Assembly: GCF_902652985.1 (NCBI RefSeq)
Contig: NC_047032.1
Coordinates: 28,024,001 to 28,088,000 of the forward strand
Source of the DNA: Pecten maximus
Lineage: Eukaryota
DNA length: 64,000 bases
Direction of reading: 5' to 3'
In this document: positions 1 to 64,000 of the stretch, piece by piece
How the letters are laid out: the number at the start of each line of letters is the position of its first letter
Position numbering within the stretch: the first letter of the stretch is position 1
The notes under the pieces: model-generated
Seen by the model: only the letters and a program-made list of their open reading frames with translations
What the model was told of the DNA's origin: nothing
Database searches by the model: none
Translations under genes and position numbers: made by a program

Positions 1-354
1 TTGACAAAATACTTTAAAACAGAAAAAAAAAATCCTTAAGGCTTTTGTTCATATCAACCCGAATCTTGTATCTTGACCTCAATTCTGGAAGTTTTGTTGT
101 TTTTGGGAATCAGTCTCCAAAAAGTTTCTATAACTGTACTTCCGGGAAAACGTCAACCGATTGACATAGCTCTTCAGAACTCTGTCTAAAGGGCTAAACA
201 TAGGTAGGGGATGCCCAATCTCCATATCTACATATTTGTTGAATTAAGCATTTAAGTATGTTTTATTTATTTTGTCGATTGTAAAATGGTCATAATTACA
301 TAAAAAGCTCTTAAATATGTACATGATAAGCATTCTAAAGTTTATGGAAACTGA

Positions 355-420
355 CCCTTGGTAATGCATCCGTCTTTCACCTAGATGACCGGGGTTCGAA
401 CCCCGACCAGACGTGAACAG
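355..420 (+). mobile_element. Degenerate tRNA-derived SINE head
   Basis: TGGTAATGCA...CCGGGGTTCGAACCCCG resembles a box B / T-arm. Confidence 0.4.
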
Positions 421-659
421 TTATTGTAATTGCTCTGCCCTCTGGCGCTTCCATGCGAACCAACCAGTGTGATAACCACACCTACCATGTCTGTTTTAAT
501 GACGATTACAAAGATTCTCTTTTATTGCATGCACATTCCTTGTCATAGCCATAGAAATTCTAGAGTGGGGATATGTCAAACGAACAAGTATGTACATTTT
601 ATGTCGCTTTCATAGGAATTCGTTAATTGGGGGTAGTAGCCGAACTGGAAAGCGATTTC

Positions 660-1300
660 AACATTTATCAAATGGTTAGGTAGTCCGTCTTAATTTCATA
701 AAATGAGGCAAACATGTTGATTTATATCGATCCCATTGAAAAATACAAAACAGACCCGATGTTCCGGAACAATAAATATAAACGTATTCTGATTCAGCGA
801 CGAAACTTGCCATACATAAGTAGGTCAGATCCGGGTAATTCACGTTTTCAGGATGAGAACAAATTGGCATGTCAACAAACATCGGACACGTTGGACTCAC
901 CTCGAACAACGAAATAGATTTTGTCGTATAATAAGATCATGATAACGGTCATAAACGTGCCCGTGGTCTGTATCAAATTGCGTATCTCTAAACCATCTGT
1001 TGTTCTTCCGCCAGAAGGTGACATATGTCATGTAAATTGTGAAAATGGAATCAAGTCCTTGAATATCGAATCTAGTGTAAGGACGGATGTTACTATCTAA
1101 AAATGAAAAACAATTAAAAATTTAAAATCATCACACTTTTGATTGGGCTTAGTGGTACGCTGTCCCCGATTACTATATTGTAAGTAAAGATCGAGATAAG
1201 CGACTGATATTGAACAGTCCGTAGTGTCTTTGAAGTCACGTCCTACATGGTATCTGGTCAATAAAGTAGATATTAAAAGATAACCCCTCGTTAACATATA
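660..1300 (-). mobile_element. Degenerate Penelope-like RT remnant
   Basis: ORF 1097..1297 contains KDTTDCSISVAYLDLYL...KCDDFKFLIV, resembling the PLE RT thumb motif (KDTT...SYLDL...KRDDFNF.IV). Boundaries are approximate. Confidence 0.55.
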
Positions 1301-1772
1301 AAAGGGAGAAATTGAAGGTCTGGTTACTGTTCCGAAATGCTCTTCAATAGAAGTAGCCTTGTTCCTGGGACCACTGATTAATAACGCTCTGCCAGATGAA
1401 CTAAGAGAAAATTCTCCCCTACCGAGTTTGTAGGTTACGGATCAGTAGTTATTTCTCTCTTTTTTTTTAGGTAACAGCGATGCTTGTGGAAGTTGAAATG
1501 ACTATGTCCCTACAAGGTCGCTATCAACAATATATATTCCAATGTATCCGCTAAGACCCTTCTATCCTTCTTTGGCTAAAGGGAAATTCTCCAATTTAAT
1601 AGAAGACATTATGAATAATCATTGAATTAGATTGGCGTATGCCATTCCATTGACAGCCCAGCCAGGGATGTTAAAGAACTAGCATGCATGAAGTATATCA
1701 TATCCATGAAAAACATGTAGTGTAAATATGACTACTTGATGACCTCGTCGCTGTATATCGTTATCATTGAGA

Positions 1773-1965
1773 ACCCTGGATGGGACAAATTCAGTATGTA
1801 AGCTCTGTGTTGTTCCCATCAAATTCTTAGGTCAGGACCCTGGATGGGAAAAATTCAGTATGTAAGCTCTGTGTTGTTCCCATCAAATTCTTAGGTCAGG
1901 ACCCTGGATGGGACAAATTCAGTATGTAAGCTCTGTGTTGTTCCCATCAAATTCTTAGGTCAGGA
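1773..1965. repeat. 64-bp tandem repeat x3 with internal inverted repeat
   Basis: Units start at 1773, 1837 and 1901. Each contains GATGGGACAA...TTGTTCCCATC. Confidence 0.9.
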
Positions 1966-2250
1966 AAATGTCTATAGAACTAAGTCTTTGACGGGAATAT
2001 AGCAATGTTACTAGCATAAATGATGCATGATTTATATAAGATGTATATAAGATAATATGTAAGATGATCATATTGTAATGAAGTAGACTACAAACGCATT
2101 TACTTTAGGCTTAAAAAGCATGGCATTCCAAGATTTCTTTAATTCTAATCTACTTGTGATTGAGTGCACAATGAGAAATACAAACTAAAAGACGTGTTTT
2201 CATTAATGCTTTCAGATTAATGATTTAATCAATTGTAAAGATCTAGTGTT

Positions 2251-4407
2251 CTAGAAACATTTACAGAAATTGTCCAAACAATGCCATGCCTTGTCATCAT
2301 CATGTGGGGCCCTCTTGTCGTGGGGTCCATGGTGGGGTCCATGGTGTTCATGTCCACACACGCCCAAGTCAGTTTCACAATCTGCCTTCATATTGCAAGC
2401 TGTTGGGTAATACCACAAAACATCTTTTAGTGTTTTATTTCTGCTAAATCGGATACGTGCATACTTTTATGCCATCTAATCATTATTAATCCACTACTTA
2501 TTCAGACACTGTTTTGACGTTTTTTACTAAAAGTTAGAAATCATTGACGATTTGAAGCTTTTGGATCATAAACATGCTGTATTATGAAACGTTTTTGTTT
2601 CGCATTCTTTAAAAACAGTCAATTGAAGTTAGACTAATTTGTCAAAATTTCACTCGGGCACTATTAAACCTTTCCCAAACTAATGACGAAATTGGATAAT
2701 TTCACGAGAAAATGACACATCACTCAATGTTTGCATGAGTAGTACTTTATGTAACAATCTTTAGAACGAGTGCTCAAATAATCACGTAATTGCACGTACT
2801 CAAAGCGCATAAAACGTCAGAAACAATTATATATCTAAATGTGGTAGAGAAAATATGTCCGAAATAATTATTCAATTAACCACTTTAAATGAATATGTAT
2901 CATTGGAACCGTACGGAAAATGGCGGACAATTTTTCCTAGAAACAAGAAAATACGGAATTAGACTCAATATCAGTGGATTTATTTTGAAGCCGTGTGTTT
3001 GTATCTACCATTTTCAAAGCTAAAATAAAGCGCCATCACATTGAAGGATATTTATAGGTGCATCAATTACTTACGGACGTTAGGATCAATAGCACATGTG
3101 CATTCGTCATGCTCACAGATCATCATTGTGTTGTTGCCAGCACACGTTGTTAGCACGCACGCAGTACTAACGTCGTCATCTTTGTGGCAGTGCTCGCTCA
3201 CTACGTAAGCTGTTGAATGAAATAAATATTAGTATATACAGCAGTATAGGAGCACACGAGCTTCAGCGTGAGTAAATAAATACAATACCCAACAACCACT
3301 TGTCTTGTGACCTGTTTCTACCACAATTTCGAGAAGGCAGCGACAGGATTGTAACCTTGTTTGGGTACTCGTATATGCTGACATATGCAAATAAGGCGTT
3401 TTTCAAAAGATGTACCATAATCAAAGGTATTTAGTCAGAGCAACTACTGTATATAACGTACAGTGGTAGTTAGACGGGTCATCAGTTCTGCAGTGCATTA
3501 ATGAAACAATAGCCGACTTTAATCTGTTTCCCACCAAAACTCGACTAATCGCCTCTTTGTCTTCGATGTTTTGTGAGACTGGCCGTCATTGATGTGAACT
3601 ATATATGTGCTGCCGTGTTCGGGACCTCTATATACAAAAATATAATAACGGAGATGCATTCTAAACAACAGATATTGTTCCAGTCTGTCGTTTTTCCCTA
3701 GAACATTTTGAACGAAATCTCAACTTCTTCACGTCACGAGCAGTTTTTGTGTTTGCCTCTGATGCCATAAAGCCATCAATATCAAAATCATTGACACGTC
3801 GGCGAAATATCTAGATGTGATAGCAGTTTGTACATCAAGTCTTGGACACGACTGTATGACGTCGAAGCGATATCTGATGACGTCAACAAAAGATCGCTTG
3901 GCACGAAACAAAACAGGAAAAAGTAGTTCAGGTCAGGGCAATCAAAAGACCGGAAGGCCATATATCCAACAGTCAGCACGTTTACAAAATGGTCCAATAT
4001 TCGAGAAGCACAACTGATTGTGGTAGAAACAAAAATATAAGTATGAGTCTAAGACGGAGACAATCTATCGGTTACCAATAAAGATAATTGCCATGACTCA
4101 AATAGTACATAATTTCCGAATTTAAAGTCATTTTTGATAAGCGTTCACGAAATTGTGCATTCGCGAATATGTCTGAAGATGAAGTTCGCAAAATGAAAAC
4201 ATGACAAAATCTAGGTGATTTATCACTTTTTTTGGCCGAGATAATTATCTACCAAAATTCAAAATGTGACAGATATAACTGGATAAGTCACCTTAATGTA
4301 TCTCGGCATTGTCTAGGAAACTACTTCGGTCACTTAACACTTAAAACCCATCTTCGATACTTACCAACAAATGCTGCAAGGCAGGCGGTGACGATGAAGA
4401 ACCTCAT
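2251..4407 (-). CDS. Secreted 12-Cys serine protease inhibitor-like peptide (cvSI-2 / MEROPS I84-like), paralog 1; 3 exons, 108 aa
   Basis: Manual splice reconstruction with GT-AG phase-1 introns: exons 4407-4365, 3209-3075, 2399-2251. Protein: MRFFIVTACLAAFVAYVVSEHCHKDDDVSTACVLTTCAGNNTMMICEHDECTCAIDPNVPCNMKADCETDLGVCGHEHHGPHHGPHDKRAPHDDDKAWHCLDNFCKCF*. It has a signal peptide and two 6-Cys halves each ending in CxC. Family assignment rests on the recognised cysteine pattern, not on a search. Confidence 0.85.
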
Positions 4408-4452
4408 TGTAATGGGTGAAAAAATACGTCTTAACATTGATAGCAGATCACG

Positions 4453-4460
4453 TTTATATA
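4453..4460 (-). promoter_or_regulatory. TATA box of inhibitor paralog 1
   Basis: TATATAAA on the minus strand about 45 nt upstream of the ATG, conserved at the equivalent position in paralog 2. Confidence 0.6.
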
Positions 4461-5064
4461 CCGATGTCTTATCTGACTTATGGACAGCTACTGATATGAT
4501 AGAGATCTAGATCACGACAAATTTCATAACAATACATGATTGATATGCCAGTGGCTTAGTTCTAAGACACGACTATTTAACACCTTTAAAGTTGTGTTTT
4601 GTTGGAGTTTTTGGCGTGTATGTTTTCTGTCAGATAAAGGGTTTATTCGCGATAATGTGTTTTTACATTAAACTCAGAAAGCAAAATAAACACACACAAA
4701 AAAACAACAATTAAGTGTGCATAAGGCTATAGTTCATAGCAACACGAACCATAGCCTCATTTCTTGAAGTTTTCCTGTTTTTATGAATCTGTCTCCATAA
4801 ACTTTCCATAATTGTACTTACAATTTATACACCAGGCATGTTCTTCTGTAACACTGCTGCCGGTTGTCCTAATAGGTGAATCCTGATTTCTGTCTTCTAG
4901 TCAGAACTTTTAATTTGTGAAACGAATCGTGTACGTCTGTCTCTACTTGATGGTTTATCATTCCAGTTTATTCCACTTCGAGGACGATCACAGATTATTG
5001 GAAAGAAAAACACCTCAGAACAAGTGCATTACATATGTCTGCTTACTTCTGATACATAGACCCC

Positions 5065-5074
<10 letters not shown>

Positions 5075-5121
<47 letters not shown>
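5075..5121. repeat. (CT)n microsatellite preceded by poly-C
   Basis: Read directly from the sequence. Confidence 0.95.
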
Positions 5122-5128
<7 letters not shown>

Positions 5129-5910
5129 GAATTCGGCAGTATGCTTCAGTGAGGTAGCACTATAAATCGGCAAAACCCATACAATGTAGTGACAAGTACT
5201 CACGTGTAGTGGCTGTATGTATACATTGCGGGGTTCAGGATCAAAGAGGCCGCTCTCTGACACCCCGCGGGATTAAATACTAGCTCACGTGCGAAATGAG
5301 TTCCAACCAAGGGAGCTAACTCCCCCGATTTTCACTACACTAGTAACAAAGTGATATTTTCGCTCAAATGAAATGTCTACTCGTTTTACCTGGTATCTGT
5401 ATCGGTTTATTGCCGGCACCATACATGTATCTACTGAATACGTATTTTTTATAGTCAAACCAACTTTTTAGACTAGACCTTAGCAAAAACTGACGACTGA
5501 TAGATGTGAATCAATCAGAAAACGTTAGGGTTGTCCCCCTTGAATGCAGATTACTCCGCGCGAGCGTGAAATGCGTGTAATATAGATTTTTCTTACATAG
5601 CAATCTTACATGTGCAAACTCAATCAAACACGGCAAGATATAAGTAAAAATTAAGTAACTTACCAGAGCCCCTAAAAGGTTGTTATCAACAATATTTATT
5701 CCAATGTATCGACTAAGACCCTTCACCAACTCTCTTAAGCTGAAGCTTTAAACTTAGTTGTTGTATGCCATCCCATGGAAGCCTAGGACTAGCATAAATG
5801 TATAATTTTATGGAAGAAAGTCTTGGACAGAAAAATTGTAAATGGAACTAGCATAAATGATGTATGATTTCATTGAAGAAAGTCTTAGACGGGAAAATGT
5901 GAATGCAACT

Positions 5911-6151
5911 AGCATAAATAAACAATTAAATATTAATATTTAATTGCATTTATGTTAAGTGCTTGTGATTGTTGTATATTATGTATATTAACCTTATATG
6001 GTAATTTGACATCACATGACCAGAGTAAGACTGCGCTGTCAGGCATCACGTGATCATTGCGAGACTGCGCAGTACAGCTTTTGAGACGTCACTTTAGCGT
6101 CAGCCAGAAAAGGGAGTCAAAGGCCAAAGGTAAATGTGTTTTATTTGCATT
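5911..6151 (+). repeat. Split direct repeat A1 (241 bp)
   Basis: Near-identical to 12276-12516. Confidence 0.95.
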
Positions 6152-6212
6152 TGACACGGGTCATTACCCGATTTTTATTGTACTTCCTCTGCTCATATTG
6201 TATATCCGGGTC

Positions 6213-6812
6213 ATGGATAGTTCGCCAGTGAACGTGGCTGTTATGGGACATAGCTTTGTGCGCCGTTTATCGGAATTTGTGTCGAGTAGGGATGCAGAAT
6301 GGCGGAATTTGAGGCTAGAGGAGTCGAGTATCAAGGTTTCCTTTCTGGGCAAAGGCGGAGGTCGAGTTTCTGATCTTTTTTCTGATCAATTCAGACGTTT
6401 CGTGGAGGCGGTAACTCCCGATGTGGTTATACTTCAAATAGGTGGCAATGATGCTGATTGTCCTTCGGCAGAACCTCGTCGATTGACGATTAACATTTTC
6501 TCGATTGCGGAGTGGTTGCTTGGGTATGGGGTAAAGCATGTTGTGATTATGCAGTTGTTACCGAGACAGCAAACTCGTCGGGTTTCCCCCGTTGTGTACA
6601 ACGAGTTTATTAAGACTGTGAACCAACACATCAAACGCATGGCTAGCACACGAGGTGATATTTCTTACCACAAACATAAAGGTTTGAAGGGAAGTCCCAC
6701 AAATGTGTTTCGTCGAGATGGGGTTCACCTAAATGACGCGCACGGGCTCCCCAAGTATGTAAGGAGCGTGCGCGGTGCGGTCATTGTAGGGGCCAGACAA
6801 CTCAGCTCGTGA
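6213..6812 (+). CDS. SGNH/GDSL-type hydrolase (esterase) encoded by the YR retrotransposon, 199 aa from ATG 6213
   Basis: All four SGNH blocks are present: MGHSFV (catalytic Ser), GKGG, QIGGND, RDGVHLN (DxxH). Confidence 0.85.
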   Translation: MDSSPVNVAVMGHSFVRRLSEFVSSRDAEWRNLRLEESSIKVSFLGKGGGRVSDLFSDQFRRFVEAVTPDVVILQIGGNDADCPSAEPRRLTINIFSIAEWLLGYGVKHVVIMQLLPRQQTRRVSPVVYNEFIKTVNQHIKRMASTRGDISYHKHKGLKGSPTNVFRRDGVHLNDAHGLPKYVRSVRGAVIVGARQLSS

Positions 6813-7635
6813 AGACTAACTGATCACAGTAAGTTATGTTTAAGTGTTGTTGTGTAGTTGCCATAATATAGCGGAAGTAATGGAAAGATTGTTGTTGCTC
6901 GAGGTTCTGTTTATTGTATAAACTTAGAGATGAGCTGTAACCAGTCAACTTACACGTGATCTCATACTTTCGGTTTGCTTCGTGTGTTTGTTTACAATCC
7001 GTTATGACCTAGTTAGGATACACGTTTCACTACATACGGTAACTACTAGTTTCACAGGTCATATAGTCGACATGCTAGGGGCCTTTGTGGCCTATGTACA
7101 TTGGTTCTTCATACAAATATAGTTTTGCAGTTATTTCCAGCCTCTGTGGCGTCTTAAGTATGTGTTGGGTGCCTGTGTGTCACCTTTCTAGGTATATATA
7201 GGTATATATATATCTTGGCCTTTGTGGCGAATTTTTACATTGATAAGCCTTGGTGGCTGATGTCCATATTAACAAGCCTTTGTGGCATATGAACTATACC
7301 TGTGTGGATAGTTTGTTAATATTTACTTGTATGTGTGTCTGGGACATGGGTAATTAGTAATGGTGTCATCATTAATCAAATAAATAAACAAATGTGACTT
7401 ACACATTGTTATGTGGTTTGCTAGACAAATTACTGAGGTGTATGGTTATTTTGATGATGTCTACATTTGCATTGTTGAGTTAGGGCAAATAATAAATACT
7501 AATTACATGCAAATAGGTTACAAGTTTTTGAGGCCAACTTGTCTCTAGCTAGCTTGTTTTCCTGTCACAAAGTACATGTTAATATGTCTATACTGGGGCA
7601 TCCAATTATATGTATTTTCTTTCTTTTTGAGCACA

Positions 7636-8801
7636 ATGCCTCTTACTAGACGGGCCGCGAAAAACCACAGGGTGATTAACACCACAAGCACTGAGCGGGC
7701 AACTGAGGTCCAGATAGAACCACCCACTCCACCCAACATAGTCAGGGGCAGAAGGGCCAGAGGGGCAGTGGAGGAGGTGCCAGTGGTGATGGCAACGACA
7801 ACGCCTATTTCTCAAACAGCTGTTCAGACGCCATCAGTCTCAGCTATAGCAGCTGAGCTATTCCAACTTATGAAGGCAGAAGGCATGGTGATGAGAGAAC
7901 CACAGCCAGTGTACCATAGCCTGGGTCAAACAGGGCAATCAACCACTATAAGTGCCCCTATGCAACAGCTGGGGCCTTCTACATCAGGAACAGCTACATC
8001 AGCAGCGCTTGGTGCTCCCGGACAGCAGTTGATACCTCCAGTGCGGACCACAACGCATGATAACGTATTGACTGAGAATTCGTTGCCACTGTCCGATATT
8101 GTTTTTGGGCCTGTGGCCGACAGTTTGACAGGTAATGGTACATTACCTGTTTTCCGCAGCATCAGCCGCCCGCTTGACGTAGGTCTAGAGCCCCGAATGA
8201 AAGAGAAAATTAATTCGGATCAGTTTGTTGAGTTTGGGGCCTTAATCAATCCCAATAAGTCAGAAAAGTATGACATAACCTTTCAGGCCAACACTTTGTC
8301 ATTGGTGCCAAAAATCAGAGCAACACAGCTCAAAACCTTGGAGCAATGGCAGAGTGCCTTTCAAATTTTCGTAACAGTTCTGACAAAATCAAAACCTGCT
8401 TTGGCTGCTTCCCTCATGAAGTACGCCCACACGATTCAAACAATAGCAAAAAAGGCGGGTGATGCTGCGGCGTTAGCATATGATATTAATTTTCGTAAGT
8501 GGAGGCAGGCAACCCCTGATGATCTTCAGAGTTGTATTTAGATGCGCTGACAGCGGGAGTTCAGGCTAAACGCCCCAGCAATCAAAATTCCACACCACCT
8601 GGTCAACAGGGAAAAGTTTGTTATTCTTTTCGTAACAAAGGGATGTGCAACAAAGGAAATTGCTCCTTTCAACATGTCTGCAAATTTTGCAAAGGTCCCC
8701 ATTCCTTTAAAAAATGTCAAAAGCCTGCCCAGCAAAGTCAGCCCACAAATAGCCAACCCGCCGGTGGTAACAAACCCAAAACACCAGGTCAATCAAAATG
8801 A
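7636..8801 (+). pseudogene. gag-like ORF1 of the YR retrotransposon, frameshifted near 8528
   Basis: The DIRS-type gag core (EQWQSAFQIF...AYDINFRKWR) lies in 7636-8541. The C-terminal Cys/His finger (CYSF...CNKGNCSFQHVCKFCKGPH...C) continues in another frame (8532-8801). Confidence 0.8.
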
Positions 8802-10374
8802 AACCATTAGTACTTCTCCAGTGAATTTTAAAAATATCAAACAACATCTTGATAATTATGATAATGAATTAACCAGTTTTTAGGAGAGTGGTTTTCAGTA
8901 TGGGTTCTCTTTGCGTTATGAGGGCCCTAGGATGTTTAGGCATGCTGACAATTTGCTTTCGGTAAAACAAAACCCAGAAATTCTGGATCAGAAAATTCAA
9001 CAGGAAATAGCTCTAGGTCGTATTTCGGGCCCCTTTTCAACACCACCTTATCAGAATTTGCAGATATCACCGCTAGGTTTAGTACCAAAGAAAGAGCCCG
9101 GGGAGTTTAGGGTCATACATCATTTGTCTTATCCTTTGGGCTCGTCCATAAACGATGGTATTGCAGATAGTGATAAATCAGTGCAGTATGAAACTTTAGA
9201 TAAAGCTGTGGAAATAATTAATCATTTTGGGCAGGGAACTTTAATGGCAAAAACGGATATCGAATCCGCATTTCGTATCATCCCGGGTCATCCAGATGAT
9301 TATGAATTGTTAGGAATGAAAATAGGTTCTAGCTACTATTATGACAAGTGTCTGCCCATGGGATGTGCTATTTCATGTCAACTTTTTGAAAAATTTAGTT
9401 CGTCGTTGCATTGGATTATGGAACATCAGTTCCATGCATCTGGTATGGTTCACGTTTTAGATGAATTTTTATTTTTGGGACCGCCAGATTCAAACAATTG
9501 TCAGGTTGATTTACAATTTTTTTTAGATTTATGTCAACATGCTCGCATTCCGATCAAAGCTTCCAAAACAGTCATGCCAACAACCTGTCTTACATTTCTT
9601 GGCATAGAATTGGACACTGTTGAGATGGTAGCTAGATTACCAACTGACAAAGTTGAGAAAATGAGACAAACAATAGCTGCTTTTCTGGTTAAGGGCAAAG
9701 TAACGTTACGTGAAATTCAGTCCCTGATAGGGTTATTAAATTTTGCTTGTCGTGTTATCACCCCGGGCCGACCCTTCCTTCGTAGGTTAATATCATTAAC
9801 TCTCGGCTTCAGTAAACCTAACCATCATGTGCGTTTAATAAAAGCCGCAAAGTGTGACCTGAGAGTTTGGCAGGTTTTTCTGAACCATTTTAATGGTACT
9901 ACCATGTTGTTACCCACGGCTTGGCATTCATCAGATACTTTGTGTATGTTTACTGATGCCAGCAATTTAGGTTTTGGAGCTATTTGTGGGTCACATTGGT
10001 TCAATGGGGAATGGCCAGAAAAATTACAGATATATCACATTAATATCAAGGAACTGTTTCCGATTACAGTCGCTCTTGAAGTGTGGGGTCACAAACTTAG
10101 GAACTCTAGTATCCTGTTCTTTTCGGACAATCTGTCTGTAGTCCACATAATAAATAAACAGTCGTCGTCAGATCAAGTCATGATGAATTTAGGTAGAAGG
10201 CTCGTTGTTGCAGCCCTAACTTTTAACATTCAATTTAGGGCTCGTCATATTCCTGGCAGGTTGAACGTTGCAGCTGATTTACTGTCTCGTTTACAGGTCC
10301 AGGCTTTTCGTCAGCACGTTCCACACATGGACAGTTGTCCCATGCCAGTACCTCAGACGTTGTTACAAATCTGA
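8674..10374 (+). pseudogene. RT/RNase H ORF of the YR retrotransposon with an in-frame TAG (8881-8883) and a DD-to-DE catalytic change
   Basis: ORFs 8674..8883 and 8911..10374 are in one frame (TSF*ESGFQYGFSLRYEGP). Motifs: SPLGLVPKK, KTDIESAFR, LPMG, HVLDEF (expected xLDD) and RNase H FTDAS / KEL / SDN / NVAADLLSR. Confidence 0.9.
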
Positions 10375-11297
10375 CACAAGAAGTACGCTGCCTGCTAGAC
10401 AACGCACTTACCGAGAGCTCTAAACAATTATACAGGAGGGCTTTTCATTTACTGTTTACATTTTTGCATAACACTATGCATGTTAGATGTCACTTGCCCA
10501 TTAGCATTGATCACTTAGCACTGTTCATAGCTCATTTGGTACAATCTGGCTTTGCCACTTCTACTATTTATTCTTATGTATCTGCTATTGGTTATGCACA
10601 CAAATTGTTGAATCATACAGATCCTACTCAAATTTTTGTTATACGGAAAATGTTAACAGGATTACAGAAGAAAGGTAAAGCTCCTGACACTCGCCTTCCA
10701 ATTACTCAATCGATTCTTCAAAAGCTTGTTTCTTCTTTGTCAGCAATTGATCTCACCCCTTATGAAATCTTGGCTTTCAAGTCCATGTACTTGTTGGCAT
10801 TCCATGCATTCTTGAGAATTGGGGAGATTGCTGCGGGCCAAAGTAAACACAACCTTTTACAACTTAGCAACATTCAGTTCTTTAAGGTGGGGTCAGTTGC
10901 TTTTCCTACGCGTTTAGAAATCAAATTTGAGTCGTACAAAGGTCATTATCATACTGATCCTATGACTCTTTCCCTACAAGGGCATTCTGATAAGTCGTTT
11001 TGTCCAGTATACAATCTGTATTGCTTTCTACAGACAAGGGGCTCAAAACCAGGTCCTCTATACATTTTTCAGTCGGGCAAACCAGTCTCCTATGCATACT
11101 TTACAAGAATTATGAAACGTGTTCTGTTAGCTTCTGGTTATAGCACTGACTCATATAAGAGTCATAGTTTCAGAATAGGAGCTGCTAGTTTGGCCGCAAC
11201 CATGGGGGTACCTGAGGGTGATATTCAAGCAATGGGCAGGTGGCATTCGCGTGCGTTTAAGAAATACATACGTATACCAACTTTTTCTGCAATTTAG
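10335..11297 (+). CDS. Tyrosine recombinase (phage integrase family) of the retrotransposon
   Basis: Catalytic set FLRIGE (R), YKG (K), SHSFRIGAA (HxxR), GRW and KKYIR (Y). The ORF overlaps the end of the RT ORF and has no ATG at its 5' end. Confidence 0.92.
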   Translation: MSHASTSDVVTNLTQEVRCLLDNALTESSKQLYRRAFHLLFTFLHNTMHVRCHLPISIDHLALFIAHLVQSGFATSTIYSYVSAIGYAHKLLNHTDPTQIFVIRKMLTGLQKKGKAPDTRLPITQSILQKLVSSLSAIDLTPYEILAFKSMYLLAFHAFLRIGEIAAGQSKHNLLQLSNIQFFKVGSVAFPTRLEIKFESYKGHYHTDPMTLSLQGHSDKSFCPVYNLYCFLQTRGSKPGPLYIFQSGKPVSYAYFTRIMKRVLLASGYSTDSYKSHSFRIGAASLAATMGVPEGDIQAMGRWHSRAFKKYIRIPTFSAI

Positions 11298-12048
11298 TTA
11301 GCTAGTGAGTTGGATGCATGGCATCTTCACACTAGGTTAACATTGAACAATAATGGTTTGATTTGCCTGCCTCCCATTTTACATAACTTCATACAAACTA
11401 TTTAATGTTAGTTGTGTTTATTACATTAGAACCATTCTATTGTTGGCGTCATTTAACACGCAGTGAAATTTATCATGAGCTGATTATGAGTGAAAAAGTG
11501 TATTAACTAGCTAGACTGCAAAGTGGAAATAAGGGTCTTGGGGTGATGCACCTCTGCTCCTTTTTTCATTATTTTATACACGGGGTATTACTGTGGTCAG
11601 TATACACCAGAAAGTTACATTTGGTTCAGTGCGGTTCTTCCTTAACATTTCCATGATATTCGTTGGACTTATCGTGTATACGTACAATCATATGGGCATG
11701 GGGTGATGCACTTCTGCCCTTAGGAGCCAATGGACGTATTTGGAATAACCGCATATAGTAAGCTTACTAGTGACACTTCAGTGTAAGCAATGATATTTGG
11801 GATGGCTTATGCCATTCATACGAAACTGTTCAGTTCATGAGACACAATTTTGAACAATGTGCATTTCTTAAAGGGAATTTGGGATGCTTCAGCTCTGCCC
11901 TTCTCATGTAGTTAAAGTTATATATGTATGTAAATAATTGTATTACAAAGTTATTCCTGTGTTAATCAGTTTTCAGTCAGACTGCTTCGGGTGGGGATGC
12001 ATTTGTAATGTCACTGACCCATGGGTCACTGACATGACACTGCATGGT

Positions 12049-12516
12049 GGCTGATTTTCCCCCTCACCTACAATAGTCATATATAGAAAGTTATCCTGAT
12101 TAGGATAAACCGTGTTATGTAATGTTAATTTTCATTACATAAGGTTATGTAATTAAATATTTCATGTCGTTTTAATAAACGGCCATTTCAATCTATCAAA
12201 GTGTTTCTGTTCTTTGTGACTATTGGACAAGCTTGCAGTTTGACTGAAAGCGCAGTGTGGTAAAACAAGCAGCTGAGCATAAATAAACAATTAAATATTA
12301 ATATTTAATTGCATTTATGTTAAGTGCTTGTGATTGTTGTATATTATGTATATTAACCTTATATGGTAATTTGACATCACATGACCAGAGTAAGACTGCG
12401 CAGTCAGGCATCACGTGATCATTGCGAGACTGCGCAGTACAGCTTTTGAGACGTCACTTTAGCGTCAGCCAGAAAAGGGAGTCAAAGGCCAAAGGTAAAT
12501 GTGTTTTATTTGCATT
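12049..12516 (+). repeat. Split direct repeats B1 (12049-12275) plus A2 (12276-12516); internal copy of the circle junction
   Basis: B1 matches 13033-13259 and A2 matches 5911-6151. The junction reads CAGCTG-AGCATAAAT-AAAC. Confidence 0.95.
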
Positions 12517-13032
12517 CCCACCTCCTACCCCATCACCGCTATGGTTGTTTGGCCTTTGCATTCTCTTTTCTTACAGTTGACAATTTACTTTTAGAAATCC
12601 TGTAAGACGTGTTCATTTTATTTACTTGTTGAGAAATCTTTGTAAGATTTCAATCATCGATTCTTTTTTACTGTTGCGAAATCTTTGTAGATTTCATTCA
12701 TGTATATATTGTAGAATTATGAGGATATCTGTTTCATTTGGTTAGGCAATCTTGGTAGGATTTTGTTCATTTTAAGATTGTTTTTCAAACTTATGTTTAA
12801 TTTTAATGTTTTTCTATATTGCATTTACTGCTTTATTCAATTTAGTATGTACATGTCCATACACACCTCAAGTGGTATTCGGTTATAATTGAGTGAGTAA
12901 ACACTTACCAGCTGGCCTAGAGCACGGATAAATCCTACCTCCCTCTTCCCTAGAAAGGGGAGAGGTTGGGGCAGCCCGCTCGCAGCACACTTGAGGTGTT
13001 ACATGTTACGTTTTGTACAATTTTTAGGTTTG

Positions 13033-13268
13033 GGCTGATTTTCCCCCTCACCTACAATAGTCATATATAGAAAGTTATCCTGATTAGGATAAACCGTGTT
13101 ATGTAATGTTAATTTTCATTACATAAGGTTATGTAATTAAATATTTCATGTCGTTTTAATAAACGGCCATTTCAATCTATCAAAGTGTTTCTGTTCTTTG
13201 TGACTATTGGACAAGCTTGCAGTTTGACTGAAAGCGCAGTGTGGTAAAACAAGCAGCTGAGCATAAAT
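13033..13268 (+). repeat. Split direct repeat B2 plus 9-bp core AGCATAAAT
   Basis: Identical by eye to 12049-12284. Confidence 0.95.
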
Positions 13269-13684
13269 GATGTATAATTCCATGGAAGAAAGTCTTAGAC
13301 GGGAATATGTTTTTCTTGAATATCGGCACAGCTTACAAGAATTATGTATATAACTTCCACGGAAGAAAGCCGTAGACGGGAAAATGTCTGCAAAAACACA
13401 CTTTGTTGGTTCCGCAGTAAATACATTTGTATCAAATGTATCATAAATCTTGAAAGTGTAAAAATCAAATTATTGACACGTGTAAATGGTTTAATGTAAT
13501 AAGAAGATTAGACTTTAATTTGGAAGACTACAAACGCATCGGATGATTTCAAGAGTTTCTTTATTCCAAGCTTAAAAAGCATAGATTGCAAGAAACGAGG
13601 ATAAGATGTTTTAAGAAAAGACAAGTGTTCTATTGATGTATTCCGAATAAATAATCAAATTAATTGTAAAAAACAAATGGTGGA

Positions 13685-16600
13685 CTAGAAACATTTACAG
13701 AAATTGTCCAAACAATGCCATGCCTTGTCATCATCATGTGGGGCCCTCTTGTCGTCATGGGGTCCATGGTGGGGTCCGTGGTGTTCATGCCCACACACGC
13801 CCAAGTCATTTTCACAATCTGCCTTCATATTGCAAGCTGTTGGGTAATACCACAAACAAATCTTTTAGTGTTTTATTTCTTCTAAATCGGAGAAAGAAAA
13901 GCGTATCAAAAGTCATCTAGATAAAACGCCATTTCATGACCCATTAGCCTTAATTTCTGAAAGACTGCAGTATTTAGTTTAAAAATTAGAAAACATTGAT
14001 GATTTGAAGTTTCTGTGTAATAACCATGCTTCATTACGATATATGGTTTTGTATCGCGATATTTGAAAATGACCACTTAAAGGTAATTATATTCGTCAAC
14101 AATGTCCGCTGGTGCTAATAATCTCTATCTAGAGTAATGAAGATAGGGGTAAAGATATCACCTATTATTTGCGTGTGTAGCACTTTATGTAACTTAAGTC
14201 TATATTATGAGTTTCAAAAATTCACGTAACTGCTCTAATTTATAGCGCATTAAACGACAAATTAATACATATCTAAATGTATAATGGTAGTAAAGATATG
14301 GCAGGAATAATGCATTCAATATTTTATTATTTTATTGAATGTGAATTGTGGCGAGCAATTTTGTTATGAATTTAAGATACTGATTTAGCCTCTTTAACAG
14401 TGAATTTATTTTGAAGCTGTGTGTTTGTATAATCTTTTATCAATAATATCAATTTTAAAAATGATATGAACAGTTTCGAAAATTCTCCAGAAATCGACAC
14501 CATACGAATATCTTTCTTTGAAGAACATGCATAATGAACTTACGAACTCGTGGGTCAATGGCACATGTGCATTCATTATGCTCACAGATCATCATGGTGT
14601 GGTTGCCAGAACACTCTGTTAACACGCATGTAATACTAACGTCGTCATCCTCGTGGCAGCGCTCGCTCACTACGTACGCTGTTGAATAAAATAAATAGTA
14701 TTATTTGCAGTGTTATAGCAGCACATAAGATATTATGTTAATGGTAATGCGCACTTACATATAATTCACTGTCTGATACATAGTGGTGACACAACGAGTG
14801 ATTGTTGGATATGATATTTAACCTGGTTTAATTATTTTTTTTAAAGTTACATAGACATGAGTTTTAACGATAGTGAAATAAATACCCTTTCCAACAGCCA
14901 CGAGTCGTGTGACCTGTTTCTACCACAACTTCGAGTCTGCATTGGCGAGATTGTGACTTTGTTTGAATACACGTGTTGTATAATATGGCTGTTTTTTTTA
15001 ATACGCGCGTTTTTCTAACATGTATGTATGCAATTAAGGAGTAGTGATGTAAAAAGTTGAAAATTGATATTAAGAAATTTTAATTTAGCAAATAATGTAT
15101 CATATAATGATATTTTCTCTTCAAATATGATCAACTATATAACAAACTTTTGTATCAAGAAGTCTTTCAAAAAATGTCAGCAGTACTGTAGTGCATTGTA
15201 GCAGGCCGGGTTTTAAGTGTAAATACTGTACATATAGTTGTATGGTCGCCTTCTAGCTTCCGGCTAGGGGAGATTTCCCTTTAGCACGGTCGTTAGAGCG
15301 GCGGACCAGTAAGCCGAGGGTCGCGGGTTCGATCCCGGCTGGCTGCACACTACTACTCCTTGAACTTTTACAGCATAAATGAAACAATCACGGACTTTTT
15401 GAACGTATGTGTGTGTTGTTGTCGACGCATCGCTGTCACTGTCGGAGTTCAAGACCCTTTGTCTAGGATGTCTCTGGGAGACTGACTTGTGGTAATGTTT
15501 TATTGTAAATGTGCTGCCGTATATAGGACCTCTAGTAACTATATTGTAACGGAAATGCATTCTGTGCGACAGATATTGTTTCAATCGGTCGCTTTCCCCA
15601 AGAACATTTTGAAAGAAATCTCGACTTCATGCCACAAACAGTTTTTGAGTTTACCTGTGATGCAATAAAGCCATCAATATGATCAAAATCATCGTTTGCA
15701 ACAGGTGAACGAACAAAAACAATACCGCGACAGATTTAGATTTAATACCAGTTTGTACATCAAGTCACAACTTTGACACGACTGTTTGACGTCGAAGCGA
15801 TTTCTGATGACGTCAACAAAGGATCACGTGACACAAAGCACGCGAAGGAAAAGTAGTTCAAAATCACAAGCGATCGTAAGACCGGAAGGTCATATACCAC
15901 TAGATATATATCGATAGATTTAACCAGCAGGTGGCATATTTACACAGTGGTCCTATATTGGAATAACAATAGCATATTGTGGTTGAAAAACAAAAAGAAA
16001 TCTGAGTCTAAGTGAAACAGACCTTTAGATAACTCAAAAAGTCAAAACTTCTTGAAGCTTCACTTTTTTCAATTAAATCAATTAAATTTCTATAAAAAAA
16101 AAAACAACAACATATTCCTCTAGTTAGGGAAATGAAAATGTTATCTTTGTCATTGGAATATGTCTTCATGAATTAAAATTATCTCAAGCTGAATGTATTT
16201 ATAGTTTTTCATGTCCTAAAATATCCAAAGGCGCCACATCAAGTTACTTCGATAAAGCAATTGATAAAATTGCATAGATTCATCAAAGAACCGATATTGG
16301 CGTTAGCATATGGTGCAATCAATTCGAATAATTGACCGAAATATTTAAACTGGCAGCACTTCGTAGGAAAGAAAAGACCTTTATGATTGTTAACCCAGTT
16401 TTGTGTATCATACAGCACATATAAATCAAAATATTGAAACTATTGAGATAAGCGATTGTACAGACACAGATGCGAATAATACCTCCCGACCTGTATAAAA
16501 ATGCGGTACAACAAATATCAACTGCACCATACAGCAATTTTGTATCACTTATATTTCACGTCGAATTCATTTTCACGTTTATACCCTATGAGAATCAATC

Positions 16601-16996
16601 GCGAATTTAAATCCTTCGCGATGGTTTTTAAGAAAAACAAACATCTTTGGATAATGACAAGCTATCAGTTACCGATATAGATGATTGCAGCAGAGGCCAT
16701 AACAACCGTTAATTGTTCGCAAATTTAAAGTCACTTTTATATCAATGGTCATGTAATAATGTATCCGCAAATATGTCTAAAGAAATAATTGCTATCAATA
16801 CTTATTTTTTGCCAAGATAAATATCTATCCAAAATTATCATGATATGCTAGGGTGACATTGATAACTCAATAATTAATCTCGGCATAGCCAAACCAACTA
16901 CGTCGGTCACTTAGCATATTCTACAGTGGCTAAAATCTATTCTCAATATTTACCAAGAAATGCTGCTAGGCAGGCGGTGACGATGTAGAACCTCAT
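13685..16996 (-). CDS. Secreted 12-Cys serine protease inhibitor-like peptide (cvSI-2 / I84-like), paralog 2; 3 exons, 109 aa
   Basis: Exons 16996-16954, 14678-14544, 13836-13685, with the same phases as paralog 1. Protein: MRFYIVTACLAAFLAYVVSERCHEDDDVSITCVLTECSGNHTMMICEHNECTCAIDPRVPCNMKADCENDLGVCGHEHHGPHHGPHDDKRAPHDDDKAWHCLDNFCKCF*. Exon 2 appears within ORF 14455..14670. Confidence 0.85.
15266..15347 (+). mobile_element. tRNA-derived SINE head / tRNA-like remnant in intron 1 of paralog 2
   Basis: Box A-like TAGCACGGTCGTTAG and box B GGTTCGATCCC, but no proper acceptor stem. It is absent from the paralog 1 intron. Confidence 0.5.
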
Positions 16997-17043
16997 TGTA
17001 ATGCGTGAGAATGACGTAACAAGGACAGCAGAAGCAGACAACG

Positions 17044-17051
17044 TTTATATA
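17044..17051 (-). promoter_or_regulatory. TATA box of inhibitor paralog 2
   Basis: TATATAAA on the minus strand about 47 nt upstream of the ATG at 16996. Confidence 0.6.
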
Positions 17052-17684
17052 TCCCGGTCTTATCGTACATACCGACAGTTACTGATATGCTTTAGATCTA
17101 GCACAAGATAAATTTTGCAAAAAAAACATTAATATGTTACTGACTTAGTTCTAAGACACGGCAGTTTTTTCTCTCGCGAAAATGGTTGTTAGACTAATAA
17201 ACTACATGCTGAACAGCGATGGCCATCTTTTTGGTGAATATCAAACTGAATCAAAATATATATACATTTATGTTCGACCTGTAATATTTATAAATTATTG
17301 AAATACTTAATTAGAAGGCCTCTTAACTAGACTGCATTCAAATGTATAGAATGTTTATATATACTACAACGTAACACGATTAATATGAAGGATACAAAAT
17401 CGCGTTATTTGTAAATAAAGTCGTACATGCGACAAAGTTTCGTTAAGGTTATGTGCCCGACATTTTGGCCTCTGGTTTGAGCATATGTCCCCGTAAGGAA
17501 GGTCTAGTGTGCTGTCTCCATGCACGCCGTCACGTACCAAAGGCATCAAAGGGGTATTTAATGTATCACGCTCATTTAAAAACGAAATTGCCATAAATAT
17601 TTCATTAAACAAGTTTTCTGTCATTAGATGTATAGATAATGTTGTTTACCAGTCATGCGATCAGTATTTTCACTTTCGTACTAA

Positions 17685-17781
17685 TATTTTCAAATTTACC
17701 GGAAAACTGCAAAGAGAGAGATAATGTTACGTCACGTAACATTATCTCTCTCTTTGCAGTTTTCCGGTAAATTTGAAAATA
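17685..17781. repeat. Perfect 97-bp palindrome (48-bp arms, 1-nt spacer)
   Basis: TATTTTCAAATTTACCGGAAAACTGCAAAGAGAGAGATAATGTTACGT, then C, then the exact reverse complement. Confidence 0.95.
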
Positions 17782-18421
17782 AAACGCTCTGTACACCACT
17801 TGCATATCTTCTGTTTTTTCTTATTTTATAAGCATTATGTTATGTATAGAACTTAATGTGTAATTCTGCACCGAAGTATATATCAAAATAAAACATAAAG
17901 ACATGAGCACTTAGTTAGCCTCACTGTGGGAACTAGCTCTGACACAACACTAACGCCATTTACATAATCGGATTGATATGTTTTGATGTATATACAGACA
18001 ATATGTTGGCATGTGTATTGATAAGAATATATATACCTATACCTATATAAGAAATAACAATCCATTCGTCCCAGGAATATGGCAGAGAAATGTCCCTTAA
18101 TTACTTAATTTTGAACTATTGAGCAATGGATGTCTAGAATGAATTTATAAGCAGTTTTGAAACACCAAATATATGCATAAATACTTTTAATTACTTTTTC
18201 TTAGAAAGTCGTTACTGCCTAAATTCAATCAACTGCTTTAAGGTAAATTGCTGTATCACATGTTCTAAAAGAGCAGACTTTTGTCTGGGAAATCTGGTAG
18301 ATGCTTTGATTTTTTGGCGAAGAAGTGCTTTTTGGAAAATGGCTACATTTCAAAATTAAATTGAATATTGTCGTTGCTTATGTATTCTTGGTAAATGAGC
18401 ACTCTCATCCTCTGAGTGCCG

Positions 18422-18700
18422 AGGGAAGGTCATGCTTATTATGAAGGAAGGTCAGGGTATTATGAAGGTAGGTCATGGTATTATGAAGGTAGGTCATGGT
18501 ATTATGAAGGAAGGCCATGGTATAATGAAGGAAGGTCATGGTATTATGAAGGAAGGTCATGATATTATAAAGGAAGGTCATGGTATTATGAAGGTAGGTC
18601 ATGATATTATGAAGATAGGTCATGGTATTATGAAGGAAAGTCATGGTATTATGAAGGTAGGTCGTGGTATTATGAAGGAAGGTCATGGTATTATGAAGGT
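18422..18700. repeat. 21-bp minisatellite (GGTATTATGAAGGWAGGTCAT), about 13 copies
   Basis: Read directly. It explains ORFs 18405..18728 and 18432..18719. Confidence 0.95.
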
Positions 18701-19083
18701 ATGGCTTGAAAAAGGGTAAGACCAGCATGTTTTCTGGATTTTTCAGTTAAAGTAAAAAGATGACATGGGCGACTAAAATGATCTTTCCTAGCTTGAGAGA
18801 AGGAATAAAAAATGTATTGACTTTGTTAGTTTTGTTGTTAGGACAATAAGTGAAGATATCTCTCCTGAAGTGGAAATGGAGATCCTACTAATAAGTGAGT
18901 GTAGAACTATGGCTGTTTCCAGTTCTCCCCAAAACAACCACAAAACAACCACGTTATACGAATCATTCAAAGATCAGTCATTGTAAATGGTCGAGTTTGT
19001 AACACAGAGTTTATAGGAGACGAAAAGTGTAAAGCATCGAAGATGTGAAAAAGGAAATTTATCACACGGTGTACATGGGAATG

Positions 19084-19085
<2 letters not shown>

Positions 19086-19151
<66 letters not shown>
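19086..19151. repeat. (CT)n microsatellite
   Basis: Read directly from the sequence. Confidence 0.95.
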
Positions 19152-19153
<2 letters not shown>

Positions 19154-20580
19154 GCATAATTCACATTTCCTTCTGCTTGACCTCATGGGATTCTCTGGTT
19201 TATCTGGTTTTCTGCCACAGTAAGATTCCCCGCGCCCTTCCATCCAGGCCAACAAGATTGATAAATATAAGTTTGTATACCTTGTTTCGCAATCGTTATA
19301 AAATCAATAAACTTAACACTACATTTTCCCCTGCACTGTATCTCACATCCTTGTCTTTTATTTCATATCTCTACTTCTTCTTTCTTCTTCTTTGTTTTTT
19401 ACTCTTCGTTTCACTCCATCCTTTCTCATTCCCCATGTCGGTTTTCTTATTTGATATGCAAATTTTTGCTAACCCTCCAGAAAAGCTGTTCTTGTTCATC
19501 TTTATTTCAATGTTTCAACGCATATATATTTTGCTTATATTGTCCCCTTCTTTTATTTTTTTTCTTTATACTATTATATTATTGAAAGTTTGTCCAAATG
19601 CATGAAACAGATAGTAAAATATTATGTTCCAAACCTTTTTGCCCGTCTCTGTAAGTCGTTGGTGAATTACTAAACACAATACCAGTGTAATATCGTATTT
19701 GAAAAAGGAGATATCTTACAATAAACATTTACGTGCAAATCGTTAATTTAAACTAGAAACTAAAAGATTTTATATCACAGATACAGGTTTCTTTTGAATG
19801 TTGGCACAAGGGAGACACCTCTGTTTGTTGTTCAGCAGCAACCACATATCCGTGGTGTTTTTATCAAATACGGTAGTTCACCTCTTTTGAAAGAGTAAAG
19901 ATAGTGTTTATTCAATGCAGAATTTAAAAACTTCGACAATATAAGGTAAAAAGAATCCGAGCCAAAGATATTTGCAAGCGACATATATTTGACAAAATGC
20001 TTGACGAGACAATAAAAACAGTTATCGGTACTAAAAGTGTTATGATTGTTCGTTAATGTGTGGTGAAAAGGTAAATGAGGTTAGAGGAGATATGAATCTC
20101 GATTTACACACTTTACACACTTCGAGTGCTGGTGGAGTCATGGCGAATGGTTGAGAGATGTTGAAAACGGTGTTCACGAAGTGTCAAATCCTTTAGCGTC
20201 GGTTGCTGGTCAAAATTTAGATTTTTACGCCGTACTCCTAAACATTACTCTCAAACTTCCTTACAGATCTGTATTCTCAGATCATTGCATACATGAAAAA
20301 TATGACCAGGTGTTCCATCTAAATGTAGGTCAAATACATGTAATGTCACGATTTCAAGATAAGACGTCAGTACCAACATACAACTGCTATCTGTAATAAT
20401 AATCATACCAGATAGGTTAAACCAGGGTTTACTCCCACACAAACACGTCTGACTTATCACATAAGGAAACAGAATATTTACAAATCAGATCATAATGTCG
20501 ACTTTTCCTATTGTCTACATCAACCTGCATTTATCGAAACCAAGCGTTGTGTTTTAGTCAGTAGTCGATATCTGGCGCGG

Positions 20581-21600
20581 AAATCGTGACAATGGGAACC
20601 AGTCCTTTAATATTAAATCATCAGTAGCATGCAAATATGTAGAGGAAGCAGGGATGTTGCTGTCTAGAATTTAGGAAATTGTGACAATGGGAACCAGTCC
20701 TTTAATATTAAATCATCAGTAGCATGCAAATATGTAGAGGAAGCAGGGATGTTGCTGTCTAGAATTTAGGAAATTGAATTTATTACTTTTAGCATACAGC
20801 TTACATGTAGTTGTAAACTGTCCCTGTTGGTTATGTTGTAAGCAAACATTGAGGTAAACGGCTGGTGTTGAATAGTCTGGAGTAACCTTGGTTTGAACTT
20901 TTCAAGGTTTTGCTTTTTAAAGATAACATATCGTCAATATACCTATAGGTGAAATTAAATGGCTTTGCAAGATCTCGGTCACCTGTTCTGATAAGCTCTT
21001 CACTATAATCATGCCCTCGTACGAAAACAAATACAAGTCTATTTCCATGAGTATGTTGATTGTCTGTTGGAAGTTCTGGTCACCAAACTCAACAAATATG
21101 CAGTCAGTCAGAACCTCAATCGTTGTCACGATTTCATCTTCGGTGTAGTTTATATGAGGTATATTCGTATGTTTTGCGAAATAATCATGTCCCCGTATAG
21201 TCCTCCACATGTGCTTATACATATAATGACTTTTGCCTTTCTTGGATATGAAAGCTCTCATCACAAGAGAATGAATGCGTTCCTTTAATTTAATTTAAGG
21301 TAGTTTAAACAGTAGAAAAATCAAATGTTTTGATGGAAGAAATATTCTTTAGTGGCTTTTGATCAAGATTAGTCAAAAGACCTTAGAGTTGTTCAAAATC
21401 CAGATTTCATTAACTCCACTTCTGGAATAAAAGTATTCCTATAGGTCTACAGTCTCGACTTAATCGGAATACGACTAGCAGTAAGAAGCCTAGATAATGT
21501 TTAAGTTGAGTTCACTACTGAAGAATGATTGTAAATCGTTTCATATTTAGAAGCCCGGCAATGTGAAGGTAGGATTAAACTGGTTGTCCAGCAAGCCTTG
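20581..21600 (-). mobile_element. Degenerate Penelope-like (PLE) reverse transcriptase remnant with a 95-bp tandem duplication (20581-20776)
   Basis: Decayed motifs WILNNSK, SIKTFDFST, YTEDEIV...FVEFG..FQQTI...DLYLFSYE and a FPIV.FP...SNIP-like segment. Many frameshifts. Confidence 0.7.
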
Positions 21601-21815
21601 TTCTTTTTGTAAGCAGGACATTTAACAGTACATCACATCTTTGGACAAATGGACGAGGATTTCCCCTTAACGAAGTATTGCGTTTTTATTTACATTTACG
21701 ATACAGAATATTAGAGAAAATTGTTACTTATTGTTCACAGGCTTATTATTGTTGAATTTCTATGTTCGCGCTTAGACTATGCCGTGAATGGAACAAAACC
21801 ATTCAGTTCCGGTTA

Positions 21816-22811
21816 CTGTAAAAGTGGAAATGTTCGCGGCGTGGAAATTTTCGCTTATTTCGCGATCATTAAATCTCCGCAAAATATCCACACGCGAATA
21901 TAATAACACGTGAAAATATTGACACGCGAACATTTCCACCAAATAAACTAAATACACTAATATCCAAGCCGCAAGTTCCTGGTAGTAAACCATGTCGTCC
22001 ATGATGTGTAACGTTGTCATGGTCGGTCAATTGTCTGAGACATGGTTATACTAACTTGAGTAATTAGTAAAATGATTTCATTTAATTTAATGTTGATTGA
22101 TCATTTGGAACTTTCTTCATTTCATGATAATTACGATCGCTTTTACGTTACTGTACATATCAATCGCAAAGCTGGTCGGCCATTTTGTAGCTATAGGCCC
22201 CAAAACAGCACACGTTCACTCGACATGACCGGACGTCCGATCCTTTCAACTTGACCGCGAGCAGTGACGCCTTGCGTGGCCTGTCTACCTAGCTTGAGGG
22301 AGCAGGTTTACATGTGATCAAAATCAAATAATCAAGAGGTGTTCAGTCGCAATTAAATAATCAAAATACTTAATTAACACTGCATTCAACAGTACACGGA
22401 TGATTTCTTAATTTACCACACAGTACGAGTACTGATAACGCATGCTATTTATACATTTTCGGGGCCTAAAGTTGCAATCAGGTGTCTGGTACGTGGTGTA
22501 TTTTCAATGCAAAAAACTGAATCAACGCTAATACATCTGATATATATATATATATATATATTATCTGTCACACAGACGTAATGCAATGATCACACTTACA
22601 ATCAATTAACCTAAACGTGTCTATTGATCAAAGTTAGGCATATTCAATGGAGTTTGCCGAAAATAATCTTACCTTATATACATTGTCAATAACATTGCAG
22701 CGCGAAAATATCTTTTCATCATGACTGACAGCGCGAAAATATCCACGCCGCGAACAGTTTGGAGGCTGACTAAGCGAAAATTTCAACGCGCGAAAATATC
22801 CACTTTTACAG
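21816..22811. mobile_element. Non-autonomous DNA transposon (MITE) with about 38-bp imperfect TIRs and TA target duplication
   Basis: TA|CTGTAAAAGTGGAAATGTTCGCG ... CGCGAAAATATCCACTTTTACAG|TA. No transposase ORF. Confidence 0.85.
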
Positions 22812-24276
22812 TATTACAACATTGGCCTACTTTCAGATCAATTTTTAAATGATGCGCAGACATTTTCACATTTCTATATTTCGTGCAAAATTGATGAAAT
22901 ATATCTGCATAAAAATATCCAAATTTGCGTTATTTAATGAGCTAATATTATAGCTAAAACTGTTATGTCTAAGGAAGAACACCGTCTTCTCCAATATCTA
23001 CATCACAGAAACATTATTTTTGATGAAACTATAAAAATAAATAAATAGATAAAATTCGGCGCTAAGGCAAACATGTCCAGAGCTGGATTGAATGGTTAAG
23101 AAATATGTTGCAGCCTTGTGTATATACGATGAAGCAAAACAAAACAATTTGTTAAAATATACGAATTTATTGCTCTTGTGAGGTATGTCTACAATAAACG
23201 CTAACATTTAAACGTGTAGGCGGGCTATGATATAACGCAGAATACCTGTAATTTAAATACCAACGATATGGATATCACTTTGACAGTGTATTCCATTAGA
23301 TATACTCCTGTAAAAGGCACACAAATAGTAATGAGGTGAGTATGTTTAAGTTTACGAAGTATCTTGGTATTTAAAATTCTTACATACAAAACTCAATGTG
23401 ATCATGGAGCTACTGTAACGCTAGTGTAGATAAGCATATATATATAGTTACATGGAACATAAACAACATTGCTTCACTCTGAGTTACTAGTTAGGAGACC
23501 TCTGTATATAGACATTGGTTTCCTTTCCTTATCTCGTCTTTCGTTAATATGAATATAAGAAGGATACGAGACATAATCAGGCATTAAAGTATTGAACATG
23601 ATGTTAAACTAAGATCATCACTTGCCTTTTAAAAATCCTATCCACTCCTCCTTATCTTAATCAAAGATACATGAAAATGAACTTATTTCTGTACTTCGTT
23701 GCTAGACCAAACTAATTAGATAAGTAAGAATAATTTGGGTAAACGTCATAAAATAATTGGGTAAACTTAATAATATTCTAGGTAAACGTCGTTACAGGTT
23801 GGATAGTGAGTGAATAGTTTATTGCCTCTAAAATTGACTGAAAGTGTCCTGGTATTTGTCGTAACATACAGTAAAAAAAACATCATGAAATAACATATTT
23901 GTAATTCCATTGAAGATAAATAGTTTTAATCTGTTTAAAACACGATTATGTATACAAAGAATATTTGCATAAAATAAAACCTGACACGACATTTATGTAA
24001 AGAATGTCTTTATAAAAGTAAATAGTCACTGAACCAATACAATCAAGTTATTCATAAAAACAATATTTGAAATCGCAATATTTGGTCCATAGTAAATTTT
24101 CAAATGTTAATTACATAAGTAAAAAAACAAATTTAGCCCATTAGAAAATGTACTATTCATTTATCAAAATATGAATAGCACGTCATCTTGGTATAAATCT
24201 CAAACACCAGATAGACCAGTTTATTTATGGAACATATCATCGCTATTAGTTTCAGTTGATCACGTGATGTCCAGTA

Positions 24277-27200
24277 TCACGTGTGAGGTTCGGCTGACAG
24301 TGCCTTCACAAATTCTGGAAGAAAAGTTAATAACTATTATTTAATCATTTTTATCTTATGTTAGGTGTCCTCAGAATAACGACAATCGTATAGTTTTTAG
24401 CTTATACCATTCTATCGACTTAAAACACTCACTAAATACTTCATATGTGTATAAAATGTTCAAATCATTCCATTATTTCGCATATTGAGAGTAATTTATA
24501 ATCAGTTAATAATCCAAACACATAAACCCTAGAATACTGGGATATGAGCATATTCGTTCTCTTACCGTCTATAGAAATTTTTCCGTCACTGTTTACGTCG
24601 ACAAGTCTGAAGACCTCCTCGGCCTCCTGGTCAGACATTTTCTCCCCCATACCCCTGAGAACCTGCTTGAGTTCCCCTTTGTCCAGGTAACCGTTTCCGT
24701 CACGATCGAAGGTACAAAAGGCCTGTCGGAGTTCCCGGTCTTGAAAATCTAGTAGAGCTACGTACTCTTCCATCATCGTCTCAAACTCCCGATAACTAAT
24801 ACATCCATTTCCTGTAAAGACACGCGATTTTCATGTATGTAAACCCTAACAATCTAGTAATATTATATCTTTGTAGGATAACCACTGAAGCATTGATGTA
24901 GCACTTAACTTAGTATCTTTCTTCTCTACAAACCACCCTACATTCTTATGAATAGCAATAACGTTAGGAATTCAGTTCCAAACAGACAAATCACCCAATA
25001 ACATCAACTACTATCAGTTTTCTATCGACGATACTCTTTTAGTCTTAACTAAATGTAATTGTTAATTATACAGAAAAAAATGGTTATAGAATTACTTTGT
25101 ATACTTTCGTAAATAGAACCATGAATATCCGGGTAGTGACAATAGGATTGCTTTATAATTCTAAGATGATTAAAACTTTAGAAAAACGTCATTTCTTAAT
25201 GTACACCGATGGATTGTTTAATCCGTAAGTTTTATAAACGTGCTATGGATAAGGATACATACAAAATATAAAATTTAACGTAGACGTAAAACATTTTGGT
25301 CAACGATCAAATCTTAGTATGAGGACAATTATATAATACTGCACTTACTGTCTTTGTCAACTTTTCTGATCATTGCCATAGCTTCTTCTCGCGTTGGCTT
25401 CATTTTGAGCATGCGCGCAGCTGTCATAACTTCATTTACGCCAAGACTTCCGTTTCCGTTTGTGTCTAATTGGCGAAACAGCTTCTTCATCACTGGAGGT
25501 AAAAAAAATGTTTTGTGACTACTATCCAACGCCTAATCAACACGTTCAGTTCATTTAAGGATGATGTCTATTTAAAGTGGCTATTCTAAAGTAACATATG
25601 GGGATGGAAGCTGAGGGACACCAAGCGCCATGGTCATATGATGGGTGTGTATATTGGAAGAAAAACAACTAGCGATAGGGGTCAATCCACGGTAATAAAG
25701 GGTGTGGTTAGGGCTGCACAACATACCAATGTTTTATGAGCAATAGTACCTACGAAACAAAACCCCAGGATTTGCAGGGGACATCAACAGCAATGGTTAC
25801 ATGAGTACTATTTAAAGGGGAAAGGGGGATGGAGCGTTTGAAAAGGATTAAAAGGGACCATCAACATCCATATCAATTTAAGACGGATTTTTTTTTAGAA
25901 AATCATCAGCCAGAGCCATACGAGACGGATTTATAAGTACACATCCACTGCTAGGGCCAGGCTATATGAGGAATGAGTTAAAGGGAACATCATCAGCCAG
26001 GGACATTTGAGACGGAATTGTAGGGGTAGCATCAACAGCAAGGGATATTTGAGACGGAATTGTAGGAGTAACATAAACAGCCAGGGACATTTGAGACGGA
26101 ATTGTAGGAGTAACATAAACAGCCAGGGACATTTGAGACGGAATCGTAGGGGTAACATCAATAGCCAGGGACATTAGAGACGGAATTGTAGGGGTAACAT
26201 CAACAGCCAGGGACATTTGAGACGGAATTGTAGGGGTAACATCAATAGCCAGGGACATTAGCGACGGAATTGTAGGGGTAACATCAATAGCCAGGGACAT
26301 TAGCGACGGAATTGTAGGGGTAACATCAATAGCCAGGGACATTAGAGACGGAATTGTAGGGGTAACATCATCAGCCAGGGACATTTGAGACGGAATTGTA
26401 GGGGTAACATCAATAGCCAGGGACATTAGCGACGGAATTGTAGGGGTAACATCAATAGCCAGGGACATTAGCGACGGAATTGTAGGGGTAGCATCAACAG
26501 CCAGGGACATTAGAGACGGAATTGTAGGGGTAACATCAATAGCCAGGGACATTTGAGACGGAATTGTAGGGGTAACATCAATAGCCAGGGACATTAGAGA
26601 CGGAATCGTAGGGGTAGCATCAATAGCCAGGGACATTAGAGACGGAATCGTAGGGGTAACATCAATAGCCAGGGACATTAGAGACGGAATTGTAGGGGTA
26701 ACATCAACAGCCAGGGACATTTGAGACGGAATTGTAGGGGTAACATCAACAGCCAGGGATATTTGAGACGGAATTTTAGGGGTAACATCAATAGCCAGGG
26801 ACATTAGAGACGGAATTGTAGGGGTAACATCAACAGCCAGGGACATTAGAGACGGAATTGTAGGGGTAGCATCAATAGCCAGGGACATTTGAGACGGAAT
26901 TGTAGGGGTAACATCAATAGCCAGGGACATTTGAGACGGAATTGTAGGGGTAACATCAATAGCCAGGGACATTTGAGACGGAATTGTAGGGGTAACATCA
27001 ACAGCCAGGGACATTAGAGACGGAATTGTAGGGGTAACATCAATAGCCAGGGACATTAGAGACGGAATTGTAGGGGTAACATCAATAGCCAGGGACATTA
27101 GAGACGGAATTGTAGGGGTAACATCAATAGCCAGGGACATTAGAGACGGAATTGTAGGGGTAACATAAACAGCCAGAGACATTTGAGACGGAATTGTAGG

Positions 27201-28627
27201 GGTAGCATCAATAGCCAGGGACATTTGAGACGGAATTGTAGGGGTAACAACAGCCAGGAACTTGAGACGAATTTATAGGGACATATCCACGGGCATATGA
27301 GGACCGGTTTACTTTGGGACATCAACAACCAGGGCAATGTGAGGACGAATTTAAAGGGAAACATCAACAGCCAAGGCAATGTGAGGACGAATTTAAAGGG
27401 AAACATCAACAGCCAAGGCAATATGAGGACGGATTTGAAGTATGAGGACGGATTTGAAGGGTAACATCAATATCCAGAGCCATATGAGGACGGGTTATAG
27501 AACATCAACAACCAGGGCCATATGAGGACAGATTTAAAGGTAAACATCAACAGCAAGAGCCATATGAGGACGGATTTGAAGGGTAACATCAATAGCAATG
27601 ACCATAGAGGGCGGGTTATAGAACATCAACAGCCAGGGTCATATGAGGACAGAAATCCAGATGGACACCAAAACAGAAACAGTAAACAAGGAGGAAACGA
27701 ATCGACAAAACTGTTGCACAATGGGCATCAGCTCAATTTTAAACAATAAGTGTTTTGGTAGCACTTCCAGAGAATGTCGATAATATGGCTTATCATTAAA
27801 GTTTGGCATATACTGAATTGTTTGTTTACATATAATGCATTCACATTTAAAGACGGTATCCAGTTGTATGTCTTGTTCATTTCTTTGTAATATAGAGCAC
27901 AGTTGTTCAAACGGTGATTAGCGTAATCACTTGATAAGTGAGAATCTCATTTCTCCTTTATTTAAAAATCTAGTTGCATGTAGGAGGAGACTGACAAGTG
28001 CTATAGTTTCATCTTTTGTCAAATAAGTTTTACCACAAATGGTTTTATTAGGTTCCCAACTTTTTTTCCTATCATCACTGGCTAGACAAGGAATGACGAA
28101 TTCGAAACAGCTGTATGATTAATATTTAGCTATGAAAGGGCGAAATAGCTGTATATGTAATACAGTGTGTACTAGTACATATATGTATTAAGATATGAAA
28201 GGACGAAATAGCCGTGTGATTAATATTTAAATATGGAAGGACCAAACAGATGTACGATTAATATTTAATGTTTTGTTATTTTTTATCAAACCCTTGAAAT
28301 GTATCTTCATGTATATAATTATATCCTTTTGGACAAATTGATTTATAACCCTTTTCCCTAGGATGTTCAGATTTTACCGTCGTTTACAAGTCTGCGTTGT
28401 CTTGTGTAGTTTCTTACCTATTTCGGTCGCATATATCTGAAGACTGTCAATGTCCGGTAGTAGGTCAAAGTCTTCCTCATGTACAAGATAGAAGGATTTT
28501 CTTTAGAGCGAAATGTGTTTTCTAATCATCATCATAGATGAATTTGGTAATTGACAGAAATAATGGACTCACCTTTTTTAAATGTCCGTTCGTCTTGTAG
28601 TTCCCGAAGAGCTATTTTCTGGTCCAT
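24277..28627 (-). CDS. Calmodulin-like four-EF-hand calcium-binding protein (about 160 aa; first coding exon tentative)
   Basis: Exons 28627-28573 (tentative, MDQKIALRELQDERTFKK), 25492-25349, 24811-24566, 24314-24277, all joined by phase-1 GT-AG introns. EF loops are DTNGNGSLGVNE, DKDRNGCISYRE, DRDGNGYLDKGE and DVNSDGKISIDE. The protein ends FVKALSAEPHT*. It is too divergent to be canonical calmodulin. Confidence 0.85.
25770..27650. repeat. 42-bp minisatellite: about 30 homogeneous copies (25985-27260) with degenerate flanking units, inside an intron of the EF-hand gene
   Basis: Unit GACGGAATTGTAGGGGTAACATCAATAGCCAGGGACATTAGA. Confidence 0.95.
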
Positions 28628-30619
28628 TATCGTTACTGTATCTATATGAATATAAAAAATAGTTACATCAAACAGATATGTGTATTCTTTTTCATTACAG
28701 ATTAATGATATCGCAAAATCAGAGGAACACAACTTCAAAACTGCTATGAAAAGAGTGCATCTTTACCATTCCCGTTGGAATGTGACCCTTTAAAATCTGG
28801 CTTTATTGAGGACAGTTGACACCATACGTTTACAATTCCGATCTGAGAAATCCAGCCGTCTTCTTTACATACGAGGGGTGATTCCAGATTTTTTAAGTTG
28901 CTTATTCGATCAATATGACTATTGAATGTTTACATTATTTCTTGAATTGGTACTACGTTCGTCATGACGGTAGTGGTTCTTACAAACGTAAGCAGACACA
29001 GCCATCGTTCTTGGATGAGGGGGTGTGGATTTGCGTAGGGTTTAACGATACTATCTAGAGTAATGATAGCCGCTGACGTATAAAAACACAATCAGAAATA
29101 TATCATATGAAAATAAAATAAAATCGATGATAAAAATCCTCGCTGCGTGACATTACACCATTGTTGTTTACACGGTACGTATGGCCATCGATTCTCACTT
29201 ACAATAGATACATTTCTAAAGTTGAAAGTGCTATCATATACATCGATCGCCTCGTATCTATTGTTCCGACATTGATCCTTCGCTATCCGTTCGCTGATAT
29301 CCAATAACATGCTTTGCTGTCTGTTATAGATCTTGCGGCACGCGCTGGATTTTAAACGTGCTCTGAATACGATAACACTTAATTATTTCGCTCTGTTATA
29401 AAAAAAAAAGTTTCCTCGGTTTAATGAACCATTGCATGAATTTCAAACTTGTGTTTAACTGTTAGCAGAAATATAAATATAAATGTATGTATACCCATCA
29501 TTTTCTAGATGCAAACGTAAGTCGACCAGTTAATAAGTTAACCAGCCTTAATATACCTCTTCATTAATTGCATTATTCCTGGCTTCCAGTAAGTAATCTC
29601 TAAGCCAATAAAGGTTAAAATCGCGGTTCAGAATTAGGTCTTGTGCCTAACTGGGTGCACACTTTCACGACATGGCGAGAATGCTGACTGCCATTATTGG
29701 TCCAATAATACCGTATTGGGAAATTATCGGATACGGTAATCGGAAAGCCTATCGTGGGTATTTCAATAATGTTCTTTGGAAAGGTAACTACGGATGTCCT
29801 TATGTCTTTCTTAATGTTTTGGAAACATAAATAATTAATTTAGATCTGCAGAAATGGTCCATTCCAAATAATGATGATGTAATAATGTAATGGTTTTTTA
29901 TCGTGGTAATAATTTTATGATCCATTTTGTTATGCAGATTAAAGAATTGGTACTTGCATGTTTTAATTTGTGAAAATTTCTATTGATACAACCACAGTGA
30001 GTTGAATTATCATAGGACACCAACGTGAGGACGGGTATTTCTTATGGTCAGTATATAAAATATTTAGAAAAATGATCGAATCATTTCTTCTAGAAAAACC
30101 AATGTCATTTATAAGGCAAGCATCCATTGCAGTGGTTCTTGTACAGTTATGGAGGTCATTTGTAGGGGGTGTTGAGTATATGTATGTGATACTATATGAA
30201 TGTCATTTCCGTGGATGACGACGATAATATGTAGTGTAACGAACAGAAATGTTAATTCAGAGATGGAGATGATATTCTCTGGTGTTATATATAGAAATGT
30301 CAATTTCGAAGGTGCTATTGATATTCTCTGGTGTTATATATAGAAATGTCAATTTCGAAGGTGCTATTGATAAAACATGTATGTGTATCATGACTAGGCG
30401 TCTAGTTCGTGTCTATGGCATATACAGTTTTATGAAACGGAAAAGTAAGTTTTAGTAAATATTGATAATCATAGAAAGATTACAAGTGACATGTTTGTAG
30501 TATGAAAGATGACGATATGTTTGGTATGATGAATAGATGCTGAAAGTTTTAATCACTCTCAATAATGATAGTATGAGACTATCAGCAAGTTGTAGTGAAT
30601 GTCGGTGGGGATATGTAGC

Positions 30620-31497
30620 GTTATGAAGTGTAATTATATTGTATTGAACATCGATCGTGATATGTAATGTTGAGGAGTGTAATAAGATTGTAATGAACAT
30701 TGTTTGTGACATGAAGTGATATGGAGTGTAATAAGATTGTAATGAACATTATTTGTGACATGTAGTGATATGGGTGTAATAAGATTGTATTTAACATTGT
30801 TTGTGACATGAAGTGTTATGGAGTATATCAAGATAATAATGAACATTGTTTGTGACATGTAGTGTTATGGAGTATATCAAGATAATAATGAACGTTGTTT
30901 GTGACATGTAGTGTTATGGAGTATATCAAGATAATAATGAACATTGTTTGTGACATGTAGTGTTATGGAGTATATCAAGATAATAATGAACGTTGTTTGT
31001 GACATGTAGTGTTATGGAGTATATCAAGATAATAATGAACGTTGTTTGTGACATGTAGTGTTATGGAGTATATCAAGATAATAATGAACATTGTTTGTGA
31101 CATGTAGTGTTATGGAGTATATCAAGATAATAATGAATATTGTTTGTGACATGTAGTGTTATGGAGTATATCAAGATAATAATGAATATTGTTTGTGACA
31201 TGTAGTGTTATGGAGTATATCAAGATAATAATGAACATTGTTTGTGACATGTAGTGTTATGGAGTATATCAAGATAATAATGAACATTGTTTGTGACATG
31301 TAGTGTTATGGAGTATATCAAGATAATAATGAACATTGTTTGTGACATGTAGTGTTATAGAGTGTAATAAGATAGTATTGAACATTGATGGTGATATGTA
31401 GTATCATGGAGTGTAATAAGATAGTATTGAACATTGATGGTGATATATAGTATCATGGAGTGTAATAAGATAGTATTGAACATTGATGGTGATATGT
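30620..31497. repeat. 49-bp minisatellite, about 17 copies
   Basis: Unit GAACATTGTTTGTGACATGTAGTGTTATGGAGTATATCAAGATAATAAT. Confidence 0.93.
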
Positions 31498-33609
31498 ATA
31501 ATATAATGTATTGTAATTAGAATATATCTGCTGTTGAAGGGATCGTTTTACATTTGCATGACAATTGCACTTTATAAGCTTTAATAATATGAAGTCTTAC
31601 ATATCAATCATCCTCGTATTATAATAATGTATATGTCTACTTTCGTGAGACCACCTAACATCATAGTTGTAACTTAAGGAATATCGACAGTACTCCGTTT
31701 AAATGGCGCGAAGTCTCATTAATAATCAACCGTTCAATCAAAAATATACGAATTCGCAGCGATATACTTATAGTATTTATAGTATTATAAATGCCAGTAT
31801 TATTTGTAATTAATGTTGATGGTAATAGTGGTATAAACTCTTAAGACATGACTGTTCTTACCCTAATGGTAAGATTGTAGGAAAGTCACATATATAGGAG
31901 CGAATATTACTAAAAATGTATACAACACTACACTATACAACTGTTATGTCCTTCCATGATTCGTCAAATCAACCTATCAATTCCAACATTCTACACTAAT
32001 TGAAGCTACTTACAGGTTTAAGTGGTGATTTAAAATGGCATGGGTTGTATATAGTTTGTATAGTTGCATAACTAATGAACCATAATCCGAGGACAAAATC
32101 GATTACATTCTGGTAATTTTCCATTTGCTTTTTTTTATATTTTGTTAAAACATGTCACTTTGGTGTTTGTGACCAATGGTCATGTAAACAGATGATTGTC
32201 ATTTAAATAGCTCCCTGTGGCATCAATTTACCACTTCTTTGATTCGTTTTGTTGCGGGGATCCTGAGCTGCTAATCATCTTAATTGTTTCGCTTTAAAGT
32301 ACTATTGATACAAAACAAAGTTTTGTATTTTAGTCAATACAAAACTAGATTTTATTTCTGAAATCCTTGAAATACTTGGCTTTAACACAAGTCTTCATAG
32401 ATTTGTATTTAAATGTACGAATACCGTCTTGTTAGGAAATTACATATCATCGGTACAGTTAATTAACACGAAATGACAATTTACTTGGAATGACTTTTTT
32501 TATGAAAAGAGCAGTTTGATTGTCTCATGTAGTTAATGAAGCTATAGTATAGTGGATACGTGATTTACTGAAAACCCTTTAAAACTTAAAAGGCTAGTTC
32601 AATTTACCCACCAGGACGACGAACGTATTCATCATTTAGGTCTTTGTTTGGTTAATAAAAACACTTCAGCAAAATGGGATGGTATGAAGTCAGGTGTACA
32701 AACCAACTGAATAGGAACAGTGTTTTTTTTTCATAATTCGATAATTTAAATGGCTGAAGGTTATCTTCGTATAAACGTCGATAGATAATGCCTTTTCAAA
32801 TATTTGTATATACTTTGTAGAACTTCAATTGTGATTTCAAAAAGGTTTCGTAAGTCTAGTTAAAAAAACAAGACAATGTCGATTACTGGTATTTTTGGCT
32901 CTGCTTCATTGTATGGTAACGCATCAAAACCTTGGTAAATCACTGCATTGTTGGTAAGATTGGCGATGATTTTAATTTTGCTGTATTTGCGGTCATTGAA
33001 TATAGCACGAAAATAAATACCCAGCGAATATCTATGCCCTCAATTATAGATATTTGATATATTCACAAAAGTGTGTGAAATTTTTCGCCTGGTAACTGTT
33101 TGTGCAACATGGCGGTGTTGCGCAAATTTAATAACCGCTAACTAGTTCCGCTGGGACAACCGCAAAAATTAACAATTGTACAGTAGAATGAGCCACAAAG
33201 TTAACTAAAATACCAAGCGTTAAGGTTGATTTAACGTTACAATGTATGCTAGATATAACTTTACTATAACGTGGCAAAACTGAAGAAAATGATTGTTCTA
33301 TACTAAAATGTGATATATGTATAAAGAACTACATTGTATTTGTTATAAAAGACAACAAATACACTTTATAAAAAAACATAGAGAATATCGACATAATGAC
33401 GAAACCGTAACTTTAACTCAATATTGAAAAAACGGGGACAAAAACAACAGGGAATGCCAACATGATAATAAAACCTTAATGCATACTCATTTTTGATAAA
33501 ACGAGGGGAAAACATAAGGAAAAATATAGATTTAGTTGGAGAACATTGAAAGAGTACAATGACAAGACTAGGTGTTCTCTAGAGTAAGCGTCTTCGGCTT
33601 CATCGGCAA

Positions 33610-33960
33610 CACCGCCATACAAATCTAGGTCACAGCGACACCCGCCATACAAATCTAGGTCACAGCGACACCCGCCATACAAATCTAGGTCAAATCGACG
33701 ACACCCACCATACAAATCAAGGTCAAATCGACGACACCCACCATACAAATCTAGGTCAAATCGACGACACCCACCATACAAATCTAGGTCAAATCGACGA
33801 CACCCACCATACAAATCAAGGTCAAATCGACGACACCCACCATACAAATCTAGGTCAAATCAACGACACCCACCAAACAAATCTAGGTCAAATCGACGAC
33901 ACCCACCATACAAATCTAGGTCAAATCGACTACACCCACCATACAAATCTAGGTCAAATC
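33610..33960. repeat. 33-bp minisatellite (first units 30 bp), about 11 copies
   Basis: Unit CACCATACAAATCTAGGTCAAATCGACGACACC. Confidence 0.93.
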
Positions 33961-36900
33961 CGAGCGTAGTCAGATTCTCAAAAATTGAATACTAATACAT
34001 AACAGAATAAAATGTATACTAATAACAGTATTCGACACCGGAAATATCTACTGACGACTGATTTTTTTTCAAGTTTTCACTGTATATATGACTTAAATAT
34101 GAACTGTCACACGAACGTTGGCGTTTGTCATCAGTGAGGGCACCTATAGTTTTAATTTAGTAGGTCAATCTAAGTGTGAGCCCCAATATAACGACTAGCG
34201 ATGCTTGGCAAGTTTCGATAGAAAGACGTTGCCAGGGTTTCAAGGGAATTGCCGTCGTCAGCGTGGCGTAGTAGGCGAGCGAAAGGTTAGGATCGATAGC
34301 ACTTGATTGATTTTCCTGGAGACCTAAGACGATATTCACCTTTCCATGATAACAAGCAATCATTATATCGTTCTACCACACAGGCAAAATCTGTTTTAAA
34401 GAACAATCTAATTTTCTGAGTATCTTACTTTATTTTGATCACTTAGGATAAACAAAGACTGCTGATCATTTATACCGAATACAAACTGCACATTGTAAAT
34501 AAACAAGAGGTAAAAAATTAAGACGAAATTAAGAAGGAATAAATATTAGAATATACCAGTTCTACCAATAGAAGAAACAATATATTAGAAAATACAAATT
34601 CCGCTAATAAAAGGAACAGTATATTAGAATGAACCAGTTCTACAAATAAGAGGAAATTGATATTGAATTGTACCAGGTCCACCAATAGGAGTAGAGTAAC
34701 AAAATAGTTATAACAATAGAATAAAGAGAATATTAGTAATAATTAGTCCATTCAAATAAACCAGAGTACTACATCTGAACTATTGAACATGAATTTAAAT
34801 CGAGATGATAGTTTCATTTAGCATGCATATTCACCAAAAACAAACAATGTCATTTTCGATTTTTTTTACATATCTAATAAATATTCACCACAGCTGTATG
34901 ATGTCCCTGTCACCATTGACGAGACCTACAAGGACGAAATAACTGTATTTTGCTGTTTCATAATCACCATATAATGTATCTAATGCTAAATTGATATCGA
35001 CAAGATTCTCTTTACTCATAATTACGGCTGTTATCTATCGAATAAGAATCCCTTCACTATCGATAACTAATCGCGTGTTTTACAAGACCATTTCACAATG
35101 GAAATGGTTTGAAACCTTGGTAAATATTACAACTCTATCAATGATCGAAACGTTAAGATATTCTGGTGCGGTTTTGTATTCACAATTTGTTTTGACATAC
35201 CCGTTGTAGTTTTACTATATTCATATTTAATAGTCCTTTGTTGTTAATGTGTGTCTTTGGTACATTTTTGTTAGCATACACTATTTCATAAGATGACGGG
35301 AATAACATAGAAACCACTATAAATATACACTAAAGAAAAATAACTAGATATAGCAGAACGAATCACCTTCACGGTCAATTATCAGTATAGCTGGCAGCTC
35401 ACACCATCGAGATGATGATGAACAGGTTCTACAAAAAGTAATACAAATGAAGAGTTATAAAAAGTATAGCTAAAAATGAATTGAAAGTCATTCCTACCTC
35501 TATCAGGGTTCCAACTTACCTTAATACGATCGCATGAATATCACGACCACAGCTGTACGTTTAGACTCACTGAAGTTTATGTAAGTACAAATATTTGTTT
35601 TTACCTGTAATACAATGCAGCTATTATAACAACTTTGTTGACGTTGATTTGATACCTAACGCGCATGCGTGCTAATGCACGGCGGAAACAGAGCAGGTCA
35701 TTGTTACATTGTTGACTAGATGCTGGGTAAATCTACCTGTTTATTTACATACAAACCTTAGACTTGTTAGCTTAATAATAAAACGTTTTAAAACATGTAG
35801 AAGAGGTAAGTTAAACATTCTTATCGCGATTAAAACGTGCATCAATCAAGGCATAACCTTAAACCTGGAGTCCCGAAATTAAGATTATTTTGAGCAAAAT
35901 CAAGCATGGACATTATTTTTATGTGGTTTCTTAGCTGGTTGTTCTTTGGCCAGTAGAAGTTGGTCGATATATCAGCCAATCAGGAGTGATCAACCCGAGT
36001 TCAACAGCCAGATAGAATACGTATATTTGTAACGGTATCTTCCATCTGTATATTAAAACCTGTATTTAAGATTATATTGTCATACGTCGCTGTGAACATC
36101 ATACCCCCACTGACCCCGTACACAACCTGTAGTTTGTTACGGGTATTGAATTATACCTGGTGTGTCAGGAGAGGGGCAGGGGTATCCACAGCGAGTCACG
36201 AGAGTCGTATCGATCACTGGTATCAACACAATCATGTTACAACAGCTCGGGGCAGTATTAATGGCTCAATGACAGGTTACATATTTAAACTCAAATCAAT
36301 CAAATCAAATCAAATATTTTTTTTTATTTAAGTGTCACATATCAGATGCATAATACATATACACATTCTTCATAGAACATTTGAATCTGACGTCCATCCC
36401 ACATTGGAATTATAATACACCAAGTTAAAACAATTTCAATAATATATCACAATTAATAACTATTTGTATGAAATTTGTTGTCCTCGTCGACATAAAATAC
36501 AGCAGGTTTTGGCTGTAACACGTAATGCACTATGATTACTGAGGATCGCTGACATTTTATCCGTATTATTCATGTAGTTAAAATTATCAATGAAAGATGG
36601 AGCGTAGGCATGGGGCTCATAACTAATGTCAGCATACATTGGACATTCAAATTTAAAAAAAAAAGCAGTTCACATTCTACTTGGTCTGTACAATTAAAAC
36701 CAAGCAATGTCATGTTCACAAAATGAGAACCGTGTAAGTGATAACGAAACCAAAAGAAATACTAATAGGTACAACAGTGTAATAGTATGTCAACTACGAA
36801 ATTTCACCTATTGAACTATTTAAGGGTTCGTCTGTGATCGCCCGGAACAGAACGCTGAAATCGTGTGTTATGAAGACAAAGTCGAGAGTATAGACCAGAG

Positions 36901-38816
36901 TATATTACCCGGATTGTATTATCCACGTCAACGACAAAAACAGGTGTGGCATAAAAGAGAATATGTACTGGAGTTCTCTTTTTTCAATGTAATCATCAAT
37001 TAATGCTCTTTATTGGGGCGACATCAAACTAGCCAGCGAAGCTTGAAAAAACAATGGGCAGCTACATGTATTATACCGAGAAGACAATGCCTCCATTAAT
37101 AGAACAATGATCGACATGAATCAATCGGTGCACACAGCAACTCGACAAAGAATAATGGTTTAAAATAAACAGTCTGTATTGATATACAGACAATGGAGTA
37201 TACAATACCGATAGAATGATACCCGACATAGCGTTGTATTGTCGTTTCTCGTGGTATCTTCTATAGGACATGGTAGCCAAATATACATATATATTGTTGA
37301 TACGTCCCAATGTAACCTAGTACTGATAATATCATATTTAGATTTATTGTGTTTCTCGACACTTTTCATGTATCAAGATCCTTTAACATTATTCTTTCAA
37401 CAATATACAATATAAATATTTGCATGCGATTTCGTAATTACTTTTCTTAATGAGTACATATAGGATTAGTAAAACGGAGCTCGGAATTGGGAAAGCATTC
37501 AGTGGATCAAAACAGCATGATTAGATCAGAGGATTGATTTAACTGTTATCTGGAATGTCACAAAATGATACAATTGGTCTGATGGCTCCAAAAGTAGAAC
37601 ATCAAATTGTGCAGCATTATTATAGGTAATTTGAGATGATGCCTGAATCTTGTAAAGTACAGTTCATCGTGATGCCGAGAAAAGCTAGATCTATCGATAA
37701 AACCATGCATTGTTGAAATCATAACCACGGCTTAATATAAGAAACATACTGATCAAAGGAGTCCTACACGCAGTCGGAAACTTTAACAGTATGAAATTGG
37801 TTAAATGTATGTCTCACATCACAGAATAATTTATTTAATACCATAGGGACCTTCACTGGATAAAGTACACCTTATTCTTAATATATATATATTATTACCA
37901 TATATTAAACACACGTGCTTATGTGAAAGGGCTATAATGTTTTTATTAATGGCTACTTAAGGGTGCTTAGAGCTAATCTATTATTCATCACAATATTGAA
38001 TATTTTAAGATATTGAGATAATCTTATTTACATTTATATTCCCATATCCCCTAAATGTACCATTAAAGCACTAGTGTTGTGACAGTCCTTATCCTAAAGT
38101 ATCTGTGGGTACTTACTGATGCTAAGAGCATAATCCATTATGAAGCGCAATGTTTAATATTTTAAAATGTTCAGATGTTTTCGTTTACATATAGGTTAAT
38201 TACAAATACAAGCCTAAATGTTTCACTTATAACATTAGCATTGTGAAATAACTATTGTCTTTAAGCACGCTTCATCTTGTATTGTAAAGCTATCTCGAAT
38301 ATATGGCAAGCCACTTCGGTACCGACTCCCCATATCCAACAATACCGCATCACCAATTGTGAGGCTGCACACGGTTCAACTTGCCATTTATTCAAGGAGC
38401 AATGTTAATCCAGGACATAACCAAATTATATAGGATCTCTTATATCTTAATTATATAAGATATCTTATAACTTAATTATATAAGATATCTTATAACTTAA
38501 TTATATAAGATATATTATAACTTAATCATATAAGATATCTTATAACTTAATCATATAAGATATCGTATAACTTAATTATATAAGATCTCTTAGAACTTAA
38601 TTATATAAGATATCTTATAACTTAATTATATAAGATATATTATAACTTAATCATATAAGATATCGTATTATTATTATTATTATTATTCTCTTTATTTCCT
38701 CCACAAATGAAGATTCACAAATAGAATAATTACATCATACAATCAACATATAAACAAGAATAGTCTGAATATACATATACAAAGTTATTTCACACACAAG
38801 TAATTATATTGAAACA

Positions 38817-41800
38817 TCAATTGTTAGCAAATTGGGTTATATTTTTAAGCATTTCATTCAGAAAATTTACATTTGCTAATCTTACATATTCGTTGTCTTC
38901 GTTAGACATGTCATAGTCTAACTTGCTTCCTAATAAAGCATTAACTAGTTCAAAATCTGATAAATTGTGAAGGTACGCAATAAAATCAATACCCAACATA
39001 TTAAATAAAAAACACCATAATTTATCACGAATAGCAGTATTCTTTTCACAATGTAGAATTATATGCATTAAAGTATCGTTGTATAAAATACCACAGTAGT
39101 GGCATAAAGCCATATGGTCCAACATACGAGATGTTGTACATAATTTTATGATACAGTGTATAGATTTATAATACTGAGGATATTTAATAGCCAATTTCCA
39201 TAAATAATGTGGTTTAATCTTAGAATGAATAAATTTAAATCTGAAAAAGTCATTGTGGTTATGCATACGTTCTAACCATGCAGTTTCCTCTACTCTATAT
39301 ACATTTTCATAGACACTTTTTTTCCATTGTAGTTTCCCCGGAAAATACCCTAGCTTTATATAGTCAACAAAAGTCTCATACAATGAATATTTTCTTAAAA
39401 TAGAAATAATGTCGGGTATAAATCCCTGTTGTTTTTCGTTGTTTACAATGAACATAAAAAATCTAGTAATAAATATCTTGTGTACTAGCATACTATTATC
39501 GATATTATAAATTCGTCCCAGAAATAATAATTTCTTGATATTAATATAAGATTCAATACTAGTCCAGCCAAGCAATGATACACACATGTCTGTCCTAGTT
39601 CTCTTTTCAAACCTTTGAATACTTTTCACAATAAAATTTTGTGCCTTTTCTAATAATAATACTTCAGTTTTGGAGAGTAACCATAGTTCACATCCGAAAA
39701 GTGCAGAAGGATACACTTTAATTTTGACTATTTTAGCAACAGTGAGAGGGTTAAGTGCGTTGGGATGAGCCCCAGATTTTAGAAGAGACATAACACCAGT
39801 TTTTAATTTACAACATGCTCTAGTAGTTCTTTCAACTGAATTTCTTCTGCCGTTTAACAATATTCCGACATGTTTAATTTCTTCAACTACAGGCAGTACA
39901 AATTTGTATAGGTAGACATTTTGTATATTATGGGATATGCGTTTTTCAGAAAACAATACAATTTTACTTTTCGTAGATGAGAAAGTGAATCTCCACTTCT
40001 TACTATAGGTTTCACATATATTAACCATTTTTTGTAGGCTTTGAAAATTTGTACTAACAAGACAAATGTCATCTGCCTGAGTTGGGATGTTAACTTTTAA
40101 ATCTGCAATAACTGCGCCGTTTCCACAATTTTCCATTTCATTCAGTAATTCGTTTATGAAAATTAGGTACAGCTTGGCAGACAAAGATCCCCCTTGCAAA
40201 ATCCCTCTCTCCATTTTGATCAAAGGTGATGTTAAGCCATTAAATAAGATTGAACTTTCTACATGTGTATACATTTCTTTAAGAATAACCCATATCTTGC
40301 CTCTCAGTCCAATTTCATGTATTTTAAAAAGAAGACCTGCGTGCCACACTGTGTCGAACGCCTTGTTGCTGTCTAAAAATGCAACATATACATTTGATCC
40401 ATTTTCTAAATTATAATTAATACATTCTTGTAAGTTAAAAGATGTGCATAGGCTACACAGATTACTTTGGTATGCAGACTGCTGCTTATTGGGAAACGTA
40501 TCAGAACATATGACTGGGCTGATTCTATTTGATATAGACATTTCAAATAACTTAAACATGACTGGCAGTAGGGTGATGCCTCTATAATTATTGGGATCAT
40601 CTTTTACTTTCCCTTGACCTTTGTGCAACGTAACAATTAATCCCTTTTTCCACTGTTTTGGGATGTATTCATTTTTTATTATCATATTGAACAACGCAGC
40701 CATATGTTCGAATAGTTTATTACTTCCGTACTTAAAATGCTCATAAACTAAACCATCATGCCCTCCAGCTTTATTTGTGCTGAGTTTCTTGCATGACGTC
40801 GATATCTCTACTGACGTAATGACGTCATTCAGGAAATTATCCTGTTCAAACTTAACATTGGACTCAATATTGTCAATATGCGTGTTAATATCATTTTCAA
40901 AGCCTGTTTCAAAACATTCATCCGATTTATCTTGAAATATCGTACCAAAATGTAACGCCCATGCCTCTACAATGTCAGCAGGCTCACGTAAGGTTTTACC
41001 ATTGTACCTTAATTCAGTTTGTGATTGGGGTCGTTTATTAACTTTACGTTTATACAATTGCCAAAACAATGTTTGGTCTATCTCACCACACTTATCAATT
41101 TCAGAAAACTGATTTGACATATAAGTATGAAAGGCAGTACGTAAATTTCTGCGAAAAATAGCTTTGTTTTGTTTATACTCCAAAAAACTGACGCTTCCGG
41201 ATCTTGGCCTACCTTCTAAGATCCAACGTTTCCTTTTATTAGTCATTACCTTATGCATTTGTGATACTTCGTCGTTCCAATACGGTTTAAGATAACTTTT
41301 GTATTCACTTTTAGGTAATGTTAAGTCAGCAGCTTTCTTGACTGACAATACTATGTTAGAATAATATCCGTCAATGTCGTTATTCGATATAATACCTTCA
41401 GGTATAATCACTGAACTTAAATTATCATCTAGACATATTGTATAACATTTCAAGGCATTGATTGTTTTTGCCTTTTTCCAATTATATTTTACATATGCAG
41501 ATCCCGCAGAATGAGGGGCAGAAACTGGTATGGATATGGAACATATGACAGGGTGATGTTCCGATAAATTATGAAGATCATCGTCTAGTACTTCACAGTA
41601 ATTTATCAAGTCAAAAACGTTTGACTGAATTAAGATATGATCAATGGTAGTACAGTGTCCTGTTTGAGGATAAAAGGTGTACACTGGTCCTTTACAATTT
41701 AACTGAACGTTAGCAGAATACAAATTAGTTCTATCTAAAAAAGATTGGAATACACTTGACCTTTCATTTTTTTCAAAATTACTTCTGTGCCCTCTGATTT

Positions 41801-42281
41801 TAACATTCAGATCACCAATTATAAAAACCCTACCCTTTTTTGAGTAAACTGTAACTAGTGACTCTAGAATTTCAACATGCTCAATAAAAACATCAATTGG
41901 TCTTGATGAGGCTGGCATATAAACTGCGAAACAGTACAAATATTCCTTATTGGGAGTTTGAATCTCCACACCAACTATCCTTGAACTTTCAACCTCTATT
42001 TCCGAAAAAATAAAATTGTTAGATTTACAAAGAATTACCACACCACCTCTAACGTTACATTTATACCGGAAAGGGTCAATTTCATGAACCGGTTTAACTA
42101 TAGCTGTATAACCATACTGTTTAAACATGTCGAAGAAAGATAAATTATATTCTCTCACCCAGTGTTCTGAAAGACCACAAATATCTATATGATATTTTTC
42201 TAAACATTCCAGTAAATATGGAGAGCCGGCCATAACGCCCTCTATGTTCCAACACATCATGTTAATTGAGTCAACCATCAT
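38817..42281 (-). CDS. LINE ORF2: AP endonuclease, reverse transcriptase and C-terminal CCHC finger (1154 aa)
   Basis: APE motifs CWNIEG, GLSEHW, GDLN, TIDHI, SEHHP. RT motifs NYRGITL, FLDSNKAFDTV, GILQGGSLS, QADD. Finger CHYC...HIILHC. Confidence 0.95.
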   Translation of the reverse strand: MMVDSINMMCWNIEGVMAGSPYLLECLEKYHIDICGLSEHWVREYNLSFFDMFKQYGYTAIVKPVHEIDPFRYKCNVRGGVVILCKSNNFIFSEIEVESSRIVGVEIQTPNKEYLYCFAVYMPASSRPIDVFIEHVEILESLVTVYSKKGRVFIIGDLNVKIRGHRSNFEKNERSSVFQSFLDRTNLYSANVQLNCKGPVYTFYPQTGHCTTIDHILIQSNVFDLINYCEVLDDDLHNLSEHHPVICSISIPVSAPHSAGSAYVKYNWKKAKTINALKCYTICLDDNLSSVIIPEGIISNNDIDGYYSNIVLSVKKAADLTLPKSEYKSYLKPYWNDEVSQMHKVMTNKRKRWILEGRPRSGSVSFLEYKQNKAIFRRNLRTAFHTYMSNQFSEIDKCGEIDQTLFWQLYKRKVNKRPQSQTELRYNGKTLREPADIVEAWALHFGTIFQDKSDECFETGFENDINTHIDNIESNVKFEQDNFLNDVITSVEISTSCKKLSTNKAGGHDGLVYEHFKYGSNKLFEHMAALFNMIIKNEYIPKQWKKGLIVTLHKGQGKVKDDPNNYRGITLLPVMFKLFEMSISNRISPVICSDTFPNKQQSAYQSNLCSLCTSFNLQECINYNLENGSNVYVAFLDSNKAFDTVWHAGLLFKIHEIGLRGKIWVILKEMYTHVESSILFNGLTSPLIKMERGILQGGSLSAKLYLIFINELLNEMENCGNGAVIADLKVNIPTQADDICLVSTNFQSLQKMVNICETYSKKWRFTFSSTKSKIVLFSEKRISHNIQNVYLYKFVLPVVEEIKHVGILLNGRRNSVERTTRACCKLKTGVMSLLKSGAHPNALNPLTVAKIVKIKVYPSALFGCELWLLSKTEVLLLEKAQNFIVKSIQRFEKRTRTDMCVSLLGWTSIESYINIKKLLFLGRIYNIDNSMLVHKIFITRFFMFIVNNEKQQGFIPDIISILRKYSLYETFVDYIKLGYFPGKLQWKKSVYENVYRVEETAWLERMHNHNDFFRFKFIHSKIKPHYLWKLAIKYPQYYKSIHCIIKLCTTSRMLDHMALCHYCGILYNDTLMHIILHCEKNTAIRDKLWCFLFNMLGIDFIAYLHNLSDFELVNALLGSKLDYDMSNEDNEYVRLANVNFLNEMLKNITQFANN

Positions 42282-42611
42282 TGATTTGGTTGTAAGAGAC
42301 TTGTCTCGGAACCCATTCTCTCATACCGATTCCACTAGGCCAGAAGCCACCAGCCGATATGATTCCGACGTCCTCTGATTGTATATTTAGTTGGGCGGAG
42401 GCTGTGGATTTCCAACTGTTCTGAAAATACTTTATATGCGTCACGCGCACACCTGATTTATGAAGAAAATCCCTCATCGCTGATTCTGACGCTATTCTCT
42501 TGTTAATACCATGTATATAGAACCGGCTTATTTTTTGTCTCGACACAGCCTTGTATCCAACAAATCGGTCTGCCAAGCTTGACTGTTCTTTTACAAAATC
42601 AGATTTTTCAC
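42271..42611 (-). pseudogene. C-terminal remnant of LINE ORF1
   Basis: Open frame ending ...FWPSGIGMREWVPRQVSYNQINDG*. It overlaps the ORF2 start by 11 nt and is cut off at the satellite junction. Confidence 0.7.
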
Positions 42612-44459
42612 AACTTAATCATATAAGATATCGTATAACTTAATTATATAGGATCTCTTAGAACTTAATTATATAAGATATCTTATAACTTAATCATATA
42701 AGATATCTTAGAACTTAATCATATAAGATATTTTATAACTTAATCATATAAGATATCTTATAATTTAATCATATAAGATATCTTATAGCTTAATCATATA
42801 AGATTTCTTATAACTTAATTATATAAGATATCTTATAACTTAATGATATAAGTTATCTTATAACTTAATCATATAAGATATCTTATAGCTTAATTATATT
42901 AAATCTCCTATAACTTAATTATATAAGATATCTTAGAACTTAATTATATAAGATATCTTATAACTTAATTATATAAGATATCTTATAACTTAATTATATT
43001 AAATCTCCTATAACTTAATTATATAAGATATCTTAGAACTTAAGTATATAAGATATCTTATAACTTAATTATATAAGATATCTTATAACTTAATTATATA
43101 AGATATCTTATAACTTAATTATATTAAATATATTCTAACTTAATCATATAAGATAACTTATAACTTAATTACATCAGATATCGTATAACTTAATCATATA
43201 AGATATCTTATAACTTAATTATATAAGATATCTTATAACTTAATTATATAAAACCTCTTATAAGGTGTATAAGATATATTATAAAGTGTATAAGATAACT
43301 TATTTAAAGTTGATGTGGGGTTATATACATTAGCAGTCGTACAGGGCAATTAAGCAGAGTAAAATACGAAGCCAAAAGCTAAAATATTATGATACAACTT
43401 TTAAATATTTTTGAATCACGCCAGACAGGACAAGATAACCAGTTCAGTTGTGTAACAATTTCCAGATAAACATTTACCCATAGCAAGTAACATAATAAAA
43501 AGTATACTAAACAACTAAAATGTGAAGTCCAATGTTCAAGTACAATGGTACAACATTTAAATATGTCTAACCCACGCGAGACAGGATCACCACTTCAGTT
43601 ATGTAACGATTTCCCTGAATAAACATAAAACGTTAAATATCCATTATTGTTTGATTAACGTACAAGTCTTGTAACAACATGATTATCTACTCTTGCACGT
43701 TAAACTTCCCGACAGGTAACCAGTCACGCAATAACGGATAGATTAAAGGGTAACTTTTTAGCTCTAAATTGATACAAATTGAACGATTTAAAAGAATTAC
43801 GCGTGCATAACAGAGCGGCCTTCTGATCGTGGTTTTGAAATCTAAAACTCAACATATATTTTAAATCCAAATTCTAACTCTATATCTTAGTTAGCATGTA
43901 TTTGGTGGTTAGATTTGGGATAAAAAATAGTGATTTTGGATCATATTTAGAGTACATTTTTTGTATTCATAAAACATGTTCTTCAGGTTTTGAAAGTATG
44001 GTTTATGTAAGGATTTCGTTACACAGCCAATGAATGTTTCTATGACTAGTACCACAGGCGCTTGCATAGAAAATGCGATTTTCAAAAAAAAAATGATATG
44101 ACAGTGGTATGTGTAATCTGTTAATACCACATCATTTTTTTTTTTTTTTTTGAAAATCGCATTTTCTATGCAAGCGCCTGTGACTAGTACGGTAGGAACT
44201 GTCACCATCATACAAATGACACCAGATATAGACAACATCCACAGGGTCATAACGTTTTCGAAACCAAAACATTATGCTCTGCCAGAAACATGTATTGGTG
44301 TTATCAGAACATATTTGTGGTGTCATATATATTTCTGGCTGTACAAGCGTTGGCCTGGATGTTTAAATAATAATGCATTGAAAAACAATGGTGACTTTCA
44401 TCCAAAACATCAGTCTATCAAATGTGAAGGATCAATATGTCTACGTTATAGCATTTATC

Positions 44460-44655
44460 TCAATGTAACCAGAAATCAAGTTTGAAGTGAAATAAGACAA
44501 CCAGTACGGAATAATACAATGTAACCAGAAATCAAGTTTGAAGTGAAATAGGACAACCAGTCCGAAATAATAAGACAACCAGTCCGGAATAATACAATGT
44601 AACCAGAAATCAAGTTTGAAGTGAAATAAGACAACCAGTCCGAAATAATAAGACT
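44460..44655. repeat. Complex short tandem duplication (CAATGTAACCAGAAATCAAGTTTGAAGTGAAATA x3)
   Basis: Read directly from the sequence. Confidence 0.85.
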
Positions 44656-45094
44656 CAAATGACAGCCAAAACATAATTCTTCCCGAAACGTCACACGTAC
44701 GGCATACATTTAACACAACTCGTTTTCATCTCTCAACTATAAACTTATTTTAAGTTCATTGGGGAATCGTTAAAGCTAAAGAATTCTGTCGTTTTTAACA
44801 CAATCTGGAATAATACCACAATGTTTGAGAAACGGCGTGAAACATTAAAGTCAAGTTTCCCAGCATCAATGTAAATTTCAGAGTCAATGGGCCATACCTC
44901 GGGATGATATTCTTTATCCGACTGGTAGTGAAATATTCACTAGGCGATATATTCACTGTGCCAGATTAACAGTGTATAGTATGGAGCATGCGTTGGATTT
45001 ACCTACATTAAATTTTGGATAAGACCGATATAAACGCAAAACTTTAACGTGGAATCTTAACGCCACCACCATCGCTTGTCTAAGTCCAAATTGT

Positions 45095-45520
45095 GTCAAA
45101 AAACAGGTTTTCCCCCCAAAATAATATTTCTGTTTGACTCCGGGATAGGATAGTATAACCCCACAGGGAGCCTAATGTCAAATATCAGTATCCTAGTACA
45201 ATTGTAAAGGGATGTGTTAATACCTTTCAACAATTGCACCAAAAACTTAAAAGTATTTTTCCATGTCCAAAATAGGTCAAAAAGCATTTTTTTCCCAAAA
45301 AAATAATATTCTATTTAGACTCCGGGAGAAAATAGTATAAACTCATAAGAAGCCGTATGCCAAATATCAGTACCCTAGTACAATTATAAAGTGATGTGTT
45401 AATGCCTTTCAACACTTGCACCGTAAACTTAAAGTTGGAAATCCAACGCCAACGCAAGACGCAGACGCCGGGGTGACAACGTTCACTTTCCTATTTTCTT
45501 CGAAGAGACGAGCTAAAGAT
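45095..45520 (+). mobile_element. Remnant of another HINE/pearl-like element
   Basis: Two diverged repeats of about 185 bp, followed by an ACGCC/GACGC tract, CCGGGGTGACAA and TTCTTCGAAGA..GAGCTAAA. Confidence 0.5.
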
Positions 45521-45960
45521 TTACCACAATCAGAGATGAGATCTTATCAAGATTAGTGGTTTGAAGTCAGTTTTTTTTTTTATTAGAAATTCAATGTTTT
45601 CTATGGGAGATTACAACACACAAAGGTAAATCTGAAATCATATTAAAAGCTACAAATCCTCGTATCTGATGTACCTATAAACGTAATAACTACTGTCAGA
45701 TCCTTTATGTTACTAACCGACCTAATCCATTCTTGTGCCTAACTCAATTGTCCAATATTGAGTCATAGAACATGAGATGTTATCCAAGATTTATCCAAAG
45801 GAACCACCAAGGAGGCAGTAAATAGCCCTTTATAAACTGTATTACAATGAAGGTACGGGTACTTCTAACCTGCTGTAGTAGCCGCATCCCGGCTTCTCCT
45901 GTCCATAGTAGGATACCCACGGTTTTTGCGCGTGCGTAGCGTAGTACAAACAATGCAACT

Positions 45961-48900
45961 GTGTCCGACTATGCCCCTACCGAGTGTCCGTCTATGCCCC
46001 TACCGTGTGTCCGACTATGTCCCCTACCGTGTGTCCGACTATGTTCCTACCGAGTGTCCGTCTATGCCCCTACTGTCTGTCCGACTATGTCCCTACCGAG
46101 TGTCCTAAAATGCCCCTACCGTGTGTCCGACTTTGCCCCTACCGAGTGTCCGACTATGTCCCTACCAAGTGTCCGACTATGCCCCTACTGTGTGTCCTAC
46201 TTTGCCCCTACCGAGTGTCCGACTATGCCCCTACCGAGTGTCCGACTATGCCCCTACCGAGTGTCCGACTTTGCCCCTACCGAGTGTCCGACTATGCCCC
46301 TACTTTGTGTCCGACTTTGCCCCTACCGAGTGTCCGACTATGCCCCTACCGAGTGTCCGACTATGCCCCTACCGAGTGTCCGACTATGTCCCTACCGAGT
46401 GTCCGACTATCTCCCTACCGAGTGTCCGACTATGCCCCTACCGAGTGTCCGACTATGTCCCTACCGAGTGTCCTACTATGTCCCTACCGTGTGTCCGACT
46501 ATGCCCCTACCGAGTGTCCGACTATGTCCCTACCGAGTGTCCGACTATGCCCCTACCGAGTGTCCGACTATGTCCCTACCAAGTGTCCGACTAATTCCCT
46601 ACCGAGTGTCCGACTATGTCTCTACCAAGTGTCCGACTATGTCCCTACCGTGTGTCCTACCAAGTGTCCGACTAAGCCCCTACCGAGTGTCCGACTAAGC
46701 CCCTACCGAGTGTCCGACTATGCCCCTACCGAGTGTCCGACTATGCCCCTACCGAGTGTCCGACTATGTCCCTACCGAGTGTCCGACTATGCCCCTACCG
46801 AGTGTCCGCCTATGTCCCTACCGAGTGTCCGCCTATGTCCCTACCGAGTGTCCGACTATGTCCCTACCAAGTGTCCGACTTTGTCCCTACCGAGTGTCCC
46901 AATATGTCCATACCGTGTGTCCCACTATGCCCCTACCGAGTGTCCGACTATGTCCCTACCAAGTGTCCGACTATGTCCCTACCAAGCGTCCGACTAATTC
47001 CCTATCGAGTGTCCGACTTTGTCCCTACCGAGTGTCCGACTATGTCCTTATCGAGTGTCCGACTATGTCTCTACCGAGTGTCCGACTATGTCCCTACCGA
47101 GTGTCCTACTATGTCCCTACCGAGTGTCCTACTAAGCCCCTACCGAGTGTCCGACTATGTCCCTACCGAGTGTCCTACCATGTCCCTACCGAGTGTCGGA
47201 CTATGCCCCTACCGAGTGTCCGACTATGCCCCTACCGAATGTCCTACTATGTCCCTACCGTGTGTCCGACTATGTCCCTACCGAGTGTCCTACTATGTCC
47301 CTACCGTGTGTCCGACTATGCCCCTACCGAGTGTCCGACTATGTCCCTACCGAGTGTCCGACTATGCCCCTACCGAGTGTCCGACTATGTCCCTACCGAG
47401 TGTCCTACTATGTCCCTACCGTGTGTCCGACTATGCCCCTACCGAGTGTCCGACTATGTCCCTACCGAGTGTCCGACTATGCCCCTACCGAGTGTCCGAC
47501 TATGTCCCTACCAAGTGTCCGACTAATTCCCTACCGAGTGTCCGACTATGTCTCTACCAAGTGTCCGACTATGTCCCTACCGTGTGTCCTACCAAGTGTC
47601 CGACTAAGCCCCTACCGAGTGTCCGACTAAGCCCCTACCGAGTGTCCGACTAATTCCCTACCGAGTGTCCGACTATGTCTCTACCAAGTGTCCGACTATG
47701 TCCCTACCGAGTGTCCGACTATGCCCCTACCGAGTGTCCGCCTATGTCCCTACCGAGTGTCCGCCTATGTCCCTACCGAGTGTCCGACTATGTCCCTACC
47801 AAGTGTCCGACTATGTCCCTACCGAGTGTCCCAATATGTCCATACCGTGTGTCCCACTATGCCCCTACCGAGTGTCCGACTATGTCCCTACCAAGTGTCC
47901 GACTATGTCCCTACCAAGCGTCCGACTAATTCCCTATCGAGTGTCCGACTTTGTCCCTACCGAGTGTCCGACTATGTCCCTATCGAGTGTCCGACTATGT
48001 CTCTACCGAGTTTCCGACTATGTCCCTACCGAGTGTCCTACTATGTCCCTACCGAGTGTCCTACTAAGCCCCTACCGAGTGTCCGACTATGTCCCTACCG
48101 AGTGTCCTACCATGTCCCTAACGAGTGTCGGACTATGCCCCTACCGAGTGTCCGACTATGTCCCTACCGAGTGTCAGACTATGTCTCTACCGAGTGTCCG
48201 TACCGAGTGTCCTATTATGTCCCTACCGAGTGTCCGACTATGTCCCTACCGTGTGTCCTACTATGTCCCTACCGAGTGTCCGACTATGTCCCTACCGAGT
48301 GTCCTACTAAGCCCCTACCGAGTGTCCGACTATGTCCCTACCGAGTGTCCGACTATGCCCCTACCGAATATCCGACTATGTCCCTACCGAGTGTCCGACT
48401 ATGTCCCTACCGAGTGTCCGACTATGTCCCTACCGAGTGTCCGACTATGCGCCTACCGTGTGTCCGACTTAGCCCCTACCGTGAGTCCGTCTATGCCCCT
48501 ACCGAGTGTCCTACTTTGCCCCTACCGAGTGTCCTACTATGCCCCTACCGAGTGTCCTACTTTGCCCCTACCGAGTGTCCTACTATGTCCCTACCGAGTG
48601 TCCGACTATGCCCCTACCGTGTGTCCGACTAAGCCCCTACCGAGTGTCCGACTATGCCCCTACCGTGTGTCCGACTATGCCCCTACCGAGTGCCCGACTA
48701 TGTCCCTACCGAGTGTCCGACTATGCCCCTACCGAGTGTCCGACTATGTCCCTACCGTGTGTCCGACTATGTCCCTATCGAGTGTCCGACTATGTCCCTA
48801 CCGAGTGTCCGACTATGCCCCTACCGATTGTCCGACTATGCCCCTACCGAGTGTCCGACTATGTCCCTACCGAGTGTCCGACTATGTCCCTACCGAGTGT

Positions 48901-50291
48901 CCGACTATGTCCCTACCGAGTGTCCTACCATGTCCCTACCGAGTGTCGGACTATGCCCCTACCGAGTGTCCGACTATGCCCCTACCGAATGTCCTATGTC
49001 CCTACCGTGTGTCCGACTATGTCCCTACCGAGTGTCCTACTATGTCCCTACCGTGTGTCCGACTAAGCCCCTACCGAGTGTCCGACTATGTCCCTACCAA
49101 GTGTCCGACTAATTCCCTATCGAGTGTCCGACTTTGTCCCTACCGAGTGTCCGACTATGTCCCTATCGAGTGTCCGACTATGTCTCTATCGAGTGTCCGA
49201 CTATGTCCCTACCGAGTGTCCTACTATGTCCCTACCGTGTGTCCTACTAAGCCCCTACCGAGTGTCCGACTATGTCCCTACCGAGTGTCCGACTAATTCC
49301 CTATCGAGTGTCCGACTTATGTCCCTACCGAGTGTCGGATTATGCCGCTACCGAGTGTCCGACTATGTCCCTACCGTGTGTCCGACTATGTCCCTACCGT
49401 GTGTCCGACTATGCCCCTACCGAGTGTCCGACTAAGCCCCTACCGAGTGTCCGACTATGTCCCTACCGAGTGTCCGACTATGTCCCTACCGTGTGTCCGA
49501 CTATGCCCCTACCGAGTGTCCGACTATGTCCCCTACCGAGTGTCCGACTATGTCCCTACCGAGTGTCCGACTATGTCCCTACCGTGTGTCCGACTATGCC
49601 ACTACCGAGTGTCCTACTATGTCCCTACCGAGTGTCCTACTATGCCCCTACCGTGTGTCCGACTAAGCCCCTACCGAGTGTCCGACTATGTCCCTACCGT
49701 GTGTCCGACTATGTCCCTACCGAGTGTCCTACTATTCCCCTACCGAGTGTCCGACTATGTCCCTACCGAGTGTCCGACTATTCCCCTACCGAGTGTCCGA
49801 CTAAGCCCCTACCGAGTGTCCGACTATGCCCCTACCGAGTGTCCGACTAAGCCCCTACCGAGTGTCCGACTATGTCCCTACCGAGTGTCCGACTATGTCC
49901 CTACCGAGTGTCCGACTATGTCCCTACCGTGTGTCCGACTATGTCCCTACCGAGTGTCCCAATGTCCATACCGTGTGTCCCACTATGCCCCTACCGAGTG
50001 TCCGACTATGCCCCTACCGAGTGTCCGACTATGTCCCTACCGTGTGTTCGACTATGCCCCTACCGAGTGTCCGACTATGCCCCTACCGAGTGTCCGACTA
50101 TGTCCCTACCGTGTGTCCTACCAAGTGTCCGACTAAGCCCCTACCGAGTGTCCGACTAAGCCCCTACCGAGTGTCCGACTAAGCCCCTACCGAGTGTCCG
50201 ACTAAGCCCCTACCGTGTGTCCTACTATGCCCCTACCGTGTGTCCGACTATGTCCCTGCCGAGTGTCATACTAAGCCCCTACCGAGTGTCC
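45961..50291. repeat. 23-bp satellite, about 188 copies (ACCGAGTGTCCGACTATGYCCCT)
   Basis: Read directly. Three units give the 23-aa repeat seen in all the overlapping ORFs. Confidence 0.97.
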
Positions 50292-51567
50292 AAGGAATTG
50301 TTTATGGTGGTTTCTGTGACAAAAGGCGGCTACATTGGGGTCTTGCAAGTTGATGAAGACCAAGAACGTTTCATGGTGAACATCATGATGTCATTTGGAA
50401 ATGTTAAGGATAGCAGGACAGCCGATTGGGGCTTGGGGGCGGAGAATGAGGAAACCTGTGTTCAAATACACATTTTGCGCTGATTTAAATCCGATCGCCC
50501 CCCCCCCCCCCCCCTTTTTTTAAGTTACAATTACGGTTTCATTGGCGACAGATGTGACATATAATGCACAATTCTTGTTTTAAATAACTTAAAAAATTCC
50601 ACAGACTGCACTGGGATTATTGTAATTTGCATTTTAATTTATTTATTCTTTTACCACATGATTAAGTAAACATGTACATTCAATATAAACAATGCTAACA
50701 AAAAGCTTTGAATCAAAATCAATTAATTCATTCCCTGTCAAGTTTTCATCCGGATGAAAGACTGGTTGGTACAAGTACTGGATGGACACTTCACAGATAT
50801 ATTCATAGACTGAGATGAAAGTAATATGTCATCACGATCATACAATTTAATACTGAGGAATGTGAACATAATTAGTGATAAACCTGAGTAAAACACAGTA
50901 TACTAACCTACAAAGGTCTGATTTTAAATTACACAACTTTCTATCATATGTAAACTAACTAGATGTTTATAGTATTTGTGTACTTTTATAATCAGGCTGT
51001 ATAGATTTCAATAGTAGGTGTTAGTTGCTTTTGACTTTATCACATAAGGGGAGATAACTTTTCACAAAGATAACTTCACTCTAAGAACTATCACTCTGGG
51101 GGAGACAACGGGATTGATACACACTATAGCAAGGACTACAGATTATACAATGTTCCACATTACAAAATCATCTTTTCTCTCAACTATGCATTACATTCAT
51201 AATTCAAAATCAAAATAAGATACACTCAAACATAAGTCTTAAGACAGTGGCAGTATGATACATGATTATCAAGGCATAAGTTTACTGGCTCAACATATTA
51301 CAGTCATTATATACCACTTAGAAGGCTCATTTGTTAAAATATGAATGCATCTCTTTATTTCTTTTACATTTGACATTTGAAATATTTTATCTGTAATCTT
51401 AAACAATTTCAAGTGTTGAACGCATTCCAAAACATTTTCACTTCGAAAATTTGAAAAGATATAACATAAAAATCTGCACATTTCAATGTATTACTATTGT
51501 TATCACACAGTGGTATTTGCTTTTGAGTCAGTTCCTCATCAGCATTGCATAATGTATTTTTCATATC

Positions 51568-52218
51568 AGATATCCCAAAGGGATCTTGGCACCCACCATT
51601 GTTCTGAGACAGACTGATCTTCTCTCTATTATTTCCTTCTTTCTTATTTCTTTTTTTCCTCTTAACAATCTAATAACATGAACAAGGGGAACCTACACAT
51701 GAAGTTTGAGACACATCCCTCCAGTACTCCAAGCAAAATTAAATTGGCACAACTAGGGACCAAGGGGATCATACACATGCATGAAGAAGGAATATCCCTC
51801 CAGTGCTTTTCAAAAATAGCTATAACAAATTTTAATTCTCAAAATCTAAAATGGCCCCCTGTAGGCCATTTTAGTTTTCTGATCAAAAATTGACTGGATC
51901 GGCACAACCAGGGACTAAGGGGAACCTACATCTGAAGTTTGAGGAATATCCTTCCAGTATTTTTCAAGAACTTCAATTCTCAAAATCCAAGATGGCTGCC
52001 TGATAAAAAATCTAAATTTGATTGGCACAACTAGGGACCAAGGGGAACCTACACAATACTAATGAAGTTTGAGGAATATCCCTGCAGTTCTTTTCAAGAA
52101 ATAGTGATACCAAGGATTGCTTGCGGACAAACAGATGGACGACTGACGGATCACGGATCACAGACGTAGGGCAATTTGAATAGCCCACCATCGGATGATA
52201 CTATGATAGTGGGCTAAC
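51568..52218 (+). mobile_element. Older degenerate copy of the same HINE family
   Basis: ATCCCAAAGGGATCTTGGCACCCACCATT start, three diverged internal repeats, GACG tract and TAGCCCACCATC...GTGGGCTA end. Confidence 0.75.
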
Positions 52219-52498
52219 AAAATGTAGCAGTCCTTATCATGAGTTTCCAAATGTGGCTGTCATAACTAGTTTACCTCTCAACATCATAAATAAATCAAAA
52301 GTGCTTTCACTTGTAATTATGACTATAACCTCATCAAAAATGGTCTTAAAATTGCCACAACATAATTATACTATTAGCTCAGGATATTAATAATATTAGG
52401 CAATGCTATTGTAATAATAATTGGTCCCTGCCAGCTCTGTATCACTTATATATCACAGTGGCTTGTACAGGGACTCTGTAAGTCTATTTGCTGCTATA

Positions 52499-55400
52499 TC
52501 AACTCCGTGACTTTCCTAGCATTACTTGATAGTGTCTTCTTTCCTTCCCTGTTGGAAGAATAAATAAGTTATGATATAATAATGCATGTTTCTTATAAAG
52601 AACCTAATGAGATTTCAAACAAATAATAAATACATCATTGTGTGTCCAGGCATTCCCTTGATAAAACACTATCTTATACTGTATTAACTGTGTAATGAGG
52701 GACCAACACATTAATTATGTAAAAGGCTGACTGCAAGATTGTAAAATACCATTTGTTAATCATTTAAGACAAAGTAGAAATATTCTTGTACCTAAACAAC
52801 TATTCTGGATTTTACATAGAATTACATCTTTTGTTTTTCAAATTCTCATAATCACACATTTAAATCAAATGCTTATTAAGTCTTATACATACTCAACCTA
52901 TCTATGTAATTCCCATTTGATACCTGAATAAGTTAGTATCTGTTTTACTGAATAATGTTTATCTAAAACTCTTACCAGTTTCTACAAACATTTACCTGTA
53001 TAAATTCACCTGAGCACTTTATCAGGTACAGATGTACTACCATTTAAAACTGTATTAAGAGAAATTTCGCCAGGTACCATCCGTTCACCAGAATTTACTA
53101 CCAGTCTAAGATTCTATCCATTTACCAAATTTCCAGGTATTACACATTTATCTAAATGACGCATTTCACATTAACGTCTTCACCTGAATTTTTCAGAAAT
53201 ATCCTGAATTCCTAATTTAACAAAGTTTACCTGTGTATACCTGGTACTTACCCCATAAGAACTTGTTCAGGCCTTCCCCTACCAGGTAAATACTAACAAA
53301 TAGAGCGATAAGTACTGCAATGAAGATGACTCTTTCATGTGGTGCCATAATTTGAAGAACTGGATACACCCATATGTTAGCATGGTAGGCTACCCATAGT
53401 ATCCTAGAGGAAAAAAAGAAAAGCAAACAATTAGATAAAAAATTCAGGTATTGATCAGTTTAACACTATTAACAAATTATGTGTAAATTTTATTTTTTTC
53501 AGGAAATATATATTTTTTCAAGATTTTACTAAAGTGTAAATCTAGCAGCGTATATTGTACATTGCGAATTGAGATGTTAATATAACATAGAACAGGACAA
53601 AGTACTTATTGTAACAGGCACCGTTCCATGTCCCCAATAACCTTGAACCCTCAGTCTTCAATAAATATGAATAACTTAGTTGGACTGACTGGTTGGAAGA
53701 CCAATCAAAAATAAAAATACTCTAGCCCACTGCCAGTCACACATGAACATTCATGTAAAGTTCATTGAATTCTACCTAAGACAGTTTTCAAGAAATAAGC
53801 TAGAAACTGTATTGGCTGAAGACAGTGGAACAAATAATTCTTTCTATAATACTTGGTTTGTTTTGGTTTGTTTTTGTTTAACGTCCTATTAACAGCCAGG
53901 GTCATTTAAGGACGTGCCAGGTTTTGGAGGCGGAGGAAAGCCGGAGTACCCGGAGAAAAACCACCGGCCTACAGTGAGTCAGTACCTGGCAACTGCCCCA
54001 CGTAGGTTTCGAACTCGCAACCCAGAGGTGGAGGGCTAGTGTTAAAGTGTCGGGACACATTAACCACTCGGCCACCGCGGCCCCCTTCTATAATACTTAC
54101 AATAAACAAGACATCAAATTCAAATAATGACAGAAATCATGAAATGGACTCGATTGACGATTGTCACCTTTAATACCATAGAAAACTTAACCTGATTGTT
54201 GTCTATTAAGGTGAATCAGCCTATCTCTGATTTTACATCAAAGTTGATACATTGACTCCCCTTGGATAACAACAGATCAAATAAAATTATGGTATCTTAC
54301 TCACCACACAAGATATGAACAAGCAAAACTCATGAGGATTTTCAGCCCTCTCATGCGTGTGGGGAAATGGTGGTAGACAATATACATGTCTACTAACAGG
54401 AACGGCAATATTGTGGTGTGCTGGAAAAAAAAAGAGAAAAAAAGACATTGTTGATAGAAGTCAGCAGGACCACAATGTTAACCTCTAACCCCAAATGAGT
54501 AAACATTGCAATATGTATTTATTTACTTAGTAGTGAGCAGGACCACAATGTTAACCTCTACCCCCAAATGAGTAAACATTGTAATATGTATTTATTTACT
54601 TAGTAGTGAGCAGGACCACAATGTTAACCTCTAACCCCAAATGAGTAAACATTGTAATATGTATTTATTTACTTAGTAGTGAGCAGGACCACAATGTTAA
54701 CCTCTACCCCCAAATTAGTAAACATTGTAATATGTATTTATTTACTTAGTAGTGAGCAGGACCACAATGTTAACCTCTACCCCCAAATTAGTAAACATTG
54801 TAATATGTATTTATTTACTTAGTAGTGAGCAGGACCACAATGTTAACCTCTACCCCCAAATAAGTAAACATTGTAATATGTATTTATTTACTTAGTAGTG
54901 AGCAGGACCACAATGTTAACCTCTACCCCCAAATGAGTAAACATTGTAATATGTATTTATTTACTTAGTAACTTTTAATATTTTTTTTAAGCGGTAAGTC
55001 TGACATTCAATCCTTTAACATTGATTGGTGAAACAAATTGTATAAAAACATTAAAAAGTACAGACATCACACATCTGTATTATATGTCTCTGATCTGTAC
55101 CAGCTTATACTGTACTCAGAAAAACTGATGAGATGGAACAACCATACTATACGGTTCCAGGAAATTAATTTATTTGTGTGTACAGTAGTATCCAAGTGAA
55201 TTAATATAGAAATTTTATAAGAAATATAGAAATTTAGATAAATGTAAAATTAGATACTTACCATAACATGATTCAGCCAAGATGGAATAAATTTGTCAAG
55301 TTTTTTAGGATAAACTAATTCTCTGTCTACAAAGTATATCCCCCAGAAGGTACAAACTACAAACTGAAACATGAAAAAGCATAGGGTTTAAGGAAACAGA

Positions 55401-58400
55401 CCATAACAAAAAATTACAAAAAAAACAAGAGATCCCAGAGGGATCTTGGCGCCCACCATTGAATGATCTTTATAGGTTCCATGTCAGATTGATCTTTTCT
55501 CTACTTTTCCCTTCCTCTAATTCTTACTAATCTGTGTATTTTCATAAACAGCCCTCTATAGCTAGTACATTTCAAACAAGGGGAACCTATATATAAAATT
55601 AAGATTTAGCGATAATGGCTGTCTGTCGGCCATGTTGTTTTTCGGATTGGTCCCAATATGCATACCGTAAATATTCGGGTATAGTACGCACTTGCGTATA
55701 GTGCGCAGGTACGTTTTTGAGGTTCGTTTTCAAAAAAAAAAAAAAATGAACAATTTTTTTTTTCAATATTCAACTGAGCGGTAGATGAATTCTAAAGCAT
55801 ATGATGATAGGAATTTGTAACGTATGAAAGCTTATTTACCACATTTAATTGGAATCACTGATCAGATTTGACACATTGGATTGACAGGTTGTTTACATTA
55901 TACCGCGACAGGCCTAGTCAGCTTGCAAATTGTAGCGGTCCCATCTCCGCTGTTGTACAAACAAAATAATTAATCCTACCCTCAATTACCTTGTGATTTT
56001 CATGCAGGTATGATCTCTTGTGGTATCTGTCCACGAACATACAAAGCTAATTAAGCTCAATTATAACACGATTGACTAGTAAGCTGACTGCTACGTAATG
56101 TAACACAGGCCGCCATTTTGTATACAGTACGGAAACAAGTCTGCTGTCGTCGTGGTGGTCACAACTTTTATATCAATGAATTAACATGTGTAATGGATAA
56201 ATCTACAGTGCAGACGATAAATAAGAGTACCCCGGTAGTTTTCACAGTCAGATCGTATTTTATATGGCCAGTGACTGCCGCACAAGATCAAGGCATTAGT
56301 GTTACCCTTGCCTAATTGCGCATGCGTGCTGTTACAGCTTCCATAAATAAACAAGTTGAACGTTATCAGTTTCTGGCAGTACTCTGTTATTAATTTAGAA
56401 GTATGAAATAACGAAGTACTGCTATATCATTTCAAGTTTTGTTTGATGTTAATTGAGATGTTATACATCGTTTTGGACCTGAATACGAGAACATGCTCAA
56501 GTGAGATCGTATGTGTACGGAACGTGTGGCTCACGATCGACTTAAATATCCACGTAATTGCTGATAAATACACAATTTCAAGGAATTAAACATCAAGATA
56601 ACTATTCATTTCTTTGATTATTTGTTAACTATTACTTTCTTAATGCTTTATATATGTTATATATATATATAAGTATTAAATCAATCCTGCTTCGGAAGGA
56701 AACGATCGCAAATCTCCGTCAAATCACATTCATTCTGACTGGGGAAAAGGCTTGTACTTGCGTATAGTGCGCAGAGGTCTTTTTCACTTGTCAATTTTTG
56801 AAAAAAAGTGCGCACTATACGCGAATATTTACGGTAACTAGGCACTGAGGGAAACCTACATATGAAATTTGAGAAAGATCCCTTCAGTACTTTCTGAGAA
56901 ATAGCGATAACAAACTTCAATTGTCAAAATCCAAGATGGCTGCCTGTCGGCCATGTTGTTTTCAGATTGGTCTCAAAATGCAATATGCATAACTAGGCAC
57001 CAAGGGGAACCTACATATGAAATTTGAGAAAGATCCCTTCAGTACTTTCTGAGGAATAGCGATAACAAACTTCAATTGTCAATATCCAAGATGGCTGCCT
57101 GTCGGCCATGTTGTTTTCCGATTGGTCTCAAAATGCAATGCATAACCAGGCACCAAGGGGAACCTACATATGAAATTTGAGAAAGATCCCGTCGGTACTT
57201 TCTGAGAAATAGTAATAACAAACTTCAATTGTCAAAATCCAAGATGGCTGCCTGTCGGCCATGTTGTTTTCCGATTGGTCTCAAAATGCAATATGCATAA
57301 CTAGGCACCAAGTGGAACCTACATATGAAATTTGAGAAAGATCCCTTCAGTACTTTCTGACAAACTTCAATTGCCAAAATCCAAGATGGCTGCCTGTCGG
57401 CCATGTTGTTTTCCGATTGGTCCCAAAATGCAATATGCATAACTAGGCACCAAGGGGAACCTACATATGAAATTTGAGAAAGATCCCTTCAGTACTTTCT
57501 GAGGATTAGCGATAACAAGAATTGTTTACGGACGGACGGACCACGGACCACGGACGCAGGGCGATTTGAATAGCCCACCATCTGATGATGGTGGGCTAAA
57601 AATGTAGATGTTTTAAGAAATATATGAAAAATCTTCGTATAATTTCTTTTGATATATAGATTTGATTTTAAATTTCCAAATCTTTGAAATAACTCATACA
57701 CCTGTATCTTTTTTTTATTCTAAATTAATCTGCCTTGTCTACAAGCAACTTACCATTCCTACTGGAAACACAACACTAGACAAAAGGACATCCCTCCATC
57801 TTTGCAATCTAGATGGATGAAAGCGTTTGGACTGTGAAGGTCGACTATTGGATCCAAAAATGTCATTGACTAAACAAAATCCAAAGTAGAATGTCTGAAG
57901 TAACTGTAAAAAGGAAAACATGTTTAAAATAGAGGCAAACAATTGAAGGGCTTGGGTGTATTCTTCAGGTAAACATGCATAGAGATTAAAGAGAGCTTTA
58001 ATGCCAGTCTGTACTAACAATATAAACTTTATTTATTTACGACAGTAGCAAAACGAGTTATATCAACTTAGATTAATCAGTCTTGTTGGCTCGGATAGAA
58101 AAGCGTAAGCAGTCTTAATGTAGGGGGAAACTGAATTACCCAGACAATACCTTTTCGCATCCAATCTGGGAATCAAACCATTGCTACCAAAGTGAAAGGA
58201 AAATGTGTTACCACTGAACCACCTGACCACCACGTACACAATATACCAGTCTGTATTGTTTAAGAGAAATACTTGCTAAATGGTATAATTATATAAATCA
58301 ATTACTAAGAGGGATCTAAGTAGGAGTCTATGTTAAATTCTTTTATTGTGATTTTTAAGCATCCAGTCAGGTAGAGAAATCTGCTGGAGAATATATGTAT

Positions 58401-59777
58401 TAGGCTAAAAGAAACAAAATGTATGCATGTACATTGTATATCTTGTAAAGAGGTAGTCAACTGGGCAAAGCTACATTGGAGCATTATATGTAACAATACA
58501 TTGCTGCAATAACTTAGCTCTAGACACAGTATGGATGATTTCTGACAGATGGTTGTTGATCGATATGGCTACCAATAGCCTGGTACAGTAACCTGCCAGA
58601 GAGTATAGGCAGGGTATGAATATTCCTATATAGAGATTACAGTGCGTCTTTGGTGTTTCTACAGGCCTTATATTGCCCGTCTATAGATTTGCCTAATTGT
58701 CAAGTAAAATTACTGTGAGAATTGGAATCATTCAGCAACATACAGCACTCTCACAACATATAGGCTAGTGAAAAATGATATCTGGATGACCTGCTAGGGA
58801 TCGACACTAACAGTAGCCCCCGACAGCCCTGGGCTGCCTGTAATCTGGTCTGGCTGCCAGAATGTCCAGACCAGCAGCCATGGGCTGCCAACATTTTCAG
58901 TCAAATGTATTATGTCCAGCTAAAGTTTTCTTCATTTACAAGTGTACTTCAATCATTTTATTTTCAAAACTTTTTTCATGAAACTCTTTGATGTACATAT
59001 TGTAAGATTTAATATTTTTATGCTCAGAATGAACTAGAATGCAGGAAACCGCATCTAGAATATTCAATTCTTCCCTCAGTGTTGGGGTTAGGTGCTAGAG
59101 GGATAATGCCGCCAAATCCCCCAAGAGGGGCATCACCTTTGGCAGGTTAGCTATATATATACACTGTAGGTTGCCTCATTCCAAAACCTGGCAGTCTGTC
59201 AAGGTAAAGTTAGTGTCAACGCCTGCCTGCAGATACAATTAAAAAGGGCTAACGGATTTTTTTAATCACTGTGTGGACCCTTATTGAATGTCAGTATTGA
59301 AGTCTCCGTTTTGATAGAGAATGTCCTGGTACATATTTTCAAATGATGAAATAGCCAACTGAGCAATACAGGCCCTCTGTGCCTCTACAGTAGATTTTCC
59401 TACACCACTCAACATGAAAAATAATTTCTTTTTAATACAACTAAAACAGCAGGAATTATCTTATACTTTGTATGTTTTTCTCTCCTTTTTTGCTTTGCGA
59501 AATTTGCACTCATATCAGAATGTAACACCCTATTACTACAGTAAATGCCTGCTGATCACGTTGATTGTACTTTGATCTCTTCAGACAGTTCAGTCATGTC
59601 AACCCATGATCTACTTACGAAAAGCCAAAAAGTAAGAAATTTGAATTTCCCTCCGTATCCCCGGTAGGTAAACATGCCGGTTCCTGGATCATCCTTAACA
59701 TTTAAAAGGTTGTAAGTTAAAGAATACGCTAGAAATATGAAAACAAGCAAGTGGTAAAAAGCCGGTAAGACAGACAT
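52499..59777 (-). CDS. AIG1: Androgen-induced gene 1 / ADTRP (FAR-17a/AIG1 family) membrane Thr-His hydrolase; 6 exons, 242 aa
   Basis: Exons 59777-59619, 57903-57754, 55363-55262, 54420-54305, 53403-53252, 52548-52499 splice in frame. Family motifs: [10 protein letters not shown] (catalytic Thr), [22 protein letters not shown] (catalytic His), WVYPVL. Confidence 0.92.
53855..54085 (-). mobile_element. tRNA-derived SINE with V-domain-like core and 13-bp TSD, in AIG1 intron 4
   Basis: Minus strand shows box A GGTGGCCGAGTGGTT, box B GAGTTCGAAAC, core TTTCTCCGGGTACTCCGGCTTTCCTCC and an (AAAC) tail. TSD TTCTATAATACTT at 53842-53854 and 54086-54098. Confidence 0.9.
54463..54970. repeat. 73-bp minisatellite x7 in AIG1 intron 3
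   Basis: Unit starts GCAGGACCACAATGTTAACCTCTA, at 54464, 54537 and onward. Confidence 0.95.
55424..57600 (+). mobile_element. HINE / pearl-type (Helentron-associated) non-autonomous element with about 155-bp internal tandem repeats, in AIG1 intron 2
   Basis: 5' hairpin GATCCCAGAGGGATC plus subterminal GCCCACCAT; about 155-bp repeats (56836-57510); GACG/ACCACGG microsatellite; 3' palindrome TAGCCCACCATC-TGAT-GATGGTGGGCTA. Confidence 0.8.
55665..56834. mobile_element. Tc2/pogo-like MITE (CCGTA termini, TA TSD) nested in the HINE
   Basis: TIR CCGTAAATATTCGGGTATAGTACGCAC versus reverse-complemented end CCGTAAATATTCGCGTATAGTGCGCAC. Removing the element restores the host repeat ATATGCATAACTAGGCAC. 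Confidence 0.88.
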
Positions 59778-59788
59778 CGTTGTTGTAA

Positions 59789-59797
59789 ACCGGAAGT
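59789..59797. promoter_or_regulatory. ETS-type motif ACCGGAAGT just upstream of the AIG1 start codon
   Basis: Exact ETS consensus about 12 nt from the ATG. Function is not demonstrated. Confidence 0.35.
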
Positions 59798-61190
59798 AAA
59801 TATATATTGTAAATTTAGACCCAGGCATGATCATTTTTTTCCGACTGAATTTGAATCAAAGTACTGAAAGTAGATAGGGTATACGTAAACGTATTGATAA
59901 AAAAATACCAGGGCATACACAGCACATTGGAGAAAATGCTTAATATAAACCATATTTGACGCAAAACTTCAATAACTTTATAACAAAAATTGTTTCAAAA
60001 ACTTAATCAGTGTCCGTGGAAATTATTCAGGTTTTTACTAATCCAAAAATGGAAAAAGATTGGACTAGCATTTTTGGAGAAAATGGTTCACAATGAGGAT
60101 TGGTAGTATATTTCGATAATATTTTTTATCAACTACGAACACTAAGCGGACATGACATAAAAGCATTTATTATTTATGCAAAATTTGAACCAAAATCATT
60201 CGCTACAAAAAACTGAATCACTGCATGCAAATGGAATTTATTCAGCTTTTATAGATTCAAAAATCGAAACGATTGGACGAGAAGTTTTGGAGAACAGTGG
60301 TTCACAATAAGGTAGTGTTGTTAGCTCGATGTCATCTCGCTACGCCGTTACTAACAGATAGAGACACATAGTTATGAATCCAGAAACTTTAATACTGCAC
60401 CTTAATTAGCTTATGAAGATTCTACATAGCATGCAATTAACGGAATAGATAATTTATTTTTATTAACATTCCAGAATGATTATCATCACTAAATTATCTT
60501 ACATATCGTATTGACACGTGACAAACAGCCGTTTTTCAGTATATGAATGTATGGTTTCATGTTTTGAGAAAAAAACAAAGCTCAAGTCTGCTTTAATATC
60601 ATACAATCATAATTTGAATGGGATTCAGAAACAGGTATTACTGTAAACTTATATTAATACGTCTCCTTTTTATGACGCATTAAGTAAACGGCGACAAATG
60701 GGAGAATAGATAAGTGAGCAATGTAATGTAATACTCCTATGGATGAAAAATGAGAAAATTGAGAAAAGAGGAGAGATGAAAAGATTAGAAGAAATAAGAT
60801 GAATTTTGTCTATGACATGACATTAGATATACAAACTGCTGTTACAGCTGTGTAATGGACAAGAAAACAGAATCATTCAAATATTTTAGAACGTTTTATA
60901 AAATCCTGAACACTGGGGGGAAAAATCAAAAAACATTTTCGTCATTTGTGAGTTCGTTATCATCGAAGAGTAGTATCTCAGTGGATAAGGGATAGTTTAG
61001 AGCACTAAAACAACGTAAGCGAAACTGCAAAAAGCGGACAACGCTATATAAACTGTTCAAAATTGGTCTCATCTTCTTGATTACACGTGCATAGAGGACT
61101 ATCTATAAGATTTCTATGAAATAGATAAAAAATAAGTGGACTGCACTCCATCCTCAGTCTGTAGCATGATCAATCTTATACCCAGTCATC

Positions 61191-61272
61191 TACCGCTAAG
61201 GAAATAAGGTGGGACTTTGTGGCGTGATTCATACCGCTAAGGAAATAAGATGGGACTTTGTGGCGTGATTCA
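61191..61272. repeat. 41-bp tandem duplication at the 3' junction of the second LINE
   Basis: TACCGCTAAGGAAATAAGRTGGGACTTTGTGGCGTGATTCA twice. Confidence 0.85.
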
Positions 61273-64000
61273 ATTTCTTTATTGACTGTGGGCCATATTG
61301 CCCATTAGCACATATTTTAATATACAAAGTCATAATATACGTGAACAGCAATAGAAATTACAAAGTGGAGAACGAGTTCAGAGTTTGTACATATAGCCAG
61401 GATCTTATTGGCTTCGAAAATAAGATTTGCATATACAATTCACTGACATAAGTTATATTAAATATAAAAGTCTATACTTAGTCAAATCATGTACTATTGG
61501 TTACATATAATATTGATATAATAACAGTATATTAAAAGCTATGTATTTGATCCAAATGAATGATCTCAACGGTGAGGGAGATGCGAGAGTGGTTGGGGAT
61601 ACCCCTACCAGAAACTCGCACATCCCCCGTTGAGATCAGGCAGATCTGATTGTATGGTGAAATACTTATGTGTATCAAGTTAAAATATATGGAGCGAATG
61701 TAGGGGAAAGTGAGCAAGTTAAAGACATGCGGCTCGAATCTTATTAGCTTCGAAAATAAATTTGCCTAAACGAGTTAGCTGTTTGATATTATTTACATTC
61801 AATAGCTGTATCAATTTAAACATTGAAGGTTTCTGCCAGTAATATTTTTTAATGAGACGACGTCTTAAGTTATTGTACATGTTACATTTCAATATAAAAT
61901 GGTATTCATCCTCTACTTCAGTCGTTGACTTACAAATTATACAATATCTCTTATGTCGATCAATATTCTTGTAGCGGCCGGTTTCGATTGCTAAAGAATG
62001 CGCAGACATACGAATTTTCGATAAACATATTCTGTAATTCATAGGTATATATTTTGTTAAGTAAAATTGAATGGAAAAATTGTCCACAATATACTGATAT
62101 AAAAAGCATTTAGAAGACTTTTCTAAGAGATCTCTTAAATATTGCCTAGCTTGATCAAAAATTCTTTGACGTATACAAGATAAAGTAGCTTTAGAATTAT
62201 GTGATGATTGGCAGAGCCATACATCACCAAAACCTAAGGAGCAAAGCAGATCCTTTACACATTGTACCCAATTAAAACATGACCCAGTGTTCTTAGTTAA
62301 CAAAAAGTTGTACGCAGTATTTAAAATACAATTTTTCGTGTCAAGTAGTTTGAACCAGTATTTTATTATCCTATATCTCCTTGTGTATTCTAAAGGGAAA
62401 CGGCCAAGTTCCCAGTATACCATTGCATTATTTGTAGATTTTTTAACTTTAAGTAATCTCTTACAAAAATGTAAATGGACCTGTTCAATATCTAACCCTT
62501 TGGTCGACCCCCAAACTTCACATGAATAGAATAAAATGCTACTTACATAGGTGTCAAACATACTCAGCATGGTTTTACAATTTAGATTCATGTTTAAACA
62601 TTTAGAAAACAAAGCAAACATAGCTTTACGTCCTTGGTCAGACAATTTTTTTTGTACATTCGTGAATTTATTATTGTATCTAAAGTTTACGCCAAGATAG
62701 GAGAAATCGTCAACACAATCAAGTTTTTTCTCGCGGTAAGACCATATTTCACAGTTACGGATTTTCCCGCCTTTACGGAAAACCATAACTTTTGTTTTCT
62801 CAATATTGACTGTTAGTTTCCATTTGTCACAATAAGTTGCGAGATTATTTAATAATTCCTGTAAGCCTTCGACAGTTTCAGAGAACAAGACTAAATCGTC
62901 AGCATACAGCATCAGAAATAAGCTTAATTCGCCAAAATCGTAATTTTGGTTACATTTCGATATAAAAAAAGATTTATAATCATTTACGTACATGGAAAAT
63001 AATATCGGCGACAAAGTTTCGCCTTGCATTAAACCAATATCGTTTGAGAAAAAATCAGATAAACAACCTTTAAATTTGACACAAGATTTAACATTGTCAT
63101 AAATTGATTTAATTATTTGAAGAAGCTTGCCCCTGACACCTAATTTCGAGAGTTTATACCATAAATTAATTCTGTTCACATAGTCAAACGCCTTGCGAAA
63201 GTCGACAAAGCAACAATACAAACGTTTATTTTCACTTAAGGATTTAGTAATAATAGAGTGTAAGGCAAAAATCGCATCTACAGTGCTTAATCCACTACGA
63301 AATCCAAATTGTGCATCTGTAATTGTCTCATAAGTTTCGGACCAACGTATCAATCTTAAATTCAGAATGGACGTAAATAATTTGCCCAAACAACTTAGCA
63401 AGCTGATACCTCTAAAATTGTTGGGATCAGTTTTTACACCGTTTTTATGAACAGGAGTTATTATTGCCACAGACCACTCGGTTGGGAAGTAACCAGAGTT
63501 CAAAATTGAATTAAAAAGTGTACATAAAACAGGCATAATTATTTCTTTTCCAACTAAAAAACATTCGTTCAAAATTCCATCTATTCCATGTGACTTGCCA
63601 TGATTTAAATTATTAATAGCCTTCTTAATTTCATCAATACTAATTGGACTGTCTAATTCCTCATATAATGGGACAGTATTTTCTTCAGAATCGTGATTAC
63701 AAAAGGTACCAGTTTCATCACCATCATTGGTGGCTAAACCTTTGAAATGTTCAAACAATGTACTGATATTCATTTCTGGACCTGATGACTTGGAAGATGA
63801 AAACTTTTTATAGAACTGTTTTGGGTTGTACTTCCTTAGGTATTCAAGCATATCCCCTTCAAATCTAATATACATCCTTTTCTTTGTAAGTTCGGCTAAT
63901 TTATATAACCTTTTCTTATCAATTAATATTTTATGATTATTTATGGATTTACATCTATTGAAAATATTCAATGCGTTTTTATAATTGTAAAACATTTTTT
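61270..64000 (-). mobile_element. Second APE/RT-type LINE (3' portion; continues beyond the window)
   Basis: RT ORF 61719-63995 plus a 3' UTR ending near AATAAAGAAATTGAA at about 61283-61269. Confidence 0.9.
61719..63995 (-). CDS. LINE ORF2 reverse transcriptase (partial)
   Basis: Motifs NFRGISL, QFGFR, FVDFRKAFD, GLMQGETLSP, LYADD, YLGV and C-terminal CIIC...HFILKC. No stop codons in 758 aa. Confidence 0.93.
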   Translation of the reverse strand: MFYNYKNALNIFNRCKSINNHKILIDKKRLYKLAELTKKRMYIRFEGDMLEYLRKYNPKQFYKKFSSSKSSGPEMNISTLFEHFKGLATNDGDETGTFCNHDSEENTVPLYEELDSPISIDEIKKAINNLNHGKSHGIDGILNECFLVGKEIIMPVLCTLFNSILNSGYFPTEWSVAIITPVHKNGVKTDPNNFRGISLLSCLGKLFTSILNLRLIRWSETYETITDAQFGFRSGLSTVDAIFALHSIITKSLSENKRLYCCFVDFRKAFDYVNRINLWYKLSKLGVRGKLLQIIKSIYDNVKSCVKFKGCLSDFFSNDIGLMQGETLSPILFSMYVNDYKSFFISKCNQNYDFGELSLFLMLYADDLVLFSETVEGLQELLNNLATYCDKWKLTVNIEKTKVMVFRKGGKIRNCEIWSYREKKLDCVDDFSYLGVNFRYNNKFTNVQKKLSDQGRKAMFALFSKCLNMNLNCKTMLSMFDTYVSSILFYSCEVWGSTKGLDIEQVHLHFCKRLLKVKKSTNNAMVYWELGRFPLEYTRRYRIIKYWFKLLDTKNCILNTAYNFLLTKNTGSCFNWVQCVKDLLCSLGFGDVWLCQSSHNSKATLSCIRQRIFDQARQYLRDLLEKSSKCFLYQYIVDNFSIQFYLTKYIPMNYRICLSKIRMSAHSLAIETGRYKNIDRHKRYCIICKSTTEVEDEYHFILKCNMYNNLRRRLIKKYYWQKPSMFKLIQLLNVNNIKQLTRLGKFIFEANKIRAACL

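What the first reader, a model, noticed from the sequence alone, without database searches (positions are those of the whole stretch)
5911..13268. YR retrotransposon with an intact stand-alone SGNH hydrolase placed first, upstream of gag
Seen: the order is A1 - SGNH hydrolase (6213-6812) - about 820 bp non-coding - gag - RT/RH - YR - B1A2 - 516 bp - B2. The hydrolase keeps all catalytic blocks, while gag and pol carry lesions. Known: some Ngaro elements encode an SGNH hydrolase, which I recall being placed after the YR ORF, and esterase domains also occur in some LINE ORF1 proteins. Inference: this 5' placement may define a distinct molluscan lineage in which a lipid/acyl esterase is the first cistron of the unspliced RNA, perhaps for membrane targeting of the particle.
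Basis: partly seen in the sequence, partly recalled or inferred. Interest (0 to 1): 0.7.

Follow-up and report, generated by a model that had tools for sequence, protein, structure and literature searches.

The report
Scallop retrotransposon with front-loaded esterase
A recently inserted jumping gene in a scallop carries an esterase-type enzyme gene at its front instead of its back, an arrangement shared by a branch of related animal elements, whose sequences also suggest that these elements splice their RNA to attach the start of their coat protein to their other enzymes.

Summary
5911-13268 is a young Ngaro-type tyrosine-recombinase retrotransposon (A1-ORFs-B1A2-516 nt-B2), probably from Pecten maximus. 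An intact stand-alone SGNH hydrolase (6213-6812) lies 823 nt before gag.

It is not a one-off capture. Of 15 related elements, 8 held an SGNH: 4 upstream of gag (2 seen directly, 2 inferred from permuted contigs) and 4 just after YR, the published position. RT/RH, YR and SGNH trees each separate the two layouts by one branch. The lineage is probably not mollusc-only.

New here: a conserved phase-1 splice donor in gag (8 of 10 elements) matches phase-1 acceptors before YR (9 of 10) and before the 3' SGNH (4 of 4). This implies Gag-leader fusions. The 5' SGNH has its own start and stop and is not fused to Gag, which weakens the particle-anchoring idea.

Splicing and enzyme activity are inferred, not shown. 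Intactness of the hydrolase in this copy is uninformative. Repbase/Dfam and the founding papers could not be checked. Verdict: new variant of a known kind.

The parts
5911..6151 (+). A1 split direct repeat; begins with the 9-nt recombination core; holds a donor-like site at 6129/6130
6213..6812 (+). Stand-alone SGNH/GDSL hydrolase ORF, 199 aa, pI 10.3, no transmembrane segment
6813..7635 (+). 823-nt non-coding spacer: donor-like site at 6829, AATAAA at 7379 and 7491, T-rich tract and AG ending 7631, four bases before the gag ATG
   Evidence: function inferred, acceptor score not significant
7636..8801 (+). gag (basic, low-complexity leader, core, zinc knuckle), broken by a frame change near 8523-8541
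8129..8137 (+). Conserved phase-1 splice-donor-like site in gag (GT at 8132, codon 166)
   Evidence: 8 of 10 elements
8551..10374 (+). pol: RT and RNase H, no methyltransferase; in-frame stop at 8881-8883; VLDE at the RT motif
10276..10296 (+). Conserved phase-1 splice-acceptor-like site at the LSRxQ end of RNase H, opening the YR frame
   Evidence: 9 of 10 elements
10278..11297 (+). Tyrosine recombinase ORF, intact, with no Met before the domain begins
11988..12068 (+). Predicted stem-loop closed by a G-rich motif and a C-rich motif at the start of B1
   Evidence: z -2.35; similar in L003 and L009
12049..12284 (+). B1 repeat with poly(A)-signal-like AATAAA at 12174
12276..12516 (+). A2 repeat; shares the 9-nt core with B1 (internal copy of the circle junction)
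12517..13032 (+). 516-nt spacer
13033..13268 (+). B2 repeat; ends in the 9-nt core
5788..5910 (.). Host repeat of about 62-77 nt (further copies 13260-13387) whose 9-nt core is the insertion target

Best explanation
A young but crippled copy of a Ngaro-type YR retrotransposon, from an old animal lineage in which the SGNH hydrolase is a separate first gene between repeat A and gag.

Shown in sequence: the anatomy, insertion at a shared 9-nt core, recurrence of the layout in relatives, and an intact catalytic set.

Inferred: (1) The RNA starting in A is translated into a soluble, basic, roughly 200-aa serine esterase from its own ATG. (2) gag lies behind 41 upstream ATGs, so it needs a spliced or internally started RNA. 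(3) YR is made by splicing a donor in gag onto an acceptor at the end of RNase H, which gives it the basic Gag leader. (4) The sister lineage with SGNH after YR splices the same donor onto the hydrolase, making a Gag-leader::esterase fusion that resembles the LINE ZfL2-1 ORF1p; the 5' lineage makes the enzyme free. (5) Most likely role, about 0.4 on its own: charge-driven binding to anionic membranes and hydrolysis of acyl esters there (lipid or acylated protein), acting in trans to ease particle assembly or transport rather than as a built-in anchor. On the circular intermediate SGNH lies between YR and gag in both lineages, so the layouts differ only in which side of it the B/A junction falls.
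For: Anatomy. A second near-identical gene on another P. maximus contig, 188 of 189 aa.

Layout in relatives: 5' in L003 (follows the repeated B/A block, then gag after 901 nt) and L010 (before gag, only simple repeats upstream); inferred 5' in L005 and L009; 3' in L001, L006, L008, L015 (59-328 nt after YR).

Trees: one branch separates the layouts in RT/RH (100/99), YR (80/92) and SGNH (SH-aLRT 100).

Family: 3,619 representatives at E<=0.001; 138 of 154 examined keep S, N, D and H; 121 of 137 full-length ones have pI>8. The best solved-structure hit of the profile is the ZfL2-1 ORF1 esterase 4C1B, E 1.2e-7, which hydrolyses esters and binds anionic liposomes (PMC3905857).

Splice signals: donor in 8 of 10, p about 4e-6 against synonymous redraws; acceptor Gln is CAG in 9 of 9 (joint p 0.004) with excess pyrimidines (p 0.0013). 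YR has no Met before the domain in the window, L005 and L009. 3' SGNH acceptors are phase 1 in 4 of 4, combined p 1.8e-5.
Against: No transcript, proteomic or activity data. Splice windows were chosen after looking at the sequences, and elements are related (L002 and L004 are close), so the p-values are optimistic. L001 and L008, both 3' type, lack the donor; L008 lacks the LSRxQ acceptor and was left out of the nine tested. Most YR ORFs (8 of 11 listed) do have a Met somewhere before the domain. The acceptor test before gag ATGs was not significant (11 elements, p 0.17), and the window has no AG in the 60 nt before the SGNH ATG. The RefSeq model of the second copy starts ten codons later, inside the first strand, unexplained. 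In the RT tree the 5' elements are not a supported clade; monophyly is only not rejected (p-AU 0.14). L005 and L009 rest on motif order; nucleotide similarity of their B region to the window's was no better than a control. 7 of 15 loci showed no SGNH, mostly on contigs too short to tell. 4C1B is barely ahead of PAF-acetylhydrolase and bacterial GDSL hits, and is not among the Foldseek rows shown.
Confidence: 0.65

Rival explanations
1. The free esterase is a structural part of the particle: it binds Gag or the RNA non-covalently and docks the particle on membranes.
For: The family is strongly basic. ZfL2-1 esterase binds liposomes by charge, independent of its active site (PMC3905857). The 3' lineage appears to fuse the same fold to the Gag leader.
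Against: All five 5' ORFs are single domains with their own start and stop and no extension for tethering. The catalytic set is kept in 138 of 154 relatives, more than a passive anchor needs.
Confidence: 0.2
2. The enzyme acts on a non-lipid ester, such as an O-acetylated glycan or an acylated host restriction or signalling protein, as a counter-defence gene made first and abundantly.
For: First-cistron position with its own ATG. Many structural neighbours are acetyl esterases and thioesterases. PMC3905857 lists de-acetylation and de-palmitoylation as open options.
Against: No substrate clue in the sequence. ZfL2-1 esterase showed no peptide deacetylase activity.
Confidence: 0.12
3. One-off capture of a host esterase gene, or a nested insertion, in this copy.
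For: The SGNH ORF differs in composition from gag/pol (CpG o/e 1.1 against 0.5-0.7). Some long host-like proteins carry this domain family.
Against: The same layout occurs in L003 and L010 directly and L005 and L009 by inference. There is a second near-identical gene in the species. No repeats flank the ORF. The host-like carriers have lost catalytic residues.
Confidence: 0.03

Closest known systems
Ngaro-like elements of Xenopus (DIRS-53_XT, DIRS-54_XT; PMC9210276, passages and section 8 read)
   Same: A1...B1A2...B2 split direct repeats, gag, RT/RH, YR, no methyltransferase, extra SGNH ORF of unproven function.
   Different: There the hydrolase is after YR and all ORFs are said to overlap. 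Here it is first, separated by 823 nt, with its own start. My 3' loci, which share that layout, carry a distant SGNH subfamily; the Xenopus sequences themselves were not compared.
ZfL2-1 / CR1 / RTEX / Penelope ORF1 esterases (PDB 4C1B; PMC3905857, abstract and passages read)
   Same: SGNH fold with a conserved active site carried by a retrotransposon; best PDB hit of the family profile; basic protein.
   Different: Those are domains of ORF1p in non-LTR elements, fused to a coiled coil in ZfL2-1. This one is a free protein in a YR element.
PAT-like YR retrotransposons (PMC4157794, PMC6681497, passages read)
   Same: Split direct repeats, RT/RH and YR.
   Different: PAT elements encode a methyltransferase; none here.
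Cafeteria and fungal Ngaro elements (PMC8547959, PMC3783388, passages read)
   Same: Three-ORF core; YR-mediated insertion.
   Different: Neither text contains the word 'hydrolase' or mentions splicing.

Membership tests
Ngaro-like YR retrotransposon | Split direct repeats A1 ... B1 A2 ... B2 | tested here: met
   definition from PMC9210276
Ngaro-like YR retrotransposon | gag, RT/RH, YR on one strand in that order, YR overlapping RH | tested here: met
   YR Pfam hit is below the curated cut-off (E 7e-4) but the HSFR...Y motifs are present
Ngaro-like YR retrotransposon | No methyltransferase domain | tested here: met
   no such Pfam hit at E<=0.1; pol ends just after RNase H
Ngaro-like YR retrotransposon | RT/RH groups with named reference Ngaro elements | not testable with these tools
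   No named reference sequences were obtainable; trees hold only unnamed relatives
Ngaro-like YR retrotransposon | Insertion by recombination at a short core shared by circle junction and target (recalled model; analogous DIRS passage in PMC7192593) | tested here: met
   9-nt core at both ends, at B1/A2 and in the neighbouring empty repeat unit
Amphibian-type hydrolase-bearing Ngaro | SGNH ORF after YR | tested here: not met
   ORF is 5' of gag; nothing SGNH-like after YR in the window
PAT-like | Methyltransferase domain | tested here: not met
DIRS1-like | Inverted terminal repeats with internal complementary region | tested here: not met
   terminal repeats are direct; longest inverted match is a 24-nt palindrome inside A
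SGNH/GDSL hydrolase | Blocks I, II, III, V with Ser, Gly, Asn, Asp-x-x-His | tested here: met
SGNH/GDSL hydrolase | SGNH alpha/beta fold | tested here: met
   (predicted model)
SGNH/GDSL hydrolase | Ester hydrolysis | not testable with these tools
   needs an assay
Esterase-type LINE ORF1p | Esterase fused to a coiled-coil ORF1 protein in a non-LTR element | tested here: not met
   stand-alone 199-aa ORF in a YR element

The most novel reading that the evidence does not exclude
Animal Ngaro elements run an undescribed alternative-splicing programme. One donor in gag attaches the basic Gag leader, as a packaging tag, to the recombinase and, in one lineage, to the esterase. A second, widespread lineage moved the B/A junction to the other side of the esterase on the circular intermediate and turned it into a free first-cistron enzyme. 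The two lineages would be a natural experiment on whether retrotransposon esterases act as tethered anchors or as trans-acting enzymes.
Probability: 0.4. Interest if true: 0.7.

Novelty: new variant of a known kind. Interest (0 to 1): 0.52.

Why it matters
Why unrelated retrotransposons keep an active SGNH esterase is an open question; the Ngaro hydrolase has 'no proven function' (PMC9210276). A small, soluble, stand-alone version with thousands of natural relatives is easier to assay than a fused domain. Its existence argues that catalysis, not only tethering, is selected.

The predicted gag-to-YR splice would explain how a recombinase ORF without a start codon is made, and it can be tested with existing RNA-seq. 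Practically, many 'uncharacterized GDSL lipase' genes in bivalve annotations are probably transposon ORFs, and some bacterial symbiont genomes in GTDB contain animal retrotransposon contigs.

Tried and rejected
- Fused gene models as evidence of order: the 'longer' search found none (weak evidence). P0044 has a tail that looked gag-like by eye but scored no better than shuffles (127 of 500 as high; no hit). Rejected.
- The SGNH alignment found no relatives in genome contigs; the RT-motif pattern did.
- Acceptor test before gag ATGs: not significant.
- Nucleotide homology of B repeats across elements: not above control.
- Rfam: no match in 5800-13400.
- All 154 representatives score closer to a 5' than a 3' profile, but they were collected with a 5' query, so this does not measure how common each layout is.
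dN/dS could not be computed without DNA of other copies.
- Atlas results are for homologues P0009 and P0161, not the window proteins.
- Literature: searches listed no title or abstract opening that describes a 5' SGNH or gag-YR splicing in Ngaro; I read passages of 11 papers in all. The library lacks most subscription papers. Goodwin and Poulter 2004 and Poulter and Butler 2015 were not seen, nor Repbase/Dfam, nor the supplement of PMC9210276; any of these could already show the layout.
- Metagenome and viral contig collections stayed unchecked.
Full report
1. Observation. Every stated feature is in the sequence. A1 (5911-6151) and A2 (12276-12516) differ at 1 of 241 positions, B1 (12049-12284) and B2 (13033-13268) at none of 236, and 516 nt separate A2 from B2. 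A 9-nt core is shared by the B1/A2 overlap and both host junctions. The same core sits in the neighbouring units of a short host repeat, and the two flanks joined at the core read like such a unit. That fits recombinase insertion at a homologous core. One mismatch in 477 repeat positions means a recent insertion.

The ORF 6213-6812 is a 199-aa SGNH hydrolase (PF13472, E 1.1e-9) with all catalytic blocks, a confident model and SGNH structural neighbours. gag starts 823 nt later and changes frame near 8523-8541; homologues show that the zinc-knuckle piece belongs to it. pol has a stop at 8881-8883 and VLDE at the RT motif. YR is intact. Since the hydrolase is about one seventh of the coding DNA, its escaping two lesions is expected by chance (about 0.74, my arithmetic).

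2. Host and family. The hydrolase matches a Pecten maximus RefSeq protein at 188 of 189 residues on a 55.5-kb contig, so the window is probably king scallop and there is probably a second copy; relatives occur in Mizuhopecten and Argopecten. A profile finds 3,619 representatives at E<=0.001. Of the 154 I examined, 137 are 170-230 aa long and 138 keep Ser, Asn, Asp and His; several of the rest are fragments. 121 of 137 have pI above 8. Atlas look-alikes of a homologue are eukaryotic, mostly molluscan, with one mostly chordate cluster.

3. Gene order in relatives. A degenerate RT motif found 15 loci in GTDB contigs. By their content they are eukaryotic retrotransposons binned into bacterial genomes (inference). 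Eight hold an SGNH ORF. In L001, L006, L008 and L015 it begins 59-328 nt after YR. In L003 it follows a 441-nt block that occurs twice 27 nt apart, the pattern expected of a circle or tandem dimer, and precedes gag by 901 nt. In L010 it precedes gag, with only simple repeats upstream. L005 and L009 look circularly permuted: the ORF lies 1,359 and 1,757 nt after YR, like the 1,280 nt of the window and 1,847 nt of L003 measured the same way, and after motifs resembling B. I count these two as inferred. Seven loci show no SGNH: L002, L004 and L012 hold only 542, 678 and 147 nt before gag, and L007, L011, L013 and L014 are distant elements that I used as outgroup. Both layouts occur in one assembly (JBEVXV01).

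One branch separates the layouts in the RT/RH tree (100/99), the YR tree (80/92) and the SGNH tree (SH-aLRT 100, quick method, about 4.4 changes per site between the groups). The 3' group is a clade in RT/RH. The 5' group is one side of a branch in YR but unresolved in RT/RH, where monophyly is not rejected (p-AU 0.14). L002 and L004, whose titles name the annelid Escarpia laminata as host, pair with the 5' element L010 at 100/100. So 'one-off capture' is refuted and 'molluscan' is probably too narrow. Whether the two hydrolases descend from one capture or two cannot be told.

4. How it is probably expressed. All five 5' hydrolases have an ATG a few codons before the catalytic Ser motif and their own stop. 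The four 3' ones have no ATG there but a YAG acceptor at the domain start, all in phase 1 (combined p 1.8e-5 on a crude score). A matching phase-1 donor, NCA G|GT, lies 25-49 codons before the gag core in 8 of 10 elements, with varying amino acids before the Gly (p about 4e-6 against synonymous redraws). It is absent from L001 and L008. A phase-1 acceptor lies at the LSRxQ end of RNase H in 9 of 10 animal-type elements. The phase follows from the reading frames, but the codon choice does not: CAG in 9 of 9 (joint p 0.004) and 103 pyrimidines against 89.8 expected (p 0.0013). In the window, L005 and L009 YR has no Met before its domain; most others have one somewhere upstream. These tests were framed after looking, on related elements, and no RNA was seen.

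The simplest reading is that the basic Gag leader (7-12 Arg/Lys in the first 40 residues) is spliced onto YR in both lineages and onto the hydrolase in the 3' lineage. gag in the window lies behind 41 ATGs, so it needs splicing or an internal start. A good donor at 6130 and an AG at 7631 are candidates, but the acceptor test across 11 gag starts was not significant (p 0.17). pol is in the +1 frame relative to gag in 10 of 10 relatives compared and often lacks a Met; frameshift or splice is undecided.

5. Function. Inferred by analogy. The family profile's best solved relative is the ZfL2-1 ORF1 esterase (4C1B, E 1.2e-7), narrowly ahead of PAF-acetylhydrolase and bacterial GDSL enzymes. That esterase is weakly active and binds anionic lipids by charge (PMC3905857; abstract and passages). 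The scallop protein is basic (pI 10.3) with no membrane-spanning segment. I favour a trans-acting acyl esterase at anionic membranes (about 0.4), over a non-covalent particle anchor or a counter-defence deacylase. The 5' enzyme's lack of a Gag tether, with strict catalytic conservation, counts against a purely structural role. Binding to Gag could not be modelled.

6. Known versus new. It meets the structural definition of Ngaro-like elements; placement against named references was not possible. PMC9210276 (passages, section 8) puts the hydrolase after YR in amphibians. PMC7192593 and PMC6681497 (passages) mention it without position. PMC3783388, PMC8547959, PMC4157794, PMC13465315 and PMC10294476 (passages) do not contain the word 'hydrolase'. 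PMC9341512 and PMC7599744 (passages) added nothing. Searches surfaced no account of a 5' hydrolase or of gag-YR splicing. The founding papers, Repbase/Dfam and the Xenopus supplement were not seen, and I put the chance that a catalogue entry already has this layout near one half.

7. Verdict. Real, recurrent and lineage-linked: a new variant of a known kind. Interest 0.52; about 0.7 if the splice programme and the free-versus-fused contrast are confirmed.

Noticed in passing
window 11988-12068; L003:6230-6345; L009:5715-5800: A G-rich motif just before B1 pairs with a C-rich motif at the start of B around a hairpin (z -2.35, -2.90, -1.99). C-rich tracts also follow A2 in the window, L003 and L006. 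Possible replication signal; the exact 8-mer occurs in 4 of 15 loci.
   Followed up: partly
L003:6320-7228 and 1-3483/7138-10620: The element is present as a 7,137-nt tandem unit with two B/A blocks 27 nt apart: a circular intermediate or head-to-tail dimer.
   Followed up: partly
window 2187-4571 and 13616-17160 (minus strand): Host segments 70-76% alike flank the element; they encode short Cys- and His-rich exons of a tandem gene pair. They resemble bivalve cvSI-type protease inhibitors (name recalled, not tested).
   Followed up: partly
window 38817-42320 (minus): Uninterrupted 1,167-aa LINE ORF2 with endonuclease and RT domains.
   Followed up: no
proteins P0014, P0019, P0020: Long host-like proteins carry copies of this SGNH family with altered catalytic residues; P0014 has six matched stretches and a Pfam OSK (Oskar) hit at E 4e-10. 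Possible domestication.
   Followed up: no
L001-L015: GTDB representative genomes of symbionts and other bacteria contain contigs that are eukaryotic retrotransposons; five come from one assembly.
   Followed up: partly
P0004 versus window 6213-6242: The RefSeq model starts at Met11, inside the first beta-strand. Two AG sites lie between the two ATGs behind a pyrimidine tract, so a splice there would give a truncated protein. Unexplained.
   Followed up: no
L009:5971-5980 approx.: A sequence matching 8 of the window's 9 core bases sits at the putative B/A junction of this relative.
   Followed up: no
window 25859-27650, 30590-31520, 42598-43300, 45960-50300, 54455-54970, 56835-57520: Several long tandem-repeat arrays, some giving spurious open frames.
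   Followed up: no

Follow-up and report, generated by a model that had tools for sequence, protein, structure and literature searches.

Splicing from gag to an acceptor in RNase H codons as the probable source of the start-less tyrosine recombinase of a scallop Ngaro-like retrotransposon

Retroviruses express env, and foamy viruses express pol, by joining a 5′ donor to an acceptor located within coding sequence, thereby reaching a 3′ open reading frame (ORF) while the unspliced RNA serves as the genome; as a rule these downstream ORFs have their own start codon or receive a few leader codons. Among retroelements whose coding capacity includes a tyrosine recombinase (YR), introns or spliced transcripts are said to have been discussed for some by Goodwin, Poulter and Butler. 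According to excerpts of PMC5580714, the Ty1/Copia element EVD of Arabidopsis carries a conserved and partly retained coding-region intron that gives rise to a second message and sets protein ratios, with the spliced product being a short Gag-only RNA. Excerpts of PMC9210276 describe the Xenopus element DIRS-53_XT (Ngaro-like, order DIRS) as bearing repeats of about 240 nt in the order A1 ... B1 A2 B2, overlapping gag, reverse transcriptase-RNase H (RT/RH) and YR frames, and an SGNH ORF located after YR, without a methyltransferase. Neither a mechanism for YR expression nor splicing of an element was found in the ORF-overlap passages of PMC9210276, PMC3783388, PMC6681497 and PMC3266345. Within the portions of the literature searched, which included parts of PMC7192593, PMC4157794, PMC2632668, PMC9341512 and PMC5633606 and did not extend to Goodwin and Poulter 2004 or Poulter and Butler 2015, no explanation for the start-less overlapping recombinase ORF of DIRS-order elements and no description of a spliced Gag-YR message were found.

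Here we describe an element of this known kind, located in a 64,000-nt stretch of the Pecten maximus genome (the window), whose expression route was not found in print and is well supported as a splice. An initial annotation, made from the letters of the window, had proposed that the start-less YR is produced as a fusion to the N-terminal part of Gag, Gag(N), by splicing from a donor in gag (8131) to an acceptor just upstream of the YR ORF (10296). We assign this reading, with its 498-aa Gag(N)-YR product, a probability of roughly 0.88. It is upheld by joined genomic copies from two families, by joined contigs in two sequencing runs of one sample, by a RefSeq model, and by conservation of both sites and of their phase. 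In contrast to EVD, the splice in the window element removes the Gag core together with RT/RH and fuses Gag(N) to a downstream integration enzyme; it departs from retroviral env and foamy-virus pol in the length of the fused leader, about 165 Gag codons, and in the type of enzyme, a tyrosine recombinase. Retroelements would thereby employ splicing in a third way, in addition to those of Copia gag and retroviral env.

Comparison of repeats within the window revealed split direct repeats, not inverted ones, in the same A1 ... B1 A2 B2 order as DIRS-53_XT. A1 (5911-6151) and A2 (12276-12516) are identical over 241 nt, B1 (12049-12284) and B2 (13033-13268, the element's 3′ end) are identical over 236 nt, and A2 overlaps B1 by an ATAAAT core. 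Between the repeats gag, RT/RH and YR follow in that order on one strand (plus, as for the repeats and the SGNH ORF). The gag ORF gave no Pfam match and was called from its position and from its conserved core and Cys/His knuckle (8132-8801); the frame is broken near 8525-8541 in the window copy, ending at 8539-8541 with the knuckle in another frame. The RT/RH frame (8884-10374; PF00078, E 3e-11; PF17917, E 1e-4) follows directly on a stop at 8881-8883 and ends 26 codons past the acceptor and the RNase H motif, and no Pfam match to a methyltransferase was found after RNase H in the window element. An SGNH/GDSL hydrolase ORF (6213-6812; PF13472, E 2e-9) is located 5′ of gag, differing from its position after YR in DIRS-53_XT. 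By these structural features, as defined in parts of PMC9210276, PMC3266345 and PMC7192593, the element is an Ngaro-like YR retrotransposon, the RT tree being built from families of this genome alone. A methyltransferase would be expected in DIRS-like and PAT-like elements, and DIRS1 in addition has inverted terminal repeats with an ICR. A DIRS-like (DIRS1) class was ruled out, as the terminal repeats are direct rather than inverted and a methyltransferase was not found.

For comparison among relatives, 64 loci and the window were grouped into 35 families (median RT/RH identity 46%), of which the 27 with a long RT frame entered the tree and 8 were left out. The SGNH ORF is located 5′ of gag in 21 of the 35 families, whereas 2 have it 3′ of YR and 12 yielded no such ORF; this split in position tracks two deep clades of the RT tree.

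The site coordinates of the initial annotation all held when the sequence was read again. The coding part of exon 1, the gag N-terminus (7636-8131), runs from the gag ATG (7636-7638) through a basic patch, a short helix and a low-complexity linker. It comprises 496 nt, which is 165 codons plus one nucleotide, so the donor ACAG/GTAATG following 8131 is in phase 1. This 5′ splice site (CAG/GTAATG, 8129-8137), at which the joined copies described below end, also outscores every other donor in the 120 nt that precede the Gag core. At the other end, the branch-like GCTGAT (10273-10278, containing the word CTGAT), an AG-free pyrimidine tract and the CAG acceptor (together 10273-10296, with the AG at 10295-10296) are embedded within the RNase H codons A-D-x-L-S-R-x-Q, and the acceptor is likewise in phase 1, with 10297 being the second base of a YR-frame codon. 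Because the two phases match, the joint reads through a Gly codon into YR, and the frame remains open from 7636 to the YR stop at 11295-11297, giving 498 aa.

The intron, retained or spliced (8132-10296, GT..AG, 2165 nt), encodes the Gag core, the knuckle and nearly all of RT/RNase H, and its removal skips both defects of the window copy, namely the gag frame break and the RT-frame stop, as had been anticipated. Exon 2 (10297-11297) encodes the tyrosine recombinase (PF00589, E 7e-4) and contains what we take to be the catalytic R, HxxR, W and Y motifs. The YR ORF indeed has no ATG at its 5′ end: the frame opens at 10278, behind a TGA inside GCTGAT, and the first ATG is found at 10476, 60 codons past the acceptor. 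With its frame open and the catalytic motifs kept, the window copy could make the fused protein. A phase-matched GT/AG pair is by itself weak evidence, because the window gag contains seven GTRA sites, three of them in phase 1, and because the presumed branch and pyrimidine tract double as RNase H codons. Moreover, the two intron ends share 6 nt (ACAGGT; window, F01), so a deletion at microhomology needed separate exclusion, a point that the initial annotation had not raised.

A DNA search around the donor gave six matches, two of which stop at the donor. Both of these copies (L007 and L008) run from the donor straight into the sequence following the acceptor, exactly without 8132-10296. L007 is 99% identical to the window, is complete from A1 to B2, and has a 497-aa open frame from the gag ATG; L008 is 96-98% identical, lacks its 5′ end and has a broken YR frame. 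The flanks of L007, L008 and the window all differ, indicating that the three occupy different insertion sites. A protein search with YR gave 131 matches, and the best 129 of 927 candidates were scored. This search yielded a third joined copy, L052 from family F07, in which YR is 45% identical to that of the window. Compared with its full-length sisters L050 and L051, this copy is missing 2234 nt; the lost segment begins at a phase-1 GTGAGA within gag and finishes with the CAG homologous to the window's acceptor. L052 retains a 525-codon open frame, and its ends share 4 nt only. F01 and F07 lie on separate, well-supported branches of the RT tree, each with a full-length sister family. The precise removal of GT..AG ends, as expected of a major (U2) spliceosomal intron, is documented in two families.

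Elements of this kind copy themselves through RNA, so the precise loss of a GT..AG segment from copies with intact ends has the appearance of a retrotransposed spliced RNA. No further precise joint was found among the candidates scored in three more searches (the best 150 of 490, 522 and 447) or among 80 additional loci. Precisely joined copies thus number 3 among some 154 YR loci examined, a total that may include duplicate haplotypes. Ordinary internal deletions were present in other copies (L101, L117, L183, L184). L183 and L184 are missing RT before YR and were rejected as joined copies, since their joints are located elsewhere, out of frame or through a poly-C run. L102 was also rejected: its 546-codon frame belongs to a full-length F33 copy (G000:C10:2384493) in which the RT/RH and YR frames run together. 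Separately, four F22 copies (L131, L140, L141, L143) share a 108-nt deletion over the acceptor, indicating a subfamily that spread without the acceptor, presumably non-autonomously.

The initial annotation had called for a search for reads joining 8131 to 10297. Contigs from four sequencing runs were compared; their RNA status is guessed and contigs drop rare forms, and stretches of the element lacking contig cover were given no weight. Contigs from two runs of one sample (X1 and X3) join 8131 to 10297 and skip the 2165-nt GT..AG segment, while those from the other two (X2 and X4) show no joint. The X1 contig carries the joint with at least 255 letters on each side, and it also has at least six private substitutions that are absent from the window, L007 and L008. 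Because of these private changes its source may be an intron-less genomic copy rather than splicing, and the contig may be either the spliced message or the transcript of another intron-less copy of that animal. At position 7643 the X1, X2 and X4 contigs, as well as L007 and L008, all differ from the window, so no contig was traced to the window copy, and the suggestion of the initial annotation that this defective copy supplies recombinase in trans is a conjecture. In the X4 contig, 14 unmatched letters stand directly before the acceptor AG (10295) and have no exact match among the compared loci; they could derive from another donor exon or another family.

For family F04, no gag-YR joint was found in contigs from four runs of four studies, and a 4369-nt F04 contig (X6) is unspliced across both predicted sites. 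A contig from a related family in the X1 and X3 runs is also unspliced through the acceptor. The F04 result does not back the splice reading and suggests that unspliced RNA often predominates.

A protein search with the L007 frame gave 286 matches, the best 120 of which were listed. The RefSeq protein XP_033727187.1 (Pecten maximus) corresponds, letter for letter, to window 7576-8130, a Gly, and 10299-11294; its start at 7576 is 20 codons before the gag ATG at 7636. A second protein, XP_033727320.1, joins an F03 copy at the donor that had been ranked top beforehand. RefSeq models are predictions. Among 125 proteins compared, YR carries a Gag(N)-like extension in 15, 2 are RT/RH-YR fusions (P0020 and P0045) and 108 are short; of the 15, 6 are isoforms of one clam locus, and others originate from another scallop and an oyster, as well as from ENA and JGI contigs.

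LOC117316621 (XP_033727187.1) and LOC117316694 are automatic gene models with the same intron and product as described here, which are labelled "uncharacterized protein" and were not recognised as retrotransposon products. The splice reading would explain such "uncharacterized" two-exon RefSeq genes in bivalves as products of retrotransposons, and it defines a message, a protein and a junction for YR expression in DIRS-order elements. It would also mean that the real N-terminus is missing from YR proteins defined by ORF calling, a point of importance for the biochemistry and engineering of these integrases.

Since the acceptor coincides with codons for the RNase H motif ADxLSRxQ, protein conservation could explain its presence; the choice among synonymous codons argues otherwise. 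Codons were counted in 33 families with the motif, using RT codons as background. Of the 31 families with Gln at the motif position, 30 encode it by CAG, compared to a background of 191 CAG and 198 CAA (49%), the motif Arg is never AGA or AGG (0/33; background 51%), and the motif Ser is never AGT or AGC (0/33; background 23%). Two Pro-Asp families that were missed by the motif pattern likewise have CAG, and in the three families where this codon is not CAG, a CAG in phase is found one codon earlier or two later. Reading on from the branch-like word, the first AG encountered belongs to an in-phase CAG in 30 of 33 families. These counts bear out the idea of a YAG acceptor under selection, together with an AG-free, pyrimidine-rich tract.

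Because the families are related, the counts are not independent trials and binomial values overstate their significance, making a control across alignment columns the fairer test. Among 181 conserved RT/RH columns in 27 families, the Ser (TCT in 26/27) and the Gln (CAG in 24/25) are the most codon-fixed, whereas the only other invariant Gln splits 14:13, and AGR occurs in 8-21 rows at each of nine other Arg columns upstream. Mere avoidance of stops in the YR frame was rejected as the reason for AGR avoidance, since it cannot explain the fixation of CAG and since in most families a stop already closes the YR frame a few codons upstream. CAG is frequently followed by T, A or C, indicating that sequence shared with the donor is not general. 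Branch points are usually found about 18-40 nt upstream of an acceptor; here, CTGAY is present at -19 in many families, only mildly above background, and GCT at the branch-like Ala is mildly enriched (18/30 versus 42% in the background).

The donor side shows a constraint on phase. Within the 120 nt leading up to the conserved Gag core, the top-scoring donor is in phase 1 in 29 of 31 families, compared to 15, 10 and 6 of 31 for three control windows inside the Gag core, in a scan that used an approximate matrix and left out four families lacking a long gag frame. Most donor scores were low, as would be expected if the intron is partly retained, and three predicted donors only (F01, F03, F07) are backed by a joined form or a model. 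Conservation of both sites and of their phase among relatives, which the initial annotation had named as a check on its reading, thus extends across about 30 families.

The overlap of frames could alternatively reflect ribosomal frameshifting from the RT/RNase H frame, which would produce YR as part of an RT/RH-YR polyprotein and leave the splice as a rare by-product. The relative phase in which the frames overlap is shared by nearly all copies, fusions of this form exist both in full-length L102, with its 546-codon run-together frame, and in the database proteins P0020 and P0045, and unspliced contigs dominate in F04. However, in 26 of 35 families a stop no more than 10 codons upstream of the AG closes the YR frame, and in most families it is closed 7 codons before the AG by a stop that is part of the branch-like word, leaving little room for a frameshift. 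The sister copies of L102 keep the two frames separate, so the fusion in L102 looks like a private indel. Nor does frameshifting predict CAG over CAA, a preference that cannot come from the YR frame, where the residue at that position varies. We therefore regard frameshifting as very improbable.

Much the same slight probability attaches to the view that the joined copies and contigs are deletions, generated by RT template switching or by end-joining at short shared sequence with no splicing involved. The 6 nt shared by the intron ends in the window are compatible with such an origin, non-splice internal deletions are common among the copies, and a joined contig could be the transcript of a deleted copy. 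Yet the F07 copy, whose ends share 4 nt only, uses the homologous AG and a GT donor at the homologous place in the same phase. Deletion would furthermore leave unexplained both the fixation of CAG and avoidance of AG in families with T, A or C rather than GT after the acceptor, and why 29 of 31 families have their donor in phase 1.

A spliced Gag(N)-YR message raises the question of what its first exon provides. Neither the conserved Gag core nor the Cys/His knuckle survives in the fusion, which keeps the ATG and a basic patch, along with a short helix and sequence of low complexity. In 26 of 35 families the acceptor is followed by at least 27 codons without an ATG, and the contribution of the exon that can be read from the frames is a start codon for YR. 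That the acceptor is real and the main YR message nonetheless comes from another upstream exon (e.g. a non-coding leader from A1) or an internal start, with the Gag(N) fusion being minor, is again highly unlikely: A1 has a donor-like AAAG/GTAAAT near 6130, an ATG follows soon after the acceptor in 9 of 35 families and the loose end of X4 abuts the acceptor, but every precise joint (three genomic copies, two contigs and the RefSeq models) uses the gag donor, and the first ATG in the window family would cut a SAM-like domain (weak match, PF02899, E 0.1).

A basic patch (at least 5 K/R in 12 residues) was present in 25 of 31 N-terminal regions, compared to 6 of 31 cores; the N-terminal regions were taken as stop-to-stop frames, the best patch of F05 precedes its likely start, and the window's own best patch has 4 K/R in 12 residues. 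By its resemblance to the consensus for nuclear localization signals (NLS), the patch could mediate nuclear import, and this, together with the start codon, would be the most likely function of the exon. The short predicted amphipathic helix (7822-7902) is conserved in F01-F08 and F13, and might serve to hold YR on Gag; the recruitment of YR to particles that the initial annotation had raised is likewise a conjecture. Folding the L007 frame as a single sequence was uninformative (mean pLDDT 37).

Under the model of a spliced Gag(N)-YR fusion, the host spliceosome would join the phase-1 gag donor to the acceptor written into the last RNase H codons, and the start-less recombinase would be translated as the 498-aa protein. 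Splicing would be partial, with the unspliced RNA acting as genome and as the message for full Gag and RT. The spliced RNA would keep both terminal repeats and could occasionally be reverse-transcribed by RT supplied in trans, as parts of PMC7192593 report for DIRS-1, and then integrated to give intron-less copies. A broader proposal, offered tentatively and at somewhat less than even odds, is that Gag(N)-YR splicing is the ancestral and obligatory route in animal Ngaro elements, with S-R-x-Q doubling as the acceptor. The Gag exon would then act as a targeting module (NLS plus self-associating helix) that loads YR onto the particle and carries cDNA to the nucleus, and spliced RNAs would retrotranspose to produce RT-less Gag(N)-YR copies.

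Several further features of the element were observed. A pyrimidine tract directly before the gag ATG (window 7610-7642) is conserved with F02 and F03, where it ends in GAG, and in F06 it ends in CAG. Together with the donor-like site in A1, this tract could delimit a second intron skipping SGNH; no joint for an A1-to-gag intron was seen, and L007 and the X1 and X2 contigs read through the tract. The RT frame overlaps the end of gag by at least 110 codons in every family (window 8551-8883). The host site of the element is a 62-nt tandem repeat (window 5798-5919 and 13260-13387). The ATAAAT core at the B1/A2 overlap is also found at both element ends and at the ends of L007, as expected if the recombinase crosses over at a short shared core. 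In and before the B repeats there are palindromes and hairpin-like inverted repeats (12004-12039, 12115-12157 and 13099-13141). Elsewhere, the window contains a 42-nt tandem array (25986-27650) and a 4.3-kb GC-rich satellite with a 23-nt unit (45961-50291).
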